From a virus (Duplodnaviria > Heunggongvirae > Uroviricota > Caudoviricetes), in IMG/VR virus record IMGVR_UViG_3300042905_002309, positions 169,278-233,277 of that record: DNA of 64,000 bases; one strand, given 5' to 3'. Below the pieces are notes generated by a model. The model was not told the origin of the DNA. It made no database searches and was given only the letters and a program-made list of their open reading frames with translations. The translations under genes were made by a program, and so were the position numbers. The first letter of the stretch is position 1. Each line of letters starts with the position of its first letter. Below are positions 1 to 64,000 of this stretch, piece after piece.

Positions 1-98
1 CCAAGAAGTATTTGGATTGGGTTAAGGGTATACGTGGTAAGTATGATGAAGAGAATGATGAATATGAGTATGGGTATGATGAAGGTTGTGCGCCATGA
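1..98 (+). CDS. 3' end of an upstream gene (partial, start outside window)
   Basis: Frame +3 is open from the window edge to TGA 96-98 (..KYDEENDEYEYGYDEGCAP*). The stop overlaps the next ATG (ATGA). Confidence 0.4.
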   Translation, partial: KKYLDWVKGIRGKYDEENDEYEYGYDEGCAP

Positions 99-358
99 AT
101 AAACGTTTCAGAGAAGTAATTTATTGTAACGGTTGTAGAAAAGAGCTTGACATTAATAATTTTTTCTGTAGTGAATGCGGTGGATCGGTGATAAATGGTA
201 AAATAGATCGTTTTGCTGTTGCAGAAGAAATTTATATTGAAATGAAGAACAAGTTTGTTTGGTATAAACCTTCAACATGGTTCAATACTTGTTTTTGGCA
301 GATTATTCAGATTAAGGATTGTTACGGATATACGCTCGATTCGATAAGAAAACATTAA
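95..358 (+). CDS. small zinc-ribbon protein, hypothetical
   Basis: ATG 95 overlaps the upstream stop; the track start at 86 is an in-frame TTG. Has CNGC...CSEC cysteine pairs. The last codons (IRKH*) lie inside the next promoter cassette. Confidence 0.6.
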   Translation: MNKRFREVIYCNGCRKELDINNFFCSECGGSVINGKIDRFAVAEEIYIEMKNKFVWYKPSTWFNTCFWQIIQIKDCYGYTLDSIRKH

Positions 359-402
359 AATTTCACACAGCTATTGACATATGAACGGGTATATGGGAGA
401 CT
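346..402 (+). promoter_or_regulatory. conserved early-type promoter cassette (A-rich UP-like element, TTGACA 374-379, N17, GAGACT 397-402)
   Basis: Read directly from sequence. Same architecture as at least 10 other copies in the window. An ATG at 410 lies 7 nt after the -10 box. Confidence 0.7.
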
Positions 403-458
403 TATTCACATGGACAACGAAAGCATAGAAGAGTATATCAAGCGTAAAGGAAACTAAA

Positions 459-914
459 ATGAGTGTTGATCTAAGGACTTGTGTTAAGGGTGATAAGTTG
501 ATTTCAAAGCATGGAATGGTTCTGGAATATGTTGGGGTAACACCTGCGGGAAATTACAATGACCATTATGTGCAATATCCTGATGGGTCGAAAGGTACAC
601 GGACACATGAAGGATTCACATACAGGAATGTTGCTACACGGCTTGATACTGATCATGACATTGTGAACATTGTCAAGATTGTACCTAAAATTAAGATTAA
701 GTCTAAGGGACATCAGTTGTTCAATGTGCCTAACAACGAAGAGGGTAGAGAGTTCATACGCCTCATGAGGAAGTTCAACAACAAGAAACGCTTTGATTTG
801 AAGGGGCGTGGAAGTCGTTTAGTGTTTGCAAAGGCTACGAATGCTTACACGGCACAATGCAGTTTGCGTAAGTCTTATTCTGAATGGTTTGCTGTCTACA
901 CAAGAAAACACTAA
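459..914 (+). CDS. hypothetical protein
   Basis: 151-aa ORF with SD AAGGAAA upstream. No motif recognised. Confidence 0.65.
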   Translation: MSVDLRTCVKGDKLISKHGMVLEYVGVTPAGNYNDHYVQYPDGSKGTRTHEGFTYRNVATRLDTDHDIVNIVKIVPKIKIKSKGHQLFNVPNNEEGREFIRLMRKFNNKKRFDLKGRGSRLVFAKATNAYTAQCSLRKSYSEWFAVYTRKH

Positions 915-926
915 CAGGAGTGTATC

Positions 927-1196
927 ATGGATACATCGTATGAATGGGATTGGGAAGAGGTTGATACACACGGTGACATACTTGATCATAATTTTAGTGA
1001 TAAGCTCAAGAGTCAGCCTGAACCAGACAACGCACTAACACACTATGAATTAGTATTAGTTTACAATCGTGGTGATGATGTTGAAGGGATTGTTGATCGA
1101 TCATGGGCTTATGTACAGGATGGAAAGCTACCTGAAACCTTTCAGAATGGTATCAAGGTTCCTAAACGATTCCATGAAGAGATAAGAAAACATTAA
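927..1196 (+). CDS. hypothetical acidic protein
   Basis: SD AGGAG upstream. Ends EEIRKH* inside the next promoter cassette. Confidence 0.65.
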   Translation: MDTSYEWDWEEVDTHGDILDHNFSDKLKSQPEPDNALTHYELVLVYNRGDDVEGIVDRSWAYVQDGKLPETFQNGIKVPKRFHEEIRKH

Positions 1197-1240
1197 AATT
1201 TCATGCAGTAGTTGACATACTCATAGGGATGATGTAATCT
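1184..1240 (+). promoter_or_regulatory. conserved early-type promoter cassette (TTGACA 1212-1217, N17, TAATCT 1235-1240)
   Basis: GAAAACATTAAAATTTCA upstream element, then TTGACA-N17-TAATCT, followed by the conserved leader TATTGAAGTTGA. Confidence 0.75.
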
Positions 1241-1287
1241 TATTGAAGTTGAGTGCATCAGGTAACAAACACAAACGGGAGAACGGT

Positions 1288-1671
1288 ATGAACGATCTGG
1301 AAAATGTCAAAGTCGGTGATAAGGTTGTGGCGATTAAGTATGGGTTTGGTTGTCTTCCTAGTGAACATACTTATACGGTGACGAGTATCACGCCTAAACT
1401 TCTGGTATGCAAGTGGGGTAATGATGCACAATACGCCACACGCATCAATAAAGAAACTGCCAAGGAGTATGGTGGTGAGTGTCATTATAATCATTCGTCG
1501 TACTTTCCTGAAACACATCAAACAGTTATCGAGCTTCATGCCAAGAAGTTTGAGTTGATGAAGTTTAACACGTTGAAAGAAGGTATCACCACGGCTATCA
1601 AGAATTCGTCTTGTCGTGCAGGGTTGTTGGCTTCACTTGAAATGATTCTTGAAATGGAGAAAGGTTCATAA
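1288..1671 (+). CDS. hypothetical protein
   Basis: ATG 1288 is preceded by GGGAGA. The track start at 1243 is a TTG inside the conserved promoter leader. Confidence 0.6.
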   Translation: MNDLENVKVGDKVVAIKYGFGCLPSEHTYTVTSITPKLLVCKWGNDAQYATRINKETAKEYGGECHYNHSSYFPETHQTVIELHAKKFELMKFNTLKEGITTAIKNSSCRAGLLASLEMILEMEKGS

Positions 1672-1672
1672 T

Positions 1673-1930
1673 ATGTCTGATAAAGTAATTTTAACTGATA
1701 GTGTTGAAGATATATTAAAGAGTCATTTTGTCGGTAAAGTGATTTGGGACTTAGAATTTGGTACACGTACAGGTGAACGTTGGAAAGCTATTGGTCGGCG
1801 TATTGTTCGTATTGAATTAGGTGTCAATTTTGATGGGGATCGTGGCACGTTTGTTTATGTCGAAGGTATGGATTTTGGGGATGAAGGTATCTTTGTTCGT
1901 GGTAACGAATCAATTTATGTTGAGTACTAA
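1673..1930 (+). CDS. hypothetical protein
   Basis: ATG 1673 is 1 nt after the upstream stop, with GGAGAAAGG upstream. Confidence 0.6.
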   Translation: MSDKVILTDSVEDILKSHFVGKVIWDLEFGTRTGERWKAIGRRIVRIELGVNFDGDRGTFVYVEGMDFGDEGIFVRGNESIYVEY

Positions 1931-1935
1931 AAGAT

Positions 1936-2145
1936 ATGAAAAAAGATTTAAAAGAACTGTTTAAAGTTATGGTAGCTGATGGGTGGCGTGTCAACCATGC
2001 AACAAAGCATTTGATGTGCTATGCGCCCAACGGTAAGGATATTCTAACCGTTGCAGGAACTTCCTCAGACCGAAATTTGATTCGGGTGTTAGGTCGTCAG
2101 ATGAAACATCTTGGTTATGTTGGATACACAAGATATTACAGATAG
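1936..2145 (+). CDS. hypothetical protein
   Basis: 69-aa ORF in a dense co-directional array. Confidence 0.5.
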   Translation: MKKDLKELFKVMVADGWRVNHATKHLMCYAPNGKDILTVAGTSSDRNLIRVLGRQMKHLGYVGYTRYYR

Positions 2146-2150
2146 GATTT

Positions 2151-2396
2151 ATGAAACCACAAAGTCAAATAGCACATTACGATACTGAAATAGAATTATG
2201 TAAAGTTCGTATCGCTTACTGGTTAAGTTTTGCCACAAGTGAAACTAATTATAATAGAGTGGTTCAGAAGAATTATCACAGAAATCTAAATCGTGCAGAG
2301 CTTGAGAAAGAAGCTTTTGAGGTTGCAGAACGTCATATCGAGCGTATGCAACAGTTATCAGAAGCTAAAATAAAATTTATTGAGGAATTACCATGA
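2151..2396 (+). CDS. hypothetical protein
   Basis: SD AGGAT upstream; 81 aa. Confidence 0.55.
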   Translation: MKPQSQIAHYDTEIELCKVRIAYWLSFATSETNYNRVVQKNYHRNLNRAELEKEAFEVAERHIERMQQLSEAKIKFIEELP

Positions 2397-2617
2397 TAGC
2401 AATCTTAGGTGGTATAACACTGGTCTTATTTATAACACTTCTAATATGTTTTCTAGTTATCCGATTTTTACACAACATGTGTAAATCATATGAAAACATT
2501 GTAGATACCTATGAAATTATGGAATGTGACTATAATCGTCTAGTAACTAATTATGCACACTTAGCACAGAAACTAGAAGCTTACAAGCGAATCATTGATA
2601 CTTATCGTGAGGGTTGA
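2393..2617 (+). CDS. small membrane protein (one N-terminal TM)
   Basis: ATGA overlap with the upstream gene. Hydrophobic stretch ILGGITLVLFITLLICFLVI. Confidence 0.55.
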   Translation: MIAILGGITLVLFITLLICFLVIRFLHNMCKSYENIVDTYEIMECDYNRLVTNYAHLAQKLEAYKRIIDTYREG

Positions 2618-2618
2618 T

Positions 2619-3098
2619 ATGTGTAATCCAAAACATAAAACTATTACACAAATTTTTGTACATGATCCACATCCATATTCACAAGCTTCACTGATTAAGT
2701 TACAACGTGATTATCGGCTGTTGGATGTTGATTGTTGGAACTACAATAAAGATTGGCGCAGAAATTATCTATCGACAAAGGTTGATAAACATGGTAAGTT
2801 GGTATGTGAATATTGTGGTAAGCGTAATTTACAGATTAAAGTTAATGGTAAATGTAATCAACATCTATTAGCCACGGTTGACCATGTGCGCCCTCTTAGT
2901 AAGGGTGGAAGTAAGTATGATACGAATAACTTCAAGGTGTGTTGTCCTGCCTGTAACTTGTTAAAGGATGATAGGACATTGGCTGAGTTTATGATTGATC
3001 TTGAAGCTTCTGGTAAAATTATTCGAAAAGAAAAGTTAAGTATTTTGAAGAGATGTTTGACAAAGGTTAAGGGTTGGTATAAGCTTATTAACAGTTGA
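2619..3098 (+). CDS. HNH homing endonuclease
   Basis: CEYCG...DHVRPLSKGG...N...CCPACNLLK matches the HNH motif. ATG 2619 follows GAGGG. The last 18 nt are identical to the promoter leader at 12222-12239. Confidence 0.8.
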   Translation: MCNPKHKTITQIFVHDPHPYSQASLIKLQRDYRLLDVDCWNYNKDWRRNYLSTKVDKHGKLVCEYCGKRNLQIKVNGKCNQHLLATVDHVRPLSKGGSKYDTNNFKVCCPACNLLKDDRTLAEFMIDLEASGKIIRKEKLSILKRCLTKVKGWYKLINS

Positions 3099-3113
3099 AC
3101 GAGATAGACAAAT

Positions 3114-3200
3114 GGTTGTTAACCGGATCGTCTAAATTGGCTAGGACACTTCAATGTATTTGGAGAGACTGTGGGTTCGATTCCCTACCGATTAACAACC
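3114..3200 (+). ncRNA. aberrant tRNA-like element (possible decayed tRNA-Tyr GUA)
   Basis: GGGTTCGATTCCC T-loop; D-arm GTCT/GGAC with a TTGG loop; arm CTTCA-ATGTATT-TGGAG. However, the terminal stem is 13 bp, the T-stem has a bulge, and there is no CCA. Confidence 0.35.
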
Positions 3201-3203
3201 GAA

Positions 3204-3222
3204 GGAACGTTACGTGAAATCC
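3204..3222 (+). repeat. GGAACnnTnnGTGAAATCC motif, copy a (tRNA-trailer-like)
   Basis: GGAACGTTACGTGAAATCC lies immediately 3' of the tRNA-like element. Confidence 0.6.
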
Positions 3223-3370
3223 TCATTCAATTTGTGGTTAAAGGATTGTGAACGACTCGTAAGAATTGAAAACGATTTGATAACCACTTTATTTTCAGTG
3301 TGGTGTTCCAGAGATGAACATGACCCCTGCTTAGATCAGGTAGCGATTCGACGATGAAGCCACATTTAAT

Positions 3371-3449
3371 TTATTGAAGTTGAAACACAAAGGAGCGTGT
3401 CATGGATAAAGTAATCTGTAGTTGTTGTAAAGATCATGAAGCGGAACAT
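3371..3449 (+). repeat. 79-bp duplicate of 4644-4722 (promoter leader, SD and first 16 codons of the Cys-rich gene)
   Basis: 78 of 79 positions identical by direct comparison. The single difference is CAT versus CGT at codon 12. Confidence 0.85.
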
Positions 3450-3551
3450 TACGTGAAATCCCCTAATATTAATTTTGAATTTGTTGAAGAGATAGACGGT
3501 CATGGAACGAAGTACAAGGGAAGTTACTGGAACAAGAAACAACGTGTTTGA
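3402..3551 (+). pseudogene. chimeric 49-aa ORF made by partial duplication of the 4675 gene
   Basis: The first 16 codons equal those of 4675-4929. The sequence then diverges exactly at a GGAACAT/GTGAAATCC motif. Confidence 0.5.
3443..3461 (+). repeat. GGAACnnTnnGTGAAATCC motif, copy b
   Basis: GGAACATTACGTGAAATCC sits at the duplication breakpoint. Confidence 0.6.
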
Positions 3552-3555
3552 ATTA

Positions 3556-3579
3556 CGAACTCAATAGAAAGTGAAATCC
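3556..3579 (+). repeat. GTGAAATCC motif, copy c
   Basis: CGAACTCAATAGAAAGTGAAATCC, followed by ATTATTTTCAGTG as in copy a. Confidence 0.5.
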
Positions 3580-3621
3580 TCTTTAACATTATTTTCAGTG
3601 TCCGTACAATGAGGTAAAATT

Positions 3622-3828
3622 ATGGATGAATATTTCAAATCTGAGGTGATCGATCAGCGTGGTAAAACTTTTGAAGAGGTTGCCACGTTGGATGGTAGTA
3701 ATCGGTGTAAGAAGTGTGCGTTCAGTCAGTATGACCCTGTGTTTGATTGTCTTGCTGATGAATATGGTATGCCTTCTTGTGAAGATCGTCTTGATGGAAC
3801 TACTGTATATTTCAAGAAAGTGAGTTAA
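3622..3828 (+). CDS. hypothetical protein (Cys-containing)
   Basis: SD GAGGT upstream; 68 aa. Confidence 0.6.
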   Translation: MDEYFKSEVIDQRGKTFEEVATLDGSNRCKKCAFSQYDPVFDCLADEYGMPSCEDRLDGTTVYFKKVS

Positions 3829-3829
3829 T

Positions 3830-4045
3830 ATGAAGAATAACAATGATGATGAGAATATGGCTTTTTTGGGGTTTATTATTGGCCTTGGGTTAGGTATATG
3901 TGCAATGGTAGTTGTTGCAATAAATGTTGCTGATGGTGCGGAACATCGTCAGAAAGTAAAGGCTGTACAAGCGGGTGTTGCACACTGGAACACTGCCACA
4001 AGTGGTGAGGTTACATTCAGTTTTAACACTGTTACGAATAAGTAA
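3830..4045 (+). CDS. small membrane protein
   Basis: TM segment FLGFIIGLGLGICAMVVVAI. Confidence 0.55.
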   Translation: MKNNNDDENMAFLGFIIGLGLGICAMVVVAINVADGAEHRQKVKAVQAGVAHWNTATSGEVTFSFNTVTNK

Positions 4046-4054
4046 GGAATAAAT

Positions 4055-4348
4055 ATGTCTACACTATGGGGAAGCGTTGATGGTTCTATCCGTAACTTTA
4101 AGGCTATGGGTGATACACATTTGGCTAATGTTTTGTTGCATGTTCAACATTACAAGGGATATCCGATAACTATTCAGCATGAGATTTATAAGGAGATTGA
4201 GGCACGAGGTCTTTCAATGGAGTTTGTAAAAGGTGCGCCTTATCCTTGGAAGCATAAGCATACTGGCGAATGGTATATCTGGTCTTTTGATCGTGGGTAT
4301 GTTAAGAAGATTACAGAAGCAGAGGTTCTAGCGAGAGGATTAAAATGA
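4055..4348 (+). CDS. hypothetical protein
   Basis: SD TAAGGA upstream; 97 aa. Confidence 0.6.
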   Translation: MSTLWGSVDGSIRNFKAMGDTHLANVLLHVQHYKGYPITIQHEIYKEIEARGLSMEFVKGAPYPWKHKHTGEWYIWSFDRGYVKKITEAEVLARGLK

Positions 4349-4599
4349 ATTTATTTAATATATTTAAGAAAAAGAAGGTGGAAGTAGTTCTCACCGTTCC
4401 AAAGGGTTACGTCATTTTGAAGAATGGTATCGGTGAATATAAGTGGGAGAACACTAAAACAGGACGTAGTTCAGCCGATTACTCTTATGATATGTTTAAG
4501 AGTTATGATGAGGCTGTTCAAGATTTAATTAGAACTATTGAATGGTCAGAACGTTCCAGATTGCGTGATGTGTGGGAACGTCTTGATAAGAAAAGTTAA
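4345..4599 (+). CDS. hypothetical protein
   Basis: ATGA overlap with the upstream gene; SD GAGGA. Confidence 0.6.
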   Translation: MNLFNIFKKKKVEVVLTVPKGYVILKNGIGEYKWENTKTGRSSADYSYDMFKSYDEAVQDLIRTIEWSERSRLRDVWERLDKKS

Positions 4600-4644
4600 G
4601 TATTTCACAAGCCTATTGACATCTTAGTACACATGGTGCATACT
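4588..4644 (+). promoter_or_regulatory. conserved early-type promoter cassette (TTGACA 4616-4621, N17, CATACT 4639-4644, TG-extended)
   Basis: Read directly from sequence. Followed by the leader TATTGAAGTTGAAACACAAAGGAG. Confidence 0.75.
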
Positions 4645-4674
4645 TATTGAAGTTGAAACACAAAGGAGCGTGTC

Positions 4675-4929
4675 ATGGATAAAGTAATCTGTAGTTGTTG
4701 TAAAGATCGTGAAGCGGAACATACTGGTAAAATTGAGTGTGAAGGTGATGAAGTAAGTCTTTGTTGGTCTTGTATGTCTCAAAAAGAATTAGCTTGGAAT
4801 TATGATGGCTATTTCTGTTCGGATCACGAGACTTGTCATATGTGCGGAGGTCGTGCAACTTGGTGTTCGTGTTGTCAAACCTATTTATCACATTGTTGTC
4901 AGGATTATGGTACTTGTCAATGTTCATAA
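4675..4929 (+). CDS. very cysteine-rich small protein (16 Cys in 84 aa)
   Basis: SD AAGGAG upstream. Cys counted by hand in the translation. Confidence 0.65.
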   Translation: MDKVICSCCKDREAEHTGKIECEGDEVSLCWSCMSQKELAWNYDGYFCSDHETCHMCGGRATWCSCCQTYLSHCCQDYGTCQCS

Positions 4930-4955
4930 GGTTTGTTAAATAAAGGATTAATATT

Positions 4956-5210
4956 ATGGAAATCTTGAAAAGAAGTGATGATTTTTGGAAAGCACCAAAA
5001 GCAGTAGCGGTATCCGAAACGGATGTTATGCAGTGGATTGAACGCTCTATTAAGGAACTTCAAATTTATCCAACGCTTGAAATTGCCTGTGTTAGTTCAG
5101 GCAATAGGATGATAGAAGTTGAACGTGATGGATTTGATGAATCTGATAATAGACCTTTGTATAAAGCTTTTGTGTTTACTGATTACGAAATTTTCAAACT
5201 TAAAGGATAA
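4956..5210 (+). CDS. hypothetical protein
   Basis: SD AAAGGA upstream; 84 aa. Confidence 0.6.
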   Translation: MEILKRSDDFWKAPKAVAVSETDVMQWIERSIKELQIYPTLEIACVSSGNRMIEVERDGFDESDNRPLYKAFVFTDYEIFKLKG

Positions 5211-5214
5211 AATT

Positions 5215-5421
5215 ATGGAAAAGTCAGAAGTATGCAATCAATGTTTTCTGTTGTTTCACACACATCGATTATTTGAGCAATTGAGTAACCCTGCGTGTCC
5301 TATCTGTGGTCAACCTATCACTACTGGTGAATTGATTCACTTGGAACCTACTGGTGATGGGCGTATCATGTACTCACATGGCGAATGTTTTCACTTTGTG
5401 GACTCTGAATCAGCCGTTTAA
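5215..5421 (+). CDS. small zinc-ribbon protein
   Basis: ATG 5215 follows AAAGGA. CNQC...CPICG motifs. The track start at 5119 overlaps the previous gene. Confidence 0.6.
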   Translation: MEKSEVCNQCFLLFHTHRLFEQLSNPACPICGQPITTGELIHLEPTGDGRIMYSHGECFHFVDSESAV

Positions 5422-5476
5422 GAAAACATTAAAATTTCATAATCCTATTGACAAGTTGATAGGGATATGAGAGACT
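5421..5476 (+). promoter_or_regulatory. conserved early-type promoter cassette (TTGACA 5448-5453, N17, GAGACT 5471-5476)
   Basis: AGAAAACATTAAAATTTCA upstream element and TATTGAAGTTGA leader. Confidence 0.75.
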
Positions 5477-5516
5477 TATTGAAGTTGAACGAAAACTACT
5501 AACAAAGGATAATAAA

Positions 5517-5891
5517 ATGCAAAAGAGTTACAAAGCTTATAACGGAACGGAATTGACATTTGAGCGTGTGAAGTTCATTTTGAATCAAGGGAATTACATC
5601 GAAGCTATCAAGACGTATCGTTCTATCACTGGTGCGATGTTGAAGGAAGCAAAGGATGCAATCGATCAGAATTGTGCAAAGCGTAATCCTCAAGGTCAGA
5701 TGTACATTGATTATAGTAGTGCTGTGGCTTACTTTGAACCATTCTTCAAGCCTGATACGAAAGGGCTTTTGGAAGCTTTGACCTGTGCCATTGATAATTG
5801 GGAAACCTTGGGATTCGATTCACCTGTCAAAGCGTGTGAGAAGGTTTTGATTAATTTTGGTGCAAGTATTCATGCGCCTTGTGGATGTTAA
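5517..5891 (+). CDS. protein with a ribosomal bL12 (L7/L12) C-terminal-domain-like segment
   Basis: NYIEAIKTYRSITGAMLKEAKDAID resembles the remembered E. coli L7/L12 segment [25 protein letters not shown]. Confidence 0.45.
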   Translation: MQKSYKAYNGTELTFERVKFILNQGNYIEAIKTYRSITGAMLKEAKDAIDQNCAKRNPQGQMYIDYSSAVAYFEPFFKPDTKGLLEALTCAIDNWETLGFDSPVKACEKVLINFGASIHAPCGC

Positions 5892-5895
5892 ATTT

Positions 5896-6123
5896 ATGTA
5901 CGAACTTCATGGAACAACGCTTAACGGATTCTTCACGGATAGTGAATATTGGGATTGCTCTTGTGATAACAATTACATTCATAAGAAATCTTCTGGTAAC
6001 TATTGTCCAAATTGTAATAAATTTATGGAAGAGATGCCTGACAGTCGTGTACTAGAGATTCCTAAACACTATGGCGATTACTCTGATAAATATATTCAAC
6101 ATAAAGTTTATGAGGAAGCATGA
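5896..6123 (+). CDS. small zinc-binding protein
   Basis: ATG 5896 lies just after the upstream stop. CSC...CPNC motifs. Confidence 0.5.
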   Translation: MYELHGTTLNGFFTDSEYWDCSCDNNYIHKKSSGNYCPNCNKFMEEMPDSRVLEIPKHYGDYSDKYIQHKVYEEA

Positions 6124-6329
6124 TGAAGATTGGACAGAAATTTAATGTAGAGGGTGAGGGAACCTTCATCACAGAAGCTATTACTGAACCAGTGGGTGAC
6201 GATGTTGATGTGTGTGCGGGGTGCGTAGCTGATGGATTACCCTTATGTGGTAAGATGCCTATAGAATGCACAACGGATTCCGAAAAGGGTGTATGGTTCG
6301 TTTATAAGAAATTTGAGAAGAAGTCATGA
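6120..6329 (+). CDS. hypothetical protein
   Basis: ATGA overlap with the upstream gene; SD GAGGAAG. Confidence 0.55.
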   Translation: MMKIGQKFNVEGEGTFITEAITEPVGDDVDVCAGCVADGLPLCGKMPIECTTDSEKGVWFVYKKFEKKS

Positions 6330-6490
6330 ACACCATCGAACATAAGCTATTTCGTGAGATGTTAAATCTGAGTGAGGAAGCACTAACTTTTGCTCACAAA
6401 TCCCCCTACAAAGCTGAATATAAGCTTATTAAAAAGCAGTATACCAGTATCGTTAAGCGATATCAGAAGCTTATTCAAAAGAAAACCTGA
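6326..6490 (+). CDS. hypothetical 54-aa protein
   Basis: ATGA overlap with the 6120 gene. The stop lies inside the next promoter cassette. Below the track size cutoff. Confidence 0.45.
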   Translation: MNTIEHKLFREMLNLSEEALTFAHKSPYKAEYKLIKKQYTSIVKRYQKLIQKKT

Positions 6491-6526
6491 GTATTTATAG
6501 ACAACCATTCTACCTTGTGGCATACT
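6478..6526 (+). promoter_or_regulatory. early-type promoter variant (TAGACA 6498-6503, N17, CATACT 6521-6526)
   Basis: Same flanks as the cassette (AGAAAACCTGAGTATTT..., leader TTTAACAGTTGAAACACAAAGG). Confidence 0.6.
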
Positions 6527-6554
6527 TTTAACAGTTGAAACACAAAGGTTAAAT

Positions 6555-6695
6555 ATGGCAACAAAACGTAAAGGTACATTGGTAGTGGCGAAAGAATGGT
6601 GGAAACATTTGCGTCCATTCGGTAAGCGTAATACAGCAAAGCGTGAGCGTCTTGCGAGTAAAAGAGAGATTAAAAAGGATATCAAAGATGAATAA
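6555..6695 (+). CDS. small basic protein (46 aa)
   Basis: SD AAAGG upstream. K/R-rich. Overlaps the next start. Confidence 0.45.
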   Translation: MATKRKGTLVVAKEWWKHLRPFGKRNTAKRERLASKREIKKDIKDE

Positions 6696-7485
6696 ACTAA
6701 TTTTAATAATTTCTATTATAATCTTGGCGAATATTTCATATGGGAAGGGGTTCTGGTTTATTTCAATTCCCGTACATCAGGATAAAATACATCATATTGA
6801 TGATAATGGTAATGTTTATTATGATTCTGATGTCAAAGCTGATCAAAAAAGAAGTGCTGAAATTCAGAGACAAATAGATGCTAAATCTGGTCAATATTAT
6901 GAAGAATTTTTAAAAAATGATAGAAAATGGAAAGCAGAACGGGAAGAAAAAGAAAGAATAAAATTACAAAAACAAGCGGAATATCAAACTAAAAAGAATG
7001 ACTATGATGCGGAATATATTAACATTAATGTCAAATATAACTCAATATTATCTAACGCTGATGTGAATTATAAATCACCTCCAGATGTACTTTTACAATG
7101 CTTATCTGTTAGTAATAAATATGATCAAGAAATAATTAAACTTAAAAATAAATACTATAAACGAATTTCCTTTTTACAGGAACGACATGGCTTGAAGGAA
7201 GGATATTATAATAATGCAAAGGAATTAATGACTAGTAACGACCCCATTATGGTTAAAACTAGAACTAGAATGACAATGGAATATAATATTAAAATTGTAG
7301 AATTAAATAAAGAAATAAAAGATCAAATGTATGAATACGCACAGGTTCGGGATGAAAGAGTAAAAGAAATATTAAGATGGAATAAAAATAATACGTTGCG
7401 TGGTATTGATAAACAAAGAGAATCAAAACTAAAAGCATTAAAAGTTCCTGAACTGGAACGTCAATATAGTAATGATTATAATTAA
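6688..7485 (+). CDS. secreted K/N/Y/E-rich coiled-coil-like protein with an N-terminal signal peptide
   Basis: MNKLILIISIIILANISYG signal-like N-terminus. The gene is visibly more AT-rich than its neighbours. Confidence 0.6.
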   Translation: MNKLILIISIIILANISYGKGFWFISIPVHQDKIHHIDDNGNVYYDSDVKADQKRSAEIQRQIDAKSGQYYEEFLKNDRKWKAEREEKERIKLQKQAEYQTKKNDYDAEYININVKYNSILSNADVNYKSPPDVLLQCLSVSNKYDQEIIKLKNKYYKRISFLQERHGLKEGYYNNAKELMTSNDPIMVKTRTRMTMEYNIKIVELNKEIKDQMYEYAQVRDERVKEILRWNKNNTLRGIDKQRESKLKALKVPELERQYSNDYN

Positions 7486-7536
7486 TTATTCTTCAATATC
7501 TTGTGGTAGTTCAGGTTGTGGATGTGGAGAAGGGAT

Positions 7537-7716
7537 ATGAAATACTGCATAGATGATAAAATAATCACTGAATTGGCAAGATTGTTGAAATTTTCTTTAG
7601 ACAATCCGTATTTGTCGCAAATAGATTATAATCAACATCTTGAAGAGTCAAAAGTATTGTTGGAACGAGTGAAAAAGAAACAGTACGATTTGACATCTGA
7701 AAGAAGCTTGTTATAA
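7537..7716 (+). CDS. hypothetical protein
   Basis: ATG 7537 follows GGAGAAGGG. Confidence 0.5.
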   Translation: MKYCIDDKIITELARLLKFSLDNPYLSQIDYNQHLEESKVLLERVKKKQYDLTSERSLL

Positions 7717-7847
7717 TTATTTTCTTCTGAACGAAGTGAATAATTTTTAAGACGTTATGAAGAAGTTTTAAAGACTATTAAGAACAGTAAAGAGGATAAG
7801 CAGAGTATTAAGATTAAGAGAGCTTTATAAAGCTTTGAAAAGGATTT

Positions 7848-8066
7848 ATGACAACTGATGAAATAATTGATAAAGTAGTTGATGAATGGTTTGATAAGAA
7901 GTCTTCACAGTTCATGACACAAGAATCATTGATTAAGACTCTTAAAACCCGTTTTAATGAAGGTGTGTTTATTGATCTTAAAGATGCTTGTCCAGTGTGT
8001 AAAGAACAGTACAATTATACACCTATTTGTATTAATTGTGGTCGCATTCCGTTGATTGGAGCTTAA
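7848..8066 (+). CDS. small zinc-ribbon protein
   Basis: SD AAAAGGA upstream. CPVC...CINCG motifs. Confidence 0.6.
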   Translation: MTTDEIIDKVVDEWFDKKSSQFMTQESLIKTLKTRFNEGVFIDLKDACPVCKEQYNYTPICINCGRIPLIGA

Positions 8067-8067
8067 T

Positions 8068-8262
8068 ATGATACCTAAGAAGATTCGTAGAACGTTGACC
8101 ATTGACAAAGCTAGTTATGAGTATTGTGTAACTGGCAGGTTTGCTAAAAGCATCTTTGTAAAGAATTTAGGTACAAAGAAGAGTTTTAGTGTGTATATCG
8201 ATGATGAAGTTGGTATTCATCCGTGGGATATTAAAAAGTTGATTGGTGAAAAGAAAATCTGA
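8068..8262 (+). CDS. hypothetical protein
   Basis: ATG is 1 nt after the upstream stop. Confidence 0.55.
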   Translation: MIPKKIRRTLTIDKASYEYCVTGRFAKSIFVKNLGTKKSFSVYIDDEVGIHPWDIKKLIGEKKI

Positions 8263-8300
8263 AAATTGTTGTTGACGTTTTAAAGAATTTATGAGACACT
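8250..8300 (+). promoter_or_regulatory. promoter (TTGACG 8272-8277, N17, GACACT 8295-8300)
   Basis: Read directly from sequence. Would transcribe the roughly 200-nt non-coding tRNA-like region. Confidence 0.6.
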
Positions 8301-8322
8301 GATTTAAGTTGGATGCAGAAAG

Positions 8323-8400
8323 ACATTCGTAGCACGATTAGACTATGTGCAACTCCATTACAGGAGTCGAAAGCAGGAATTGGTCGGCCTGTCGGATGGA
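8323..8400 (+). pseudogene. degenerate tRNA-like element (copy 1)
   Basis: The cloverleaf can be drawn: acceptor 6/7 bp, D-stem GCAC/GTGC, stem ACTCC/GGAGT. However, the anticodon loop is 6 nt and the 10-nt T-loop lacks TTCGA. Confidence 0.35.
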
Positions 8401-8416
8401 ACAATAGTGAAATCTC
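8398..8416 (+). repeat. GGAACnnTnnGTGAAATC motif, copy d
   Basis: GGAACAATAGTGAAATCTC. Confidence 0.55.
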
Positions 8417-8433
8417 TGTACAACTAGCGCAGA

Positions 8434-8517
8434 ATTAAGGATAGACGTTTGGTAGTGTAATGGGAAACACGCACCTTTTATCAAGGTGAATAGCAGGTTC
8501 GATTCCTGCCCTTGGAA
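8434..8517 (+). ncRNA. aberrant tRNA-like element (copy 2; perfect T-arm, anticodon-arm-like CACCT-TTTATCA-AGGTG)
   Basis: GCAGG-TTCGATT-CCTGC T-arm and two alternative D-arms. The acceptor pairing is poor or shifted. 84 nt. Confidence 0.35.
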
Positions 8518-8532
8518 CAATTTGTGAAATCC
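8514..8532 (+). repeat. GGAACnnTnnGTGAAATCC motif, copy e
   Basis: GGAACAATTTGTGAAATCC. Confidence 0.55.
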
Positions 8533-8572
8533 CTTATTTTTTAATTTTGAGTTGTGTAAACGAAGGAATAAA

Positions 8573-8755
8573 ATGGAAGACGAAATTATGAATTTTGGTG
8601 GAAAATTTAATGCGGTTAAGGTTATTGTGTTGGTTGGATTAGGATTCGTTTTTATCTGTGGTTCAATAGGTTATCTAACTGACCATGTAATTGCAGGAAG
8701 TTTTATTGGGTTAGGAATTGCGTGTCTTGCGTCAGCTATTTATATTGAAAATTGA
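8573..8755 (+). CDS. small membrane protein
   Basis: ATG follows GAAGGA. Two hydrophobic segments. Confidence 0.55.
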   Translation: MEDEIMNFGGKFNAVKVIVLVGLGFVFICGSIGYLTDHVIAGSFIGLGIACLASAIYIEN

Positions 8756-8768
8756 AAGGAATAAAATT

Positions 8769-9446
8769 ATGCCAAATCATTATGCAACAAAGTTAGAGTT
8801 TACACACCCTGCACAATTGGCTATTGTTAAAGCTTTGTACAAGAATAAGGATTATGAAATCTGTCGTGATGTGATGCCAATGCCTGACATTTTTAATCAC
8901 ACTCAATCACCTTCCAATGGAATGTATTGTGAAGATGATCCACAATATCCTAAGTGTGGTATTAAAATTGGTGTGCGTGAGTTTACAGCAGAAGAACGTT
9001 TTATCTTTGTGCGAGAAGGTGTTGATAACTGGTATGATTGGGCTAATAAGAATTGGGGTACGAAGTGGGGAACCTATGATGCATCTTTTAGAAATGGATG
9101 CATGTATTTTAATTCAGCTTGGTGTCCACCGCAAGAAGTGATTTTCCAGAAATTTGCTGATAAATATAGTCTAAGTTTTGATGTTTGGGGTCATGATGAA
9201 GGTGTCAAAGATTTTGATTACTCTGGTGGATATGATGGTACTGATTATGAAGCACCAGAAGTTGATGTACAGGAACCTGTACAGGTTAAACGTATCAAAC
9301 CGATTAATCTTTGGGTAGTTGTTAAGGATGGTAAAGCTATTCCCGTTATATACTACACACGTAAAGAGGCACGTATGGTATCTAAGAAGGCTAAGACGTT
9401 TGGCATTAAATTAAGTGTTAAGAAAGCTTTGATTCAGAAAGGTTAA
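8769..9446 (+). CDS. hypothetical protein (W-rich motif NWYDWANKNWGTKWGTYDA)
   Basis: ATG 8769 follows AAAGGA. The motif vaguely recalls Api92/DUF1281-like proteins; this is unverified. Confidence 0.6.
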   Translation: MPNHYATKLEFTHPAQLAIVKALYKNKDYEICRDVMPMPDIFNHTQSPSNGMYCEDDPQYPKCGIKIGVREFTAEERFIFVREGVDNWYDWANKNWGTKWGTYDASFRNGCMYFNSAWCPPQEVIFQKFADKYSLSFDVWGHDEGVKDFDYSGGYDGTDYEAPEVDVQEPVQVKRIKPINLWVVVKDGKAIPVIYYTRKEARMVSKKAKTFGIKLSVKKALIQKG

Positions 9447-9447
9447 T

Positions 9448-9528
9448 ATGTTAGCATTTATTATTATGTGGAAGAGTGTTGTGAGTACGATTTGGAATGG
9501 TACAGAGAACAGCAATACAAATAAATGA
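9448..9528 (+). CDS. 26-aa micro-ORF coupled to the next gene
   Basis: SD AAAGG upstream. ATGA overlap with 9525. Confidence 0.3.
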   Translation: MLAFIIMWKSVVSTIWNGTENSNTNK

Positions 9529-9773
9529 AATTTACATTCAGCTATGAGAAGAAGTATCTTGAACACGTAACGATTGATATTCCTGATGATCTTGAAGTCT
9601 TGAAAGAAGGTATGATTATAGAATACAATGATGTTTATATCGCCAATACTGACCATCGTTTGCATGATGCGGATCGTTGGCACGTTGGTACAAAATTTCA
9701 TTCAGATTATAACATGCCATTTTTTCGTAAAAAGATTGAGAAACCATTTGACACAGTTCACTTAATCGTGTAG
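9525..9773 (+). CDS. hypothetical protein
   Basis: 82-aa ORF. Confidence 0.55.
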   Translation: MKFTFSYEKKYLEHVTIDIPDDLEVLKEGMIIEYNDVYIANTDHRLHDADRWHVGTKFHSDYNMPFFRKKIEKPFDTVHLIV

Positions 9774-9803
9774 AGTATTAACAAGTAAGTAACAAAGGAG
9801 TTT

Positions 9804-10067
9804 ATGAAATCGGAACTAGAAGTAGCAATGTCAGAGAGTCTAAAAACTGTTTACCCTTATTTGGGAAAACATATGATGCGTCCAGATTTTTTACCATCGA
9901 CAATGGTAGTAGTGTTGTTTGTTGCGCCGAAATGCGGGGTAGTTATGTATGTGGGTGAAGATCATAATAAGACTTATAGTAGAAGTAAGAAATTGGGTGA
10001 ATGGCGTACTGATTGGATTGAAGGGGTATTTGAACGTTTTGAAGGTAAATTGGTGATGGAAAATTAA
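9804..10067 (+). CDS. hypothetical protein
   Basis: SD AAAGGAG upstream. Confidence 0.6.
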   Translation: MKSELEVAMSESLKTVYPYLGKHMMRPDFLPSTMVVVLFVAPKCGVVMYVGEDHNKTYSRSKKLGEWRTDWIEGVFERFEGKLVMEN

Positions 10068-10068
10068 C

Positions 10069-10257
10069 ATGAAAACTAAGACACAAGAAAAGATTCAGTT
10101 GGCAAAGATGTATTATAATCTTATCATTGGTGATTGTTATGGACATAGACAATTAATGACCTATATGCGTTTGAAGTCGGAGTTGTTTGATAGTGGTTAC
10201 GAAGCTGATGAACAGGCAAAGAAAGTTGTTTTCAAGAAGTTTAATGTTAAAGGTTAA
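10069..10257 (+). CDS. hypothetical protein
   Basis: Start is 1 nt after the upstream stop. Confidence 0.5.
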   Translation: MKTKTQEKIQLAKMYYNLIIGDCYGHRQLMTYMRLKSELFDSGYEADEQAKKVVFKKFNVKG

Positions 10258-10276
10258 TTAAGAAAGGAATAAAATT

Positions 10277-10990
10277 ATGAAAGAGTCGAGTACGATTAGT
10301 GTGGTAGTTACAAAGGATAATAGCGTTGTGGCACTCTATGGCTATACGCCTGATGAGCAGGGTATCAAGGAAGCTAACGATCGTTACGGAAAACTTAGCA
10401 CGATTTATCTTGCCAAGTTTGAGTATAACGTTAGTCTCATTAAGTCAATGTACAAAGGTGCTAATGCATCCAATGTGCGTTATCTACAATCTAAGTATGA
10501 TGCGAAGCGTTTTGCCAAGATTGTTGATGGTAAGTTTGCAGAGATTAAGGAAGATGGTGTGAATCTTGGTGAAGTGGTCAACGGTCTTATCATCAAGGAT
10601 ATTCCTTATCTTCCTGAGAGTGGTGATTGGAAGGATTGTACCGAAGCGGATTACCAAGGTCTTGTGAAGCCTGTTGAACAGCCTGTGGCAAAGCCTATGG
10701 TTTGCAGTATCCACGAGTATATCAAGGATGTTGATGATAACCGTGTTGGTGTGTTCGTTGGTATTGGTGTCTGTGATTCAGGGTTCGATATCGGTTGGAG
10801 TAAAGTTAATGTGAACGCAGGTGATGTGTTCGATAAGTATGAAGGATTTAATATCGCTCTTAATCGAGCGCAAGAGTCTAAGCCTTATGAACAGAAGATT
10901 GCCGAAGTTCCTGATTCACTTTTGGATTACTACCAGTACTTCCAAGGTCGTTGTCAGCGTTACTTCAAGTGTGAACAGCTTTTGAAGTAA
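10277..10990 (+). CDS. hypothetical protein
   Basis: SD AAAGGA upstream; 237 aa. Confidence 0.65.
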   Translation: MKESSTISVVVTKDNSVVALYGYTPDEQGIKEANDRYGKLSTIYLAKFEYNVSLIKSMYKGANASNVRYLQSKYDAKRFAKIVDGKFAEIKEDGVNLGEVVNGLIIKDIPYLPESGDWKDCTEADYQGLVKPVEQPVAKPMVCSIHEYIKDVDDNRVGVFVGIGVCDSGFDIGWSKVNVNAGDVFDKYEGFNIALNRAQESKPYEQKIAEVPDSLLDYYQYFQGRCQRYFKCEQLLK

Positions 10991-11006
10991 GAAGAAGGAT
11001 ATTAAG

Positions 11007-11174
11007 ATGCTTGAGATTTTTTACAATTGGTCGTTGATTATGGCGTGGATGATCGCAGTGATTCATGGATTTTGGATTATCTTGCGTTTCATTAGGTCAA
11101 AGGATGTACCGTATAACTTTGTACTCTATTGGTTCCTTGTGTCAGTTGCGTGGTTGATTGTGAATCGTGGATAA
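11007..11174 (+). CDS. small membrane protein (55 aa)
   Basis: SD GAAGGA upstream. Two TM-like segments. Below the track size cutoff. Confidence 0.45.
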   Translation: MLEIFYNWSLIMAWMIAVIHGFWIILRFIRSKDVPYNFVLYWFLVSVAWLIVNRG

Positions 11175-11229
11175 GAAAACCTGAGTATTTCACAGAGTAG
11201 TTGACAAATCGATTACTCTGTGAGATACT
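11172..11229 (+). promoter_or_regulatory. conserved early-type promoter cassette (TTGACA 11201-11206, N17, GATACT 11224-11229)
   Basis: Read directly from sequence. Confidence 0.7.
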
Positions 11230-11279
11230 TATTAATAGTTGGAAGTAAACAGCAACACATTAACAGGATAGTAATAAAG

Positions 11280-11447
11280 ATGAAGAGTTTTCGGGTGTAT
11301 ATTTATAACATTGATGGTGACAAGAATCCAGAGGATATCATTGATACCTACAAGATTTGGGGTATGACGGAGAAGGAAGTCATGACCAAGCTTAACACAG
11401 AGTTGGGTGAGGGTTCAGACGATTGGAGCGTTGAGGAAGTTAAATAA
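11280..11447 (+). CDS. hypothetical 55-aa protein
   Basis: ATG 11280. The track start at 11220 lies in the promoter leader. Confidence 0.5.
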   Translation: MKSFRVYIYNIDGDKNPEDIIDTYKIWGMTEKEVMTKLNTELGEGSDDWSVEEVK

Positions 11448-11469
11448 AATTAGGATAAACTTTTGGAAT

Positions 11470-11721
11470 TTGCATGGATTTTGGTTCGTATTCTTCATGG
11501 CACTCTTTCCACGATTGACAATGTTAGTTACGGGTATTGCATTCATGCCGTATGCAGGATTGTTATATTGGTTTGGGTGGGTGTTAGCACCTCGATTGAC
11601 TGTAGCCGTTATTGCTACATTCATGTACTTTCACACTAATCCGATTTTGTGTGTGATTAGTTGGATTTGGGCTTTGGGTGGAGAATCAACTGAAAAGAAA
11701 TATGCTTGTAAATGTAAATAG
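11470..11721 (+). CDS. membrane protein (start uncertain; TTG 11470 or ATG 11497)
   Basis: Hydrophobic throughout (FWFVFFMALFPRLTMLVTGIAF...). Confidence 0.4.
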   Translation: MHGFWFVFFMALFPRLTMLVTGIAFMPYAGLLYWFGWVLAPRLTVAVIATFMYFHTNPILCVISWIWALGGESTEKKYACKCK

Positions 11722-11730
11722 GAGAATATT

Positions 11731-12057
11731 ATGTTAGACCATGAAATTGTTAATTTGACGAATACGATTATGGGTGTGTTGCGTGAACACGAATCACAAA
11801 TCACTCACACATCTTCAAAAGATCAAGATGAATTGATGCAAACCTTGGTCAAAGATGGTATTGAATTATTCTTCAAGAATCAGATTGCAGTGATCTGGAC
11901 GGTGGAAGATGTTCAGTCCGTGGCAAAAGGTGAAGGCATCGTAATGACCGATGATGAAGCCAATGAGATACTTGATCTAATGTTGGGCGATCATGATGCA
12001 AATGTTGGATTCAATTGGGATTCAATTCGATATACGGTATTGCATTACAAAGATTGA
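11731..12057 (+). CDS. hypothetical acidic protein
   Basis: SD AGGAG upstream. Confidence 0.6.
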   Translation: MLDHEIVNLTNTIMGVLREHESQITHTSSKDQDELMQTLVKDGIELFFKNQIAVIWTVEDVQSVAKGEGIVMTDDEANEILDLMLGDHDANVGFNWDSIRYTVLHYKD

Positions 12058-12167
12058 GAATAAATATTAGTAACAGCTAGACGAATGGATTGACAAATTA
12101 ACAAATCAATCGCCAGTAAATCTCCCCTGAAACTGGAAAGCGGGTATTAAGCCTCGCAACCTCCTTA

Positions 12168-12224
12168 TAAAAAACTTGAGTATTTCATAGAGTAGTTGAC
12201 AATGGAACGGCTGTAGTGCATACT
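12168..12224 (+). promoter_or_regulatory. conserved early-type promoter cassette (TTGACA 12196-12201, N17, CATACT 12219-12224)
   Basis: Read directly from sequence. Leader is TATTAACAGTTGAACG. Confidence 0.75.
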
Positions 12225-12276
12225 TATTAACAGTTGAACGTCATTAGTAACAAATCAAAACGAAAGTGTGAAGATT

Positions 12277-12531
12277 ATGTGCGAAGTTAAAACATGTTTG
12301 GAATGCAAGAAACTCATCCCCTGTCACAAGAAGGCTGAGAAGCGTGAAATGGTTATTTGTGCGGATTTCATTGACATGTATCCTGATGATGATGGTACTC
12401 TCACGATGGAAGAGATTCAGGCACTCAATGCCAGTATTCCAGAGGATGTTATTGAACCTGATTATACGGGATGTGAAGATGATCCTAATGATGTTAATCC
12501 TTGTGAGGGTTGTACCCTTTGTGGAGAATAA
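12277..12531 (+). CDS. acidic Cys-containing small protein
   Basis: ATG 12277. CxxC pairs at both ends. Confidence 0.55.
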   Translation: MCEVKTCLECKKLIPCHKKAEKREMVICADFIDMYPDDDGTLTMEEIQALNASIPEDVIEPDYTGCEDDPNDVNPCEGCTLCGE

Positions 12532-12548
12532 ATAAAATTTAATGTAAT

Positions 12549-12623
12549 GCTCCTAAAACTTTTATGGTGAAGTACCAGACTTTTAATCTGGTTAATTCAG
12601 TTCAAGTCTGAATAGGAGTACCA
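12549..12623 (+). tRNA. tRNA-Lys (anticodon UUU), CCA encoded
   Basis: Hand-folded cloverleaf. Acceptor GCTCCTA/TAGGAGT (G1-U72), D-arm ACTT-TTATGGTG-AAGT, anticodon arm CCAGA-CTTTTAA-TCTGG, T-arm TTCAG-TTCAAGT-CTGAA, then A-CCA. Confidence 0.85.
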
Positions 12624-12738
12624 AAACAATCCAAGAATCCCCAAGAGTAACGTGGTAGGGATAAACGAAGCAACACATTCATAGGCTCATTAGTGTTGTT
12701 GTGAATGAGACAGGGTTACTCACACTTTAAGGAATGTT

Positions 12739-12912
12739 ATGAATCGAGAAGAATTTATTAAACAGTTTGTGCTAAACTATACCGCTATTAAGTTCGCTAA
12801 CACCAATATTGGGACTCAAAGTTATGTAGATACTAAACGAGCAATTGAGAATGCTACATTTCTCGCTAAATCTCTCGCATATCGAGTATGGGATGAACTA
12901 CATAAGGATTAA
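12739..12912 (+). CDS. hypothetical 57-aa protein
   Basis: SD AAGGAA upstream. Below the track size cutoff. Confidence 0.45.
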   Translation: MNREEFIKQFVLNYTAIKFANTNIGTQSYVDTKRAIENATFLAKSLAYRVWDELHKD

Positions 12913-12919
12913 ATTTAAT

Positions 12920-13168
12920 ATGAAATATGTTATCGGTGATGATCTTTTTGCAGTAATTTTTAATGAAGCTATTTCACATGACAAGGTTCGTTGTGGTATG
13001 CGTATCACGAGTGCAGGGTTCTGTAGCATAGACCATAGCGGAGAAGATAGGTGTTTTGAAGATGATGTTATTGTGAAGGTTTGGGGAAAATCGGTCAGTC
13101 TAGGACTCGATTCACTTCCTGATGATGCAGAAATTATAAAGCAAACACTCAGTTTTAAAGGATTTTAA
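12920..13168 (+). CDS. hypothetical protein
   Basis: ATG 12920. The track start at 12845 overlaps the previous ORF. Confidence 0.55.
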   Translation: MKYVIGDDLFAVIFNEAISHDKVRCGMRITSAGFCSIDHSGEDRCFEDDVIVKVWGKSVSLGLDSLPDDAEIIKQTLSFKGF

Positions 13169-13171
13169 TTT

Positions 13172-13254
13172 GGCTACGTGGTGGAATTGGCATACACAAG
13201 GGACTTAAAATCCCTCGCTTCGGCATAAGGGTTCGACTCCCTTCGTAGCCACCA
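13172..13254 (+). tRNA. tRNA-Leu (anticodon UAA), type II, CCA encoded
   Basis: Acceptor GGCTACG/CGTAGCC, anticodon arm AGGGA-CTTAAAA-TCCCT, long variable arm CGCTTCGGCAT, T-arm AAGGG-TTCGACT-CCCTT, then A-CCA. Confidence 0.9.
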
Positions 13255-13260
13255 ATTTAT

Positions 13261-13380
13261 GGGAACGACCTATATGATAGATATGTTTAGTACTGGACAT
13301 ATTAATTCTATAATGGTAGATAGGTGAAAAGGGGTAGATATACCCAATATGTGGAAGTTCGACTCTTCCCGTTCCTGCCA
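13261..13380 (+). ncRNA. oversized (120 nt) tRNA-like gene of unknown identity
   Basis: Canonical acceptor GGGAACG/CGTTCCT, T-arm GGAAG-TTCGACT-CTTCC and G-CCA end. The 80-nt body contains a duplicated D-arm-like segment and a GGGTA-GATA-TACCC hairpin. No standard anticodon arm was found by hand. Confidence 0.4.
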
Positions 13381-13386
13381 ACTTGA

Positions 13387-13444
13387 AAAGAAAACTTGAG
13401 CATTTTAAAACAATATTGACAATTTAATCAGAAAGGTGTAAAGT
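13387..13444 (+). promoter_or_regulatory. early-type promoter (TTGACA 13416-13421, N17, TAAAGT 13439-13444)
   Basis: Read directly from sequence. Confidence 0.65.
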
Positions 13445-13451
13445 ATTAATT

Positions 13452-13625
13452 ATGACTATACAAGATGCTAAAGAGGTGCGTATCGGTGAATCGGTGTTGG
13501 TGAATGGTTGTTTGTCAACTGTGCTAAACACTATGCCATTGTCGGCAGATAAGGTGTTATTTGAAGTATGTAATAAATATGATGGTGTTATCGATGTAAC
13601 CCATCAAGAGATTGAATTGTTTTAA
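13452..13625 (+). CDS. hypothetical 57-aa protein
   Basis: ATG is 7 nt after the -10 box, so possibly leaderless. Below the track size cutoff. Confidence 0.45.
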   Translation: MTIQDAKEVRIGESVLVNGCLSTVLNTMPLSADKVLFEVCNKYDGVIDVTHQEIELF

Positions 13626-13650
13626 GGATAAATTGTGATGTAACAAGTAA

Positions 13651-13836
13651 ATGAAAGCCAAACCAATACCAAAAGTTTGTAAGTTTTGTGAAGTAGTGCC
13701 TGAATTGAAACGAGCGTCTAACCAGTTCAGGTATGAATGTCCTAAGTGCTTCTTATGCACACCTTTATATAAGAATAAGGTGAGGGCTAGAGGATATTGG
13801 AATAAATTTAATAAGAACTTGAAGAGTGAATTATGA
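13651..13836 (+). CDS. Lar-family-like zinc-ribbon protein (possible restriction alleviation)
   Basis: CKFC...CPKC followed by ...RGYWNKFN recalls the Lar family pattern CPFCG...C..C...A..WN.R. Confidence 0.4.
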   Translation: MKAKPIPKVCKFCEVVPELKRASNQFRYECPKCFLCTPLYKNKVRARGYWNKFNKNLKSEL

Positions 13837-14066
13837 AAAAAATTAAAGTAACTGGTTATGTGATTGAGACACCAGACGGTGATACACTCGATTCAACGTT
13901 TGATAATGATCCTACTGAATGTATCGGCAGATTTATGTATAAGTTTAATATCTTCACTAAACTTAATGAAGATGATCCATATCTTGATTATATTTGTTGG
14001 AATGATTTGTATGAAGATGGGTATCGAGTTGTGCCAGTAACTTTGACAGGAGTTGTAAGCAAATGA
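13833..14066 (+). CDS. hypothetical protein
   Basis: ATGA overlap with the upstream gene. Confidence 0.55.
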   Translation: MKKIKVTGYVIETPDGDTLDSTFDNDPTECIGRFMYKFNIFTKLNEDDPYLDYICWNDLYEDGYRVVPVTLTGVVSK

Positions 14067-14326
14067 GTATGCACATTAACGGTATGCCAATTGAAGTCTT
14101 TCGTCAGCAGATTCGTTTCAGCAAGGCGAAGAACATCACAGGTGATGCAGACCTTATCATTGGTGCATCACAGCCCCTTGACGATCAGATTAAATTTAAT
14201 GTGAACCCTGTAACTGGTACAATTGAGGTCTTGACAAGTGAAGTGCCTTCTGTTAGTGTTGTACCGATGGTTGAAGAAGTAAAAGAAATAGTAAATAAAG
14301 GAGAAAAAGATGAGCAAAACGTTTAA
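14063..14326 (+). CDS. hypothetical protein
   Basis: ATGA overlap with the upstream gene. Confidence 0.55.
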   Translation: MSMHINGMPIEVFRQQIRFSKAKNITGDADLIIGASQPLDDQIKFNVNPVTGTIEVLTSEVPSVSVVPMVEEVKEIVNKGEKDEQNV

Positions 14327-14504
14327 AACTAAGAATGACCCTTCTTTCCGTATTCCTACTGTTGTGATTGAAGTTCGTGGTGGAGTTCCTAATATTGTAA
14401 GGAAAGATAAATGTATCTCGTTGGTAATCAAGGACATGGATTGTGGTGATGATAATGAGAAACTTGGTAAAGATATCGTATCTCTTTCATATGAGAAAGT
14501 TTAA
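14310..14504 (+). CDS. hypothetical protein
   Basis: SD AAAGGAG upstream. Confidence 0.55.
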   Translation: MSKTFKTKNDPSFRIPTVVIEVRGGVPNIVRKDKCISLVIKDMDCGDDNEKLGKDIVSLSYEKV

Positions 14505-14513
14505 GAGTACAAT

Positions 14514-14777
14514 ATGTTCCTATTAATTCTAGTTATAGGTGTACTAACTGTATCACAGTATTACATGTGGGGTAAGATTCTTCGTTATGAAGGCGAAATG
14601 CGTATCATGAAGGAAGTTACCTTAAAGTTTATCAAGCGTTATTACAATCAAGATAGTGAATTGTATAAACGTGCTGACCAGATTGAGCGTACAAAGTGGA
14701 GTCCTGATATCATTGAAAACCACATGGCAGAAGGTAATCCACCCGCTGAAACATTGCTTCCTTTCGTAGGGCGATAA
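14514..14777 (+). CDS. small membrane-anchored protein
   Basis: N-terminal TM segment FLLILVIGVLTV. Confidence 0.55.
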   Translation: MFLLILVIGVLTVSQYYMWGKILRYEGEMRIMKEVTLKFIKRYYNQDSELYKRADQIERTKWSPDIIENHMAEGNPPAETLLPFVGR

Positions 14778-14832
14778 GAAAACATTAAAATTTCACGCAG
14801 TAGTTGACAAGTCACAGGGGATAGTTCATACT
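14776..14832 (+). promoter_or_regulatory. conserved early-type promoter cassette (TTGACA 14804-14809, N17, CATACT 14827-14832)
   Basis: Read directly from sequence. Drives rIIA-rIIB. Confidence 0.75.
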
Positions 14833-14884
14833 TATTGAAGTTGAGTGCATAAGGCATCAAACGTAAAACAAGGTGAGATTAGTT

Positions 14885-17056
14885 ATGATTCAAAATGAGA
14901 TTAGAAATGTGATCGAGCGTTCAGATAGTTTTCCAGAAAAGACTTTCCAAATTGAGGCATCAGCAAAAGCTTTTCGTATTCTGTTTGATGGTTTGTACTC
15001 TGACAAGCCCACTGCAATCATGCGTGAATTGGGTTGTAATGCCTATGATGCACATGTCACGGCAGGTAAGGCAGACTTTAAGTTTGATGTACATCTTCCT
15101 AGTACACTTGAACCATTTTTCATGCTCCGTGACTATGGTATCGGGTTGGCACATGAAGACATTGTGACTATCTACACGATCTTGTTCAAATCCACCAAGA
15201 CTAATTCCAATGACCAAGTTGGATGCCTTGGATTGGGTTCTAAGTCTCCTTTCTCGTACACTGATAACTTCACTGTTATCTCGTATTTCAATGGTGTCAA
15301 GACGGTGTATAACATGTTCTTGAATGAGAATGATATCCCTGCTTACGCAACTTTGTTGACTGAGGAAACCACTGAACACAATGGACTTGAAATAAGTTTC
15401 TCTGTGAAACAGCAGGATATCTATACATTTTATTCCAAAGCACGAAGTACCTATACCTACTTCAAGACGAAACCCAATTTCATTGGACGTACCTGCGACA
15501 TTCCCGAAGTGACCTACATTCAGAAACGTGATGGTAAGTGGGGTTTGCGTGATGCTGATAGTTGGGGTAATGCCAATGCAGTTATGGGTAATGTTGCTTA
15601 TAGCATGGGTGGAGCCGACTTTGATACGCTTACGACAGAAGAAAAGGCTATCTTGAAGTTGAATATCGATATCTTTTTCAATATCGGTGAATTGGATGTT
15701 GCCGCTAGTCGTGAAAAACTTTCATACAACACACAAACCAAGAAAAACATTAAGGATAAACTAACTCTTATTGTTAAAGAGTTGGCAGAAGAACTTAATA
15801 ATGAGATTGCCAACTGCAAAAGTCTTTGGGATGCTAAGATTTTGTTGCATGAATTGACCAGTGGTTCCATGAAAGTTTTCCGTAATATTGTGGAAAATAT
15901 TTCCGTCACATTCAATGGTGAACCTGTCGGTAAAGAGGAAATTTGTTTCGGTGAGACAGATTATCATTCATTCAATGTTACTTCACATCTTTTCACGAAA
16001 ACTAGACGTTCTAATCGTGATCGTTATGGCTTCAATACGCTTCATTATCTTGTTGCTACAAAGTCACAGAAATTCTTTGCAGGTGATACCACAAAGAATG
16101 TTAAAGCACGTATTACCAAGTACATACAGGAACAGAAAGCTTTGGGTGTGGAAAAGGTTATCGTAAATCTTATTCACTCTGCTCACCCTGATTTACTTAA
16201 CGAAGCTGTTAAAGCGTTCAAAGTTAAAATTGGTATGGCAGATGATGTTGTGATTACGCCTGTCAGTGAGTTACCTTTTGATAAGGTTGTGCGTTGCTCT
16301 AGTCAGTCTAGCGGTGGTGGTGTGTATAACTATAAGAATACCAAGAAGATTTTCAAGTATGTTGGTGGTGGTTATAGCGATGGTGACAATTGGGAAGTGG
16401 CTGAACCAGAGTTAGATGATGGTGGTGTCTATGTTATCATTAACCGATATCGCATTGACGGTGAGAAGGCACAAAGCTACCTTGACGAATATGTAAATTT
16501 ATTCGAAAAGATTAGTGATGAACCTGTCACGATCTATGGTATCAAGTCGAATGAGTATTCAGCTACTTTTGCACCTTTGACCAATTGGGTTCCGTTGAAG
16601 ACCTATACGGAAACTTTGGTTAAGGATTATATCAAAGACAATGAACTTGAAGAGATTGTGAATATCAGTAAGGCGTATAATAGTGATTCCGTGAAGTGTA
16701 CGACTGATTTGAATGGTTATCACAATCAAACTGCTCAAAACCGAACATACTTCGAAACTTACATTGATTCACTTAAAAATCTTGTAAAGTATAAAGATAA
16801 TATCGAAACGATTCTTGAACTTTTTACGAATAAAGAAATTATTCCTTTCTTGACACCGTATGTAACGCTTGACATTGATAAGATTGGTAAGTATCGTGAA
16901 ACGTTCAAAAGTATGTTTGAAAGTATCGAGATGGATTTCCCAATGATTCGTTTTGCGGATAACTTCAATGCCAATGGTTTACAGATTGTGAAAGACTATA
17001 TTGAAATAATGATTAAAAATTCAGGAATGCTTATTGACAATCCTGCGGTAGCGTGA
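14885..17056 (+). CDS. rIIA: rIIA-like protein (GHKL-type ATPase fold N-terminus)
   Basis: RELGCNAYDAH, DYGIGL and GLGSKSPFSYTDNF match remembered T4 rIIA motifs. About 720 aa. Followed by rIIB. Confidence 0.9.
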   Translation: MIQNEIRNVIERSDSFPEKTFQIEASAKAFRILFDGLYSDKPTAIMRELGCNAYDAHVTAGKADFKFDVHLPSTLEPFFMLRDYGIGLAHEDIVTIYTILFKSTKTNSNDQVGCLGLGSKSPFSYTDNFTVISYFNGVKTVYNMFLNENDIPAYATLLTEETTEHNGLEISFSVKQQDIYTFYSKARSTYTYFKTKPNFIGRTCDIPEVTYIQKRDGKWGLRDADSWGNANAVMGNVAYSMGGADFDTLTTEEKAILKLNIDIFFNIGELDVAASREKLSYNTQTKKNIKDKLTLIVKELAEELNNEIANCKSLWDAKILLHELTSGSMKVFRNIVENISVTFNGEPVGKEEICFGETDYHSFNVTSHLFTKTRRSNRDRYGFNTLHYLVATKSQKFFAGDTTKNVKARITKYIQEQKALGVEKVIVNLIHSAHPDLLNEAVKAFKVKIGMADDVVITPVSELPFDKVVRCSSQSSGGGVYNYKNTKKIFKYVGGGYSDGDNWEVAEPELDDGGVYVIINRYRIDGEKAQSYLDEYVNLFEKISDEPVTIYGIKSNEYSATFAPLTNWVPLKTYTETLVKDYIKDNELEEIVNISKAYNSDSVKCTTDLNGYHNQTAQNRTYFETYIDSLKNLVKYKDNIETILELFTNKEIIPFLTPYVTLDIDKIGKYRETFKSMFESIEMDFPMIRFADNFNANGLQIVKDYIEIMIKNSGMLIDNPAVA

Positions 17057-17103
17057 TAAAGTATTAGTAACGAGTGAGACAATAATAACAAAGGAGAATG
17101 AAA

Positions 17104-18186
17104 ATGCAAACAGTTGGTTCTATGATTAGTGGCAGTGGTAAGATTACGATCATCATTGGTTCAAAGGTTTATACCGTTGAAACCGATCATGTATCATATC
17201 AGGACATCCTTGGTGCGCTTCGTACTAAAGATTATTCTGAATTGGAAAACCTTTTGGAAGTGGGTAAGCAGATTAATAAGTTTGGTGAAGGTAAAGTGCA
17301 GGTTATCGATGGGATCATTTATTATGATTCTATGCCCGTACATTCGGCTTTGACTAATCGTATCATCTCTTTGATGAACCAGAAGATGCCTTTTGCACCT
17401 ATGGTTAAGTTCTTTGAGAATCTTATGCTTAATCCGAGCAAGAATACTTGCGATCAAATTTACACGTTCTTGGAGTTTAATGCACTCCCTATCTGTGAAG
17501 ATGGTTGTTTCTTCGCTTACAAGCGTGTGACGGAAGAGTTCAAAGACTTTTTTAGTGGTAAATTTGATAACAGCGTTGGTGCAGTTGTCAAGATGCCTCG
17601 TAACCAGTGTAACGATGATATGCACGTTACGTGTTCTACGGGTTTGCATGTGTGTTCAAAAGATTATCTTCCCTACTATCAGGGTGGTCAGGGTCGAATG
17701 ATTATTGTTAAAATTAATCCGAAGGATGTGGTTGCTGTTCCTGTGGATTATAAGAACACCAAGATGCGTTGCTGTGAGTATACGGTTGTGGCAGAAATTC
17801 CTAAGACTATTGAGGAACCTAATAGCAAGGAATACTTCACTGCTCCCTTGTACACTGCAAAGGGTGAAGTCGCTCAAGCTGTAACGAAAGTTAATAGTCC
17901 TGTGGAAGGTGCTGATCCGTATGAACTTGGTAGTGATGCCTTTGATCGTGGTGTGGATGATGATATGAATCCTTACGAATTTGGTACGGATGATTATGAT
18001 ACGTGGTTTGAAGGTTATCAAGACGCAGAAAACGATTGTTCTGCTTATGACGAGGAAGAAGATGAAGAAGATGATGGTGGCGAGGATACACAAGGTGAGA
18101 TTGAGTTTGATCGTTCCAAGTCCGATAGTGTTGTGACTACTTATCACAACGTGCGTGATAGTAAGGGTCGTTTCGTTAGTCGCTAA
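17104..18186 (+). CDS. rIIB: rIIB-like protein with a long acidic C-terminal extension
   Basis: VVKMPR..NDD...C..GLHVCSK and KMRCCEYTVV match the remembered T4 rIIB. ATG 17098 is an alternative start. Confidence 0.88.
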   Translation: MQTVGSMISGSGKITIIIGSKVYTVETDHVSYQDILGALRTKDYSELENLLEVGKQINKFGEGKVQVIDGIIYYDSMPVHSALTNRIISLMNQKMPFAPMVKFFENLMLNPSKNTCDQIYTFLEFNALPICEDGCFFAYKRVTEEFKDFFSGKFDNSVGAVVKMPRNQCNDDMHVTCSTGLHVCSKDYLPYYQGGQGRMIIVKINPKDVVAVPVDYKNTKMRCCEYTVVAEIPKTIEEPNSKEYFTAPLYTAKGEVAQAVTKVNSPVEGADPYELGSDAFDRGVDDDMNPYEFGTDDYDTWFEGYQDAENDCSAYDEEEDEEDDGGEDTQGEIEFDRSKSDSVVTTYHNVRDSKGRFVSR

Positions 18187-18195
18187 TAGTTCCCT

Positions 18196-18240
18196 GCGGG
18201 GAGTGTGGTGTTACCCTCACCCACTCCCTGCCGTTTCGTT
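18196..18240 (+). terminator. rho-independent terminator candidate after rIIB
   Basis: GC-rich hairpin GCGGGGAGTG(T)GGTG...CACCCACTCCCTGC followed by CGTTTCGTTT. Confidence 0.5.
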
Positions 18241-18250
18241 TGAGGTATAT

Positions 18251-18670
18251 ATGTACTCAGGATATAAAGAGTTTGAGGTCACATCAAGTCATTATAAATT
18301 TTTATTCATAAAGGCTTTGACCAGAGGTTTACATGCATGGGAAGTCGTAGATAAAACCCAATTGGTATCAAGATTAGTTAATGTGCGTGATATCAAAGAT
18401 GGAGAGAATTTTTTAAAATCAATCGGTGCTTGGGAACAGTTTGAGAAAGAATATACAAACATTCCAAAGATTGAGAATAAAATTACTCCAGAAGATAATT
18501 TCAGTGTTGGTACAATTGAGAAAGAAAGTGAGAAGAAAATTATGTCATTGAAGGTTGATGAGAAGATTACACCAGATAGTGTTGAACAGATTAATCAACA
18601 AATTCAAGGCGAAATTAAACGTAGAGGTCGTCCAAAAGGTTCTAAAAATAAATTAAAGGAAGGAAAATAA
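18251..18670 (+). CDS. hypothetical protein with a C-terminal AT-hook-like motif (RRGRPKGSKNK)
   Basis: ATG 18251 follows TGAGGT. Confidence 0.55.
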   Translation: MYSGYKEFEVTSSHYKFLFIKALTRGLHAWEVVDKTQLVSRLVNVRDIKDGENFLKSIGAWEQFEKEYTNIPKIENKITPEDNFSVGTIEKESEKKIMSLKVDEKITPDSVEQINQQIQGEIKRRGRPKGSKNKLKEGK

Positions 18671-18672
18671 TA

Positions 18673-18867
18673 ATGAGTATATTTGCAAAGCTTGAGAATG
18701 GTCGTGTGATAATTTTGAATGAGCGTGGTCAGGGTAATGGTCGTGCATCAGTTGGGAGTGGTTATGTCAGTGTACAGGTGAATGGGGATTTCATCATGGC
18801 TACACGTAAAGACGGACGCATTGAATTCCTTGATAAACACGCTCAATATACTGGCAGAAGTGCTTAG
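18673..18867 (+). CDS. hypothetical protein
   Basis: SD AAGGAAGGA upstream. Confidence 0.55.
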   Translation: MSIFAKLENGRVIILNERGQGNGRASVGSGYVSVQVNGDFIMATRKDGRIEFLDKHAQYTGRSA

Positions 18868-18869
18868 TT

Positions 18870-19205
18870 ATGAACGATTTACAATACGAGAAATTGTTGA
18901 AGAGTTGTACATCAGAGTGTACACATCCGTATTGTTTCTTAAAGATGTTCTTCATGAAGCAACATCCTAGTGAACGTGTAGTAGTTCAATTAAAATGTAT
19001 TGAAATCGCTAAATGGACTTGGAGTTCCGAAATAGGTAAAGATATAGGTTGGGAAGCTACTGGTATGCGGTGGGTATCTGATGGGTACGCAAAGGCATTT
19101 GCTACAGCTTATAATGAGAACGATGAAGTCTTGGCAATATTTAAACTTACAATGGATATTGTCAAAGATGAAATGAAAGCCAAGTCAGGGGAAATACAAT
19201 TTTGA
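18870..19205 (+). CDS. hypothetical protein
   Basis: 111-aa ORF. Confidence 0.55.
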   Translation: MNDLQYEKLLKSCTSECTHPYCFLKMFFMKQHPSERVVVQLKCIEIAKWTWSSEIGKDIGWEATGMRWVSDGYAKAFATAYNENDEVLAIFKLTMDIVKDEMKAKSGEIQF

Positions 19206-19417
19206 ATGATGATATTGACAATATGGACGTATCGACATTACTTACCGAACAAACACGTTTGTATGAAATTTTAAATAAAGGTGATGTCATGAATGATAAC
19301 CCTTTAATCCCTCGTCTTAAAATGGTGAAAGAAGAGATTGACAGTAGACGAATTGTTGGTAATCTATGTACTGATAAGAACATTTTAACTAGGCTTTTAA
19401 GGGTGATACATGGATGA
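19202..19417 (+). CDS. hypothetical protein (TTG start)
   Basis: TTG overlaps the upstream stop; AGGGGA lies upstream. Confidence 0.45.
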   Translation: MNDDIDNMDVSTLLTEQTRLYEILNKGDVMNDNPLIPRLKMVKEEIDSRRIVGNLCTDKNILTRLLRVIHG

Positions 19418-19787
19418 TATAATTACAGAACAGCTTCAAGAGCGTGTGATTAATAAGACACATGAAATGTTTTATGTGCTTATGAATAAACTATTCTTAG
19501 GTGGTTCGTACTTACAACCATCATTACCTTACATTAAATTTAACTTAAAGGGTAAAACCGCAGGGAAGACTTATGTAGAAGATAATGTGATAAAGTTCAA
19601 TATGTATTTTATTGAACACAATCTTAATGATTTTCTACGTGACACTGTACCGCACGAAGTCGCACATCTTTATGAATGGTCTATATACCGATCAATTGGA
19701 CATAAGAAGCATTGGAAAGAATTTATGCAGATGATGGGTGTACTTAATCCGAAGCGTTGCCACTATTATTTAACGGTGAAAAAATGA
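19410..19787 (+). CDS. SprT-like zinc metalloprotease
   Basis: VPHEVAHLYEW (HExxH) in a context resembling remembered E. coli SprT (VPHELAHLLVW). Confidence 0.65.
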   Translation: MDDIITEQLQERVINKTHEMFYVLMNKLFLGGSYLQPSLPYIKFNLKGKTAGKTYVEDNVIKFNMYFIEHNLNDFLRDTVPHEVAHLYEWSIYRSIGHKKHWKEFMQMMGVLNPKRCHYYLTVKK

Positions 19788-20062
19788 TAACTTGGAGTAC
19801 AGTATTTGCAGTGGCTATCTTCATAGCGGGTTGGAATGTCAATAATGAAGCCTATAAGTTTCTATTAAGTTATTTGAAGAATGAATACTTTTGCGCTTTA
19901 CTTTGTTGGGTGTCTCGTGTTATTATATTGAGTCAGTTGGGTTCTTGGATAATTCCTGTACATCCAATATTCTTTCAGTATATGATGGGTTGGCATGTGA
20001 TCGAAGGCGTATTGATGATCTTGATCTTAATTGCAGGAGCTTTTGTAAAGGTGAAAAAATGA
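19784..20062 (+). CDS. membrane protein
   Basis: ATGA overlap with the upstream gene. Several TM segments. Confidence 0.55.
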   Translation: MITWSTVFAVAIFIAGWNVNNEAYKFLLSYLKNEYFCALLCWVSRVIILSQLGSWIIPVHPIFFQYMMGWHVIEGVLMILILIAGAFVKVKK

Positions 20063-20331
20063 TTTTAATAGCATATTTAATTGACTACCCTAATGTGAAA
20101 ATGCGTATTGATATTGGTATTATTTCACCTGTGAAGGAATTTACTACTAATAATACCATTGAACGATTGGTAACACAGAATGTATCTATTGCACCACATA
20201 AGGTGATTAACTGGTGTAAGAAGAATAATCCTAAAATGATTGTTTCTGATATTGACGGTAGCAATGAAATGGTATATGATTATTTGAATGGATATGTCGG
20301 TGAACAACTTAAATTGAAATTAGAGGAATAA
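20059..20331 (+). CDS. hypothetical protein
   Basis: ATG 20059 follows GGTGAAAAA. The track start at 19891 is in-frame read-through over the previous gene. Confidence 0.5.
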   Translation: MILIAYLIDYPNVKMRIDIGIISPVKEFTTNNTIERLVTQNVSIAPHKVINWCKKNNPKMIVSDIDGSNEMVYDYLNGYVGEQLKLKLEE

Positions 20332-20332
20332 T

Positions 20333-20551
20333 ATGAAAATTGTAATATTAATGGTATGTTTGATTGGTATCGTAATTCCTTTGGCAGGGATTTTAAGTGT
20401 TTTTAAGAATTATCAATTTACACCAAAGCACGAATTTTTGAATAAAGTTTACTTTTATAAGGGTATTCTTGTTGATGCTATCATTGTGTCAGCGTTGTTG
20501 ATTATTGGTCAGTATTCTGTTCAATTATTTTTATCGACTTTGGTAAAATAA
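20333..20551 (+). CDS. small membrane protein
   Basis: SD GAGGA upstream. Two TM segments. Confidence 0.55.
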   Translation: MKIVILMVCLIGIVIPLAGILSVFKNYQFTPKHEFLNKVYFYKGILVDAIIVSALLIIGQYSVQLFLSTLVK

Positions 20552-20554
20552 TTG

Positions 20555-20583
20555 TTGACGGATTAATAAAGGTGTGTTAGAGT
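20555..20583 (+). promoter_or_regulatory. promoter (TTGACG 20555-20560, N17, TAGAGT 20578-20583)
   Basis: Read directly from sequence. Confidence 0.6.
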
Positions 20584-20624
20584 ATTTACATTGAGTGCGA
20601 GAAGTAACAACACAGGAGATAAAG

Positions 20625-20795
20625 ATGATTAAGCAGAAAGTTTGTCCTAAATGTGGGTATGATGTTTATATCAAAGCTGATCTTAGTTGGGATGAGGTTA
20701 AACAGAATTGGGAAGTTGTTTGGACTAACGATCAAATCAGTTGTGCAAGATGTCATAACGAGTTTCGAATAAAAGATATTAAAGATGTAATGTAA
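20625..20795 (+). CDS. small zinc-ribbon protein (56 aa)
   Basis: SD CAGGAG upstream. CPKCG...CARCH motifs. Confidence 0.5.
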   Translation: MIKQKVCPKCGYDVYIKADLSWDEVKQNWEVVWTNDQISCARCHNEFRIKDIKDVM

Positions 20796-21042
20796 AGAAT
20801 GCAGATGGGTTTGTGTGGTTCGGATACAACGAAGTAGATTCGGTAAATAAATCCACACAGATTAATGCGACAGGGGGAGTTCCAAAGTCTCCCTATGAGG
20901 CGAACATAGTAACGAATAAGAGGTCGCTAATACCTCATAAAGTGAACGGGGATTGGTAAGTAGGTGTACAACGCTTACTGTATTGCTGAACACGACTTTG
21001 GTGCAATTTAGTGTTGAAAACGTTAGTGAAAGGAATAAAATT

Positions 21043-21342
21043 ATGAAATGTATTAAGAAAGAGAATGTTGTAAAGCGTGTGAAGAATGATTCAGCTACCT
21101 ACCTTGTTAAACAGGGTTGGGCTTATGTGGCGAAGAAAGAGTGGAAAGTTGCCAAGGCAGGTAAACCCTCAACTTCACAGGATGAAGCCGTTGTAGAGGA
21201 TGTGAAGCGTGTTAAAAAGGCCAAGGGAGCAAAGGTCAAGAAGCAGAAGGTGGAAGAGGTTGAAGATACTGTGGAACCTGTGGTTGCAGATGTTCCCAAG
21301 GTTGTGAAGAAAGCTAAGAAAAAGATTTCGATTGAGGTATAA
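21043..21342 (+). CDS. lysine-rich (histone-tail-like) small protein
   Basis: SD AAAGGA upstream. KRVKKAKGAKVKKQK...KKAKKK. Confidence 0.55.
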   Translation: MKCIKKENVVKRVKNDSATYLVKQGWAYVAKKEWKVAKAGKPSTSQDEAVVEDVKRVKKAKGAKVKKQKVEEVEDTVEPVVADVPKVVKKAKKKISIEV

Positions 21343-21343
21343 T

Positions 21344-21562
21344 ATGATAAAAGTTACAAAATGGGTTTTAGCTACTAAGAAACCAGAATATAGCGATATT
21401 AAAAATAGAATGTATCTTAACTGTGTCGATGATAGTTTTGAGGTTGGTGATATAACACATCGCGGATTAGTTTTGTGTCATACCAGAGAAGGTGCTAGAA
21501 ATTTAGGTCATGGGTTTTTCGATTTGACACCTAAAAAACTTACATTGACAGTAGAGGATTAA
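21344..21562 (+). CDS. hypothetical protein
   Basis: Start is 1 nt after the upstream stop. Confidence 0.55.
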   Translation: MIKVTKWVLATKKPEYSDIKNRMYLNCVDDSFEVGDITHRGLVLCHTREGARNLGHGFFDLTPKKLTLTVED

Positions 21563-21563
21563 T

Positions 21564-22454
21564 ATGAACGTATCAAAAAATGAGATTCCTGTAGTATGGT
21601 ATGATTTTAGTATTCATTCATGCTCTAGCGCAAAGAAAGCTAAAACCATTTCCAAAGAGACAGAAGAGTTTAATACTTCTGATAATGGAACTGTATCAGC
21701 TATGGTATCCATTATCCCTAAGATTTGGGCTAAACCTATCCGTACAATCGAAGGGAAGATTCGTAATCATTTTAACCTACATGCTATCCAAATTGGTAAC
21801 ATGTATGCAGTTCCTATCACAACTTACCCTAAGTTTAAACATGACTTGGATATGTTACTTTCAGAACATTATATCAAAGTCGAAGCTTTGCTTAAAGTGG
21901 CTGAAACGGGTGAACTTTATGAAGTCGCTAAGAAACAATTGAGTAAAATTACTGACAAGGAAAATATCAAGTTGCCTAGCGTTGAAGAGATTCGTACAGG
22001 CTACGGAGTTGATATCAATGTTAATGTGAATTTTGAGTCTGAGCGTACACAGACAGCTTTGAAAGTGTTAGGTAACGATATTAAGGATAAGCTTGTGGAA
22101 GATGTTAAGGCTAGTGCGGAAGCTAGTGTACGTGATCAACAAAAGGCTATCATGGAAACTATCTTGAATCCTGTCAAAGCTTTGATTAAGGATATCCAAG
22201 ATCGTTGTAACCGTGGTGAAGATGATTCCAAGGTTGTTTGGAAGACACTTGTGGATAAGATCAAGCATATTACTGAGGTTTTGCCACAGTATAATATTAA
22301 TAATGATCCAGAAGTTTCAAAGATGTTTGACGCTTTGAAAGAGAGTTTCGGCAACTTGGACAAGGAAACTTTGAAAGTTAGTGCTGATGTCCGTAAGGAT
22401 GCGGTTGTTAAGGCTGAGAAGATTGCGATGGATTTCTCTAAGATGTTTGCTTGA
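21564..22454 (+). CDS. hypothetical protein (296 aa)
   Basis: SD GAGGA within the AGGATTAATATG junction. Confidence 0.65.
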   Translation: MNVSKNEIPVVWYDFSIHSCSSAKKAKTISKETEEFNTSDNGTVSAMVSIIPKIWAKPIRTIEGKIRNHFNLHAIQIGNMYAVPITTYPKFKHDLDMLLSEHYIKVEALLKVAETGELYEVAKKQLSKITDKENIKLPSVEEIRTGYGVDINVNVNFESERTQTALKVLGNDIKDKLVEDVKASAEASVRDQQKAIMETILNPVKALIKDIQDRCNRGEDDSKVVWKTLVDKIKHITEVLPQYNINNDPEVSKMFDALKESFGNLDKETLKVSADVRKDAVVKAEKIAMDFSKMFA

Positions 22455-22462
22455 AAGGATTT

Positions 22463-22711
22463 ATGAGTAAAAAGATATTATTTAAGAATTTAGTTGCATT
22501 ATTGGTTACGGGTACATTGGGAAGTTTTTTTATATTTGTGATTATTGGTTTAATGATCTATGCACCACCCTTTAGAATTTTCAGTATAGTTGCTTTTGCT
22601 GTTGCTATGCTTATGTGGGCTATAGTTCGTGTATGTGATATGGTTGCACATTGGAAATATTTTATGAGTGGTAAAAAATCTTTGAAGAAATTATTGACAG
22701 AAGCGGATTAA
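22463..22711 (+). CDS. membrane protein
   Basis: ATG follows AAAGGA. Two or three TM segments. Confidence 0.55.
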   Translation: MSKKILFKNLVALLVTGTLGSFFIFVIIGLMIYAPPFRIFSIVAFAVAMLMWAIVRVCDMVAHWKYFMSGKKSLKKLLTEAD

Positions 22712-22785
22712 TAGTGTAACCTATTATCTGTAAGTGAGAGATGTGTTGGTAAACGTGTGTTTAAATGTGAGAGAAGGAGAAAGAA

Positions 22786-23016
22786 ATGAACTATAGTATT
22801 GTTGATGTGAAGAGTGGTAAGAAGGGTCGTCCTGCTAAGTTGGTGAAGTTTACTGATGGTAGCGAGATTATGTTGAAGGAGTGGATTAAGGTTACTCCCG
22901 AAGGTAAGCTCTTTGCCAAGGAACTTCGTAAGGCTAAGAAAGTTGTCGCACAGGTTTCCACACCTGTTGAAGCCCCTACTGCGCCTGTTGCCGAGTCTGT
23001 CGGCATCGGTGCGTAA
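22786..23016 (+). CDS. small protein with an AT-hook-like GRP motif
   Basis: SD GAAGGAG upstream. KKGRPAK. Confidence 0.55.
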   Translation: MNYSIVDVKSGKKGRPAKLVKFTDGSEIMLKEWIKVTPEGKLFAKELRKAKKVVAQVSTPVEAPTAPVAESVGIGA

Positions 23017-23027
23017 GTAGTATCCAA

Positions 23028-23075
23028 CCCCTGTCTGGTGGTTTACAATATCATCAGACAGGGGAAGGGATTTTA
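23028..23075 (+). terminator. hairpin terminator candidate
   Basis: Perfect 10-bp stem CCCCTGTCTG/CAGACAGGGG with a 17-nt loop, then AAGGGATTTTA. Confidence 0.45.
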
Positions 23076-23080
23076 ATATT

Positions 23081-23164
23081 GCACCCGTAGTCGGACTAGG
23101 TTTCTACCCTATGTAACCGTAATTGGAACTGCAACTACAGGTTCGAATCCTGTCGGGTGTACCA
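23081..23164 (+). ncRNA. atypical 84-nt tRNA-like gene (possible UCU anticodon loop), CCA encoded
   Basis: Acceptor GCACCCG/CGGGTGT (G1-U72), T-arm ACAGG-TTCGAAT-CCTGT, then A-CCA. The only 7-nt-loop hairpin is (C)TAGG-TTTCTAC-CCTA(T). The D region and variable region cannot be folded canonically by hand. Confidence 0.4.
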
Positions 23165-23177
23165 TTTGAAAGGACTT

Positions 23178-23351
23178 ATGAAACAATATAAACATGTGTT
23201 AGATTTTTGTTTTACCGTGGATACTAATATTGGTTATGAGTCCATTCCACGAGAAGTTTTACTTAAAGCTTTGAAAGATCGTATTAAACGTATTGAAGAG
23301 TCTGGTGAAGATACTGGTATTGGACTAGTTGACACAGAAGAGATTAAGTAA
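23178..23351 (+). CDS. hypothetical 57-aa protein
   Basis: ATG follows AAAGGA. Confidence 0.5.
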   Translation: MKQYKHVLDFCFTVDTNIGYESIPREVLLKALKDRIKRIEESGEDTGIGLVDTEEIK

Positions 23352-23686
23352 TGACAGCTTCACCCGAATTGGTGCAACAAGGAATACGTAAAGCTTTAAA
23401 AAGTCATTGTCACACTAAGGTAGCTGTGATATGCTTTGATAAGCGTGGTAAATTGCTTGGTGTGGTGGTTAATAGCCAACGGTTTAATCGTAAGGGTGGA
23501 GGTTTTCATGCCGAAATTCAAGCCTTACGTAAGTATGGACAAAGATTATTCAGTATTGTCTTGCTAAGAACAGGGAAGAGTGGCATACTTAGACCAATTG
23601 AATGTTGTCCAGTATGTGCGAAACTTTTAGAAGAGAATAATATTAAAGTAACAACGATTAAAGGAGAGAATTGTGAAGATAGTTGA
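23351..23686 (+). CDS. cytidine/deoxycytidylate-deaminase-fold zinc protein (minimal, 111 aa)
   Basis: HAE(IQAL) ... (C)PVC spaced about 30 aa apart, as in CDA-fold deaminases. Confidence 0.55.
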   Translation: MTASPELVQQGIRKALKSHCHTKVAVICFDKRGKLLGVVVNSQRFNRKGGGFHAEIQALRKYGQRLFSIVLLRTGKSGILRPIECCPVCAKLLEENNIKVTTIKGENCEDS

Positions 23687-23999
23687 AATGGTTGAAGGTG
23701 CTTTTAATGGGTTGAATACTCAAATTGAAACTCTTACCAAAGAGCGTAATGAAGCTAGGGAATGGGTTCAAAAGCTTCAACGTACTACACAGACGTTGAC
23801 TTGTGTGTATTGTGGGCAAATGTATCCACCTAACACACCTACACACGGTTCAGAAGTCTTGACAGAGCACATCAAGGTATGTGAAAAGCATCCTATGCGT
23901 AAGATTGAGGAAGAGAATAAAGAGTTACGTAAGCGTGTGGCAGAATTGGAAAAAGATTTGGATAGTGCTTACAATGAAATGGCAGGAGAGGATATCTAA
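23673..23999 (+). CDS. coiled-coil protein (GTG start)
   Basis: Strong SD AAAGGAGAG lies before GTG 23673. Confidence 0.5.
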   Translation: MKIVEMVEGAFNGLNTQIETLTKERNEAREWVQKLQRTTQTLTCVYCGQMYPPNTPTHGSEVLTEHIKVCEKHPMRKIEEENKELRKRVAELEKDLDSAYNEMAGEDI

Positions 24000-24000
24000 T

Positions 24001-24165
24001 ATGCTCGGTCTAGGTGGGGATGATAAAGATTCACAACGATTTTGGAATCTAATCGTATTTAAGATGTACGCTACTGATGATGAGATTGAAGATATGATGC
24101 CTATATTTGGTATTATTATTTTGCTTGTAATCGTCGGTGGATTGATATATCATTTTTGTAAATAA
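24001..24165 (+). CDS. small membrane protein (54 aa)
   Basis: ATG is 1 nt after the upstream stop. C-terminal TM segment. Confidence 0.45.
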   Translation: MLGLGGDDKDSQRFWNLIVFKMYATDDEIEDMMPIFGIIILLVIVGGLIYHFCK

Positions 24166-24176
24166 GGAGAATTAAA

Positions 24177-25310
24177 ATGAGTGAGAGAAAATTAGCAAGT
24201 ATTCAGAAAATTATTGATGTTAAAGCCATTGACGGTGCTGATAAAATCGAACTAGCCTTTGTCAAGGGTTGGCAAGTTGTTGTGGCTAAGAAGGATGGAT
24301 TCAAGATTGGTGATTTAGTCGTCTATATCGAAATTGATTCACTAGTACCTGATCGTCCTGAATTTGAATTCCTTCGTGAGCGTAAGTTCCGTGTAAGAAC
24401 TATCAAGCTTCGTAAACAGCTTTCACAAGGTCTTATCGTTCCTATTGATACTATTTCTAATTTACGTCATGCTCTAATTTCATTAAAGACTATTGAAGAG
24501 GGTGATGATGTTACAGCACTTATGGGTATCACTAAGTATGATCCACAGGCACAGGAAGAGAAAGCTCTTAGCGTCCCTAAACACCAGAACAAGGTGCTTA
24601 GATACCTTATGAACTTCAAAGCCTTTAGAACGGTTTACTTAAAATTAAATCAAAAGGAGAACGGTTGGCCTGTCGGTGTTGTCTCTAAGACTGATGAAGA
24701 GAATATCCAGAATATGTACAATGTCATTTCTGAGAACTTTGAGAAGAGTTTTTATGTGACTGAGAAGTTAGAGGGACAGAGTGCGACATTCTATACCACG
24801 TTTGAGAAACATTGGGGTTTCAATCGTAAGGTGTTTGGTGTATGCTCTCGTAATATCAAACTTGAGAAACCTGACAACTCTAAGTACTGGCAGACCGCAA
24901 AGCGATATGATCTTGAGAAGGTTTTAAAGTCTTACAAGTGCCGTGTTGCTATTCAGGGTGAGCAAGTAGGTGAGGGTATTCAGGGTAATATCTATAAACT
25001 TACTGGTGTTGATCTATTTGTATTCAACGTGTATATGGATGGTAAACGTTTAGGTGTAGATGAATTGAAGGCATTTTGTGATAAGCATGGTTTAACGACT
25101 GTGCCTGTACTTGATGCAAACTTCGTTCCTTCTAAAGAAATAGTTTGCAATACCAAGGATGTTATTGTACATTACTTACTTGGATACAGTAATGGGACAT
25201 CTGTGTTATACAAGACTATGCGTGAGGGTGTTGTTTTACGATTAAATGAGAATCCTAGCGTATCAGTCAAGGCACGTAGTCCTGATTACTTAATTAAACA
25301 TGAGGAATAA
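24177..25310 (+). CDS. RNA ligase, DraRnl/Rnl5-like (N-terminal OB-like domain plus nucleotidyltransferase)
   Basis: N-terminus KLASIQKIIDVKAIDGADKIELAFVKGWQVVVAKKDGFKIGDLVVYIEIDS is typical of DRB0094-type ligases. Motif I candidate is EKLEG. Confidence 0.65.
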   Translation: MSERKLASIQKIIDVKAIDGADKIELAFVKGWQVVVAKKDGFKIGDLVVYIEIDSLVPDRPEFEFLRERKFRVRTIKLRKQLSQGLIVPIDTISNLRHALISLKTIEEGDDVTALMGITKYDPQAQEEKALSVPKHQNKVLRYLMNFKAFRTVYLKLNQKENGWPVGVVSKTDEENIQNMYNVISENFEKSFYVTEKLEGQSATFYTTFEKHWGFNRKVFGVCSRNIKLEKPDNSKYWQTAKRYDLEKVLKSYKCRVAIQGEQVGEGIQGNIYKLTGVDLFVFNVYMDGKRLGVDELKAFCDKHGLTTVPVLDANFVPSKEIVCNTKDVIVHYLLGYSNGTSVLYKTMREGVVLRLNENPSVSVKARSPDYLIKHEE

Positions 25311-25313
25311 ATT

Positions 25314-25466
25314 ATGAACAAATCAATGACAATAGCATCTTATGTGATTTTTTACCTAGCATTCGGTTTAATAGGATTCGGAACTAGTGGAGATGATGGA
25401 TCAAAATTCCGAGATATCGCAATCTTTTTAATGGGATGGGCTATCTTTATCAGACAAGGGGAATAA
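25314..25466 (+). CDS. small membrane protein (50 aa)
   Basis: SD GAGGA upstream. Two hydrophobic segments. Confidence 0.4.
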   Translation: MNKSMTIASYVIFYLAFGLIGFGTSGDDGSKFRDIAIFLMGWAIFIRQGE

Positions 25467-25561
25467 TATGAAACATACAGCAATAATCTTAATACTATTA
25501 ATTATCTTTGTAATGTTGTTCACTTCTGGTTGTGGATTCATAGTTCTATTTGGTATTTAAT

Positions 25562-25834
25562 ATGATAACTGCATACGGTGAAGATATCGCCTTTGCTATG
25601 TGCGGTGGGTGTCCTGTGCCGAAAGTGGCAAGGGATGCCTTCTGTCATATGTATAAAGGTAATGATGCTATGGAATATGGTAATCTATGTTTATTGCGTG
25701 AGATTGAACGTAGACAAAACGGTATATTAAACTTGTCACCATTCCAACCATGTGATAGTGAAGAAGCTAAAGCATCTTTGGAACGTCGAAGAGAACGTAT
25801 TATAGGTAAAGAATGGCAGGAATATTATGGTTAA
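25562..25834 (+). CDS. hypothetical protein
   Basis: ATG 25562. Confidence 0.5.
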   Translation: MITAYGEDIAFAMCGGCPVPKVARDAFCHMYKGNDAMEYGNLCLLREIERRQNGILNLSPFQPCDSEEAKASLERRRERIIGKEWQEYYG

Positions 25835-26357
25835 AATAAAATATGTTGAGGGTGATCTTACTGATCCTATTTCACTTGTTAGTGATAATGGAATATTAGT
25901 TAGTACGCTTATTATGCATATAGTGAACGATCAAGGTATGATGGGTTCTGGCGTTGCTAGAGCTTTGTATGAAAAATGGCCTAAAGTTCGTAGTGAATAC
26001 ATTCGATGGTTTAATGAACCGAATACTTTTGATGTTGATACAGCTTTCCGACTAGGTAAGACACAATTTGTGACTGTATCCCCACCATCACTATATGATA
26101 TCGTGGTAGCTAATATGGTAGGTCAACACATGGTTGGTGCTGATGAACATGGTAATCCACCTATCCGCTATGATGCCTTGGATAGTTGTTTAACGCATGT
26201 TAAGAATTATGCAGAAAGATTTGAATTTTCTGTACATATGCCTTATAAAATGGGTGCAGATCGTGCCAGAGGTGATTGGAACAAAATTGTACAGATGGTT
26301 GAAGATATCCTTTGCAAAAATGATATCGCTGTGGTAGTCTATAAGTTGAAAGGTTAA
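25827..26357 (+). CDS. macro-domain protein (ADP-ribose / Appr-1''-p processing family)
   Basis: YVEGDLT...IMHIVNDQGMMGSGVARAL...MPYKMGADRARGDW pattern. Confidence 0.6.
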   Translation: MVKIKYVEGDLTDPISLVSDNGILVSTLIMHIVNDQGMMGSGVARALYEKWPKVRSEYIRWFNEPNTFDVDTAFRLGKTQFVTVSPPSLYDIVVANMVGQHMVGADEHGNPPIRYDALDSCLTHVKNYAERFEFSVHMPYKMGADRARGDWNKIVQMVEDILCKNDIAVVVYKLKG

Positions 26358-26358
26358 T

Positions 26359-26526
26359 ATGAAAATAAAAACGTTATGGATTATCAAAGAGAAGGAATCT
26401 GGTGAACATAGATGGTATACGTTCACAAGACAACAAGCCAGAGATACTATTAAGGATTATAGATACTGGAATGGATTTAGTGCTAAACAATTAGTCGTTA
26501 AGCAAGGAAGGGTATTTGAAGTATGA
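26359..26526 (+). CDS. hypothetical 55-aa protein
   Basis: Start is 1 nt after the upstream stop. ATGA overlap downstream. Confidence 0.45.
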   Translation: MKIKTLWIIKEKESGEHRWYTFTRQQARDTIKDYRYWNGFSAKQLVVKQGRVFEV

Positions 26527-26924
26527 ATATTGAAAATGCAGAAAAACGTAAGCAAGGTCGCCCAAAAGATAATACATTTCCTACATTTGTTACATGTCGT
26601 GTGACAGGGAAACAAAGTAAAATTAATGTAACACTTTTGCGTAGACAACTCCAAAAGAACGGTAAAACTATTGAAGAGTATTTGTCAAATTATGTGAGCC
26701 GAGAGGGTAAACACATTGAGGAAGATGCCTCAGATACTACACAAGTACTTCCCCCGATCAATCCAGACCTTGGTAAGGCTATTGAAGTAGAGGAACGAGT
26801 ATACGATGAAGATACGTTAGAAAAACGTAAAGTCATTATCAAAGATTTGTGGAATAAAATTGCACAACAGCCTCCTGAATATTATCAGGAACAATTTAAG
26901 ATTATAGGTTATCGTGGAAAATAA
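26523..26924 (+). CDS. hypothetical protein with an N-terminal GRP (AT-hook-like) motif
   Basis: 133-aa ORF. Confidence 0.55.
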   Translation: MNIENAEKRKQGRPKDNTFPTFVTCRVTGKQSKINVTLLRRQLQKNGKTIEEYLSNYVSREGKHIEEDASDTTQVLPPINPDLGKAIEVEERVYDEDTLEKRKVIIKDLWNKIAQQPPEYYQEQFKIIGYRGK

Positions 26925-27099
26925 AGTAAGAACCGAACTATTATTACAAACTGCTAACATTAGAACGTTATGCAATGAAGTGTTGGATGATTATAACGAC
27001 AAGAAATTAACACTTGTCGAAATGGATGCCCGTATGGTAGTGTTAAGTAAGAAATTAACCGAGTTGTCAGAAAGACTTGAAAATGAAAAATTCGGATAA
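26914..27099 (+). CDS. hypothetical protein (GTG start)
   Basis: 61-aa ORF with a weak SD. Confidence 0.4.
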   Translation: MENKVRTELLLQTANIRTLCNEVLDDYNDKKLTLVEMDARMVVLSKKLTELSERLENEKFG

Positions 27100-27163
27100 A
27101 GCTATTATTATCATTGTAATCCTTTTACTATTTGGTGTAAAATGTTGCTAATGTGCGTGTTAT

Positions 27164-27436
27164 ATGAAACTATTACAAAGTGTCCTACTATCGATTGTGT
27201 TACTTTATTCTGGTGGGTGTGCGGGATATCCATTTGATAACGCTGACCATGAAGCATTGATTTTAATGTATAGTAGGCAACATGCCATTGAAGAACAAGT
27301 GAGACATCAGGCAGAGATTAGTGAAGCGGTAAAAAACTTTCAAATTCAAGCAATTAAAGGTGGCTTTGCTTATTGGGATGTGGTAGACTATTCAGGACGA
27401 GTGGAATTTAAATGGGTTGGACAGAAAAGGAAATAA
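27164..27436 (+). CDS. putative lipoprotein/secreted protein
   Basis: Signal-like N-terminus ending LLYSGGC. Confidence 0.5.
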   Translation: MKLLQSVLLSIVLLYSGGCAGYPFDNADHEALILMYSRQHAIEEQVRHQAEISEAVKNFQIQAIKGGFAYWDVVDYSGRVEFKWVGQKRK

Positions 27437-27437
27437 T

Positions 27438-27902
27438 ATGATTAATTTACAATTAGATATACCTGCATTGGAACGATTGATTGGCGATGATAAAGAATTC
27501 GAATTGAAGTTGAAGGATGGAGTCATTGCGAATTTCGTTGACAAACATCTTAGAGTTCTTTTGAAGGATGAACTTATCAAGGCTAAGATTGAGGAAATCA
27601 CCAAGAAGATTAATGGTGAGGCTGATAAGATCGTTGCCAAGGAATTTGGTAACATGTCTAGTACTGGTTATGGCTATGCAATCAAATTGAATACGGAGTT
27701 TGAGAAGCATCTTAAAAGTCTTATTCGTTCACATGTTGATACTATGGTTTACACTATTATTGATGATAAGGTGAAAGAGTCTATTGCTAGTATTGATATT
27801 GGTGCGTATGCAGACCGTATTATGACGCTTCGTATGAACGAATTGTGTAAAGATGCTATCAACACTAAGGCTAAAGCGTTGATTGCCAATGCTTTGAAGT
27901 GA
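27438..27902 (+). CDS. hypothetical protein
   Basis: ATG follows AAGGAAA. Confidence 0.6.
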   Translation: MINLQLDIPALERLIGDDKEFELKLKDGVIANFVDKHLRVLLKDELIKAKIEEITKKINGEADKIVAKEFGNMSSTGYGYAIKLNTEFEKHLKSLIRSHVDTMVYTIIDDKVKESIASIDIGAYADRIMTLRMNELCKDAINTKAKALIANALK

Positions 27903-27911
27903 GGTATATAT

Positions 27912-28055
27912 ATGGACGGTTCAGCATTCAGCGGTATGGGTGAAGTTATTGCAACGATGATGATAGCGTGTGTAATATTTGTCCCATTAGGTATATGGAA
28001 ATGTGTTGACATTATCATCTGGTTATGGCATCATTTTCACATAGTAATTACTTGA
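27912..28055 (+). CDS. small membrane protein (47 aa)
   Basis: SD GAGGT upstream. Hydrophobic core. Confidence 0.4.
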   Translation: MDGSAFSGMGEVIATMMIACVIFVPLGIWKCVDIIIWLWHHFHIVIT

Positions 28056-28062
28056 GGTAAAT

Positions 28063-28362
28063 ATGAAAACTAAAATAACTAAAATTAGTGCTGTTGATAA
28101 TCCGCTTGTACCTACTGCAAGTGTTGAACAGTATGAGTGTGGACATCTTAATGACTTGTCACCGTTTGATGGGTATTGGGTTACAGGGAAATTGGTTAAA
28201 CCAATTGTCGTAGGCGAATCTATCCTATTGGAGCGTGATTGTCGAAATGGTGTTAAAGTTGATGGAATGTTTGTTTCTTCAACGGTTAAAAAAACTGGTA
28301 AAAATTATGGTAAGTTGTTTGTATTTACAGATAATTCTATCTATAGAGTTGAGGAAGTATGA
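28063..28362 (+). CDS. hypothetical protein
   Basis: SD GAGGT upstream. Confidence 0.6.
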   Translation: MKTKITKISAVDNPLVPTASVEQYECGHLNDLSPFDGYWVTGKLVKPIVVGESILLERDCRNGVKVDGMFVSSTVKKTGKNYGKLFVFTDNSIYRVEEV

Positions 28363-28871
28363 AAATTGTACGTGACTTTCTAAGAGAGGTTTCGCTTGAA
28401 GAGTTCTGTGATGAAAATGATATTGAAATTATCATCCATGAACGTCCTAATGGTAGAGCGACAGGAAACGGCAACTTGACTCGCTATTATGGTGGATTAC
28501 AGAATAATATTAGTACACTCTGTGAAATTATTCGTCCTTCTATATTGAGTGGTGTTGTGGCTAATGGTAATACTGAGGAAGACGTTTTGAATCAAATAGT
28601 AGAAACTATTAGTGAAGAATCTATAACATTTGAAGCGATGAAAAAAGATCGTAGGATTTATAAGGTTCCTCGCTTAATTTCAGTGTGGACAGTTGATAAG
28701 AAATCAATTGCACCACCTGAAGAAAAAACTCATTATAAACCTTCAATTAGTAAAGAAAAATTTGAGAGAAGTTGTAAAAAGTGTGGATATCTAACTAAGA
28801 ATGTTAGTCACGGATATTATAAATGTCATTGCGGTGAATGTCCCGCTATAACTAAAAAGATACCAAAATGA
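28359..28871 (+). CDS. hypothetical protein with a C-terminal zinc ribbon
   Basis: CKKCG...CHCGEC motifs. Confidence 0.6.
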   Translation: MKIVRDFLREVSLEEFCDENDIEIIIHERPNGRATGNGNLTRYYGGLQNNISTLCEIIRPSILSGVVANGNTEEDVLNQIVETISEESITFEAMKKDRRIYKVPRLISVWTVDKKSIAPPEEKTHYKPSISKEKFERSCKKCGYLTKNVSHGYYKCHCGECPAITKKIPK

Positions 28872-29329
28872 AAAAGAAGCCTGAAATGATTATAATGATG
28901 GGCTTACCCGCTTGTGGTAAGAACACTTGGATTAAAAATAACAAGAAGTCTCACGTTGTAGTTGAACTTGATTGGATTCGTAGACATATCTTTGGACATC
29001 AGTATCATAAAGAAGCTGAACCATTTATCATCGGTATGGCGAAAAGTATTACCAGAATGCTTTTATCACAAGGCAAAGATGTGATTATAAATTCAACTGG
29101 TTTGGTGGCACAAATTCGTAATGAGTGGGTGAATATGGCTGATGAATACGAATATACTACCAAAATTGTTTTTATTGACATACCCATTATGAAGTGCTAT
29201 TCTCGTAATAGTAAGCGAGTAGAAGATAAGGTTCCAGAAGAAGTGATTGAACGAATGGGTAACATCTTACAACGACCTAATATCTCTTGTATCGATAAAG
29301 CCGATAAAATTTTGATTGCGGAAGATTAA
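28868..29329 (+). CDS. polynucleotide 5'-kinase-like P-loop protein (Pnk kinase domain only)
   Basis: Walker A GLPACGKNTW. YSRNSKR...VPEEVIERM resembles the remembered T4 Pnkp kinase domain ([20 protein letters not shown]). Confidence 0.6.
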   Translation: MKKKPEMIIMMGLPACGKNTWIKNNKKSHVVVELDWIRRHIFGHQYHKEAEPFIIGMAKSITRMLLSQGKDVIINSTGLVAQIRNEWVNMADEYEYTTKIVFIDIPIMKCYSRNSKRVEDKVPEEVIERMGNILQRPNISCIDKADKILIAED

Positions 29330-29331
29330 TT

Positions 29332-30450
29332 ATGAAGAAAATGACTGTTGAAGATTTGCGAAAGACAGGATACATCATCTTTGAATGTATCAGTGGTTCA
29401 CATGCTTATGGAACCAATATTGAAACCTCTGATACCGATATCAGGGGTATCTATATTTTTCCTGAAAGTGAAAAGACTTTATTTGACGATCACCAATTGG
29501 AAGTCGCTGATGATAAACAGGATATCAAGTTTTTTGAACTACAGAAGTTCATGCAACTTTGCGCTGAAAATAATCCCAATGTGTTAGAGCTATTGTTTAC
29601 TCCCGCTGAGTGCATCATTTATAAGGATGCCCGAATGGATGTATTACTTACCAATAATGAATTGTTTGTAAGTCAGAAGTCTTACCATAGTTTTAATGGA
29701 TACGCTTATGCACAGATTCAAAAGGCAAAGGGTAAGAATAAGAAGGTGAATAATCCGAAGCCTGTAGAGCGTCCTGTCAAGGAAGATTACTGCTTTGTAA
29801 TTCCAGAGGGAAGGATATACAATCTTCCACCTGCTAGACCTATTAAACTTACTGAAATTACTAGTACTTATGGTGGCAGTACCGAAGTAGTTCCTTTTGA
29901 TTTGAGTAAATTTAATTGTGCTAGACTTGAACAAACTGCACATATCTATAGACTTTATTACTACGGTGATGAAGCTAAAGGTGTGTTTCGTGGTGATGAA
30001 AATCTTGTGCCAGAGTCTATCCCATTGGAAGACGAAGTTACTAAGTTTTATGGCTTACTCATTTGGAATGAAGATGCCTATAAGCGTGATGTAGCTGAAT
30101 GGAAGTCTTATTGGGAGTGGAAGAATAATCGTAATGATGCACGTTGGGTGGATCAGGAAAAGGGATTGCTTGACTACGATCAAAAGAATATGATGCATTG
30201 CATGAGACTAATGTTAAGTGGAAAGAACATCTTGACAAATGGTGTGCCACTTGTTCGATTTGATGGTGAACAGTTGCAGTATCTACGTGACATTCGTGCA
30301 GGTAAGTTTGAATATAATTTTATTATGAACGCTGTTGAAGAAAAGATGAAGGAATTGGAAGTATTAAAGGATACTACTAAGCTTCGATATGCTGTTGATA
30401 ATTACGCAATTAGCGAGATTTACAAAAAGTTGATTTATTACACACTTTAA
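29332..30450 (+). CDS. RlaP-type nucleotidyltransferase (RNA-repair-associated Pol-beta superfamily)
   Basis: GSHAYGTNIETSDTDIRGIY matches the GSxxYG...SDxDxxG signature remembered for PF10127-like proteins. Confidence 0.6.
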   Translation: MKKMTVEDLRKTGYIIFECISGSHAYGTNIETSDTDIRGIYIFPESEKTLFDDHQLEVADDKQDIKFFELQKFMQLCAENNPNVLELLFTPAECIIYKDARMDVLLTNNELFVSQKSYHSFNGYAYAQIQKAKGKNKKVNNPKPVERPVKEDYCFVIPEGRIYNLPPARPIKLTEITSTYGGSTEVVPFDLSKFNCARLEQTAHIYRLYYYGDEAKGVFRGDENLVPESIPLEDEVTKFYGLLIWNEDAYKRDVAEWKSYWEWKNNRNDARWVDQEKGLLDYDQKNMMHCMRLMLSGKNILTNGVPLVRFDGEQLQYLRDIRAGKFEYNFIMNAVEEKMKELEVLKDTTKLRYAVDNYAISEIYKKLIYYTL

Positions 30451-30452
30451 TG

Positions 30453-30481
30453 TTGACTATGCTATCTTTGTTTGGTATCGT
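30453..30481 (+). promoter_or_regulatory. promoter (TTGACT 30453-30458, N17, TG-extended TATCGT 30476-30481)
   Basis: Read directly from sequence. The track TTG start at 30472 lies inside it. Confidence 0.55.
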
Positions 30482-30525
30482 ATTTAGCAGTGGTGGAAAT
30501 AATAACAAACAAAAGGGATAAAAGA

Positions 30526-31281
30526 ATGAAGAAAATTATTGTAATGGTGTTGGCAGTGTTGATGTGTGTCTCGTATGCTGATGCTAGAGGTTCAAGTTCT
30601 AGTTCACGTTCATCTGGATCACGCTCTTATAGTAGTAAGAGTTCTACCTCTAGTAAATCATATAACTCTTCTAGTAGGTCTGCAACACCTAGTAAGTCTG
30701 TCAGAACCCCTAGCATTACTCCAAGGTCTACACCCGCACCATTGACGATGCCAAAATATAACTCATCTTCAAGTAAAATTACTCCTAAATATACTCCTGC
30801 ACCTATTAAAACCTCTTCCCGTAGTTGGTTTAATAAGTCTACTCCAAGTCACTCAACAAGTCGAATGGTTCCTAATTATCATCGATCATATTCCTATGAC
30901 CGTCCTTCCTATACCACACATCATTCATCAGGGTTTGGAATGACTGATTATTTGATGTTGTATATGATTTTTGGCAATCATAATAACAACTCTACAAAAA
31001 GTTATGTAAATAACGCATATCCAGTTGCACCTACACTTGTAACAACTCGTTCAAATGTGGTAACGACCGTTCCTGCATATCTATGTAATACACAGTATCT
31101 TGGAACAGTTGAAGCCGATGAAAGAGTCAATGGAACTTATACCGTGTCTGATGAGACAGCAAGAAAAGTTGAACAAAGTAAAAATAGTGTTATGCTTTTC
31201 AACGTGGGTATGCTAGTATTGATCGTGTTGGCAGTATTTGGAGTGATTGGTTGGATTGTTTATATTAAAACGAAAGGATAA
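30526..31281 (+). CDS. Ser/Thr/Pro-rich secreted protein with signal peptide and C-terminal TM anchor
   Basis: MKKIIVMVLAVLMCVSYADA signal, low-complexity SSSSSRSSGSRSYSSKSS..., C-terminal LFNVGMLVLIVLAVFGVIGWIVYI. Confidence 0.65.
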   Translation: MKKIIVMVLAVLMCVSYADARGSSSSSRSSGSRSYSSKSSTSSKSYNSSSRSATPSKSVRTPSITPRSTPAPLTMPKYNSSSSKITPKYTPAPIKTSSRSWFNKSTPSHSTSRMVPNYHRSYSYDRPSYTTHHSSGFGMTDYLMLYMIFGNHNNNSTKSYVNNAYPVAPTLVTTRSNVVTTVPAYLCNTQYLGTVEADERVNGTYTVSDETARKVEQSKNSVMLFNVGMLVLIVLAVFGVIGWIVYIKTKG

Positions 31282-31378
31282 ACATGCGCTAGATAATAAA
31301 GATAAAGTGTGTGAATATGTTGGATAAAGTGTTGATAGTAAATGTATTAAATAAATGTTAGTAAAAGAAAGAATAAAA

Positions 31379-32650
31379 ATGAAAACAAAGTTGATTGTGT
31401 TGGGATTGTTGACGTTGGTGGTAGTGTGTATTTGTGCGTTGTGGGGTCAGGCTGTTGAACCTGTCATTTCTACGAAGTTGGCTCTTGCCAATGTGAATGG
31501 AACTGATGGCGATTGGCAGACCTTGAACGTGTTTACAGCTAATAAGTTCTTGATTAAGACTGTATTAGTGGCTTTGCTTGGCATCGTGGCAATGTTTATG
31601 TTCCTTCCTAAGAATACTGGTAAGAACGTGAGTATTGTTATTGGTATGCTTATCATTGGTTTGAATACTACTGGTTGTATGCGACCTTACGATATTCCTG
31701 AATACAGGGATGTTAAGCCTAATGAGACAGCTTTCGTCATTCCTTTGGATATTGACGGAAACGGTCAAGTGAAGTTCAACTCTGCATCATTCTTGGAAAC
31801 GAAAAAGGTTGCATCTAAGCGTATTCAGGTTATGCATCGTTGGGTACAGGAAGGTCGCTTGATCGCTGATGGTAAGTATATTCCGACTTCTGTATTGATT
31901 ATCGTTGATCGTCAACCTGTTACAGAGGAATGGGTTGCAAAAGAAGGTCAGGTAAAGGGTAAAGATAATGCTATCTGGACTGAAAGTATGGATTCAGTTG
32001 GATTCAGCATGGGTTGGACTTGTACCGCTTATATCAAGGAAGAGGATGCTTCTAATTTCTTGTACTTCTACCCTAGTTCTGGTTTGAAAGCTGTTATGAA
32101 TAGTGAAATTCGTGGAAGGGTTCAAATGACTTCTGCTAACTTCTCTGCTCAGTATAAGCTTGACGATTTGCGTAATAAGAAGAATGAAATGGCAAAGAAG
32201 GTTCAGGAAGATGTTATTGAGTTCTTCAAGACTCGTGGTATCACTATTACAATGGTTGGTATGTTCGGTGGTATGACCTATGAAAATCCTAAGATTCAGG
32301 ATGCTATCGATCAGACCTTTGTAAGTCAGCAGGAAAAGGTTAATGCGTCAGCTTTCTTGGATGCACAGAAGGATAAGAATGCTCGTATTAATAGCGAGGC
32401 TACGGCACTTGCAGAAGCGTCACGTTCAAAAGCCAAGGGTGAAGCTGATGGTATTGAGTTTATCAATGTCGCACTTGCCAAGGCTAATAACAACCCTCAG
32501 TTGATTGAGTTGCGTCAAATTGAGGTTGAGAAGGCACGTATCGACAAGTGGAATGGCACGTATCCTAGCACCGTTGCAGGAGCAGGGGCGCAGACATGGG
32601 TAGGATTGTCCCAAAAGGATGAAGTAGCACCTGTAATGCCTAAGAAATAA
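31379..32650 (+). CDS. membrane protein, SPFH/band-7-like
   Basis: Two or three N-terminal TM segments. Ala/Lys/Glu-rich C-terminal helix (ALAEASRSKAKGEADG...) as in HflK/prohibitin-type proteins. Assignment is by eye only. Confidence 0.5.
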   Translation: MKTKLIVLGLLTLVVVCICALWGQAVEPVISTKLALANVNGTDGDWQTLNVFTANKFLIKTVLVALLGIVAMFMFLPKNTGKNVSIVIGMLIIGLNTTGCMRPYDIPEYRDVKPNETAFVIPLDIDGNGQVKFNSASFLETKKVASKRIQVMHRWVQEGRLIADGKYIPTSVLIIVDRQPVTEEWVAKEGQVKGKDNAIWTESMDSVGFSMGWTCTAYIKEEDASNFLYFYPSSGLKAVMNSEIRGRVQMTSANFSAQYKLDDLRNKKNEMAKKVQEDVIEFFKTRGITITMVGMFGGMTYENPKIQDAIDQTFVSQQEKVNASAFLDAQKDKNARINSEATALAEASRSKAKGEADGIEFINVALAKANNNPQLIELRQIEVEKARIDKWNGTYPSTVAGAGAQTWVGLSQKDEVAPVMPKK

Positions 32651-32671
32651 CTTTAACCAGAAGTTAGAAGT

Positions 32672-32702
32672 CCCCTGCCCGAAAGGGTGGTGGATTTTTT
32701 GT
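32672..32702 (+). terminator. rho-independent terminator
   Basis: CCCCTGCCC-GAAA-GGGTGGTGG hairpin followed by ATTTTTTG. Confidence 0.65.
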
Positions 32703-32730
32703 TGACAGTATCACGTTTTTATGAGAGACT
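32702..32730 (+). promoter_or_regulatory. promoter, leaderless type (TTGACA 32702-32707, N17, GAGACT 32725-32730; ATG at 32737)
   Basis: Read directly from sequence. Six nt lie between the -10 box and the ATG, with no SD. Confidence 0.6.
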
Positions 32731-32736
32731 ATAAAC

Positions 32737-33072
32737 ATGAAGAAGCAGTATAAGAAATCTTGTAAAGAAGTATTGATTAAATATACTGAACAGGGTTCAG
32801 ATGCAATTAAACAGGTGATAGTTCACCACACTAGTAAGAGTAAGGCTATATTGGCATGGAAGAAAAGTAATCCCAATGCTCGATTAGTACCTATGCCATC
32901 AAGTGGTGAATATTCTGTAGAGGCTTATACTATAGTAAAATGTTGTAGAACGTGTAAACATTTTCAAGAATATTGCAATCTATATCCAGACTATCCTTCA
33001 AGAGGACAATGTTTAAAAACCACCAACATGATGTTATGGTTTAACGAATGTAAGGATTTTGAGGCTAAATGA
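32737..33072 (+). CDS. hypothetical Cys-containing protein
   Basis: 111-aa ORF starting at the predicted transcript 5' end. Confidence 0.6.
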   Translation: MKKQYKKSCKEVLIKYTEQGSDAIKQVIVHHTSKSKAILAWKKSNPNARLVPMPSSGEYSVEAYTIVKCCRTCKHFQEYCNLYPDYPSRGQCLKTTNMMLWFNECKDFEAK

Positions 33073-33206
33073 AACCATATAGTGATAAAATTAATCCTAA
33101 AGGTATGTCAGGTCGTAGGAAGTCAAAGAATACTGCACATCGTAGACGATCATTAAGAGTTGATAAGAAGTCAGCAAGACAGGCAGGAAAGAAAAATGAA
33201 TATTAA
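33069..33206 (+). CDS. small highly basic protein (45 aa)
   Basis: ATGA overlap with the upstream gene. R/K-rich. Confidence 0.35.
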   Translation: MKPYSDKINPKGMSGRRKSKNTAHRRRSLRVDKKSARQAGKKNEY

Positions 33207-33663
33207 TCTAAAATATCTAAGATACATTTTAATACATAAGTACTACGTTTTTAAAGCCTGTCTAAAATATGGATTGGTTTGGCGAGGGCTTGTACACGAT
33301 TTATCAAAATTGCGTCCATCAGAGTTTATACCTTATCGTGAATACTTTTATGGAGATTTAAGCAATACTGATGAATGTGCAACAAACTTTGATTATGCTT
33401 GGAAGTCTCACCAGAAATGTAATAAACATCATCCCCAATATTGGCTATTGAAGAATGATGATGGTAAGCTACGCCCCTTAGAAATGCCATTGGTATACCG
33501 TCAGGAGATGGTAGCAGATTGGAGAGGTGCAGGGATGGCTATCAATAGTAAGGATGAGGTTCTAGCGTGGTATACTAAAAATAGGTTGAAAATGATTATT
33601 GCGCCTGTTACCAGAGCATGGGTTGAAAATGAAATTGGATATAAAGAAGGAAAGGTAATATGA
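33196..33663 (+). CDS. hypothetical protein (HDLSK motif)
   Basis: ATG 33196 follows GGAAAG. Confidence 0.55.
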   Translation: MNINLKYLRYILIHKYYVFKACLKYGLVWRGLVHDLSKLRPSEFIPYREYFYGDLSNTDECATNFDYAWKSHQKCNKHHPQYWLLKNDDGKLRPLEMPLVYRQEMVADWRGAGMAINSKDEVLAWYTKNRLKMIIAPVTRAWVENEIGYKEGKVI

Positions 33664-34046
33664 AAACTATAAAGGGTTGGAAAGTAATTAGAGTAAAAGA
33701 TAGAAGGTCGGCAGTTACGACAATGGGTTGCACAGAGCAAGGAAAGTATATTTTACATTACCCTGTAGGTGTTACAGTTAAACCTAAAGTAGCGGGTACT
33801 AAGATATTATTTTTCAAAAAATTAGTACACGCCGAAATCTTTCGAGATATAAATAGTAAAGATTATAACGAACTTTTTATTGTTCCTTGTATTGCACAAG
33901 GGGCTTCAAAAATTAAAATAGTTTCTAATTTAATGCAAATTGATGATTTTTGGAAGCTTAAAAAATCCAAAAAAGGTGTTGGTTGCTTTAGTTGGATGGC
34001 TCCAAGTGGAACATATGGCGCAGATTCAATTAAATGTTTGAAATAA
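33660..34046 (+). CDS. hypothetical protein
   Basis: ATGA overlap with the upstream gene. Confidence 0.55.
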   Translation: MKTIKGWKVIRVKDRRSAVTTMGCTEQGKYILHYPVGVTVKPKVAGTKILFFKKLVHAEIFRDINSKDYNELFIVPCIAQGASKIKIVSNLMQIDDFWKLKKSKKGVGCFSWMAPSGTYGADSIKCLK

Positions 34047-34057
34047 ATTTGTTTAGG

Positions 34058-34087
34058 TTGTGGTATTGTTTTATCAGCTTGTAGACT
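34058..34087 (+). promoter_or_regulatory. weak promoter candidate (TTGTGG, N18, TAGACT)
   Basis: Read directly from sequence. Lies upstream of the GIY-YIG gene. Confidence 0.3.
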
Positions 34088-34112
34088 AAATAATTGTAGG
34101 AGTAATACAATT

Positions 34113-34808
34113 ATGTACATTTACAAGACAACTAACAAATTAAATGGTAAAATTTATATCGGACTTTCAAAGTTTGCGCCACAAGAAAATCCAGAGTATT
34201 TAGGTTCTGGTTATATCTTAAAGAAAGCTATTGAATGTTATGGTGCAGAGAATTTTGTAAAAGTTATTTTAGAAGAATGTTCTACACAGGAACAGCTATT
34301 AGAACGAGAAAGATACTGGATAGCCACATTAAAAGCTAATGACCGCAATGTGGGTTATAATATTTGTGAGGGTGGAACATGGGGTGACAATTGGACTAAT
34401 CATCCTAATAAAGAAGAATGGCGCAAAAAACTTAGTGAATCTAATCGTGGCAAGAAGAATGGTAATTATGGTAATCGATGGACTGATGAACAGAAAAGAA
34501 AAGCATCAGAAAGAGTAAAATTAAATCCTATAGGAATTGATCCTAAAACTGGTGAACACTATACAAAGAATCCTGAAACTAGAAAAAAATTATCAGATAC
34601 GAAATTAGGTTTAAATAATCCACACTCAAATTTATGGAAATTAGTATCGCCCATAGGTGAAATTTTTATAATAGAAGGTGGAATCAAAAAGAAAATTAAA
34701 GAATGTGGTTCAGACTATCAACAATTTAAACACGCTTTAATATTACCTGACGGTGGACGAAGAAATCTTAAAGGTTGGACACTATATAAATTAGAAAAAC
34801 CAATATAA
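34113..34808 (+). CDS. GIY-YIG homing endonuclease
   Basis: IYKTTNKLNGKIYIGLS...YLGSG...RERYWI plus NUMOD-like repeats (SESNRGKKNGNYG). Confidence 0.85.
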   Translation: MYIYKTTNKLNGKIYIGLSKFAPQENPEYLGSGYILKKAIECYGAENFVKVILEECSTQEQLLERERYWIATLKANDRNVGYNICEGGTWGDNWTNHPNKEEWRKKLSESNRGKKNGNYGNRWTDEQKRKASERVKLNPIGIDPKTGEHYTKNPETRKKLSDTKLGLNNPHSNLWKLVSPIGEIFIIEGGIKKKIKECGSDYQQFKHALILPDGGRRNLKGWTLYKLEKPI

Positions 34809-34811
34809 TTG

Positions 34812-34840
34812 TTGACAATAGCTACGAAATAATGTAGATT
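34812..34840 (+). promoter_or_regulatory. leaderless-type promoter (TTGACA 34812-34817, N17, TAGATT 34835-34840, ATTACAC, ATG 34848)
   Basis: Read directly from sequence. Same -10-to-ATG architecture as the promoters at 48830 and 37797. Confidence 0.65.
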
Positions 34841-34847
34841 ATTACAC

Positions 34848-36038
34848 ATGAAAGAGATTAAAGGACAATTTAATACTGCGAAGGTGTTTGCATCAACAGT
34901 CGAACCTTCTTGTGAAGCACAAATTTTAGAGTTATGTAATGAAGAATGGGTATATAACTCTAAAATACGCATTATGGCAGACTGTCATTCTGGTAAGGGA
35001 TGTGTTATTGGTACTACTATGACAATTATTGATAAAATTGTTCCTAATTTAACCGGGGTTGATATCGGATGTGGGGTTCTTGTGACTAAATTTGATACGC
35101 TTTCTTTAACCTTGGAACAGGTTGACTCAATTGTTAAGCGTAACATCCCTATGGGTATGAATTCTCGTCAGTCTATGGTGGTTGACTTTACTCCTGAATT
35201 GGATAAGGCTATCTGTAAGGAAGCTTTTGATCCTCGTCAGGTTTGTAAGTCCATTGGTTCGTTGGGTGGTGGAAACCACTTTATCGAAATTGATAAGGAC
35301 GATGAGGGTAATTTTTATTTAGTCGTACATACGGGTTCTCGTAACTTTGGTAAGCGTGTTGCTGAACATTACCAGAACAAGGCTGTTGATTATCATTCCA
35401 AGAAGGGTTTGAAGTCTACTCAAGAAATCATTAACGAGTTGAAAGCCAAGGGGTTACAACACATGATTCCTGCTGAATTGAAGAAACGTAATGCCGTGGC
35501 TAACGAAGCTTTGACCTATTTGGAAGGTGACTTGTTTGATTGTTACTTAAACGATATGCATATTGCTCAGAAGATGGCAAGTGAGAACCGTAAGGCTATT
35601 GCAGATATCTTGTGCCGTACAATGCATATTAAGCCTACTGAACAATTTGAAACGATTCATAACTACATTGATGTTCATGCTATGATTTTGCGTAAAGGTG
35701 CTATCTCTGCGAAAGCGGGTGAAGTGTGCTTAATTCCTATCAATATGCGTGATGGTTCGTTAATCTGTGTTGGTAAGGGTAACGAAGATTATAACTATTC
35801 TGCGCCTCATGGTGCAGGTCGTTTAATGTCTCGTAAACAGGCGAAGCGTGAATTGTCTTTGGAAGGGTTCAAGGATACGATGAAGGATATTTATTCATCT
35901 ACGGTGGGTGCGTCTACGTTGGACGAAGCACCTGATGCTTACAAGCCTATTGCTGAAATCTTGGAGAACATTCAGGATACGGTTACGGTGTTGAAGCAGA
36001 TCAAGCCTATTTACAATGTGAAAGCGGAAGAGGAATAA
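34848..36038 (+). CDS. rtcB: RtcB RNA 3'-phosphate/2',3'-cyclic-phosphate ligase
   Basis: GVDIGCG, GGGNHFIE, HTGSRNFG and SAPHGAGR motifs. Confidence 0.92.
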   Translation: MKEIKGQFNTAKVFASTVEPSCEAQILELCNEEWVYNSKIRIMADCHSGKGCVIGTTMTIIDKIVPNLTGVDIGCGVLVTKFDTLSLTLEQVDSIVKRNIPMGMNSRQSMVVDFTPELDKAICKEAFDPRQVCKSIGSLGGGNHFIEIDKDDEGNFYLVVHTGSRNFGKRVAEHYQNKAVDYHSKKGLKSTQEIINELKAKGLQHMIPAELKKRNAVANEALTYLEGDLFDCYLNDMHIAQKMASENRKAIADILCRTMHIKPTEQFETIHNYIDVHAMILRKGAISAKAGEVCLIPINMRDGSLICVGKGNEDYNYSAPHGAGRLMSRKQAKRELSLEGFKDTMKDIYSSTVGASTLDEAPDAYKPIAEILENIQDTVTVLKQIKPIYNVKAEEE

Positions 36039-36041
36039 ATA

Positions 36042-36164
36042 ATGAAGGTACTACTATGTCTAGTTTGTATTACATTTATTACTGGATGTTCGACATACAA
36101 TAATAGAAAATACATACCAGAAGCGGGTAGTACCGAATTATTTCCAACCCATAGGATAAATTAA
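36042..36164 (+). CDS. small lipoprotein (40 aa)
   Basis: Signal peptide plus lipobox ITGC. Confidence 0.45.
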   Translation: MKVLLCLVCITFITGCSTYNNRKYIPEAGSTELFPTHRIN

Positions 36165-36165
36165 A

Positions 36166-36393
36166 ATGAACGAAGATATTAAACCATTACCATGTCCCTT
36201 TTGTGGCGAGATTCTTACATTTCAAATTGATGAAATGGGTGGGGTGTGGTACGAACATAGTGATCGCAATCCTTATACTGTCTTTACATATAAGACAAAC
36301 TATAATGAAGCAAAGCGTTGTGTGTTGTCACATTTTACCTTAGATGGTGATCCAAAAGCTATTAAACAATGGAATGATCGAATAAAGGATTAA
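36166..36393 (+). CDS. Lar-family-like zinc-ribbon protein
   Basis: PCPFCGE ... AIKQWNDR pattern. Confidence 0.45.
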   Translation: MNEDIKPLPCPFCGEILTFQIDEMGGVWYEHSDRNPYTVFTYKTNYNEAKRCVLSHFTLDGDPKAIKQWNDRIKD

Positions 36394-36394
36394 T

Positions 36395-36973
36395 ATGGAC
36401 ATTCGCAAAGTTAGTAAAATATTGTGTTTAAGTTTACGACATAAACCAGAACTTTTGAAATTGAATATGGATTCCGAAGGTTGGGTTGATGTCAATGAAT
36501 TAATCCGCAGATACAATAATTACTATAAGCCTGACACTTACCTTAATAGGAATTTTCTTGATAAGGTGGTTGAAGAGAACAATAAGAAGCGTTTCGCCTA
36601 TAGTGATGATGGTACAAAGATTCGTGCCTCTCAGGGACATTCGATTAATATTAATTTGAATCTTCCTGAGAGTGTTCCAGAAGATATTTTATATCATGGA
36701 ACAGCTAAACGTTTTCTTAATGGTATCATGAAAGAAGGTTTGAAGAAAATGGAGCGTCAACACGTTCATTTATCTGACAATCTTAAAACAGCTTATTCAG
36801 TAGGTTCACGACATGGAGAACCTATTATTCTTATGGTACATGCGGGTGTAATGCATAAGAATGGGTTTAAGTTTTACAAATCCGAGAATGGGGTATGGTT
36901 GACTGATAATGTTCCGAAACAATATCTTGACTTTGCACCAATAATTGCGTATACTACTGGCTACGGTAAATAA
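36395..36973 (+). CDS. kptA: RNA 2'-phosphotransferase Tpt1/KptA
   Basis: LSLRHKPE...GWV...SQGHS...LYHGT...HVHLS motifs. Confidence 0.88.
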   Translation: MDIRKVSKILCLSLRHKPELLKLNMDSEGWVDVNELIRRYNNYYKPDTYLNRNFLDKVVEENNKKRFAYSDDGTKIRASQGHSININLNLPESVPEDILYHGTAKRFLNGIMKEGLKKMERQHVHLSDNLKTAYSVGSRHGEPIILMVHAGVMHKNGFKFYKSENGVWLTDNVPKQYLDFAPIIAYTTGYGK

Positions 36974-36983
36974 AGGATAAATT

Positions 36984-37217
36984 ATGGGATATGATTTTAC
37001 AATAGAGAAGTATTACAAAGTTAAAAAGGAAGGTCGCTATCCTGCACCATGTCCTAGAGATAAAAACGACACTTGGTTGTTATTTGATGATGATATTTTG
37101 ACTAAAAATGAAGATGGTACGTTTGCGTGTCAAACAGGTATATGCAGAATTGGCATTATCCTTAAAGATGATGAAATTGAATATTTTGAGAAACCAGTTA
37201 GATTACGTATCGGGTAA
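36984..37217 (+). CDS. hypothetical protein
   Basis: SD AAAGGA upstream. Confidence 0.55.
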   Translation: MGYDFTIEKYYKVKKEGRYPAPCPRDKNDTWLLFDDDILTKNEDGTFACQTGICRIGIILKDDEIEYFEKPVRLRIG

Positions 37218-37225
37218 GGCTTAAT

Positions 37226-37564
37226 ATGAATAACTTTGAAAAACTAGCTAAGAAATCACATGAAGATGCAGTTAAATTTTGGTCGAGTGTCCCTTGGCAT
37301 TTGACTAATCAAGAAATTGAACAGGTAATCAATCGACCTTACAACACTATTGCTATGTATCGTAAAAATTATGCTTCACATACACTTGGTGTTAGGAAGA
37401 GTTGGAAACCAAAGGTTCTAAAGCTTATCAAAGGTGACTTAAATTACATTGTAGCTAAGAATTTTGTAGAACAAGCGAGTGCTAGAGTTGCGGGATATGC
37501 TTTAGGCAAACAATTGAAACAGTCTCGTAAACCTAGTTTAATCTATCTCAAATTAAAGGATTAA
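37226..37564 (+). CDS. hypothetical protein
   Basis: SD TAAGG upstream. Confidence 0.55.
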   Translation: MNNFEKLAKKSHEDAVKFWSSVPWHLTNQEIEQVINRPYNTIAMYRKNYASHTLGVRKSWKPKVLKLIKGDLNYIVAKNFVEQASARVAGYALGKQLKQSRKPSLIYLKLKD

Positions 37565-37565
37565 T

Positions 37566-37793
37566 ATGGATTTTGACACACTACGAAATGATATTGATGA
37601 AATGAATAATAGAATTATGGCAGAACTTGATGCAGAGATATCAGATTTTGTTGAATGGTATAGGTTAGTTGAAAGAATTGGTAAGATCGTTGGTCTTCCT
37701 TCATCAAAATTCCCAAAGGGTAATGAGCATATTGTCGAGAAGATTCAAGAGTTGGTGGATGCCAAAAATCGTTATACTGATGATGGAAAATAA
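37566..37793 (+). CDS. hypothetical protein
   Basis: AGGATTAATATG coupling junction. Confidence 0.55.
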   Translation: MDFDTLRNDIDEMNNRIMAELDAEISDFVEWYRLVERIGKIVGLPSSKFPKGNEHIVEKIQELVDAKNRYTDDGK

Positions 37794-37796
37794 TTA

Positions 37797-37825
37797 TTGA
37801 CTAATACAATTAAACAATGTAGTCT
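37797..37825 (+). promoter_or_regulatory. leaderless-type promoter (TTGACT 37797-37802, N17, TAGTCT 37820-37825, ATTAAAC, ATG 37833)
   Basis: Read directly from sequence. The track TTG start codon is actually the -35 box. Confidence 0.6.
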
Positions 37826-37832
37826 ATTAAAC

Positions 37833-38960
37833 ATGAATAAAACATATCCAATTATTTACAAAAGAACTAAAACGTCAGCAATTCAGACATGGCAGATCAT
37901 AGTCGAGGGTAACACTTATTATACCGTAGATGGTCAAATAGACGGTGTTAAGAGCAAATCTGCGCCTACTGTGTGTAAGGGTAAGAACATTGGCAAGGCT
38001 AATGAGACTTCCGATGAACAACAGGCTATTGCAGAGGCAGAAGCTAAAATTGAAAAGAAGCTTAAAACAGGCTATAGTGAAGATATTGCAAATATCGATA
38101 CCTGTCTAAAGTATTTTGAGCCACAACTTGCTGAAAAGTATATTGAATTTAAGGATAGTGTTGTATTCCCCATCTTGGCAAGTCGTAAGATCGATGGTGC
38201 AAGAATGGTGAATACAGCTACAGCTATTACCACTCGTAAGGGTGAAGATTATCTAAGCTGTCCACATATTCAGAAGGCACTTAAACCCTTCTTTGCCAAG
38301 CATCCTAAAGGTGTGGTTGATGGTGAAATTTATTCACACGGTCAATTCTTTGAGAAGATCATGAGTCTTGTGCGTAAGAAGAAACCAACACAAGCTGAAA
38401 TTGATGAAAGTGAGAAGCTTTGTAAATTGTGGATTTTCGATGGTATTGTAGACGATTCAAAGGAAGGTTTTGCAAAGCGTTTTTCAGACCTTAAACGAGA
38501 ATTGAAGGCTACTATTGATTCTAAAACACTTGAAAAGTATTTTGTGTTTGTAGAGAATGTAGTAATCAACAGTCATGAAGCGTTTGAAGCTGAACATGAT
38601 AAGTATGCGGGTGAAGGATTTGAAGGTGCAATTCTTCGTTATGCCAATGCTCCGTATTACAATAAGCGTAGTAAGTATCTTTTGAAGTATAAGCATTTCA
38701 TTGATGAAGAGTTTGTGATTGTTGATTTTCTTGAAGGTACTGGTTCTGATGCAGGGTTGGCTAGTAAGATCGTAGTCCGTTTGAAAGATGGTTCAACGTC
38801 AGAAGCGGGTATCCGTGGTGATACTGCATACGTCACTCAGTTGTTGAAGGATCGTAAGCATTACATTGGCAAAAAGGCAACAGTTCGTTATCAGAATTTC
38901 ACCAAGTATGGTAAGTTACATTTTGGTGTAGCGGTTAATATTGATCGATTTGATATATGA
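37833..38960 (+). CDS. ATP-dependent DNA ligase
   Basis: Motif I KIDGARM, motif IV EGAILR, motif V LLKYK. Confidence 0.85.
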   Translation: MNKTYPIIYKRTKTSAIQTWQIIVEGNTYYTVDGQIDGVKSKSAPTVCKGKNIGKANETSDEQQAIAEAEAKIEKKLKTGYSEDIANIDTCLKYFEPQLAEKYIEFKDSVVFPILASRKIDGARMVNTATAITTRKGEDYLSCPHIQKALKPFFAKHPKGVVDGEIYSHGQFFEKIMSLVRKKKPTQAEIDESEKLCKLWIFDGIVDDSKEGFAKRFSDLKRELKATIDSKTLEKYFVFVENVVINSHEAFEAEHDKYAGEGFEGAILRYANAPYYNKRSKYLLKYKHFIDEEFVIVDFLEGTGSDAGLASKIVVRLKDGSTSEAGIRGDTAYVTQLLKDRKHYIGKKATVRYQNFTKYGKLHFGVAVNIDRFDI

Positions 38961-39217
38961 GAAACCTACAGTCAGTTGATTTGAAATTAGGTGAGTTCTA
39001 CGATGTATCTTATTATAATGGTAAGATTATTAAAACCAGAATGATTAAGGTTACACGTAAAGGATTCAACCTTTTAAATTTATTGACAAATCGATGTTTA
39101 TTGCACCGACACTTATACATGACAGGAATGGGTGACAAAGAATTTACTAAGAAGGGGGAAATTTCTGGTAAGTTTCTCGTTCACAAATTTATTACTGTAC
39201 ATCCTGTAAAAGTATGA
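38957..39217 (+). CDS. hypothetical protein
   Basis: ATGA overlap with the upstream gene. Confidence 0.55.
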   Translation: MRNLQSVDLKLGEFYDVSYYNGKIIKTRMIKVTRKGFNLLNLLTNRCLLHRHLYMTGMGDKEFTKKGEISGKFLVHKFITVHPVKV

Positions 39218-39246
39218 TATGATTATACGAAATAAAGGAGATTCAG

Positions 39247-40281
39247 ATGAACTTAACAAGCATAGAAACATTAAAAGCCAATTATGATGTTACAGAATTT
39301 AAAGAATATGTAATACCGATTCCAGAAAAGCCTACCAAAGGTTTAGTTTTAATTGTGGGTAATAGTGGTAGTGGTAAGTCTACTATCATTAAGAAGTGGT
39401 TTCCTGATGTCGAACCTATCGCCTTCGATAATAAAGTTAGCGTTATTGAGAATTTCAAAACACTTGAAAATGGTGAAAAACTATTGAAGTCGTTTGGGTT
39501 ACGTTCCATTCCAACGTGGTTTCGCCCTTTTAGCACTCTTTCAAATGGTGAGGCACATCGAGCCTACTGTGCAAAGTGTATTGACTCTGGAATAAATTTT
39601 ATTGATGAATTTACATCTGTTGTAGATCGTGATACTGCGAAATCCTTATCAGCTTCTATTAAAAATTGGTATAAAGATGGGTTATTAGTTTTAGCAACTT
39701 GCCACCATGACGTTGAGGAATGGCTATGTCCTGACGTTATATATGACGCTGATAGGCAAGAGTTCAGAGAAAGAAGGTATCTTTGGCGACCAAAAATCAA
39801 ACTTGACATTTATCCATCCACAGTCAAAGATTGGATTTTATTCAAAAAGCATCATTATCTAAGTGGTGACTTAGCTTCATCCTGTCATTGTTATACTGCT
39901 TACATCGGAGAAAAGCCTGTTGGTTTTGTTGGGGTGATACACGGTACTGGTAGAGATATTAAAAGCTATTGGAGAGAAAGCCGAATTGTCGTGTTACCTG
40001 AGTTTCAAGGTTTAGGTATTGGTAAGACGCTTAGTGATGCTATTGCACAGGAATATAAAGATCGAGGGTTAAGATATTTCTCTAAAACAGCGCATCCTGT
40101 ACTAGGCAATTATCGAAATGCTTCTAAATTGTGGAGAGGCACTAGTACTAATGGTAAAGCTAGACCGTCTTATATTAAAAAGGATGGTCAAGCAAGAACA
40201 CATAAAGGATTTGGCACTACAAAGGAATCACTTTTAAGAGATTCAGTACGTGTTTGTTTTTCACATGAATATATGGGGTAA
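39247..40281 (+). CDS. ABC-type ATPase domain fused to a GNAT acetyltransferase domain
   Basis: Walker A GNSGSGKST, signature-like LSNGEAHR, Walker B FIDEF, H-loop CHHD. C-terminal GNAT motif VLPEFQGLGIGKTL. Confidence 0.65.
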   Translation: MNLTSIETLKANYDVTEFKEYVIPIPEKPTKGLVLIVGNSGSGKSTIIKKWFPDVEPIAFDNKVSVIENFKTLENGEKLLKSFGLRSIPTWFRPFSTLSNGEAHRAYCAKCIDSGINFIDEFTSVVDRDTAKSLSASIKNWYKDGLLVLATCHHDVEEWLCPDVIYDADRQEFRERRYLWRPKIKLDIYPSTVKDWILFKKHHYLSGDLASSCHCYTAYIGEKPVGFVGVIHGTGRDIKSYWRESRIVVLPEFQGLGIGKTLSDAIAQEYKDRGLRYFSKTAHPVLGNYRNASKLWRGTSTNGKARPSYIKKDGQARTHKGFGTTKESLLRDSVRVCFSHEYMG

Positions 40282-40300
40282 ACTCCATTAGAAAGTTAAT

Positions 40301-41041
40301 ATGAAAGAAGTAAAAATAGTAGCAACTAGCGATATACATGGGGAACTTGAATTCAAGATTCCTTCTGGTGATATTTTGACTATTAGTGGTGATATCTGTC
40401 CTGTTAATGGCTCACATAATCCGACTAATCAGATGTATTGGCTTAAAAACCATTTCCTACCTTGGACTGACCAGTTAATTAAGAATAAAGTGGTTAAGCA
40501 TGTTGTCTTTATTGCGGGGAACCATGATTTCGTCTTTAAAAAGGTTACTACTAATACTACAGGTGATTTCTATATGTCGTTACCTGATAATGTACATTTT
40601 CTAAACGATTCTGGCGTTGAACTTGAAGGTGTTAAAATCTATGGTACACCGTGGACACCGACCTTTGGTAATTGGGCGTTTATGACTTGTGAGGAAGCTT
40701 TGGATAATATTTATTCTAAGATTCCAGAAGGTTTGGATATACTTTTATCTCATGGCCCTGCTTATGGTTGGAATGATGTAATCTTAAAAGGCCCGTATAA
40801 AAGTTATTCCAGAGAAGATGAACATATCGGTTCAAAATCTTTGAGAAAACACATACTTAGAGCTAAACCTAAACATTTTTGTTATGGTCACATACATGAG
40901 TGTTCACATACTCCGTTAATTATTCCACATATTAACGAAAATATTGAACGGGTATCAGAAACTACTAGTAATTGTGTTTCTTTGCTTAATGATGATTATG
41001 AGATTGAATATCCAACATATCAATTTAATCTTGTAAAATAG
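40301..41041 (+). CDS. calcineurin-like metallophosphoesterase
   Basis: SDIHG, GDI, GNHD, HGP and GHIH motifs. Confidence 0.75.
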   Translation: MKEVKIVATSDIHGELEFKIPSGDILTISGDICPVNGSHNPTNQMYWLKNHFLPWTDQLIKNKVVKHVVFIAGNHDFVFKKVTTNTTGDFYMSLPDNVHFLNDSGVELEGVKIYGTPWTPTFGNWAFMTCEEALDNIYSKIPEGLDILLSHGPAYGWNDVILKGPYKSYSREDEHIGSKSLRKHILRAKPKHFCYGHIHECSHTPLIIPHINENIERVSETTSNCVSLLNDDYEIEYPTYQFNLVK

Positions 41042-41093
41042 GTTTGTACATATCATTATACGATGAAAAAATTACAGGAGAAAGTGTATAAAA

Positions 41094-41582
41094 ATGAAAG
41101 AAATTAGATACGAAACTAATATACATACATTAAAATTTGATGTACCTAGTATTTTTCTAGCGGGTGTGACTGTTAGAGGAAATCAAACCCACTTGACTTC
41201 ATGGCGTTTTGAAGCTATTGAATTATTCAAGTCTAAAGGATTTGATGGCAATTTAATCATTCCTGAATTTATTGATAAGACTGAATCTGATAAGTATCGC
41301 TATGATTTACCAGTGTGGGAAAATTGTGGACTTTCGAATTCACATGTGATAATGTTTTGGATACCACGAACAAGAGAATTAATTGGACTTACGACTAATT
41401 TTGAAATGGGTTATTGGATGGCTCGACATCGTAGAAAACTTGTCTACGGTAGACCTGATGATTCATTTCGACATAATTATAATGATATCATGTGGGTGGA
41501 AGATGCTCAACGAGTTGGTGCGTCATGTCCAATTTATAACACTTTGGAGAAGACGGTTGATGCCTCTTTAAAACATTTATGA
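41094..41582 (+). CDS. nucleoside 2-deoxyribosyltransferase-like protein (paralog of 57408-57881)
   Basis: IFLAG...WR.EA....GF.G....PE...FWIPR...GLTTN.E.G motifs are shared with the second copy. Confidence 0.5.
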   Translation: MKEIRYETNIHTLKFDVPSIFLAGVTVRGNQTHLTSWRFEAIELFKSKGFDGNLIIPEFIDKTESDKYRYDLPVWENCGLSNSHVIMFWIPRTRELIGLTTNFEMGYWMARHRRKLVYGRPDDSFRHNYNDIMWVEDAQRVGASCPIYNTLEKTVDASLKHL

Positions 41583-41812
41583 ATAACCATATTAAAACTT
41601 GTCCATATTGTCAAGGTGATGGCGTTGTGACTAAAGATTGGGAAGATATTGAAGTCGGTGATGTAGTTATTTGGAAAGGTTATGGTAACACTCCATCTTA
41701 TATAGTAACTGCTATCGAATCAAGAATCCCCATACATAGTTGGATTGTTGAACATGATGGTGATAAGTTTGAAATGTATGAAGCTAATTTTGGTGGCTTT
41801 GTAAAGGATTAA
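41579..41812 (+). CDS. hypothetical protein (CPYCQG)
   Basis: ATGA overlap with the upstream gene. Confidence 0.55.
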   Translation: MNNHIKTCPYCQGDGVVTKDWEDIEVGDVVIWKGYGNTPSYIVTAIESRIPIHSWIVEHDGDKFEMYEANFGGFVKD

Positions 41813-41813
41813 T

Positions 41814-42239
41814 ATGCAAACATTTTTACCATCTAATGATTTTATCGAATGTGCTAAAATACTCGATAAACGGAGACTCAATAAACAGAAGGTTGAATGT
41901 TATCAAATATTAAAAACATTGCATCTAGGTGATAATGCTAAAGGTTGGCGTAATCATCCTATTGTTAAAGCGTGGAGAACACATGAGGAAACATTAATCG
42001 AATATTCATTAATTATTGCCAACGAATGTATCAAACGTGGTATGAAGGATACATTAATACCTAAAATTTCAGAATTTAAAAATTATTTCAAAAATACTAC
42101 ATATCCTTCTTGGTTAGGTGACGAAGCTTTTCATAACACACATAAATCAAATTTAATGCGTAAAGCACCGGAATACTATAAACAATTCAATTGGAAGGTT
42201 CCCAATAATTTACCGTATATTTGGCCTATTGGTAATTGA
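41814..42239 (+). CDS. Pyr_excise-like (pyrimidine-dimer DNA glycosylase family) protein
   Basis: LDKRRLNKQKVECYQIL...GWRNHPIVKAWR...ECIKRG resembles the remembered family pattern LD...L...R.E......GY.NHP...F. Confidence 0.45.
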   Translation: MQTFLPSNDFIECAKILDKRRLNKQKVECYQILKTLHLGDNAKGWRNHPIVKAWRTHEETLIEYSLIIANECIKRGMKDTLIPKISEFKNYFKNTTYPSWLGDEAFHNTHKSNLMRKAPEYYKQFNWKVPNNLPYIWPIGN

Positions 42240-42270
42240 CATTCAATAAGAAGGGGTATATGGTTACGCT

Positions 42271-42666
42271 ATGAAAATTAACAAAGTAAATATGATTAAT
42301 GTAAGTGAATGGGATAAGCTCGTAAAGGATACTTATAAGCGACCATATTGCTTCCAACAACAAGATGGGTGTAAAGATCGAGGAACTTTTCCTATAACTG
42401 TACCAGAGTTTGCAGATGATTATGAAAATGATACTGTTCCAGAAGAGGTCAATCACGAAGAAATGGGTGTAAGTTTTAAGGCATGGCTTAATCGTGACCC
42501 CAAATCACCATTGAAAGACGAAGAAGAGGGTAGTGACACAGAACAATGGGAGATTGATATGTGGTGGGATCGCAACTTCTATCCTAATATTCAAATGATT
42601 GCAAACGATTTACAGGAACGTGGTCTATTAGATGCTGGTGATTATGTGATAAATATTGATTGGTGA
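42271..42666 (+). CDS. hypothetical acidic protein
   Basis: 131-aa ORF. Confidence 0.55.
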   Translation: MKINKVNMINVSEWDKLVKDTYKRPYCFQQQDGCKDRGTFPITVPEFADDYENDTVPEEVNHEEMGVSFKAWLNRDPKSPLKDEEEGSDTEQWEIDMWWDRNFYPNIQMIANDLQERGLLDAGDYVINIDW

Positions 42667-42670
42667 AATT

Positions 42671-42952
42671 ATGAAATGTATACAAACTTACGCAAAATGT
42701 CGTTTGAATAAGGGTACTTGTGGTTATAGTTGCAGATATTTGTTAGTAGAGAAACCTATTACAAAAGTTGCCAAAAAGAAGAAGGTATTTCCTAATGCAA
42801 ATCTTACCCGTATACCTAAATGGTTTAATTATATGTTTGAATGCACGTTGGAACAATGCCCAACTGCAAGAACATTTCCAGAACTTTTGGCCTATAGAGC
42901 GTATCTATTAGGTAAGGCTACTGAAAAATATCCTGCGGATTATACGAAATAA
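42671..42952 (+). CDS. hypothetical protein
   Basis: ATG 42671. Confidence 0.5.
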   Translation: MKCIQTYAKCRLNKGTCGYSCRYLLVEKPITKVAKKKKVFPNANLTRIPKWFNYMFECTLEQCPTARTFPELLAYRAYLLGKATEKYPADYTK

Positions 42953-42953
42953 G

Positions 42954-42982
42954 TTGACTTTGAAATTAGAATAGCATAGAGT
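42954..42982 (+). promoter_or_regulatory. promoter (TTGACT 42954-42959, N17, TAGAGT 42977-42982)
   Basis: Read directly from sequence. Followed by about 280 nt without an ORF. Confidence 0.55.
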
Positions 42983-43270
42983 ATTACTTTCAGAACGAGG
43001 TAGGATTAGAAGTGTCCATCCTTTAAAGAGTGAGTCGAATAAAAGGAATAGTTACATATTCATAAATGGGTGATCCCGTTTAACACGTTCCAAAAGCGTT
43101 AATATGTCCAACATAAATAGACTATTAGATATATGAAGAAGTCTTGGTTGACGGTGTATGAGAAGGTTGGATTAAATCTACAGCACAACGAAAGTAACGG
43201 TAGGCCAAGCTTTAGACTCTTTGGTGTAATAACACAATTCTGAAATTCATTGATAAAATAGAAAGGAAAT

Positions 43271-43513
43271 ATGTTTAAATTTAATAAAAAGTTAATTACG
43301 GTAGATGAAATTCAAAAAGAGGTTGACACTTATGAATGTTGGTCGGTGGAATGGATATCACATACTGGCGATTATTATGCATACAGGAGAAACTGTAAAG
43401 AGTTTTTTACCAAAGAAGATGATGCTAATATATTTCACAAGAATATTGTTGACGCAGGTAAACTTCTTAGATACAACGCATTAACGGTATATCCTGTTAA
43501 AAAAGAAAATTAA
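43271..43513 (+). CDS. hypothetical protein
   Basis: SD AAAGGAAA upstream. Confidence 0.55.
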   Translation: MFKFNKKLITVDEIQKEVDTYECWSVEWISHTGDYYAYRRNCKEFFTKEDDANIFHKNIVDAGKLLRYNALTVYPVKKEN

Positions 43514-43521
43514 AATATTAG

Positions 43522-43550
43522 TTGACTTTGTAACGAAAATAGTAAACAAT
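43522..43550 (+). promoter_or_regulatory. promoter, copy 1 of GTTGACTTTGTAACGAAAATAGTAAA (ATG 43557 lies 6 nt after the -10 box)
   Basis: A 26-27 nt stretch is identical to 43781-43807. Confidence 0.55.
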
Positions 43551-43556
43551 TGATTT

Positions 43557-43778
43557 ATGAAACGTGGTAAAAAATCCTGTACTAATAAGAAAAAATGGGC
43601 AGACACCCTTCCAGACCCACAATTTTGCATAAGGTGTAAGAAAAGTGCTGATGGTTATATCTTAAAAGATAGTATTTTGGATAGTTATACCACAGAAGGT
43701 TCACAACCACCCGCAAAATTGGGCATATGTAAACAATGTAAACAATCGTCTGGAACAAGAATATATTGGTATAAATAG
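43557..43778 (+). CDS. small basic zinc-ribbon protein
   Basis: CIRCKK...CKQCKQ motifs. Probably leaderless. Confidence 0.55.
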   Translation: MKRGKKSCTNKKKWADTLPDPQFCIRCKKSADGYILKDSILDSYTTEGSQPPAKLGICKQCKQSSGTRIYWYK

Positions 43779-43781
43779 TTG

Positions 43782-43810
43782 TTGACTTTGTAACGAAAAT
43801 AGTAAATAAT
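43782..43810 (+). promoter_or_regulatory. promoter, copy 2 of GTTGACTTTGTAACGAAAATAGTAAA, followed by a 9-bp-stem hairpin in the 5' UTR
   Basis: AAACATTGC...GCAATGTTT hairpin at 43813-43848, upstream of the NAD salvage genes. Confidence 0.55.
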
Positions 43811-43880
43811 TGAAACATTGCGATAGATAATAGTTATAAGCAATGTTTAACTGAAATAATAAGATCGAAAGGAAAATATT

Positions 43881-44789
43881 ATGAAGAAAGTAGAGAAACC
43901 TACCGAGGATATCGGAATTGTGATAGGGCGTTTTCAGGTGCATGAACTCCATTCTGCACATTTAGATTTAATTCAAAGTGTTTGCAATGAACATGAGAAA
44001 GTTATTATCTTTCTTGGATTAAGTCCTTTAATGGTTACATCAAATAACCCTTTAGACTTTGAATCCCGTAAACAAATGATTTTAGAGAGTTTTCCAAAAG
44101 TTATTGTAATGTATATTAAAGATAATCCATCTGATGAAGTTTGGTCTAAAGATTTAGATGAAAAAATCCGAGATTTAGCAAGTCCTACGCAATCCGTTGT
44201 CCTATACGGAAGTAGAGATTCTTTCATTACACATTATTCTGGTAAGTATCGTACACAAGAATTGATGCAGGAAACTTATATTTCTGGTTCTGAAATTCGT
44301 AAGAATATTTCAAAGAAGGTTAAATCTTCTGCGGATTTCCGAGCAGGGGTGATTTGGGCTTCTGGAAATCGTTTTCCTACCTGTTTTCCTTGTGTTGATA
44401 TCGCTATCTTCAATGAAGATTATAGTAAGATTCTATTAGCTAGGAAGGCTAAAGAAACACTCTACCGCTTTGTAGGAGGCTTCGCAGACCCTAAATCAGA
44501 CTGTTACGAGACTGATGCCCGTAGAGAGGTTCAAGAGGAAACTGGACTCGAAATTGGGGATTTGAAATATCTTGGTAGTACTATTATCAACGATTTTCGT
44601 TACAGACGAGAAATAGATAAAGTCAAAACACTATTTTTTGTTGGAAAAATCTTATTTGGTCGTCCAGAAGCGAATGATGATATCTGTGAAGTCAAATTCT
44701 TTGATATTGACAAGCTAACGGCTACTGATATGATTCCTGAACATAAGCCATTATTTGATATGTTACAAAAATATTTGAAGAAATCTTAA
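43881..44789 (+). CDS. bifunctional NMN adenylyltransferase / Nudix hydrolase (NadM-Nudix, NatV-like)
   Basis: N-terminal GRFQVHELHSAH nucleotidyltransferase motif. C-terminal Nudix box REVQEETGLE. Confidence 0.8.
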   Translation: MKKVEKPTEDIGIVIGRFQVHELHSAHLDLIQSVCNEHEKVIIFLGLSPLMVTSNNPLDFESRKQMILESFPKVIVMYIKDNPSDEVWSKDLDEKIRDLASPTQSVVLYGSRDSFITHYSGKYRTQELMQETYISGSEIRKNISKKVKSSADFRAGVIWASGNRFPTCFPCVDIAIFNEDYSKILLARKAKETLYRFVGGFADPKSDCYETDARREVQEETGLEIGDLKYLGSTIINDFRYRREIDKVKTLFFVGKILFGRPEANDDICEVKFFDIDKLTATDMIPEHKPLFDMLQKYLKKS

Positions 44790-44790
44790 A

Positions 44791-44982
44791 ATGAACGACT
44801 TATTTGAAAAAGAGCCAATATGCTTTGAAAGTCCTGAAAAGAATGTATGGAAATATATTTTCCACTTTAAAGTGGCTATAGCGGAAGCAGTATTATACCG
44901 TTATAACTCTTTTGAAGATAGGACAGTTCTTTGCGTTTCGGTTTCTAGTGGCTGTAGCGTTGGATTTTTTAGAGGGTTGTAA
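44791..44982 (+). pseudogene. 63-aa remnant resembling the N-terminal region of an RlmN/Cfr-type radical SAM methyltransferase
   Basis: WKYIF...AEAVLY...EDRTVLCVSVSSGC resembles remembered RlmN IKWAIAV...[22 protein letters not shown]. The ORF stops before any CxxxCxxC motif. Confidence 0.35.
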
Positions 44983-45035
44983 GTTATATTTGAAACGAAG
45001 AGAAGAATTGAAAAAAGCATTGAAAGGATAAAATT

Positions 45036-46415
45036 ATGGAAAACAACATTATTACATTGACTGATAGTTATAAATTTACGCATTTTCAACAGTATCCCAA
45101 AGGTACGGAATACATTTACTCATACTTTGAGTCTCGTAATGGAGCCAAGTACAACAAGACTGTGTTTTTCGGTTTGCAATATTACCTTAAAGCATACTTG
45201 CAGGGTACGGTAGTTACTCGTAAGGGTATCGAAAGTGCCGCAAAACTTTGTAAGGCTCACTTTGGTACTGAAAAGAATTTTAATCGTGAGATGTGGGAAT
45301 ACATACTTGAGAAGTATGATGGGAAGCTACCTATCAGCATCAAGGCAGTACCAGAAGGTACTCCTGTATCAGTTTCAAACGTTCTTATGACGGTTGTTAA
45401 TACTGATCCTAAGTGTGCGCCTTTGACGAATCATTTGGAAACATTATTGTCTCAGATTTGGGGAGCTTCGACTGTCGCAAGTCTTTCCTATGAGACATAT
45501 AAATTGATTGAATTTTATCGTGATCGCACAGGAACACGTAATGGAATTAAGTTTGGTTTACATGATTTTGGATTCAGGGGTGTTAGCTCTGTAGAATCTG
45601 CTGGTGTGCTTGGTGCAGGACATTTGCTAAATTTTCTTGGTACTGATACCGTAAAGGCTATGGAAGTGGCAATGGAATACTACAATGCACCACTAGACGG
45701 ATTGGCATATTCAGTCCCGGCTACTGAACATTCGGTCATGACAGCTAGGGGTAAAGAAGGCGAAGAACAAGTTTTTGCTGAATTACTTGGTACATATCCA
45801 GAAGGTATCTTGAGTGTGGTTATCGATTCTTACGACTATAAGAACTTTGTAAATGTAATTGTTCGTAAGTATAAGGATGTGATTCTTGCTCGTAATGGTA
45901 AGCTTGTTTTACGCCCAGATTCGGGCGATCCCACATCTGTAACAATTGATGTGTTTAATATGGTTGCGGATATCTTTGGAACAACTAAAAATGACAAAGG
46001 TTATAAGGAATTACACCCAAAACTTGGTGTTCTATGGGGTGACGGTATTGATTATGCGGGTATCCGTAGCATCTTATTCAGTTTGAGTAATAATATGTAC
46101 TCTACTGATAGTCAAGTTTTTGGTCAAGGTGGAGGCTTACTACAAAAGATCGACAGGGATTTTCAGCGTTTTGCATTTAAATCTTCTGCACAATGCCGTG
46201 AGGGTGTATGGTACGATATCTTTAAAAATCCTTTGGAAGTTAGTAAGGTTTCCAAGAAAGGTAAGTTGAAACTCATTAAAGATGAAAAGGGTGATTTTCA
46301 TACTGTTGGATTAAGTGATCCTCGTCCTGACGAATTAGTTGAAGTGTTTCGTGATGGTGAAATCCTTAAAGAATATACCTTTGACGAAGTTCGTAAGAAT
46401 GTTGGAACTTGGTGA
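45036..46415 (+). CDS. nadV: nicotinamide phosphoribosyltransferase (NadV/NAMPT)
   Basis: NIITLTDSYKFTH..QYP N-terminus, GFRG, and length about 460 aa. Confidence 0.88.
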   Translation: MENNIITLTDSYKFTHFQQYPKGTEYIYSYFESRNGAKYNKTVFFGLQYYLKAYLQGTVVTRKGIESAAKLCKAHFGTEKNFNREMWEYILEKYDGKLPISIKAVPEGTPVSVSNVLMTVVNTDPKCAPLTNHLETLLSQIWGASTVASLSYETYKLIEFYRDRTGTRNGIKFGLHDFGFRGVSSVESAGVLGAGHLLNFLGTDTVKAMEVAMEYYNAPLDGLAYSVPATEHSVMTARGKEGEEQVFAELLGTYPEGILSVVIDSYDYKNFVNVIVRKYKDVILARNGKLVLRPDSGDPTSVTIDVFNMVADIFGTTKNDKGYKELHPKLGVLWGDGIDYAGIRSILFSLSNNMYSTDSQVFGQGGGLLQKIDRDFQRFAFKSSAQCREGVWYDIFKNPLEVSKVSKKGKLKLIKDEKGDFHTVGLSDPRPDELVEVFRDGEILKEYTFDEVRKNVGTW

Positions 46416-46525
46416 TGAAAAAGGACAATATTCTTAACTACATCAGAAAGCATAAAAAGGTTAAGGGAGTCAACAAGAAAACTGTTGACTTCTATACCGA
46501 ATATAAACCGAATAAGAAGGGTTAA
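46415..46525 (+). CDS. 36-aa basic micro-ORF
   Basis: Overlaps the nadV stop by 1 nt (TGATG junction). Low confidence. Confidence 0.25.
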   Translation: MKKDNILNYIRKHKKVKGVNKKTVDFYTEYKPNKKG

Positions 46526-46527
46526 TT

Positions 46528-46950
46528 ATGGCAAATATTCGACAAAGTATTTTAGTTAGAACAGATTTAAACCTTCCTAAAGGATTATCAGAAGCACAAG
46601 TGGCACACATTCATTTTGAGATGTTTAGAAAATTGTTATTAAATGATATTACTAAATCACAGTTAGATAATGATTTTAGTGTTAAAGTTACGATAGATAA
46701 GTCAATTTTAGAATGGTTAGATAGTCCGTATATTTTTGTACACGGTGTACCAAATATGGAAGTCTTGCGTCATTTTATTACACAAGCTAATACACTTAAA
46801 GTTCCTTATACTGAATGGCGAGATACTATCTATGTAAAAGTATCTGAAACACAAAAGATTGTGGTTGAAGATTGCTTAGTAGGTGTGGCCTTTTTGGGTG
46901 ATAGTGACAAGATTCGTGCTATAATTGGTGACTTGCCGTTATTGGGGTAA
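46528..46950 (+). CDS. peptidyl-tRNA hydrolase, PTH2 (archaeal/eukaryotic type)
   Basis: ILVRTDLNLPKGLSEAQVAH matches the remembered PTH2 signature VVRTDL.M.KGK.AAQ..HA. Confidence 0.65.
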   Translation: MANIRQSILVRTDLNLPKGLSEAQVAHIHFEMFRKLLLNDITKSQLDNDFSVKVTIDKSILEWLDSPYIFVHGVPNMEVLRHFITQANTLKVPYTEWRDTIYVKVSETQKIVVEDCLVGVAFLGDSDKIRAIIGDLPLLG

Positions 46951-46954
46951 TATT

Positions 46955-47179
46955 ATGAATATAACCGAAGATATGCAATTTTGTAAACGTGAGCCGTATA
47001 AGATATCATTTTTTGATAGAATTAAATGTATCTTTGGTAAACATGATTGGGGATATTGGGGTACATTTAATGATGAATTTAATTTAGACGATATTACAAA
47101 TGAAAGAACGTGTATGGTTTGTCGTAAACATCAAACCGAAGTTGATTTAAACCTTTCTATCTGGAAAACTGTGAAATAA
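46955..47179 (+). CDS. hypothetical protein
   Basis: ATG 46955. Confidence 0.5.
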   Translation: MNITEDMQFCKREPYKISFFDRIKCIFGKHDWGYWGTFNDEFNLDDITNERTCMVCRKHQTEVDLNLSIWKTVK

Positions 47180-47180
47180 C

Positions 47181-47534
47181 ATGGATTTACGTATGCCATC
47201 ACCGACATCTAGCCCATTTGGTAAGCTAATTGAAAAGCCTTTAGCACAAATGGGATACAGACCTTACAACGGTTCAAATAATCTTTTTGCAAAGACTGTT
47301 GGATATACTTTGTTAGTGGTCGATACAAATGACTTGACGCTAACACAGTTCTTTAGTAAGGTAGATGGGAAAGGTGCAATATATAAGACACATACCATAA
47401 GTGAGGAATGTAATATATTGGATCGTATTAAAGATATTGAAAGTTTTGGATGTAAGTATGATTTTTGTTGGAGCAAGGATTTGAAAGATTTCAGTTTTCT
47501 ATCAATTTCAGAACAGTTAGGATTTATTTTATGA
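47181..47534 (+). CDS. hypothetical protein
   Basis: 117-aa ORF. Confidence 0.55.
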   Translation: MDLRMPSPTSSPFGKLIEKPLAQMGYRPYNGSNNLFAKTVGYTLLVVDTNDLTLTQFFSKVDGKGAIYKTHTISEECNILDRIKDIESFGCKYDFCWSKDLKDFSFLSISEQLGFIL

Positions 47535-47950
47535 AAAATTACATATGGGTTACAGAACAATATTTTAAGAATAAATGGAATGTTACTGACGGTGTATTCT
47601 TTACTAGAAAGGAAGCAAGACAATTTTGCAAAGCCAATCCTCTCTGCAATTTTAGATATAGAAAATATGTCACAGAACAGGTTGTAGCACCAGAACCTCC
47701 GTTTACACGTTATAATATTAATGATATGGTTATGGTTTATTTAACATCTGAGGGTGCAGAAGAATTGATGAATTATAATATAGTACACGCACCAATTTCT
47801 ACATATCAAACAATACCAACTGGATACAATCCCACTACACGTTTATTTAAGACTGAACTTTGGAATCTTATGCTTATTTTTGGACGTTTCTTATATATGG
47901 GCGGTAGACCTATGTTTATTCAAAACATCATTTGTATTAAGAAAGATTAA
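47531..47950 (+). CDS. hypothetical protein
   Basis: ATGA overlap with the upstream gene. Confidence 0.55.
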   Translation: MKNYIWVTEQYFKNKWNVTDGVFFTRKEARQFCKANPLCNFRYRKYVTEQVVAPEPPFTRYNINDMVMVYLTSEGAEELMNYNIVHAPISTYQTIPTGYNPTTRLFKTELWNLMLIFGRFLYMGGRPMFIQNIICIKKD

Positions 47951-47953
47951 TTT

Positions 47954-48127
47954 ATGAATGAAGATACAACCGAGTTAAAGAAGGCGATTAATAATCTAAT
48001 TTGGATGTATAGTCCACAAATGATAACAATCTATAAAGCAGAACAGATTGCTATTGATATCTTGGCTATGATTCAAAGTGGCTATGATATTCAAGAGGTG
48101 CAGGTTTCAAGGATAACACGTTTATGA
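47954..48127 (+). CDS. hypothetical 57-aa protein
   Basis: Below the track size cutoff. ATGA overlap downstream. Confidence 0.4.
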   Translation: MNEDTTELKKAINNLIWMYSPQMITIYKAEQIAIDILAMIQSGYDIQEVQVSRITRL

Positions 48128-48555
48128 GCATAACTAAGGCAATTTCTACTGCTTGGCAGAAAAAAAGAGAACGTGGACATCAATTTATTTACTGGTGTGT
48201 AGATGTTCATGGTGTTATCGTTACCCCTACATACAAGCTTAATAATGATGGTGCATTTTTTTACGAAGTAGGTGTTGAGGGTTTACAGATGATTTCTTCT
48301 GACCCTACCAATAAAATTATTCTATGGAGTTCTTCATATGATGAACCTTTTAAAGCCATAGTTAAACAATTAAGTTTTCGTAATGTACGAGTTGATTATG
48401 TGAACGAAAATCCAGAATGTCCTTCTACAGAACTTTGTGATTTTTCAAAGAAGTTTTACATGGATATTATTTTAGACGATAAAGCAGGATTCGAACCTAA
48501 TGAAGATTGGGAACTCATCTATCAATTTCTTAAAAATAAGAAAGATTATGAATGA
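48124..48555 (+). CDS. HAD-like phosphatase/nucleotidase candidate
   Basis: The N-terminal strand motif CVDVHGVI resembles the HAD DxDGV motif. Weak. Confidence 0.35.
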   Translation: MSITKAISTAWQKKRERGHQFIYWCVDVHGVIVTPTYKLNNDGAFFYEVGVEGLQMISSDPTNKIILWSSSYDEPFKAIVKQLSFRNVRVDYVNENPECPSTELCDFSKKFYMDIILDDKAGFEPNEDWELIYQFLKNKKDYE

Positions 48556-48833
48556 AAACTTGGGAAACACGTTTGAAAGAAGCGGTTCAAAATAAACGCT
48601 TTACCAAAGAAGATGTCAAAGAAGCGCAATTGTGGACTACTGATCCTATCTCCGAAATTAAAGATAAGATAGAACTTAAAAACAATGACATTAAATTTGG
48701 CCCGAAAGATATCTACCTAATCTTAGATGGAATCTTCTTTACCAAAGGTGTCGAAGAGAATGATGTAGCGTTAGCAGAGGCTTGTTACAAGGGAATTCAT
48801 AAAAGAGTTGAAAAACTTTACAAAACAGTTTGA
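48552..48833 (+). CDS. hypothetical protein
   Basis: ATGA overlap with the upstream gene. Its stop lies inside the -35 box of the next promoter. Confidence 0.55.
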   Translation: MKTWETRLKEAVQNKRFTKEDVKEAQLWTTDPISEIKDKIELKNNDIKFGPKDIYLILDGIFFTKGVEENDVALAEACYKGIHKRVEKLYKTV

Positions 48834-48858
48834 CATTTAATAACGAAAAGGGTAATCT
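48830..48858 (+). promoter_or_regulatory. leaderless-type promoter (TTGACA 48830-48835, N17, TAATCT 48853-48858, ATTACAC, ATG 48866)
   Basis: Read directly from sequence. The track TTG start at 48830 is the -35 box. Confidence 0.65.
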
Positions 48859-48865
48859 ATTACAC

Positions 48866-49927
48866 ATGAAAGTATACAACACAGACAAACTACGAATTTG
48901 CAAAAGCGAAGATTATAACTACGTTTTTGACAAGACAAACGGATTCTTCGCTCGTTGGGGTAAAACGAAAGAAGACGATCCTCAGTTCGCACCGATGCCT
49001 GAAATCCTTGATATCGAAGTGACTACCATTTGTTATGGTGTGCCACATATTGATAAAGAGGGTAAACCTACTCCCCGTATCCCTTGTAAATTCTGTTACA
49101 AGTCAAATACATCGAATGGTGTCAATATGCCTTTCTCCAATTTCAAGATCATCCTTGATAAGATGCCTTGGTTGCTTCAAGTAGCCTTTGGTGCTGATTC
49201 AGAGTGTTCTTCAAATCCTGATATCTGGAAAATGATGGGTTACTGCCGTGAGAAGGGTGTCGTGCCTAATATCACTGTAGCTAATATTACTGACGAAACT
49301 GCTGACAATTTGAAGAAATATTGTGGGGCTGTTGCTGTCTCTCGTTATGATAATAAAAACCTCTGCTATGATTCTGTCAAGAAATTAACGGATCGTGGTA
49401 TGGAACAGATTAATATTCACATTTTGGTGTCTGATAACACCTATGATATGGTTATGGAAACTCTTAAAGACCGATTGACCGACAAGCGACTTGAAAAGCT
49501 TAATGCCATCGTACTCTTGAACTTGAAACAAAAAGGTCGTGGTGAGGCGTATAACACCCTTACTGATGATAAATTCAAGGTGCTTGTAGACTTTGCGTTT
49601 GATAATAAGATTACTATTGGGTTTGATTCATGTGGTTGCAACAAGTTTCTACGTGTAATCAAGGATTATCCTAATTTTAAAGAAATGGAAATGGTGTCGG
49701 AACCTTGTGAGTCAAGTTTATTCAGTTCGTACATTGATGCTAACGGAGATTTCTATCCTTGTAGCTTCTGTGAGGGACATTGCAAAGGTTGCTTGTCTTG
49801 GGAAACTGGTTTAAGCGTGTTGAAGGCTGATGATTTCCTCAAGGATATCTGGCATAATGAGAAGACAAAAATTTTTAGGGACGTACTTTTGAAAAATGGT
49901 CGTAATTGCCCTATGTATAATGTGTAA
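48866..49927 (+). CDS. radical SAM enzyme with C-terminal SPASM/twitch-like Cys cluster; atypical C-x17-C-x2-C motif
   Basis: PEILDIEVTTIC-(17 aa)-CKFCY. C-terminal FDSCGC ... EPCESSLFSSYIDANGDFYPCSFCEGHCKGC. Confidence 0.7.
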   Translation: MKVYNTDKLRICKSEDYNYVFDKTNGFFARWGKTKEDDPQFAPMPEILDIEVTTICYGVPHIDKEGKPTPRIPCKFCYKSNTSNGVNMPFSNFKIILDKMPWLLQVAFGADSECSSNPDIWKMMGYCREKGVVPNITVANITDETADNLKKYCGAVAVSRYDNKNLCYDSVKKLTDRGMEQINIHILVSDNTYDMVMETLKDRLTDKRLEKLNAIVLLNLKQKGRGEAYNTLTDDKFKVLVDFAFDNKITIGFDSCGCNKFLRVIKDYPNFKEMEMVSEPCESSLFSSYIDANGDFYPCSFCEGHCKGCLSWETGLSVLKADDFLKDIWHNEKTKIFRDVLLKNGRNCPMYNV

Positions 49928-49935
49928 GGAGTAGT

Positions 49936-50280
49936 ATGAAAATTCGAAGTGGATTTGTAAGTAATAGTTCAAGTAGTTCATTCATCGTACAGGCATGTGA
50001 TGTAGAACGTGCTAAAAGTATGGGTTTAACACTCATTTCAGTTAAAACTCTTAAAGAGTATAATAAAAAGCTTACAGAACTTGAAAACTCTAAAGCTGAG
50101 ATTATGAAGGATGTGCCTAGTTTTCTTGGTGGTGGATATAATTATTATGGATCACAAATTGATATCTTAGGTATTGATAATTTGGATGATGCAGATTTCA
50201 TTTCGGAGCCGTATGACCGTGATGAGGCGTATAGAAGTGGTATGGATGATTATTTTAGCACATTTTTGAGTGACTTGTAA
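49936..50280 (+). CDS. paralog 1 of the MKIRxGFVSNSSSSSF family (114 aa)
   Basis: SD AAGGAG upstream. N-terminus MKIRSGFVSNSSSSSF. 8-nt gap after the radical SAM gene. Confidence 0.8.
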   Translation: MKIRSGFVSNSSSSSFIVQACDVERAKSMGLTLISVKTLKEYNKKLTELENSKAEIMKDVPSFLGGGYNYYGSQIDILGIDNLDDADFISEPYDRDEAYRSGMDDYFSTFLSDL

Positions 50281-50288
50281 GGAGATTT

Positions 50289-51098
50289 ATGAAAATTAGA
50301 AACGGATTTGTGAGTAACAGTAGTTCTAGTAGCTTTGTGGTAGTATTACCTAAAAAGCCTGAATACTGTCAACAAGTTTATGAAATGTTATTCAATAGTA
50401 AGAAAGAGATAATCAAAGAAGAGTATTTAGGTGAATTGGATACTCATCAAATTTCAGAACTCGTATATAGGGATTTAGTCAATACTAAATTCAAGAGAGC
50501 TACGGTTCAAGAGGTTGCTGACTTATTTTCTGCACGTTATCATTATTGGATCAACGCTAATAGTCTCATGATGGATAATAAGGTCGTTGATAAAGACGGT
50601 GGAACCTTTTACTGTGCATCCAATAATTTTTGGGGTACTGATAAGAAGTTATTAGAATTATACAAACAATCCGTTATCAAATGTGACAAAAACTCCAAAA
50701 TGATTCAGAAACGTGCTAACGAAGTTGAAAAGAATGCACCGAATCGTGTTGAATATGCTTATAAAGACGGAAAGAATTATAAGGACGTACCTTATACTGA
50801 TACCCAAATTAAAGCCTATAAGAAATACGAAAAAGAACTTGACTTTTATCAGAAAAATGATAAAGTTTACAAAGATTTTATCAAATGGAGAGATAAGATT
50901 CATAGGTCTGATTGGGACTTGGAGCATAAATATCGCCATGCGTTAGCTAAAGTAGATGCCAAAGCATTTTTGAAGGCGTACAAGGGTAAGTTTGTATTCA
51001 CTACATCTTATTCAGATAATGATGGTTCAATTGGAGCCTTGATGGAGCATGGAAATATTTTTAGAAATGTCGAGCATGAGCGTATTAGTATGCATTAA
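50289..51098 (+). CDS. paralog 2 of the MKIRxGFVSNSSSSSF family (269 aa)
   Basis: SD AAGGAG upstream. N-terminus MKIRNGFVSNSSSSSF. Confidence 0.8.
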   Translation: MKIRNGFVSNSSSSSFVVVLPKKPEYCQQVYEMLFNSKKEIIKEEYLGELDTHQISELVYRDLVNTKFKRATVQEVADLFSARYHYWINANSLMMDNKVVDKDGGTFYCASNNFWGTDKKLLELYKQSVIKCDKNSKMIQKRANEVEKNAPNRVEYAYKDGKNYKDVPYTDTQIKAYKKYEKELDFYQKNDKVYKDFIKWRDKIHRSDWDLEHKYRHALAKVDAKAFLKAYKGKFVFTTSYSDNDGSIGALMEHGNIFRNVEHERISMH

Positions 51099-51109
51099 GA
51101 AAGGAAATT

Positions 51110-51409
51110 ATGAAAATTAGACAAGGATTTGTAAGTAACAGTTCTAGCAGTTCGTTCTGCATCTATGGTGCGTACCTTGGTGAAGATCGTGATGAAGCAG
51201 AAGCTATTGAAGCGAAGATTGGTGAACTTGGATTAAAATTAGAGGTTCATTATGGGGAGTATACTCGATGTGTTGGACGCTCATGGTGTTCTATCGGAAA
51301 TGATGAAACTGGTAAAGCATTCAAGGATGGTATTGATGAAGCTGTAACGAAACTTGGTCTTGATGCCAAAAAGACCACTACAATCGAAGAGTCTTGGTAT
51401 AACGGTTAA
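51110..51409 (+). CDS. paralog 3 of the MKIRxGFVSNSSSSSF family (99 aa)
   Basis: SD AAAGGAAA upstream. N-terminus MKIRQGFVSNSSSSSFC. Confidence 0.8.
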   Translation: MKIRQGFVSNSSSSSFCIYGAYLGEDRDEAEAIEAKIGELGLKLEVHYGEYTRCVGRSWCSIGNDETGKAFKDGIDEAVTKLGLDAKKTTTIEESWYNG

Positions 51410-51418
51410 GGAGAAATT

Positions 51419-51796
51419 ATGAAAATTAGAAACGGATTTGTGAGTAATAGTAGTTCAAGTAGTTTTTGTATCTTTGGTGTCGAGTTGACCGAAAAGGAAT
51501 ACAAAGCACTTATAGCAAAAGAAATTGCTGCAATGAAAGAAGAAGAGGGTGAAGATTTTGATGAAGAAAGTTGCGATATCCAAGATATGCTTTCAGAATG
51601 CGCCTATATTAAAAAGAATAAGTTAGATATAGTATCAACGTCCTTGGATGGTGTCAGTCTTTGTATTGGATTAGATTTATCAGATTCTTCATTAAAAGGT
51701 GAAAAACTTATTATTGAACTTACCAGAATTCATAATATTTTAAATCGTGATTATTCCCATGAGGTAGAAATCTTTTCGGGTGAGACTTATAATTAA
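51419..51796 (+). CDS. paralog 4 of the MKIRxGFVSNSSSSSF family (125 aa)
   Basis: SD AAGGAG upstream. N-terminus MKIRNGFVSNSSSSSFC. Confidence 0.8.
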   Translation: MKIRNGFVSNSSSSSFCIFGVELTEKEYKALIAKEIAAMKEEEGEDFDEESCDIQDMLSECAYIKKNKLDIVSTSLDGVSLCIGLDLSDSSLKGEKLIIELTRIHNILNRDYSHEVEIFSGETYN

Positions 51797-51805
51797 GGAA
51801 TAAAT

Positions 51806-52138
51806 ATGAAAATTAGAAACGGTTTTGTAAGTAATAGTAGCAGTTCTTCATTTATTTGTTCAGTCTGTGGTGAATCTGAAACATATTATGATGGGCTTGA
51901 AGAAGCGGGTGCAATACAGTGTGAAGGTCAATGGCATATTTTCCACGAGGATTGTGTCAAGAAATTTGATCTTGAATTTACGGAAGACCGTAATTATGGT
52001 AAATGTGTGACAAGAGCTAGTTGTCCTATTTGTAATCTTTCGGTTCTTCCAGACAGTGACGAGTTGACATTCTTACGTGAAAAGTATAAGATGTCTAAAG
52101 ATGAGATTCTAACAGAGTTACGTAAAACGAAAGGTTAA
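51806..52138 (+). CDS. paralog 5 of the MKIRxGFVSNSSSSSF family (110 aa, Cys-rich, zinc-ribbon-like)
   Basis: SD AAGGAA upstream. N-terminus MKIRNGFVSNSSSSSFICSVCG, later CPICN. Confidence 0.8.
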   Translation: MKIRNGFVSNSSSSSFICSVCGESETYYDGLEEAGAIQCEGQWHIFHEDCVKKFDLEFTEDRNYGKCVTRASCPICNLSVLPDSDELTFLREKYKMSKDEILTELRKTKG

Positions 52139-52139
52139 T

Positions 52140-52484
52140 ATGAGTTTTGTACTAATCAGTTGGGTATTATTTCTACATTTTGTATTTGACTTTATGTGTC
52201 AAACCGACAAGATGGCAATTAATAAGAGTAAGTCGTTTAAATGGCTTTTTACACATACCAGTGTATACAGTCTTATGGCTTTTCTCGTGGGATTACCTTT
52301 TCCATTAGCTATAGGATTCTACTTATACCTCTTTGTTACTCATAGTATCATTGATGGTATCACCTCACGTATAACTTCATACTTGTGGGTGAAAGAACAG
52401 CGTCATTGGTTCTTTGTAACGATTGGATTTGACCAGTGGTTGCATTATGTGACAATCTTCTGGTTCTTGAGTAAAGTCATATGA
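52140..52484 (+). CDS. polytopic membrane protein (DUF3307-like)
   Basis: H..FDF..Q.D..A..K pattern plus 3-4 TM segments. The family assignment is from memory. Confidence 0.5.
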   Translation: MSFVLISWVLFLHFVFDFMCQTDKMAINKSKSFKWLFTHTSVYSLMAFLVGLPFPLAIGFYLYLFVTHSIIDGITSRITSYLWVKEQRHWFFVTIGFDQWLHYVTIFWFLSKVI

Positions 52485-53029
52485 ATAAAGTTGATGTAAA
52501 AAATTATATCGATCCATCTTGGGATGTTTCTGATATTGTAGTGGAAGCATCTCAAGAGTTGGTTGATAAATGGTTGCCTATGATGAATTATAGTTCTGAT
52601 TCGTGGAGAAACTTTCATTTTACTGAACAAGATATTACATCACATAGAGATGAAACCAAATATTATGGTAACAAATATAAATTACCATCTGTAGATTTAA
52701 AAGATAGATTAGAAGTTTCAAAAAATCTAGAATTTTTGGAGTTGGTATATAAAGCTAATTATAAAGAATGTGGATTCACCTATAAAGTCCGATGGGCAGT
52801 GATGAATTATAGGGGAGATTGTACTAAACGACTACATACTGATGCAGAAGCGTATAAATTGAATGTTAAAGAAACCATAGACTTAATTAATTATAATAAA
52901 AATTCGATCAACATAATATCTTCTGATATAGAGTACAAACAACGTGAATTGTTGCACACACAAGACGCATTAAAAAGATTTGAAGAAGCGTTAATTAGAT
53001 TAAAAGAACAAGAAAAGGATTATGAATGA
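52481..53029 (+). CDS. hypothetical protein
   Basis: ATGA overlap with the upstream gene. Confidence 0.6.
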   Translation: MNKVDVKNYIDPSWDVSDIVVEASQELVDKWLPMMNYSSDSWRNFHFTEQDITSHRDETKYYGNKYKLPSVDLKDRLEVSKNLEFLELVYKANYKECGFTYKVRWAVMNYRGDCTKRLHTDAEAYKLNVKETIDLINYNKNSINIISSDIEYKQRELLHTQDALKRFEEALIRLKEQEKDYE

Positions 53030-53562
53030 GTAAAACAATTGTAGTAAATTTATTTGCAGGTCCGGGAACTGGTAAATCAACCACTATGGCAGGTGTGTTC
53101 AGTGAGTTGAAATTGCGTGGCATTAACTGTGAAATGGCTCCTGAATTTGCCAAGGAAAAGGTTTGGGAAGGCTCATTAGGCATCCTTGAGAACCAGATTT
53201 ATATCTTTGGTAAGCAGTTACACGCTATTCATCGACTATTGGGAAAGGTTGATGTGATTATTACAGATTCACCCTTGCTATTATCATTGGTTTATGGTAA
53301 ACATGAAACTGAAACTTTTAAGAAGTTTGTATTAGAGGTGTTTCATAGACAGAATAATGTCAACTATTTCTTGGAACGTAAAAAGGCTTACAATCCTTCT
53401 GGGCGATTACAGACAGAGGAACAAGCGAAGGGTATTGATCGTACTGTATATGATCTTTTAATGGCAAATGATGTACCATTCTTTAAGATTCCAAGTTGTA
53501 AAGATTCTTTTAGTGTGATTGCTAACGATGTAGAAGAAATGATGAAGGTTCGACATGGATAA
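53026..53562 (+). CDS. P-loop NTPase/kinase-like protein
   Basis: Walker A GPGTGKST. Walker B-like VIITDSP. Confidence 0.55.
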   Translation: MSKTIVVNLFAGPGTGKSTTMAGVFSELKLRGINCEMAPEFAKEKVWEGSLGILENQIYIFGKQLHAIHRLLGKVDVIITDSPLLLSLVYGKHETETFKKFVLEVFHRQNNVNYFLERKKAYNPSGRLQTEEQAKGIDRTVYDLLMANDVPFFKIPSCKDSFSVIANDVEEMMKVRHG

Positions 53563-54166
53563 TGATATAAATGTTATGAAAATCAAGCTTTTACACCCTG
53601 ACGCAAAATGTCCAGTACAGGCGCATCCAAATTCAGACGCAGGTTATGATGTGTTTGCTATCGATGATGGTGTAGAAAAAATAGAGATTAGAAGGGAATA
53701 TATAGCTGATAATCCAGTCGCCAACGTAAGAGAAATTTTCATATACAGAGAGTATCGTACTGGATTGGCTATAGAATTACCTATTGGTTATCATTGTGAA
53801 TTATTTCCACGTTCATCTATTACTAAAATGGATTTAATGTTGAAAAATTCCATTGGATTAATTGATAATGAATATCGTGGTGAATTGATATTCAGGTTTC
53901 ACCAGTTTCCAATGGTAAATGGTACAAATTCTGTTTACAAAAAGGGTGATAGGATTGGTCAAATTGTCTTGAGAAAGACTATCCATATGCCTATAATGGT
54001 TGTCGATGAATTAAGCGATACGAGTCGTGGTACAGGTGGATTTGGTAGTAGTACAGGTGAATTCCATATCGTGGCAGGTGCTACAAACGTGGGTAAAAGT
54101 TGTTTTAAAAGTGAAGAAGTGAATCCGATTTATAAATCAATTGGTGTAGATACAAGGATGATATAA
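53555..54166 (+). CDS. dut: dUTPase (trimeric type) with a C-terminal extension of about 35 aa
   Basis: AGYDV, PRSS, GLIDNEYRGE, GDRIGQ and RGTGGFGSSTG motifs. Confidence 0.82.
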   Translation: MDNDINVMKIKLLHPDAKCPVQAHPNSDAGYDVFAIDDGVEKIEIRREYIADNPVANVREIFIYREYRTGLAIELPIGYHCELFPRSSITKMDLMLKNSIGLIDNEYRGELIFRFHQFPMVNGTNSVYKKGDRIGQIVLRKTIHMPIMVVDELSDTSRGTGGFGSSTGEFHIVAGATNVGKSCFKSEEVNPIYKSIGVDTRMI

Positions 54167-54168
54167 TT

Positions 54169-54687
54169 ATGAAATACAAAAGTGAATTATTAGGTGCAAC
54201 AGTTTATCCTGAATTAGATGTAATATTCTTCTACGGGGGAATCTTCTCACAATGGGCAGAATGTAAGTTCCATTGTACAGCATTAAACCTTGAAGTGAAT
54301 TGTGCTGAACAAGCGATGATGCTTCATAAGGCAAAATTCTTTAAAGATCAGGAAATCTATGATGCCATTCTTGCAACAGATCATCCTAGAGATCAAAAGG
54401 CTTTAGGTCGTATGGTTAAGAATTTTGATCCTATGGCATGGGAAACGGTTGCATTTAATTATGTCAAAGATATCAATGTTGATAAATTTGGTCAAAATAA
54501 GGGATGGAAAGAATTGTTATTCTTGACTGATCCTTACCATTTGGTCGAAGCTTCTCCTACAGATAGAATTTGGGGTATTGGTATGGGTGAAGATAATCCA
54601 GATATTTTGAATGATACGAAATGGGGTAGAAACCTATTAGGTGAAGCTATTGTACAGGCTAGAGTAGAATTGATGTTTCCATCCTAA
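54169..54687 (+). CDS. NADAR (YbiA/DUF1768) domain protein
   Basis: FS.W...F......EQ.MM..KA.FF.D......I......P...K.LGR.V..FD...W ... LVEASP.DRIWGIG. Confidence 0.75.
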   Translation: MKYKSELLGATVYPELDVIFFYGGIFSQWAECKFHCTALNLEVNCAEQAMMLHKAKFFKDQEIYDAILATDHPRDQKALGRMVKNFDPMAWETVAFNYVKDINVDKFGQNKGWKELLFLTDPYHLVEASPTDRIWGIGMGEDNPDILNDTKWGRNLLGEAIVQARVELMFPS

Positions 54688-55099
54688 GATTAAGATAATA
54701 ATTAACAACTAAAAATTGTTTGTAATACTCAATGTCTTTTGGTGTAACACGGTTATAAGCAACCCACCCAAAGGCATTGAGTACTTGTGTCATAACTTGA
54801 CGCTTACCCCAAGCAATATCATTACGCTTACAAAGATCGTACCAAACATCATTAGCCTTCATTACACCTACATAATGGGTGCGATAAAGGATGTCATGTA
54901 CAATTGCGGCAGGTAATATCTTACCATTAAAAGGTGTTTCGCCTATAATAGACCAAGCAAACCAAGGGATAGATGCCCCATCAAAAATAAAACCACGCTT
55001 TATAGTAATTTTACCTATAATTGTATCAATAGTGTAATCAGTTAAAAGATAAGCTTCTTTTTCACTAATAAAATAAATCTCTGGTGATGGCAAATTCAT
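54659..55099 (-). CDS. DUF1353-like protein
   Basis: FIFDGASIPWFAWS...AAIVHDILY. Confidence 0.5.
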   Translation of the reverse strand: MNLPSPEIYFISEKEAYLLTDYTIDTIIGKITIKRGFIFDGASIPWFAWSIIGETPFNGKILPAAIVHDILYRTHYVGVMKANDVWYDLCKRNDIAWGKRQVMTQVLNAFGWVAYNRVTPKDIEYYKQFLVVNYYLNLRMETSILL

Positions 55100-55119
55100 G
55101 ATCCGTACCTTTCAATTAT

Positions 55120-55446
55120 TTATAACTGCTTCACAAAAAGTTTCAAAATAGTTATAACTTCTTCCATAGTAATGTAATGCTTAATAACCTTTTCTGACTT
55201 AATTACCTTAGTTTCAGTCCAATCCTTATGTAAATAATGCACCATCTCGTGTAAGAGTGTAGGGATTACATCATAGAATGCTGCTAGTGTGATCGTTTCC
55301 TCGTCATAAAAGCCTGTAATGCCTTTTAAATGCTTCTTGAATACGAAGTCAGGCATATCATCTTTTGGTTGTTTTAAAGCCATTGTGATAGCCTTAATGA
55401 GGGTCTTAGCCTGTTTCTCTTTATCCTCTCGTGACTTAGCTTTCAT
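55120..55446 (-). CDS. small HExxH metalloprotease-like protein
   Basis: LLHEMVHYLH. Confidence 0.45.
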   Translation of the reverse strand: MKAKSREDKEKQAKTLIKAITMALKQPKDDMPDFVFKKHLKGITGFYDEETITLAAFYDVIPTLLHEMVHYLHKDWTETKVIKSEKVIKHYITMEEVITILKLFVKQL

Positions 55447-55464
55447 AATAGCCCTTTATAAGGG

Positions 55465-55896
55465 TTAATGCAAACTATCGTATACTTTACAGAATTCTTT
55501 GAAGGTCATTTTCTCCTTCAAGTTATAAATTTCTTTCATGTTAAAATTTTTATCGTATTGATCCTTGACAGTACTGGATAAATGTGGTTTAGTGTCCTTT
55601 AAGAATTTTTGTACAACTGGTGGGATTTTCTTCAAAGTTAATGGGTCGTACTTATAGCTTTTATGCTTCTTAGCGTCATGAATCATTGGTTTGGTACATT
55701 CGGGACAGTCTAAGCCATAGAGAAAGGTTTTCATATACATTCTGATGATTTTTTTAAGATCAGGTGTATTATAAGGCCAAGTTTCTACTCGTGCATCAGC
55801 ATCAAAGGTTATGCCACAATGTGGACAAGTTGTATCTGCAATCCAAGGCATTTCCTGGATCAATTCTAATTTTGTATATGGATTTAATATACGCAT
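55465..55896 (-). CDS. hypothetical zinc-binding protein
   Basis: CPHCG...CPECT motifs. Confidence 0.55.
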   Translation of the reverse strand: MRILNPYTKLELIQEMPWIADTTCPHCGITFDADARVETWPYNTPDLKKIIRMYMKTFLYGLDCPECTKPMIHDAKKHKSYKYDPLTLKKIPPVVQKFLKDTKPHLSSTVKDQYDKNFNMKEIYNLKEKMTFKEFCKVYDSLH

Positions 55897-56044
55897 AAAA
55901 GTATTTAGTATTTAAAGTTGGTGTTTTGGGGTATCGAATCACCCTTTAATAAATTTTCGTCTATAAATAGAGGTTGTAAATTACCCCAATGAAAAGCTAA
56001 AATTCTACCTGTATTATCATCCAATAAATCGTTCTTAACAAAGA

Positions 56045-56082
56045 AAGAAAAAGAGTCAGAACGTTAATCCTGACTCTTTTCT
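56045..56082. terminator. bidirectional rho-independent terminator
   Basis: AGAGTCAG/CTGACTCT 8-bp stem flanked by an A-run and a T-run. Confidence 0.65.
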
Positions 56083-56100
56083 AATATCTATCAAGGTTTC

Positions 56101-56892
56101 TTAGAATTCGCCTTGAATGTATAAACGTCCATGTTCAAGTTGGGATGTCCAAATACCCCACGTAGGTTGAGCACTAGCTTCAACAACCAAAGAAGTCTTA
56201 CCAACATCATCGGTAGCATATACACCATAGTAATAAGTTTCATCAGAATAAGCCGCAACTGTAAGATCAACTGCACTCATAGAAAGTGAAGTTGCTGTAT
56301 AAACGGCTGTACCCATACCAACGGCTGTCACAGGAGCCACAATGCTTTGTTCAACTGTTACTGTAACCCAATCAGCGGCGGGATTTGTCCAAGTTAAAGC
56401 CACTTGTTTATCACCTGCTGTAGCGGTTAATCCTGTAACAGGATCGGGGGCTGCTGAATCACCTAAAACAACAAGAACACCCGGATTAGATGTCATAAAA
56501 TTACCTCTATAAGATGAAGTTTCTGCACCTTGGGTAGTTCCAGCACTTATTTCTGCATAAGCTGTCATATAAGAAGATAATATAAGATTATCTGTATTTG
56601 CATGTAAATAGTCATTATTAACTGTTACTGTATAACCAATATACTCCGTTGTAGAACCATCTACAACTAGTGTGCGTGGCAATGCTGCACCAGATATAGT
56701 AAATGTATAAGCTGTTGGGCTAGAGGACACTGCATTCCCCATAGTCATTTCGTCTATTCGTACTGCCGTTACTGATGATACGCTAAGACTGTCTGTTAAA
56801 CCGAATCGTACTAATCCTTCATATGTCCCACTAGCACCATAGTTTAAAGATTGTCCAGAAATCACTTCCATTGTTGTTATTTGTATTGCCAT
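56101..56892 (-). CDS. fibronectin-type-III-domain protein (possible virion decoration or fibre-like protein)
   Basis: PDPVTGLTATAGDKQVALTWTNPA is a typical FN3 start. Beta-rich, Ser/Thr/Ala/Gly/Val-rich composition. Confidence 0.55.
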   Translation of the reverse strand: MAIQITTMEVISGQSLNYGASGTYEGLVRFGLTDSLSVSSVTAVRIDEMTMGNAVSSSPTAYTFTISGAALPRTLVVDGSTTEYIGYTVTVNNDYLHANTDNLILSSYMTAYAEISAGTTQGAETSSYRGNFMTSNPGVLVVLGDSAAPDPVTGLTATAGDKQVALTWTNPAADWVTVTVEQSIVAPVTAVGMGTAVYTATSLSMSAVDLTVAAYSDETYYYGVYATDDVGKTSLVVEASAQPTWGIWTSQLEHGRLYIQGEF

Positions 56893-56912
56893 AAAATTAT
56901 TCTCCTGTTTTC

Positions 56913-56941
56913 TTATAAGTATTTATCGAATTTGATTGCAA
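56913..56941 (-). promoter_or_regulatory. promoter for the minus-strand FN3 gene (TTGCAA, N17, TTATAA)
   Basis: Read on the reverse complement. Shares the palindromic TTGCAA -35 box with the divergent plus-strand promoter. Confidence 0.5.
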
Positions 56942-56963
56942 TTTTATGAAAATATGGTAAATT
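56936..56963 (+). promoter_or_regulatory. leaderless-type promoter (TTGCAA, N16, TG-extended TAAATT, ATTACAT, ATG 56971)
   Basis: Read directly from sequence. Confidence 0.5.
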
Positions 56964-56970
56964 ATTACAT

Positions 56971-57408
56971 ATGAACACACCAGAATACAAAATTTTAGCA
57001 GGATTATCCGTAGATGAGGTACAAAGGCTTGTAAATCAAGCTATTCAGGAAATTGGCAAAGAAGTAACTTTATTAGGGGGTATGGTAGCAGAAATATATC
57101 AAGGATTTCCACCTACGTACTATCAGACCGTTTTAATCACTAATAAATTTAGCGAAGCACTATTAATGGAAAATTTTGGCATAGGAATTGATTATAAACG
57201 AGAATTGCAACTTTTACACGAAGATAAAGAAAAGTCTACACCTTCTGCAAGTGATCCCTACCCTCTTGAAGTTTTAACCGAACCTATTAAAGAAGGTGTC
57301 ATTACTACTATTATACCAGATCATCTTAAAAAATCGAAGAAAAAGAAAGATGTTCCAAAGGTAATACACGAATCTAATCAACGAACACCTAATTCTTGGG
57401 ATTTATAA
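56971..57408 (+). CDS. hypothetical protein
   Basis: 145-aa ORF with no SD, starting at the predicted transcription start site. Confidence 0.55.
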   Translation: MNTPEYKILAGLSVDEVQRLVNQAIQEIGKEVTLLGGMVAEIYQGFPPTYYQTVLITNKFSEALLMENFGIGIDYKRELQLLHEDKEKSTPSASDPYPLEVLTEPIKEGVITTIIPDHLKKSKKKKDVPKVIHESNQRTPNSWDL

Positions 57409-57881
57409 TGAAAATATTTACACCAGATAATAAACCTGCACAAGGTCGTGGTAAAATTGACCCCTATATGAAGGCTATTTTCCTAGCAGGGCCAACTCCA
57501 CGAAGTAATGACGTAAAAGGATGGCGACCAGAAGCTTTAGAAATACTAGAATCTTTTGGATTCGATGGTATAGTGTATGTACCAGAACGTGCAGATTGGG
57601 CTGTTAAATTTAATTATGACGATCAAATTACTTGGGAACTTAATGGCTTAGATTATTGTAATGTTATTATGTTTTGGATTCCTAGAAATATGGAAACTTT
57701 ACCCGGATTGACAACTAATGTCGAATTTGGTATGAATATTAAAAATAATAGTGTAATATACGGAAGACCGGATGGTGCTATTCACACGAAGTATCTTGAT
57801 ACAATTTATCAGTTATATACACAAAGAAATCCTTGTAAAACCCTACAAGAAACTGTAGAATGTACTTTACAAATTTTATGA
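57408..57881 (+). CDS. nucleoside 2-deoxyribosyltransferase-like protein (paralog of 41094-41582)
   Basis: IFLAGPTPRS...GWRPEA...FWIPRNMETLPGLTTNVEFG. Confidence 0.5.
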   Translation: MKIFTPDNKPAQGRGKIDPYMKAIFLAGPTPRSNDVKGWRPEALEILESFGFDGIVYVPERADWAVKFNYDDQITWELNGLDYCNVIMFWIPRNMETLPGLTTNVEFGMNIKNNSVIYGRPDGAIHTKYLDTIYQLYTQRNPCKTLQETVECTLQIL

Positions 57882-58351
57882 GTACTATTAAACATCTCAC
57901 CTACAAACACATTCATACCACCATTTTAGAGATGGTAGAAATGTTGAAGAAAGCGGAATACACCCCACAGGTTATTATGCCTGTTGCTAAAGGTGGTTTA
58001 ATTCCTGCTGGTTTGCTCGGACAATATTATCCAGATGCTTTATTCTACATAATTCAAACAAAAGGCTATTTAGGTGTTGACAAAAAGCACGATTCTGTTA
58101 AGGTGTTTATACCTAAATCGATAAAGCGTGATATTGACAAGAATGCTAAAATATTGATTGTGGATGATATTTACGATACAGGTAGGACGATCACAGAGAT
58201 TATTAAAGTGTTGAAAGAAAATGGTGTTAAGAATAATATTGCTACCGCAACGTTATATCATAAACAAGAGGCTGATGGTACGCCTGATTTCTTTTGTAGG
58301 ACTGTTAAGAAGGGTACGTGGATAAATTTTCCTTGGGAGTTAAAAATATGA
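57878..58351 (+). CDS. type I phosphoribosyltransferase (Gpt/Hpt-like purine PRTase)
   Basis: PRPP-binding motif ILIVDDIYDTGRT. About 157 aa, as for E. coli Gpt. Confidence 0.65.
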   Translation: MSTIKHLTYKHIHTTILEMVEMLKKAEYTPQVIMPVAKGGLIPAGLLGQYYPDALFYIIQTKGYLGVDKKHDSVKVFIPKSIKRDIDKNAKILIVDDIYDTGRTITEIIKVLKENGVKNNIATATLYHKQEADGTPDFFCRTVKKGTWINFPWELKI

Positions 58352-58467
58352 AACCATTAAGTGAAATGTCGATGAAAGAAGTTAGGGATAAATATATCAA
58401 TATCTGGGAACGAAACAAAAGAAGAGATTCTTAAAATACTTGAATATACAATAATAATGGAGAAATT

Positions 58468-59064
58468 ATGAATAAGATATCGTTAGAAGATTTTGACATC
58501 GTTTACATGGAGATTTTTGATATCCATAACACGCCTTTGTTTGTAGTCCAAGAATCTTATGATGCTTGGATACATTATCAGGAATATGCTGAAACTGTAA
58601 CCGAAGAAGAGAAACAGAAGCATAAATATGTTATCTATGAAGATTTTCCTACAGCCGAATCATGGTTGATTCATAAAAAGAAGCGTATGGAAGCTGATAA
58701 AAAGCGATATGCCGAACATGCGAAATATATGAAACTTCCTTGGTATGAGAAGCTTTTAACCGAAGATGGTACATGTAAGATTAAAGATCAACTTATTGAA
58801 GCTTTTATAAATAATAAAGACGGTGAAAAAATAAGACTTAATTTATGTGTATGGAATATTACACCAGATATCCTATTTAATGCTATTAAACACTTTGCTC
58901 CTTATATTACAGATAGAAAATTCACAGATGAAGAAATTACTGCGTTTCTAAATAGAAATTCAGATGAAATAAAAGCAATGGGTGCAGGTGTGGCAGGTGA
59001 CGGTGGCAGAGTGTTGAGAACCTTGAAATGGGTTTGTACATTATTTTATAAAGAAATGGTCTAA
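58468..59064 (+). CDS. hypothetical protein
   Basis: SD GGAG upstream. Confidence 0.6.
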   Translation: MNKISLEDFDIVYMEIFDIHNTPLFVVQESYDAWIHYQEYAETVTEEEKQKHKYVIYEDFPTAESWLIHKKKRMEADKKRYAEHAKYMKLPWYEKLLTEDGTCKIKDQLIEAFINNKDGEKIRLNLCVWNITPDILFNAIKHFAPYITDRKFTDEEITAFLNRNSDEIKAMGAGVAGDGGRVLRTLKWVCTLFYKEMV

Positions 59065-59065
59065 T

Positions 59066-59440
59066 ATGAATCAATTTAAATACAGAGAATTAAAATTTAG
59101 AGCGTGGTCAACAAAGAAGAATGAATTCTTAGCCACTGGCTTTCATATCATTGGCGAGACAGTAATGTTTGATTTATTAAACCAAACTCGTATTGAAGAT
59201 TTGGATACATTACATGTTCAACAATATACTGGAAGTGTTGATAAAAATGGTGTAGATATCTATGAAGGTGATCTTGTAGAGCATATATCAGGTAGAATTT
59301 GTAACGGTAAAACAGGTGAAGTAATATTTGCTACTGGTTGTTGGATGATTATGGATAATGAAGGTGCATTAAATTCGCCTGTATTTGAAACCGCAGGTAA
59401 TCTAACTGTAGTTGGAAACATTTTCGAAGGAGAGAAATAA
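59066..59440 (+). CDS. YopX-family protein
   Basis: LKFRAW ... QYTGSVDKNGVDIYEGDLV. Confidence 0.6.
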   Translation: MNQFKYRELKFRAWSTKKNEFLATGFHIIGETVMFDLLNQTRIEDLDTLHVQQYTGSVDKNGVDIYEGDLVEHISGRICNGKTGEVIFATGCWMIMDNEGALNSPVFETAGNLTVVGNIFEGEK

Positions 59441-59688
59441 TGATTATACATAGAGGAATAGATGGAAAAACAGCTTTCGTACTCAATAAAAAGGGTGGTA
59501 TGTTAGCCTATATCGATGAAGATATTGCAAAGATTTTAGACGGTCTTTTTGGTGATAAAAATGGAGCTTGGAGTATCCATTCTAAACAAATGCGTAAAGA
59601 TATGGAAGGTACTGAATTCTGTATCGTTCAAATTACTGATAAAGATAATGACGCTCATACAATCTTCTTTAAGATAAATATTGTATAG
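59440..59688 (+). CDS. hypothetical protein
   Basis: Overlaps the upstream stop (TAATG junction). Confidence 0.55.
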   Translation: MIIHRGIDGKTAFVLNKKGGMLAYIDEDIAKILDGLFGDKNGAWSIHSKQMRKDMEGTEFCIVQITDKDNDAHTIFFKINIV

Positions 59689-59697
59689 AGGTACAAC

Positions 59698-59844
59698 ATG
59701 ACAACAAAATTCACAGAATTATTCAGACAAATCCGTAAGGATATGCCTAAACCAACAAAGAAGATCAAATCTGCCAAAGACCGTATGCGTGAAGCCGATA
59801 TGAAAAAGGGTCGTAAAAATTGGAAAGACGATAGAGATGCATAA
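59698..59844 (+). CDS. small basic protein (48 aa)
   Basis: SD GAGGT upstream. Below the track size cutoff. Confidence 0.4.
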   Translation: MTTKFTELFRQIRKDMPKPTKKIKSAKDRMREADMKKGRKNWKDDRDA

Positions 59845-60148
59845 AGATAAATCAGTCATACCTAAAGGTGATTACTGCTATACAATAAGTCGTGTAGATA
59901 TGAAGGAAAGTAAAATCTACACAAAAAACTGCCCGTACTATGACTATACGGTATTGTGTGATGTGTTAATCCCAACTTGTAAATATCTTGAAAAAATGGG
60001 AACACCGGGTTGCACAGATGAAGAATACAAAAGATTACTTGATTTCTACGGGGATCATGATACTCTTAGTAAAGCAATGCCATTAAGTTTATTATGGGAT
60101 AGTTGTAAAGAATGTGGTGTAAATGAGTGTGATTGTTTAAATAGTTAG
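59837..60148 (+). CDS. Cys-rich hypothetical protein
   Basis: 103-aa ORF. Confidence 0.55.
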   Translation: MHKDKSVIPKGDYCYTISRVDMKESKIYTKNCPYYDYTVLCDVLIPTCKYLEKMGTPGCTDEEYKRLLDFYGDHDTLSKAMPLSLLWDSCKECGVNECDCLNS

Positions 60149-60162
60149 AAGAAAGAAAACAT

Positions 60163-60984
60163 ATGAATATACTAAAACGTAAGGATTATCGATTAGTGGT
60201 TGTTAGTGACATGCATTGCGGTCACGCAGTGGGTCTAACACATCCAGATTATCAAGGTAAAATTGTATCAGATGATGTAGGTAAACGTAATAAACTTAAT
60301 AATATCCAAAAAGCAATTTGGGATTTTTATGCAACAGAAATAACAAATTTACAAAGAGATAAGAAAATTGATATTCTTGTTTCTAATGGTGATGCAATCG
60401 ATGGTGATGGATGGCGTTCTGGTGGAACTGAATTAATAACTACTGATAGAAATATGCAAGTTCAAATTGCGAAAAGTGCAATTAAAAGGGCTAATGCAAA
60501 CACAAATATAATTGTAGCGGGAACCCCCTATCATACTGGTAATGTGGAAGATTTTGAAGAAATTTTAGCACAACAAATTAATGGTAAGTTTGAAAATCAC
60601 GCATGGTTAGATATTAATGGAGTAATTTTTGATATTAAACATAATGTGGGTAGTAGTAGTGTACCTCAAAGTAGACAAGCTCCTATTGCTAAAGAAATGA
60701 TTTGGGCAAAGTTGTGGCAAGAAAAAGAATTGATTCCTAAGCCTGTAAGTTATTTAATTCGATCCCATATACATTACTTCAATCTTTTAGATGATGGTGA
60801 TATGACAGCAATTACAACTCCCGCCCTTCAAGGATTCGGATCAAAGTTTGGTTCAAAAATGTGTAGTGGTATACCAACTATCGGTTTCGTTTCTTTCGAT
60901 ATTTTGGCTAATAAAACTGTGATTATGCGTAAACACTTTCTTAATTTAACTACACAAAAGGCAAAGGCAACTTTGTTCAATTAA
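60163..60984 (+). CDS. metallophosphoesterase
   Basis: VVSDMHCGH, NGDAIDG and GTPYH motifs. Confidence 0.65.
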   Translation: MNILKRKDYRLVVVSDMHCGHAVGLTHPDYQGKIVSDDVGKRNKLNNIQKAIWDFYATEITNLQRDKKIDILVSNGDAIDGDGWRSGGTELITTDRNMQVQIAKSAIKRANANTNIIVAGTPYHTGNVEDFEEILAQQINGKFENHAWLDINGVIFDIKHNVGSSSVPQSRQAPIAKEMIWAKLWQEKELIPKPVSYLIRSHIHYFNLLDDGDMTAITTPALQGFGSKFGSKMCSGIPTIGFVSFDILANKTVIMRKHFLNLTTQKAKATLFN

Positions 60985-61280
60985 TGAACCGATCAGAATA
61001 TATAAATTCTCCATCAAAGAAGGTTAGGTTAAAATCAATAGAGATTGATACCTTCTTTGATGTCACACCTATAAATAATACTATAATACCAAGGGGTTAT
61101 CATACTGCTATAGAATATGCTGATATGGTAAAAGTATCTGAAAGAACTATCCAACGAAGATTAAAGAGATTATGGAAACTAGGTAAAATTAAAATAGAAT
61201 TTTACTACACAAAAAGTATTTTAAATCATAAAATACGTACTCCTTATTATATGGTGGATAAAATTAGCTTATTAAAATAG
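60984..61280 (+). CDS. helix-turn-helix DNA-binding protein
   Basis: YADMVKVSERTIQRRLKRL. Confidence 0.55.
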   Translation: MNRSEYINSPSKKVRLKSIEIDTFFDVTPINNTIIPRGYHTAIEYADMVKVSERTIQRRLKRLWKLGKIKIEFYYTKSILNHKIRTPYYMVDKISLLK

Positions 61281-61848
61281 TATCACTTTTAGATAAATTT
61301 TCTTCTGCCCATAGTGGTTGTAAATTAGTATAATGGAAGCATTTCTTTTGCTGTTCAGGATCAGTTAAATCGAATGAAGCACATGGTAAAATATGATCAA
61401 TATGCCAACCAAATTTACCATGATTGTCCCAAGTCATATCATCTCTAAATTGTTTTTCTAAATGCATCATTAATGTAGGAATATCACATCCGATTAATTC
61501 TTTAGTTGCTTTAGATTTATTTTTACCATTTAAAGCATCACGTATCCTACAACTCAAAATGCTTCTTAATTTATAATCAATATCGGTTTGTCTTCTATCT
61601 CTCGTATATTTGGTTTGATATTCAGTAATCTTTTTACGATTCTCTTTATCGTATGTTTTATGATAAGCTAAAACTTTATCTCTATTATTTTGATAATAAC
61701 CTTTAACTTTTTCTATAATTTTATCTTTGTTTTTTAAATATTTTAATTTATTTCTAAGACTTATAGCTTCTTTATTTTGTTCTCTATATATTTTACTTTT
61801 TCTTAAAATTTCTTCTTTATTTTCTTGATAATACGTTTTATTTGACAT
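61264..61848 (-). CDS. HNH homing endonuclease
   Basis: WHIDHILPCA...NLQPLWAEENLSK. ATG 61848 is preceded by AAGGAG on the minus strand. N-terminal repeats YYQENKEEI / YREQNKEAI / YYQNNRDKV. Confidence 0.8.
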   Translation of the reverse strand: MSNKTYYQENKEEILRKSKIYREQNKEAISLRNKLKYLKNKDKIIEKVKGYYQNNRDKVLAYHKTYDKENRKKITEYQTKYTRDRRQTDIDYKLRSILSCRIRDALNGKNKSKATKELIGCDIPTLMMHLEKQFRDDMTWDNHGKFGWHIDHILPCASFDLTDPEQQKKCFHYTNLQPLWAEENLSKSDTILIS

Positions 61849-61951
61849 AATAGCACTCCTTATAAATACTTTGGTAGCAGGACAGCGAGTATTCACTCCA
61901 CTTGTTTCAAAGAAGATTCCAGCCTTCTTTGATTACTGCTATAACTATTTA

Positions 61952-61980
61952 TTGACTTGTATAACAAAATCCACTATTAT
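61952..61980 (+). promoter_or_regulatory. promoter (TTGACT 61952-61957, N17, TATTAT 61975-61980)
   Basis: Read directly from sequence. A short SD-less leader runs to ATG 61995. Confidence 0.6.
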
Positions 61981-61994
61981 TGCTAAATATTGAT

Positions 61995-63455
61995 ATGAAC
62001 ACTTTTAACAAACTTTACAACTCTTTGACAGAAGCAGAAATTCGCCAGAAATTGGATAATTTTGAAGGAATCCTTCACACTAATCCGGATTTAGCTACTG
62101 CTATGGAATTATGCAAAGAAATTGAAGCCCTTGAACCTAATGCAGAAGCTTTGGTCGTAGGTGGTTCAGTTCGTGATTTAATTCTCAAAAAAGCCCCTAA
62201 AGATATCGATATTGCTACAAATGTTGATATTGAGAAGATTGCCACACACTTTCATAGTGCTGATATTGGCAAATCTAAGGATTTTGGTATCGTAGCTGTC
62301 CAATACAAGGGTCAAATCTTTGAAGTAGCTCATTACAGAGAGGATGTTTACACTGGAACGACTGATTCTAGACATCCTTCTGGAGTAAATTTAACTAAAT
62401 CCTTTGAAGCTGACAGTGAACGTAGAGATATTACGATTAATTCGTTAGGTTTGACTACTTCTGGTGAAATCGTGGATTATCAGGGTGGACTTGAAGACAT
62501 CAAGAATGGCATCATAAAGGCTGTTGGTAGCCCCAAGGATCGATTTATTGAGGATGCCCTACGCATGATGAGGGTTGGGCGTTTTATGGCTAGATATGGC
62601 TTTAAACTCGATCCTGAGACTAGACAGGCTATTATTGATTTAAAAGACCTTATTAAGAAGGTTTCCCCTGAACGTATTCGTGATGAATTGTTCAAATCTG
62701 CCTCTTCTGGTACAGCTTTGGCTAATTATATTGAACATTTAAAAGACGTTGGACTTTTAGCATTAATTTTACCTGAAATTGATATTATGGACAAGTACGA
62801 GCATACACCTGAAAGTCACCCCGAAGGTGGAGTATTTGCACATACTATTCAAGCTATCAGAAAAAGCCCTAGTAAGAATCCAATTACAAACATGGCTATC
62901 TTATTTCATGATATTGGTAAACCTGCTTCTCAAAGCTTTGATATTGATACGCATAACGTCAAATATCATGGACACGATAAGGTTGGTAGTGAAGTCTTTG
63001 ATAAGGTTGTAAAGCGTTTAAAGTTTACTAACGATCAACGTGACGCTATTTTATTTGCCATTGAGAATCACATGTTAGCACATCACATGACTGACATGAA
63101 GAAGTCACGAATTTTGGATATTCGTCAAAGTCCTCATTGGGAAACACTTAAAGATACAACTTACGCTGATGATGCGGCTAGAGGTGATAGATTTGATGCA
63201 AATGCCTATGCTGACAAGATGAATAAAGTTGAAGACATTGCCAGTAAGTTTGGTGAGAAACAAGCTTTTGAAAAGCGTATGTCTGGTTACGTAGATGGTC
63301 GAATGATTATGAATATCCTTCCTAAGATTAAAGGAACGGATATTGGAGTCATTAAAAATGCTGTACGTGAGTGGATTATTTCAAAGGACTTTAATGTACA
63401 ACCAGAAGAGGTTACAGAATACATTAAAGAATTAGGGAAAAGTCTTAATCTTTAA
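61995..63455 (+). CDS. cca: CCA-adding enzyme (class II tRNA nucleotidyltransferase with HD domain)
   Basis: GGSVRDLILKKAPKDIDIAT, RRDITINS and HD motif LFHDIGKP. Confidence 0.85.
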   Translation: MNTFNKLYNSLTEAEIRQKLDNFEGILHTNPDLATAMELCKEIEALEPNAEALVVGGSVRDLILKKAPKDIDIATNVDIEKIATHFHSADIGKSKDFGIVAVQYKGQIFEVAHYREDVYTGTTDSRHPSGVNLTKSFEADSERRDITINSLGLTTSGEIVDYQGGLEDIKNGIIKAVGSPKDRFIEDALRMMRVGRFMARYGFKLDPETRQAIIDLKDLIKKVSPERIRDELFKSASSGTALANYIEHLKDVGLLALILPEIDIMDKYEHTPESHPEGGVFAHTIQAIRKSPSKNPITNMAILFHDIGKPASQSFDIDTHNVKYHGHDKVGSEVFDKVVKRLKFTNDQRDAILFAIENHMLAHHMTDMKKSRILDIRQSPHWETLKDTTYADDAARGDRFDANAYADKMNKVEDIASKFGEKQAFEKRMSGYVDGRMIMNILPKIKGTDIGVIKNAVREWIISKDFNVQPEEVTEYIKELGKSLNL

Positions 63456-63459
63456 ACCA

Positions 63460-63801
63460 TTATTCATGGCTGTATTTAATCTTGGTATTACCCCAATATT
63501 CTTGACAAACCTTAATTTGTTCCATCAATTCAATTGGTTTATTATTAAGCTTACGGTGTAAGGAATCTAAGATTATTGCACTCATATCATCTGGATGGTT
63601 TATACCAACCCCTTTGAACCATGTAGATAAAATTGAGACAGACCATAGATTCCAATTATTACGAATACTTCTACCTAAATTTTGATGATAGCCTGATTGA
63701 TCAATTTGTTCTTTAATTCGTTTCAAATCATCTTTATGTAAAAGACTCTCAAGAATTATTAATGCGGTGTCTAAGTCTTTAGGTATTTTATTCATGTCCA
63801 T
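63460..63801 (-). CDS. hypothetical protein
   Basis: 113-aa ORF on the minus strand. Confidence 0.55.
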   Translation of the reverse strand: MDMNKIPKDLDTALIILESLLHKDDLKRIKEQIDQSGYHQNLGRSIRNNWNLWSVSILSTWFKGVGINHPDDMSAIILDSLHRKLNNKPIELMEQIKVCQEYWGNTKIKYSHE

Positions 63802-64000
63802 AATGATCCTCTTATTTTCACTAATTTTGTTAATACTGCCTGTGTTTCAATATACAATAACTCTTCAAGTAATGGTAAACGCTCCCATGCTTCTTGACAC
63901 TCTTTAGTGCGCTTCATTTGAACTGTTTTACGTTTATCGAGTGCGAATCCACCTGTTGCTCTTTCCAATTCAAACCAATTATCTAAAGCGTCCTCAATTT
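63792..64000 (-). CDS. 3' end of a minus-strand gene (partial, start outside window)
   Basis: Hand translation of the reverse complement is open from the window edge to TGA at 63794-63792 (...LTKLVKIRGSLWT*). It overlaps the next ATG by 10 nt (63792-63801, ATGGACATGA). Confidence 0.45.
   Translation of the reverse strand, partial: IEDALDNWFELERATGGFALDKRKTVQMKRTKECQEAWERLPLLEELLYIETQAVLTKLVKIRGSLWT

Follow-up and report, generated by a model that had tools for sequence, protein, structure and literature searches.

The closest described counterpart of the gene pair analysed here is the NAMPT plus NMNAT pathway of phage KVP40, named NARP2, which counters the Thoeris and DSR2 defences (bioRxiv 10.1101/2024.02.11.579819). 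The rebuilding of NAD+ and the evasion of defence have been shown only for the KVP40 genes, and NARP2 consumes PRPP, overproduces NAD+ and proved toxic in E. coli (bioRxiv 10.1101/2024.02.11.579819). In bacteria, nadM-nadV and prs-nadV operons are under the control of NrtR, which binds a 21-bp palindrome with a GT-N7-AC core and responds to ADP-ribose, and the NadR box reads TGTTTA-N6-TAAACA (PMC2330246). No regulatory leader for NARP2 is described in the literature searched.

Cis-acting RNAs precede NAD biosynthesis and salvage genes in the form of the NAD+ riboswitches of class I (nadA motif), which consists of two tandem stem-loop domains, and class II (pnuC motif). In the leaders controlled by T4 gp32, gp43 and RegA, as in ribosomal-protein and ThrRS leaders, a protein reads a conserved loop at a hairpin holding the Shine-Dalgarno sequence or AUG, and such autogenous operators co-evolve with the protein that binds them. 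In the guanidine-II (mini-ykkC) riboswitch, a linker of variable make-up joins two hairpins whose loops resemble each other, and the ribosome-binding site is located at P2 (PMC5558903). Finally, in the hyperplastic regions of T4-type phages, sigma70-like promoter repeats known as PeSLs flank orphan open reading frames (ORFs), and their copies recombine, so that cassettes are inserted or deleted (PMC2839356, PMC4122927). Here we analyse a window of 64,000 nt from a Caudoviricetes jumbo phage (positions 169,278 to 233,277 of IMG/VR record IMGVR_UViG_3300042905_002309), in which an NAD+ salvage pair lies behind a two-hairpin leader RNA and a duplicated promoter-like repeat.

A divergent NAD+ salvage pair

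Domain and profile searches assign the two enzymes of the window to NAMPT and NMNAT(-Nudix), the known NARP2 pair, in agreement with the earlier note. The two genes are neighbours that read in the same direction in a large phage genome, as are those for NadV-NatV of KVP40. The gene for the NMN adenylyltransferase/Nudix hydrolase (43881..44789, + strand) lies 246 nt upstream of that for NAMPT/NadV, the nicotinamide phosphoribosyltransferase (45036..46415, + strand). The N-terminal nucleotidyltransferase motifs of the former comprise GRFQVHELHSAH at residues 16-27, with the HxGH variant H-S-A-H at 24-27, and SGSEIR at 135-140; all 41 homologs share R17, H27, S135 and R140, and at least 90% of them keep H24. 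The Nudix core REVQEETGL occupies residues 215-223 (PF00293 at 5e-13). The family profile matches structures 2QJT/2R5W at 7e-16 and 2QJO at 2e-11, and the best score against the PRK05379 NCBIfam models, 44.8 bits, is below their cut-off of 409; the protein is a divergent relative of the bifunctional NadM-Nudix enzymes, not an equivalog. NAMPT carries PF18127 (NAMPT_N, 6e-39) and PF04095 (NAPRTase, 4e-36), scores 539 bits against NF006629 (cut-off 405) and matches phrog_448 at 6e-149 and human NAMPT at E = 1e-113.

The pair differs from the NARP2 of cultured phages in sequence (about 23% identity for NMNAT-Nudix and <60% for NAMPT), and the window has no DNA match to cultured phages. Unlike NARP2, the clade of the window has a radical-SAM gene between the two enzymes: in relatives it encodes roughly 300 aa, whereas comparison with related loci identifies the window's orf63 (63 aa; 44791..44982, + strand) as a 5' remnant of it, a stump that has lost the CxxxCxxC motif. 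The earlier note had overlooked the origin of orf63, as it had overlooked that the hairpin it described upstream of the pair is half of a larger structure.

A conserved two-hairpin leader RNA

That structure is a leader RNA at 43803..43886 (+ strand), consisting of TAAATAAT, a first hairpin (P1), an A-rich linker, a second hairpin (P2) and ATGAAG. With filters off, it scores 85.7 bits against our covariance model, and the runner-up in the window scores 20.8 bits. In P1 (43813..43848, + strand), the arms AAACATTGC (43813-43821) and GCAATGTTT (43840-43848) form a perfect 9-bp helix closed by an 18-nt loop, exactly as first described, and the hairpin is probably a genuinely functional element; the loop, GAUAGAUAAUAGUUAUAA (43822-43839), holds the boxes GAUA, GAUA and GUUA. 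In P2 (43856..43882, + strand), the arms AUAAUA (43856-43861) and UAUUAU (43877-43882) enclose the loop AGAUCGAAAGGAAAA (43862-43876), which carries a GAUC box and the Shine-Dalgarno GGA (43871-43873), and the 3' arm overlaps the A and U of the NMNAT-Nudix AUG. RNA folding gives -12 kcal/mol for a leader of 76 nt (z = -3.88), a value equalled by none of 200 shuffles. P1 is AT-rich and leads into a tract of mostly A, the downstream sequence being A-rich in all relatives; a terminator scan called no terminator at P1, which has neither a G+C-rich stem nor a U-tract.

P1 and P2 are covarying helices with compensatory changes. Relatives with an NMNAT-Nudix 73-81% identical to that of the window keep P1 with altered stems (AAACAUUGC/GCAAUGUUU, UAGUGAUGC/GCAUCACUA and GUUAUAUUAA/UUAAUAUAAC) around a conserved loop, and the leader of each relative, folded individually, forms both hairpins. 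In a 14-sequence model alignment, 93.4% of cells pair, versus 62.0% in shuffles, none of 500 of which reaches the observed value. Both-sided changes affect 9/9 pairs of P1 and 3/6 of P2, and slid controls yielded 23-44%; these counts come from an alignment that was fitted to the covariance model, which favours structure. Across 520 kb, the model found 17 matches at E < 0.01, 16 of which terminate at +5 of the NMNAT-Nudix ATG; at the remaining one, a GIY-YIG fragment now separates the leader from NMNAT-Nudix. Rfam 15 has no match to the 131-nt leader region at E up to 10, to the 5 kb around the locus at E up to 1, or to 30 related loci at E up to 1 or the gathering score. The leader has no match among the catalogued RNA families and is kept by many related uncultured phages before the same genes.

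Among catalogued RNAs, guanidine-II resembles the leader in its paired small hairpins, common loop motif, variable linker and ribosome-binding site at P2. The self-complementary loop core is CG in guanidine-II and UA, UGCA or UUAA here, but guanidine-II loops are ACGR tetraloops, whereas those of the leader are 9-20 nt long with two boxes; the gene association also differs, the box sequence of the leader varies by lineage, and the guanidine-II Rfam model is unmatched. The NAD+ riboswitches of classes I and II, although likewise placed before NAD genes, have other conserved nucleotides, and their Rfam covariance models do not match the leader.

GAU boxes before NAD+ salvage genes in other phages

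The GAU boxes are short, quasi-palindromic and directly repeated, and occur in both loops. Their type differs between lineages (GAUA, GAUGC or GUUAA) and is concerted within one phage, GAUGC accompanying GAUGC in 5/5 loci and in 3 more on inspection. One locus has a second full leader before NAMPT, and many have there a compact hairpin made of an anti-Shine-Dalgarno, a GAU box and the Shine-Dalgarno. In more distant phages the compact, Shine-Dalgarno-sequestering form stands before NAMPT, a radical-SAM gene and a PncB-like gene, with the Shine-Dalgarno itself paired to the upstream anti-Shine-Dalgarno. Since the Shine-Dalgarno sits unpaired in the P2 loop both in the window and in the relatives nearest to it, the on/off logic of window-type leaders may differ from that of the compact forms. 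The window's NAMPT has its own plain Shine-Dalgarno and no GAU-box hairpin.

Tandem GAT beside the Shine-Dalgarno occurs in 16/74 NMNAT and 16/62 NAMPT upstream regions versus 10/377 for other genes (Fisher's test, 9e-8 and 7e-9, respectively, values that overstate independence because the sequences are related), and several of those 10 precede a radical-SAM gene or a PncB-like PRTase. P1 and P2 both with GAT in the loop are found in 29% of targets and 1% of controls. In IMG/VR, counting matches that have downstream of them a start codon and then an ORF no shorter than 60 aa, the pattern CCTGATWWWGATAAGGA precedes NAMPT in 9/9 cases from at least 6 distinct phages, and for a GAUGC-type pattern 2/2 intergenic matches precede NAMPT or NMNAT. 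The phages that bear the motif range from 18% to about 50% G+C and presumably infect different hosts. Within 4 kb of the leader, the only recurring genes are NMNAT-Nudix, NAMPT and radical SAM, and no conserved regulator gene was found. The motif is missing from LR756502, Tunturi_5 and high-GC MAG contigs, the loci whose homologs are the most distant.

A probable recent promoter duplication around an orphan gene

Upstream of the leader, a repeat search of the window finds the 26-mer GTTGACTTTGTAACGAAAATAGTAAA in two exact copies (43521-43546 and 43781-43806), with no further copy at up to 3 mismatches and no match in 100 shuffles. The full repeat is 41 nt long (43513..43553 and 43773..43813, both + strand) and 38/41 identical, which bears out and extends the earlier observation of a 26-mer on either side of a 73-aa ORF; P1 lies outside it. 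Both copies fit TTGACT-N17-AAYAAT, copy 1 at 9/12 (43522-43550; -35 TTGACT at 43522-43527, -10 AACAAT at 43545-43550) and copy 2 at 10/12 (43782-43810; -35 TTGACT at 43782-43787, -10 AATAAT at 43805-43810). Because a generic promoter scan of this AT-rich region was at chance level (17 sites versus 15.5 +/- 3.6 in shuffles), the promoter status of the repeats rests on conservation in relatives. TTGAC(A/T)-N17-AATAAT/AATACT is kept in three related loci (L010, L011 and L133), in the closest relatives the promoter stands before the leader with unchanged spacing, and in several relatives a sigma70-like promoter sits 7-40 nt farther upstream; the TAAATAAT portion of copy 2 is more widely conserved than the -35/-10 pattern. 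Relatives with an NMNAT-Nudix 63-81% identical have no second promoter copy. Judged by these comparisons, copy 2 is the putative ancestral promoter of the NAD module.

The promoter spacer has diverged between phages, and yet the window's two copies of the 26-mer do not differ at all, which argues for a recent duplication rather than an operator under selection. The repeat is most plausibly the product of a promoter cassette that was duplicated recently within a variable region; the duplicated promoter proposed before does look sigma70-like, but would stem from a small orphan gene inserted recently and in this lineage only. The canonical +1 for TTGACT-N17-AATAAT, at about 43816-43818, falls within the 5' arm of P1, so that a full P1 would need a start nearer the -10 or read-through from upstream. 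With copy 2 as the promoter, P1 is predicted to lie at the 5' terminus of the mRNA or close to it.

Between the repeat copies lies orf73 (73 aa; 43557..43778, + strand), whose product has a net charge of about +10 and two CxxC pairs (C24-C27 and C58-C61). Its ATG lies 7 nt downstream of the copy-1 -10 and no Shine-Dalgarno precedes it, so its transcript may be leaderless. The description as a basic zinc-ribbon protein holds for the charge and the CxxC pairs but finds no family to rest on: Pfam and NCBIfam gave no match, phrog_18167 matched weakly at E = 0.002 only, and the AlphaFold2 model reaches a pLDDT of only 44. Zero homologs were found among 5.8 billion proteins and none in any related locus, and relatives with an NMNAT-Nudix 63-81% identical retain the hairpin leader with no orf73-like gene; orf73 is confined to this phage lineage. 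In L011 a Metallophos gene directly adjoins the leader, whereas in the window 2.8 kb of small ORFs intervene.

With its repeated sigma70-like promoter, as predicted, around an orphan ORF in a hyperplastic region, this arrangement resembles the T4-type PeSLs. PeSLs come in many copies per T4-type genome, and the present unit has two, or three counting a common -35 region; a different promoter family has 7 copies in the window, between 343 and 14845, a further likeness to PeSLs. Whereas the repeat unit of PeSLs includes a stable stem-loop, often of polyG/polyC, that acts as a terminator, the stem-loop here is not G/C-rich or terminator-like and belongs to a gene-specific leader outside the repeat. 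The third promoter-like site, TTGACT-N17-TAGAGT with the common GTTGACTTTG (42953..42982, + strand; promoter scan), stands at the head of 318 nt without an ORF, after which comes orf80.

A proposed two-layer reading and its alternatives

We tentatively favour a reading in which a young, lineage-specific promoter duplication is superimposed on an old, pathway-specific translational leader. The old layer would be the two-hairpin leader RNA (43803-43886), most likely a pathway-specific translational control element for NAD+ salvage: a trans-acting effector would recognise the GAU boxes and shift the balance between closed and open ribosome-binding sites, thereby tuning the output of a costly, PRPP-consuming pathway. 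The rationale for such control is the toxicity of NARP2, with its NAD+ overproduction and PRPP consumption, in E. coli. A co-evolving phage protein seems a more likely effector than a metabolite, because the boxes vary by lineage and are identical within a phage, with no extra conserved gene nearby; a regulated enzyme that controls its own synthesis autogenously is one candidate. Unlike known autogenous operators, the GAU-box element serves several genes of one pathway. No candidate RNA-binding protein for the leader was identified, which counts against this explanation, as do the canonical +1 within P1, the unpaired Shine-Dalgarno of window-type leaders, the loss of the motif at the most distant loci, and the use of related sequences and of an alignment fitted to the model. 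In the young layer, a cassette of promoter and orf73 would have entered the upstream variable region by recombining at promoter sequence, its entry duplicating the promoter part and giving the order P-orf73-P-leader-NMNAT.

A metabolite could instead be read directly, the GAU-box hairpins acting as a riboswitch that binds a small NAD-related metabolite (NAD+, NMN, nicotinamide, ADP-ribose or PRPP) and alters Shine-Dalgarno/AUG pairing, perhaps through a ligand-dependent P1-P2 loop-loop contact as in guanidine-II. One motif before several genes of a single pathway in many genomes is the classic signature of a riboswitch, and the breadth of G+C content and presumed hosts, the lack of a conserved regulator gene within 4 kb and the guanidine-II layout (PMC5558903) point the same way; yet known riboswitches hardly vary in their ligand pockets whereas the box changes with lineage, the compact form measures just about 20-25 nt, and all Rfam riboswitches are unmatched, which leaves this account somewhat unlikely. 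Its more specific version, a new and very small phage riboswitch class whose two like hairpins sense NAD+ status and gate ribosome-binding sites, we consider doubtful. Were it true, the sensed metabolite would be NAD+ or the NADase products nicotinamide and ADP-ribose, the gated genes would be NMNAT-Nudix and NAMPT together with the radical-SAM gene linked to them, and the PRPP cost of counter-defence would be borne only once the host has triggered a defence that depletes NAD+. The leader might also lack a specific effector, P1 shielding the mRNA from 5'-end-dependent decay, the P2 loop presenting the Shine-Dalgarno for efficient initiation, and the conserved loop bases serving as an extended ribosome-binding context. 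The place of P1 at the predicted 5' end, the Shine-Dalgarno in the P2 loop of window-type leaders and the frequency of strong GAAAGGAA...ATG ribosome-binding sites in this phage are consistent with that scheme, but it is improbable, as it leaves unexplained the conserved loops on variable stems, the boxes in both hairpins with their concerted change, the restriction to NAD+ salvage genes (29% versus 1%, and 9/9 in IMG/VR) and the anti-Shine-Dalgarno pairing of distant forms.

In the model of the earlier note, the 73-aa protein would bind the 26-mer in a dedicated circuit for the NAD module, and a small basic protein with two CxxC pairs between identical promoter copies does invite the idea; but the protein is an orphan lacking family or structural support, its ORF has no Shine-Dalgarno, the repeat is an ordinary -35/spacer/-10 region, and relatives conserve promoter and leader with neither the gene nor the second copy, so this circuit is very improbable. 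Even less credible is that the conserved sequences serve as DNA operators at which an NrtR/NadR-type repressor, of host or phage origin, acts on nadM-nadV transcription. The homologous bacterial gene pair is under pathway-specific NrtR control (PMC2330246), and the element overlaps the promoter-proximal region. That control, however, is transcriptional and relies on a Nudix-wHTH repressor at a palindromic DNA site of 21 bp. No such gene or site was seen here, and reading of 43770-43900 found no NrtR or NadR consensus. The palindromic arms of the element vary and covary around a conserved non-palindromic loop, the opposite of a protein-bound palindrome; its boxes, spaced by 6-8 nt, face different sides of B-DNA; and the motif stays with the Shine-Dalgarno and AUG, also within operons. 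Just as hard to credit is a PeSL-type promoter/terminator cassette alone, whose hairpin would block upstream read-through with no NAD-specific role: promoter repeats do surround the orphan orf73 within a variable region, as in PeSLs, and one PeSL subclass has a stem-loop just past the -10 (PMC2839356), but the AT-rich hairpin leads into A-rich rather than U-rich sequence with no terminator called, and its conserved loop is part of an element tied to particular genes.

It is possible that the NAD module also feeds the Tpt1 encoded upstream (36395-36973). NAD+ use by Tpt1 is stoichiometric only, per RNA repaired.

NAD+ salvage genes of an uncultured large phage

The window carries a NAMPT gene (45036-46415 (+), 459 aa, NAMPT_N and NAPRTase domains) preceded by a gene for a divergent NadM-Nudix protein (NMNAT-Nudix; 43881-44789 (+), 302 aa, Nudix domain PF00293). 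NAMPT scores 539 bits against NF006629 (cut-off, 405 bits) and matches phrog_448 at 6e-149 and human NAMPT at E = 1e-113. The 302-aa protein gives weak, consistent matches to bifunctional NMNAT/Nudix models, far under the equivalog cut-offs; a profile of 41 homologs has the Francisella and Synechocystis NadM-Nudix structures as its top matches (2QJT, 7e-16; 2QJO, 2e-11), with conserved HxGH-type (H-S-A-H), SGSEIR and Nudix core (REVQEETGL) motifs. The two gene assignments of the earlier note are right, and their biology is already known. The pair is the one studied in KVP40 and named NARP2, which rebuilds NAD+ and defeats the NAD+-depleting defences Thoeris and DSR2, and which overproduces NAD+, consumes PRPP and is toxic and uncloneable in E. 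coli (bioRxiv 10.1101/2024.02.11.579819). In the literature searched, we found no description of how phages control NARP2.

The phage is uncultured and large, with contigs of up to 249,720 bp and a presence in 47 collection blocks. It has no DNA similarity to any of 50,697 phage records, the nearest phage-collection record being LR756502.1 (642 kb) at 44-46% protein identity, and a single-protein search of IMG/VR returned no close relatives. A genome-collection scan for the host matched only five MAG contigs, probably mis-binned phage, and no host was assigned. About 7 kb upstream of the NAD module, on the same strand, lies an RNA-repair cluster (34848-38960) of RtcB (34848-36038), Tpt1/KptA (36395-36973) and an ATP-dependent ligase (37797-38960). 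Five paralogous small genes, each beginning MKIRxGFVSNSSSSSF (repeat families D3/D4), occupy 49934-51853.

A conserved structured leader RNA

The perfect hairpin that the earlier note placed after the second copy of an upstream repeat is present at 43813-43848 (AAACATTGC-N18-GCAATGTTT) and forms the first of two hairpins (P1, 43813-43848; P2, 43856-43882) in a 5' leader of NMNAT-Nudix. When the sequences preceding the gene in its four closest relatives are aligned, TTGAC(A/T)-N17-AATAAT/AATACT, the position of the hairpin and its loop GATAGATAAYAGTTATAA are conserved, and AGATCGAAAGGAAAA is invariant. The P1 stems differ yet stay complementary (AAACATTGC/GCAATGTTT, TAGTGATGC/GCATCACTA and GTTATATTAA/TTAATATAAC). 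A further 80 metagenome loci, whose homologs are 51-68% identical, had their upstream regions folded singly, and two hairpins appeared in most of the closer loci. P1 is 8-13 bp long in these folds, the P2 loop of the closer loci holds the Shine-Dalgarno sequence, and the P2 5' arm (for example, UAGUA, UAGC, UAGUGAU or AGCU) is complementary to the bases directly before, and including, the A of AUG.

RNAalifold returned no structure from a plain MAFFT alignment, because MAFFT misaligns the variable stems. A covariance model was therefore started from three sequences with a hand-given structure and rebuilt on the 14 best matches. Across 520 kb, it yields 17 matches below E = 0.01, of which 16 end at +5 of the NMNAT-Nudix start codon; in the seventeenth (locus L152), a GIY-YIG fragment is inserted between the leader and NMNAT-Nudix. 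With model filters off, the window contains a single match (43803-43886, 85.7 bits; runner-up, 20.8 bits). Paired cells make up 93.4% of the 14-sequence alignment, itself fitted to the model; shuffles give 62.0%, and none of 500 attains 93.4%. Two-sided changes occur at all nine P1 pairs and three of the six P2 pairs; sliding the partner by 1-3 columns lowers pairing to 23-44%, and the same helices arise in the independent single-sequence folds. The window leader itself folds at -12 kcal/mol (z = -3.88). These results show that the leader is a conserved, gene-specific structured RNA positioned on the Shine-Dalgarno sequence and AUG. The P2 3' arm could instead pair with the upstream TAAATAAT, but this option was rejected, as it does not covary in L010 and L133.

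The NAD module of two relatives contains invading GIY-YIG homing-endonuclease genes or fragments, one (L010, 1554-2369) between NMNAT-Nudix and NAMPT and the other (L152, 698-967) between the leader and the NMNAT-Nudix start, where the leader thus now drives the endonuclease fragment.

Lineage-specific boxes in the leader loops

P1 loops contain two short motifs (GAU boxes) 6-8 nt apart (for example, GAUAAAGAU, AGAUUUAGAUA and UGAUAAUGAUA; GAUAGAUAAUAGUUA in the window), and P2 loops contain one or two immediately 5' of the Shine-Dalgarno sequence (for example, AGAUCGAAAGGA, AGAUAAAAGGAG and AAGAUUAAGAUAAAGGGAGG). The 5-mers (A/U)GAUA are enriched 3.5-fold relative to the upstream regions of other genes in the same loci, and a P1 of 7 bp or more alongside a P2, each with GAT in the loop, is present in 29% of 72 distinct NMNAT upstream regions versus 1% of 337 controls. 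Box type is lineage-specific and common to the leaders within one phage: GAUGC accompanies GAUGC at five of five loci, and at three more on inspection, while GUUUA..GAUA and GAUW each accompany themselves at four loci. The boxes are quasi-palindromes with cores UA, UGCA and UUAA, and could pair within one loop or between P1 and P2.

As an independent test, we scanned IMG/VR (2.9 million contigs) with CCTGATWWWGATAAGGA, W-restricted and combined with a start-codon filter. Among the 119 matches examined, 87 lie within long ORFs and another 23 lack a usable ORF downstream; wherever a start codon at ribosome-binding distance opens an ORF of at least 60 aa, that ORF is NAMPT (9/9, from at least six distinct phages), and one further match precedes a 56-aa ORF. 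Scanning with AGATGCNNNGATGCNAAGGAG gave three distinct sequences, one coding and two intergenic, the latter before NAMPT (L293) and NMNAT-Nudix (L296). The pattern TCCTGATNNNGATAAGGAG was dropped as too permissive, its matches being mostly coding PDxDKE peptides. The invariant 15-mer AGATCGAAAGGAAAA has 119 matches in IMG/VR, and all are attributed to chance because none adjoins an NMNAT-Nudix gene.

Occurrence across the NAD pathway

Locus L158 has a second complete leader between NMNAT-Nudix and NAMPT. More distant phages carry, before NAMPT and also before NMNAT-Nudix, a compact form in which an anti-Shine-Dalgarno sequence (UCCU, CUCC or CCC) pairs with the Shine-Dalgarno sequence around a two-box loop (UCCUGAUAAAGAUAAGGAG, CUCCAAGAUGCGAUGAUGCAAAGGAGG and CCCAGUUAACUGUUAAAAGGGG; UCCUAGAUGCGAUGAUGCAAAAGGAGG in L183). 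Stems whose 3' arm is not the Shine-Dalgarno sequence still covary (GCCC/GGGC, GACC/GGUC, GGCU/AGCC, CGUC/GGCG and CCAAA/UUUGG). Fixed-column pair counting is impossible for GAUGC-type hairpins because their stem register varies; in a mix-and-match control, stem scores reach at least 3.5 in 75% versus 39% of cases, which is moderate support only. Tandem GAT beside the Shine-Dalgarno sequence is found in 16 of 74 NMNAT upstream regions, 16 of 62 for NAMPT and 10 of 377 for other genes (Fisher tests, 9e-8 for NMNAT and 7e-9 for NAMPT; given the relatedness of the sequences, these tests overstate independence). Among these other cases are the cluster's radical-SAM gene (L159 and L179) and a PncB-like gene (L180, see below). 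The motif is absent from the most distant homolog loci.

The radical-SAM gene, of about 300 aa, lies between NMNAT-Nudix and NAMPT in relatives (L132, 4934-5836; L009, 5934-6431; L011, 6149-6931; L159, 5014), and the window retains its 5' stump as a 63-aa ORF (44791-44982 (+)) from which the CxxxCxxC motif has been lost. Its own GAU-box hairpin in L159 and L179 makes it, seemingly, a member of the NAD module; the leader also points to a seemingly co-regulated radical-SAM gene in the NAD pathway. In L180 (4983), a GAUGC-type hairpin (CUCUAGAUGCGUUGAUGCGAAAGGAG) lies upstream of a 386-aa protein that we take, from its N-terminal sequence, to be a PncB-like phosphoribosyltransferase; the motif would therefore extend to a second salvage route. 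The leader also supplies a sequence signature for finding NAD-salvage genes in metagenomes.

Several relatives (L151, L153, L154, L157 and L296) have, upstream of NMNAT-Nudix, a tRNA gene (identified by Rfam in L296) or what looks by eye like a tRNA 3' end (GGTTCGA...). It stops a few tens of nucleotides short of the GAU-box hairpin, so tRNA processing may release the leader.

Candidate modes of control

No Rfam 15 family matches the 5-kb region (E up to 1), the 131-nt leader region (E up to 10), 20 related loci (gathering score) or ten compact-form loci (E up to 1), which excludes guanidine-II and the NAD+ riboswitches of classes I and II. Searches of full texts returned no publication that connects phage NAMPT or NadM with any leader or riboswitch. 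Closest in architecture is guanidine-II, in which two hairpins with similar loops are separated by a linker that varies and the second hairpin is where the ribosome-binding site lies (PMC5558903). A DNA operator in the loop was also rejected, as neither the NrtR operator (a 21-bp palindrome with a GT-N7-AC core) nor that of NadR (TGTTTA-N6-TAAACA; PMC2330246) fits; variation falls in the palindromic arms and conservation in the loop, which is not palindromic, and this is the hallmark of RNA structure. P1 as a terminator was likewise rejected. P1 belongs to a leader RNA that phage NAD+ salvage genes carry, specific to this pathway and not catalogued before.

Most likely, we infer, the leader acts on the NAD-salvage genes at translation initiation, by way of an effector that would read the boxes. 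Two features argue for a co-evolving protein as this effector: the box sequence changes in concert, lineage by lineage, and the boxes are arranged as direct repeats. The simplest version would be an autogenous loop, since only NMNAT-Nudix, NAMPT and the radical-SAM gene recur within 4 kb. The main rival is a metabolite-sensing riboswitch, for which the regulon pattern and the wide G+C range speak, whereas the variability of the boxes speaks against it. Be it a small riboswitch or a protein-RNA operator system, new in either case, this conserved, covarying leader in a large clade of uncultured jumbo phages offers a concrete, testable handle on the control of NARP2.

The canonical start for TTGACT-N17-AATAAT (~43816-43818) falls inside the P1 5' arm, and the outer P1 pairs nonetheless covary. 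Seven loci (L146, L137, L149, L140, L141, L136 and L009) have a sigma70-like promoter that lies farther upstream by 7-40 nt. The TAAATAAT adjoining P1 on its 5' side is retained in L136 and L141 despite this separate promoter, and reads TAAGTAAT in L009. In the window, transcripts from the first repeat copy would include the whole leader.

Promoter duplication, probably by recent cassette gain

The 26-27-nt repeat that the earlier note described as flanking a 73-aa gene is borne out: the exact 26-mer GTTGACTTTGTAACGAAAATAGTAAA occurs twice in the 64-kb window, starting at 43521 and 43781; allowing as many as three mismatches adds no further copy, and 100 shuffles contain none. The full repeat spans 41 nt (43513-43553 and 43773-43813; identity, 38/41), and both copies match a sigma70-type promoter (TTGACT-N17-AACAAT in copy 1, TTGACT-N17-AATAAT in copy 2). 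The promoter scan by itself is no proof, because its 17 sites compare with 15.5 in shuffled sequence. A third promoter-like site with GTTGACTTTG (TTGACT-N17-TAGAGT) lies at 42953; the ORF-free 318-nt stretch behind it (42953-43270) was rejected as a structured RNA, with a fold z of only -1.78, no Rfam match and no similarity in related loci.

The gene between the copies (orf73, 43557-43778) encodes a basic protein of 73 aa that contains two CxxC pairs. The gene lacks a Shine-Dalgarno sequence, and the copy-1 -10 element precedes its ATG by exactly 7 nt, so its mRNA would be leaderless. Among 5.8 billion proteins, orf73 matches only itself; no match was found in the collected related loci, no family could be assigned and its AlphaFold2 model is uninformative (pLDDT 44). 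Relatives with NMNAT-Nudix identities of 73-81% (L009, L010 and L011/L012) have one intergenic region of 105-140 nt before the gene, with neither a second promoter copy nor an orf73-like ORF. The earlier proposal that a zinc-ribbon protein and the repeat form a regulatory circuit is thus unsupported, orf73 being an orphan without a family that these relatives lack together with the second copy.

In L011, a conserved Metallophos gene abuts the NMNAT-Nudix upstream region, whereas in the window its homolog (40301-41041) is followed by 2.8 kb of small ORFs, which marks the interval as a variable region. It includes a nucleoside 2-deoxyribosyltransferase-like gene (41094-41582) and a DenV-type pyrimidine-dimer glycosylase (41814-42239); several orphan ORFs also lie within 40301-43520. 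The duplication is recent, because the two window copies are identical over 26 nt while the promoter spacer has diverged among phages. A circular promoter-plus-ORF cassette integrating by recombination at the promoter would leave the promoter-orf73-promoter layout, a route documented for the PeSL cassettes of T4-type phages (PMC2839356, PMC4122927). The window differs from a strict PeSL in that its stem-loop lies outside the repeat, is AT-rich and lacks a U-tract. We read the promoter duplication as nothing out of the ordinary, a recently gained cassette and a small, clean case of promoter-mediated gain in a phage variable region.

Elsewhere in the window (343-14845), a promoter cassette of 64-71 nt (GATAAGAAAACATTAAAATTTCA...TTGACA-N17-nAnACT-TATT) is present in seven copies among small genes and constitutes a PeSL-like early-promoter family, with tRNA-Tyr (3120), tRNA-Lys (12549) and tRNA-Leu (13172) interspersed within the array.

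Follow-up and report, generated by a model that had tools for sequence, protein, structure and literature searches.

A phage radical SAM enzyme with a hypervariable cysteine loop is linked to small proteins sharing an N-terminal tag

The window analysed here, a 64,000-nucleotide stretch of a Caudoviricetes genome, carries on its plus strand a gene for a predicted radical SAM enzyme, followed by five small genes whose products begin with the same short segment, hereafter the tag. The features of this locus are:

48866..49927, plus strand: gene of the radical SAM / SPASM-twitch enzyme, 353 amino acids from ATG 48866
48830-49927, plus strand: mechanical open reading frame of the same enzyme, 365 amino acids from a TTG start at 48830
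48866..49000, plus strand: conserved N-terminal extension of about 45 amino acids ahead of the barrel, with four predicted beta-strands
49031..49096, plus strand: putative cluster-binding motif C56-x17-C74-x2-C77, identified from the sequence, its cysteines invariant in relatives
49034..49084, plus strand: Cys1-Cys2 loop of 17 residues, YGVPHIDKEGKPTPRIP, an indel hot spot of the family
49613..49924, plus strand: C-terminal SPASM/twitch-like Fe-S domain, placed by a SPASM score near cut-off and by cysteine conservation
49936..50280, plus strand: tagged protein 1, 114 amino acids, N-terminus MKIRSGFVSNSSSSSF, phrog_7397 at E 4e-6
50289..51098, plus strand: tagged protein 2, 269 amino acids, N-terminus MKIRNGFVSNSSSSSF, phrog_7397 at E 9e-17
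51110..51409, plus strand: tagged protein 3, 99 amino acids, N-terminus MKIRQGFVSNSSSSSFCIYG
51419..51796, plus strand: tagged protein 4, 125 amino acids, N-terminus MKIRNGFVSNSSSSSFCIFG
51806..52138, plus strand: tagged protein 5, 110 amino acids, N-terminus MKIRNGFVSNSSSSSFICSVCGE, with a Cys-rich body

ATG 48866 is the likely true start of the enzyme, since i) AAAGGG lies about 13 nt 5′ of it; ii) alignments with homologues begin only at residue 13-15; and iii) P0001, a protein in a public collection that is 100% identical to the window enzyme, has 353 amino acids. Residue numbers follow P0001, so that C56, C74, and C77 are C68, C86, and C89 in the 365-residue form. The initial annotation had counted by hand 17 residues between the first two cysteines of the motif, and a codon check agrees with both this count and the coordinates given for it: TGT at 49031-49033 is followed by the 17 codons of YGVPHIDKEGKPTPRIP, TGT at 49085-49087, AAA TTC (K, F), and TGT at 49094-49096, all in the frame of ORF 48830-49927(+). 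The three cysteines come straight after a predicted strand (residues 47-51) and are invariant in 100 of 100 relatives in our enzyme alignment (54-82% identity); as P0002, an independently sampled relative at 82% identity, also has the x17 spacing, the arrangement is not a product of chance.

An AlphaFold2 model of the enzyme built on the 100 relatives (mean pLDDT 96.2, pTM 0.92) has the partial (beta/alpha)6 TIM barrel that characterizes the radical SAM superfamily (PF04055 / IPR007197) and a C-terminal domain resembling SPASM/twitch Fe-S domains; together with Foldseek searches, this predicted fold sustains the initial description of the protein as a radical SAM enzyme. SuiB was matched at E 5e-11 and TM 0.69, and the best structural matches (SuiB, SkfB, CteB, PqqE, and anSME) are peptide-modifying enzymes; BlsE, DesII, and BtrN, SPASM/twitch enzymes with small-molecule substrates, are also among the fold matches. 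DSSP assigns the four strands of the N-terminal extension to residues 2-5, 9-13, 18-22, and 28-31, and K10, S14, Y17, N18, F21, K23, G26, R30, W31, G32, D38, and P39 within it are invariant or nearly so. In the C-terminal domain C256, C281, C299, and C348 are invariant among the 100 relatives, a pattern consistent with one auxiliary cluster of the twitch-like kind; the window enzyme has C258, C302, C306, and C309 in addition, making eight cysteines in the region, and C167 is a further invariant cysteine of the alignment lying outside the cluster sites.

The enzyme family comprises at least 2,377 clusters at 90% identity and is essentially viral, as among prokaryotes (one genome per species, 185,579 species) it was found at only 17 loci, 16 of them on MAG contigs and one on a 178-kb contig of Flagellimonas marina. 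It is present in 173 isolated-phage records, always at about 46% identity to the window enzyme, from phages of Klebsiella, Enterobacter, Cronobacter, Citrobacter, and Escherichia (Pseudotevenvirus and relatives) and from Vibrio phage D479, where it is annotated as "putative radical SAM protein" or "hypothetical". A megablast search of INPHARED phage records with 20 kb around the gene gave no match at the DNA level. Besides rIIA/rIIB, RNA ligase, RtcB, DNA ligase, and a CCA-adding enzyme, the window encodes NAMPT, NMNAT-Nudix, PTH2, and three tRNAs, and looks like an early or auxiliary region of a large T4-like phage; in a scan of 47-53 kb for promoters and terminators, sites were no more numerous than in shuffled sequence.

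The five tagged genes stand in a row from 49936 to 52138 with gaps of 8-11 nt, the first beginning 8 nt past the enzyme stop codon, and no further tagged genes were found elsewhere in the 64-kb window. Tagged proteins 1 and 2 match phrog_7397, a family to which no function has been assigned; the one strong match of the enzyme is phrog_7293 (E 1.6e-108, no curated function), and a linkage between the two families is absent from their annotation. The Cys-rich body of tagged protein 5 looks from its sequence like a zinc ribbon, and this protein belongs to the biggest C-terminal similarity group, with 18 members from 15 loci. Tagged protein 2 shares a C-terminal motif with a tagged protein of the Pseudotevenvirus-like contig L096.

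Across 182 distinct N-termini the tag has the consensus M-K-[ITV]-R-x-G-F-V-S-N-S-S-S-S-S-F-[IVC]-[IVL], with R4, N10, S11, and S12 invariant, and no occurrence of the motif among 1,583 ORFs lies past residue 60. Each conserved serine is encoded by AGY codons in some tags and by TCN codons in others, which argues that the tag is selected as protein rather than as DNA and against a DNA-level recombination or regulatory cassette. A signal peptide or lipobox was rejected for lack of a hydrophobic core, and a glycyl-radical motif for a register unlike RVxG[FWY]; activases of the glycyl-radical type are, moreover, not known to carry SPASM domains. Past residue 18, the bodies of 205 tagged proteins fall into 75 BLAST groups (51 singletons), and no Pfam family recurs among 148 tagged representatives. 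When the five tags of the window were built into a profile and 1.84 billion representative proteins were searched with it, 21,255 matches were obtained at E <= 0.001, a total (about 21,000 clusters at 50% identity) that may contain serine-rich false positives near the threshold; among the matches listed, the tag is present in 145 of 148 and begins at residue 1-3 in 140. A homologue search with a 44-residue tag profile returned only short proteins, with no annotation. Tagged protein 3 (51110-51409) was modelled together with 90 relatives to a mean pLDDT of 79.6; its first 15 residues have no predicted structure, pLDDT falling below 50 at residues 5-12, and a beta-alpha-beta-beta-alpha-beta domain begins at F16; a fold search with this model returned nothing informative. 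The most conserved segment of this protein is thus predicted to be a flexible tail, as would suit a linear motif that a partner protein recognises.

The association of enzyme and tag extends well beyond the window. When ORFs from 83 enzyme loci were clustered, the sole widely shared neighbours of the enzyme were genes whose products start MKxRxGFVSNSS. Tag counts, made on 81 loci with a slightly relaxed motif and within 5 kb of the enzyme, found tagged genes at 65 loci, 1-9 per locus, and none at 16; for four enzyme loci without tagged genes nearby, such genes lie elsewhere on the contig (L036/L116, L043/L096, L079/L129, L080/L086). All 214 tagged genes are on the enzyme strand, 188 downstream and 26 upstream, and very divergent phages that share no other synteny keep tagged genes beside the enzyme. 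In the reverse test, viral loci were sought by the tag alone, through a degenerate DNA pattern; more than 118 were retrieved, and among the matches listed (118 loci, mean length 8 kb) the enzyme is present in 44 (37%). In isolated phages, a tagged protein of a Pseudotevenvirus-like contig is found in 175 records, the enzyme in 173, with closely similar host breakdowns; this co-occurrence weighs less than the metagenomic linkage because the isolates are close relatives and not phylogenetically independent. In one Klebsiella phage the enzyme and a tagged gene are about 20 kb apart.

We consider it reasonably probable that the protein is a true radical SAM enzyme, that it belongs to the SPASM/twitch class and has an insertion-tolerant loop, and that it matures the neighbouring tagged proteins. 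Gene linkage could instead reflect shared regulation rather than a relation of enzyme to substrate, and the alternative that best survives, which we hold to be unlikely while deserving serious attention, is a genuine radical SAM enzyme with a small-molecule or nucleic-acid substrate (a nucleotide, a sugar, or a tRNA or DNA base), with the tagged proteins an unrelated, co-regulated early set whose common N-terminus has a non-substrate role, for instance as a degron, as a signal for packaging or localisation, or as a site that a host factor recognises. The presence of NAMPT, NMNAT-Nudix, RNA ligase, RtcB, CCA-adding enzyme, and tRNAs in the region would suit such an enzyme, as would the result that neither Pfam nor NCBIfam detected an RRE or PqqD-like domain in it, and the gene arrangement of RB43/GAP161-type (Pseudotevenvirus-type) phages, where enzyme and tagged genes are not adjacent and some 20 kb lie between them. 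Three observations point the other way: i) peptides are what the best fold matches modify; ii) apart from the tagged genes, which in every case share the strand of the enzyme and in most cases follow it directly, no neighbour is conserved; and iii) a search that starts from the tag regains the enzyme in more than a third of short loci, among the matches listed.

The loop that first drew attention to the enzyme varies widely in length. Among the 100 aligned sequences, the Cys1-Cys2 spacing is x3 in 3, x7 in 36, x8 in 5, x9 in 4, x10 in 1, x11 in 2, x12 in 39, x13 in 1, x14 in 1, x17 in 2, x18 in 2, x19 in 1, x21 in 1, and x24 in 2. On a neighbor-joining tree of these sequences, computed with the loop columns removed, at least 34 changes of loop length are needed, whereas shuffled labels need 50 on average and never fewer than 43; loop length thus carries some phylogenetic signal with heavy homoplasy. 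The x17 spacing is limited to P0001 (the window enzyme) and P0002, both nested among x12 forms; the next relatives, at 73% and 72% identity, have x12 loops such as GVPNKDGVKIP, and the window loop looks from these sequences like the common x12 loop lengthened by five residues. The initial suggestion that x17 may mark a distinct clade is therefore not supported: the family as a whole has expanded spacings, among which x17 is a rare length of a hypervariable surface loop, marking neither a deep clade nor a novel type of cluster site.

General radical SAM architecture places the Cys1-Cys2 loop at the barrel mouth, beside the SAM cluster, and this position is one reason to ask whether the x17 insertion is itself functional, as part of the substrate-binding surface or as the mark of a distinct subclade; another is that the loop is modelled fairly confidently (pLDDT about 89-90 across its 17 residues), and a third that its Pro/Lys-rich character is kept between P0001 and P0002. 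We judge this improbable, given how freely loop length varies among close relatives and how few of the sequences share x17. A role as key substrate contact seems unlikely to us on comparison of the sequences, since the loop is free in length and sequence while the tag, the putative substrate, is nearly invariant; a tolerant surface loop would in our view fit better, as would a loop adapted to the reductant of the host, a proposal made for QueE. The initial annotation had cited a C-x14-C-x2-C variant of QueE, and this variant is real: in QueE of Burkholderia multivorans, which like the phage enzyme has a long stretch inserted between Cys1 and Cys2, CX14CX2C is a canonical site with one extended loop (PMC4389238), and PMC11142719, citing 2019 work, puts similar cluster-pocket variation among QueE orthologues down to co-evolution with flavodoxin, not to substrate.

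A profile-HMM search had been proposed at the outset as a check on the radical SAM assignment, and its outcome was divided. The window enzyme's own sequence has no match to Pfam Radical_SAM (PF04055) and scores 21.4 bits against Pfam SPASM, 0.1 bit under the cut-off of 21.5; the x3 relatives P0018 (33.0 bits) and P0047 (32.0 bits) exceed the PF04055 gathering cut-off of 29.5, and the third x3 relative, P0119, falls just under it at 28.9 bits. The matches of P0018 and P0047 begin at profile position 1, right before the triad, and in all three x3 relatives (TTIC-TGN-CPFC and the like) the triad cysteines occupy the identical alignment columns; as all three share the columns and two of them pass the gathering score, C56/C74/C77 is the homologue of the CX3CX2C motif, and the loop insertion probably breaks the PF04055 match of the window enzyme. 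Of the 100 relatives, 38 match Radical_SAM at E <= 0.01, and 72 match SPASM. When the PDB was searched with the enzyme, both by sequence and by profile, nothing relevant was returned, only chance matches to Numb domains.

That the protein might be a degenerate, non-catalytic homologue whose stretched motif holds no SAM-cleaving cluster, as its missing Pfam Radical_SAM match, the want of a sequence-level match to solved structures, and the reading FGADS in place of GGE after beta-2 could suggest, is very improbable, because the three cysteines of the triad, the four auxiliary cysteines, and about 40 other positions, all invariant among the 100 relatives, point to a metallo-enzyme site under strong purifying selection, Pfam recognises the x3 relatives, and QueE is active despite a long Cys1-Cys2 loop (PMC4389238). 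At the FGADS position, Q105, A107, G109, and D111 are invariant in the alignment.

By structure and gene arrangement, the closest known systems are the RiPP-type SPASM maturases. As in RiPP systems, the enzyme is encoded together with candidate precursors (at the 65 of 81 loci given above) that combine a conserved segment with a variable remainder. The differences are several: i) the phage enzyme is only 14-18% identical to SuiB (the streptide Lys-Trp cross-linking maturase, PDB 5V1Q/5V1T), SkfB, CteB, and PqqE, with no match at the sequence level; ii) in place of a detectable RRE it has the conserved 45-residue, four-stranded beta-domain; iii) the family keeps four auxiliary cysteines (twitch-like, one cluster), not the seven-cysteine SPASM set; iv) its Cys1-Cys2 loop is expanded and variable compared with SuiB-type maturases; v) its putative substrates, 60-390 amino acids long, are folded proteins rather than short leader-core peptides; vi) their conserved segment lies at the extreme N-terminus, in up to nine polymorphic copies per locus; and vii) the family is almost exclusively viral.

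Other assignments were tried and rejected. Membership in PapB fails at a best NCBIfam score of 18 bits against a cut-off of 340; membership in QueE, for which similarity to QueE in sequence and fold and the absence of an auxiliary-cluster domain are diagnostic, was likewise rejected; and no NCBIfam anSME model matches the enzyme, nor does the tag contain the (C/S)-x-(P/A)-x-R sulfatase motif. anSME also carries two auxiliary clusters. The peptide epimerase EpeE/YydG has no sequence similarity to the phage enzyme.

If the enzyme is indeed a maturase, its action might proceed as follows. The triad, predicted to bind a [4Fe-4S] cluster, would correspond to an ordinary CX3CX2C in which 14 residues have been added between Cys1 and Cys2, in a loop that follows strand beta-1 at the barrel mouth and accepts insertions and deletions freely within the family. 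The enzyme would bind the 16-residue tag MK[ITV]RxGFVSNSSSSSF, perhaps on its N-terminal beta-extension, which we infer to be a candidate docking site; SAM would be reductively cleaved at the C56/C74/C77 cluster, a hydrogen abstracted from a tag residue, and a modification installed with the assistance of the auxiliary cluster C256/C281/C299/C348. Known enzymes provide three precedents: anSME oxidises serine, EpeE/YydG epimerise C-alpha, and the three-residue cyclophane-forming enzymes make aromatic-to-C-beta cross-links. The candidate chemistries are accordingly a Ser C-beta oxidation to formylglycine, as in anSME; a C-alpha epimerisation of the EpeE/YydG kind, with C167 as possible H-donor; or an aromatic-to-C-beta cross-link within the F7-V8-S9 triplet.

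We wish to stress that the enzyme-tag system is known here from gene linkage and structure prediction only, and that the linkage to tagged proteins matters more than the x17 spacing. Even so, the spacing has its uses: a radical SAM Cys1-Cys2 loop can hold from 3 to 24 residues with the conserved site kept, which helps motif mining and gives insight into reductant docking, and since standard profiles, Pfam Radical_SAM among them, miss most of the family, such enzymes are under-annotated in phage genomes. A search of the open (not subscription-only) literature found no published description of the enzyme family or of the tag, and we propose, tentatively and with somewhat less confidence than we have in the enzyme as a maturase, that one maturase, a universal tag, and a set of polymorphic small effectors form a large, phage-specific, and apparently undescribed protein-modification system. 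The effectors could plausibly be host-takeover or anti-defence factors, given their neighbourhood of early, NAD-salvage, and RNA-repair genes. If this is true, many phages, including well-studied T4-like phages of Klebsiella, Enterobacter, and Cronobacter, would mature a large set of rapidly diversifying small proteins by radical chemistry; the system would be a new class of viral post-translational modification, and the tag a handle with which to find thousands of candidate effectors.

The N-terminal tag MKIRxGFVSNSSSSSF and the radical SAM enzyme are genetically linked. All products of five tandem genes in the window begin with the tag, as do about 21,000 protein clusters (50% identity) in public data; beyond the tag, the five products are unrelated:

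49936-52138, five tandem tagged genes

Two copies of the tag occur within one open reading frame in 8 of 148 tagged representatives (P0329-P0336), always with a methionine before the internal copy; such an arrangement would fit the fusion of neighboring tagged genes arrayed in tandem, or a missed stop codon between them.

Whereas enzyme and tagged genes are adjacent in most metagenomic phages, they are about 20 kb apart, and not adjoining, in L001 and related Pseudotevenvirus loci from cultured T4-like phages (GAP161 and the RB16/RB43 group). Among prokaryotic genome records, the only isolate (non-MAG) with an enzyme relative (46% identity) is Flagellimonas marina CGMCC 1.15774 (L204; contig NZ_JBHSCL010000010.1), and no tagged gene was found within 6 kb of that relative. 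At 178,077 bp, the contig matches T4-like phage genomes in size; it may come from a phage sequenced along with the isolate.

The C-terminal domain of the window enzyme carries a cysteine-rich insertion (numbered as in P0001, an identical 353-residue database protein):

49760-49795, insertion CSFCEGHCKGC, residues 299-309

This insertion adds C302, C306, and C309 beside the invariant C299; C306 and C309 are rare, as only 1-2 relatives in 100 have them. Counting C258 as well, the domain has eight cysteines in total, a number that is possibly sufficient for a second auxiliary cluster absent from most relatives.

Many RNA-repair and tRNA functions are encoded at 3120-38960 and 61980-63455, where every long open reading frame (at least 280 codons) lies on the + strand:

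Within 3120-38960 and 61980-63455, tRNA-Tyr, tRNA-Lys, and tRNA-Leu
14873-18186, rIIA/rIIB
24177-25310, RNA ligase
29332-30450, nucleotidyltransferase
34848-36038, RtcB
37797-38960, ATP-dependent DNA ligase
61980-63455, CCA-adding enzyme

Outside these two ranges, 46528-46950 encodes a homologue of PTH2-type peptidyl-tRNA hydrolases, matched in Pfam at E 2.7e-7. Two further genes are neighbors:

43881-44789, NMNAT-like/Nudix gene
45036-46415, nicotinamide phosphoribosyltransferase gene

Together (43881-46415) they are a phage NAD+ salvage pair, of a kind linked to the countering of NAD-depleting defences.
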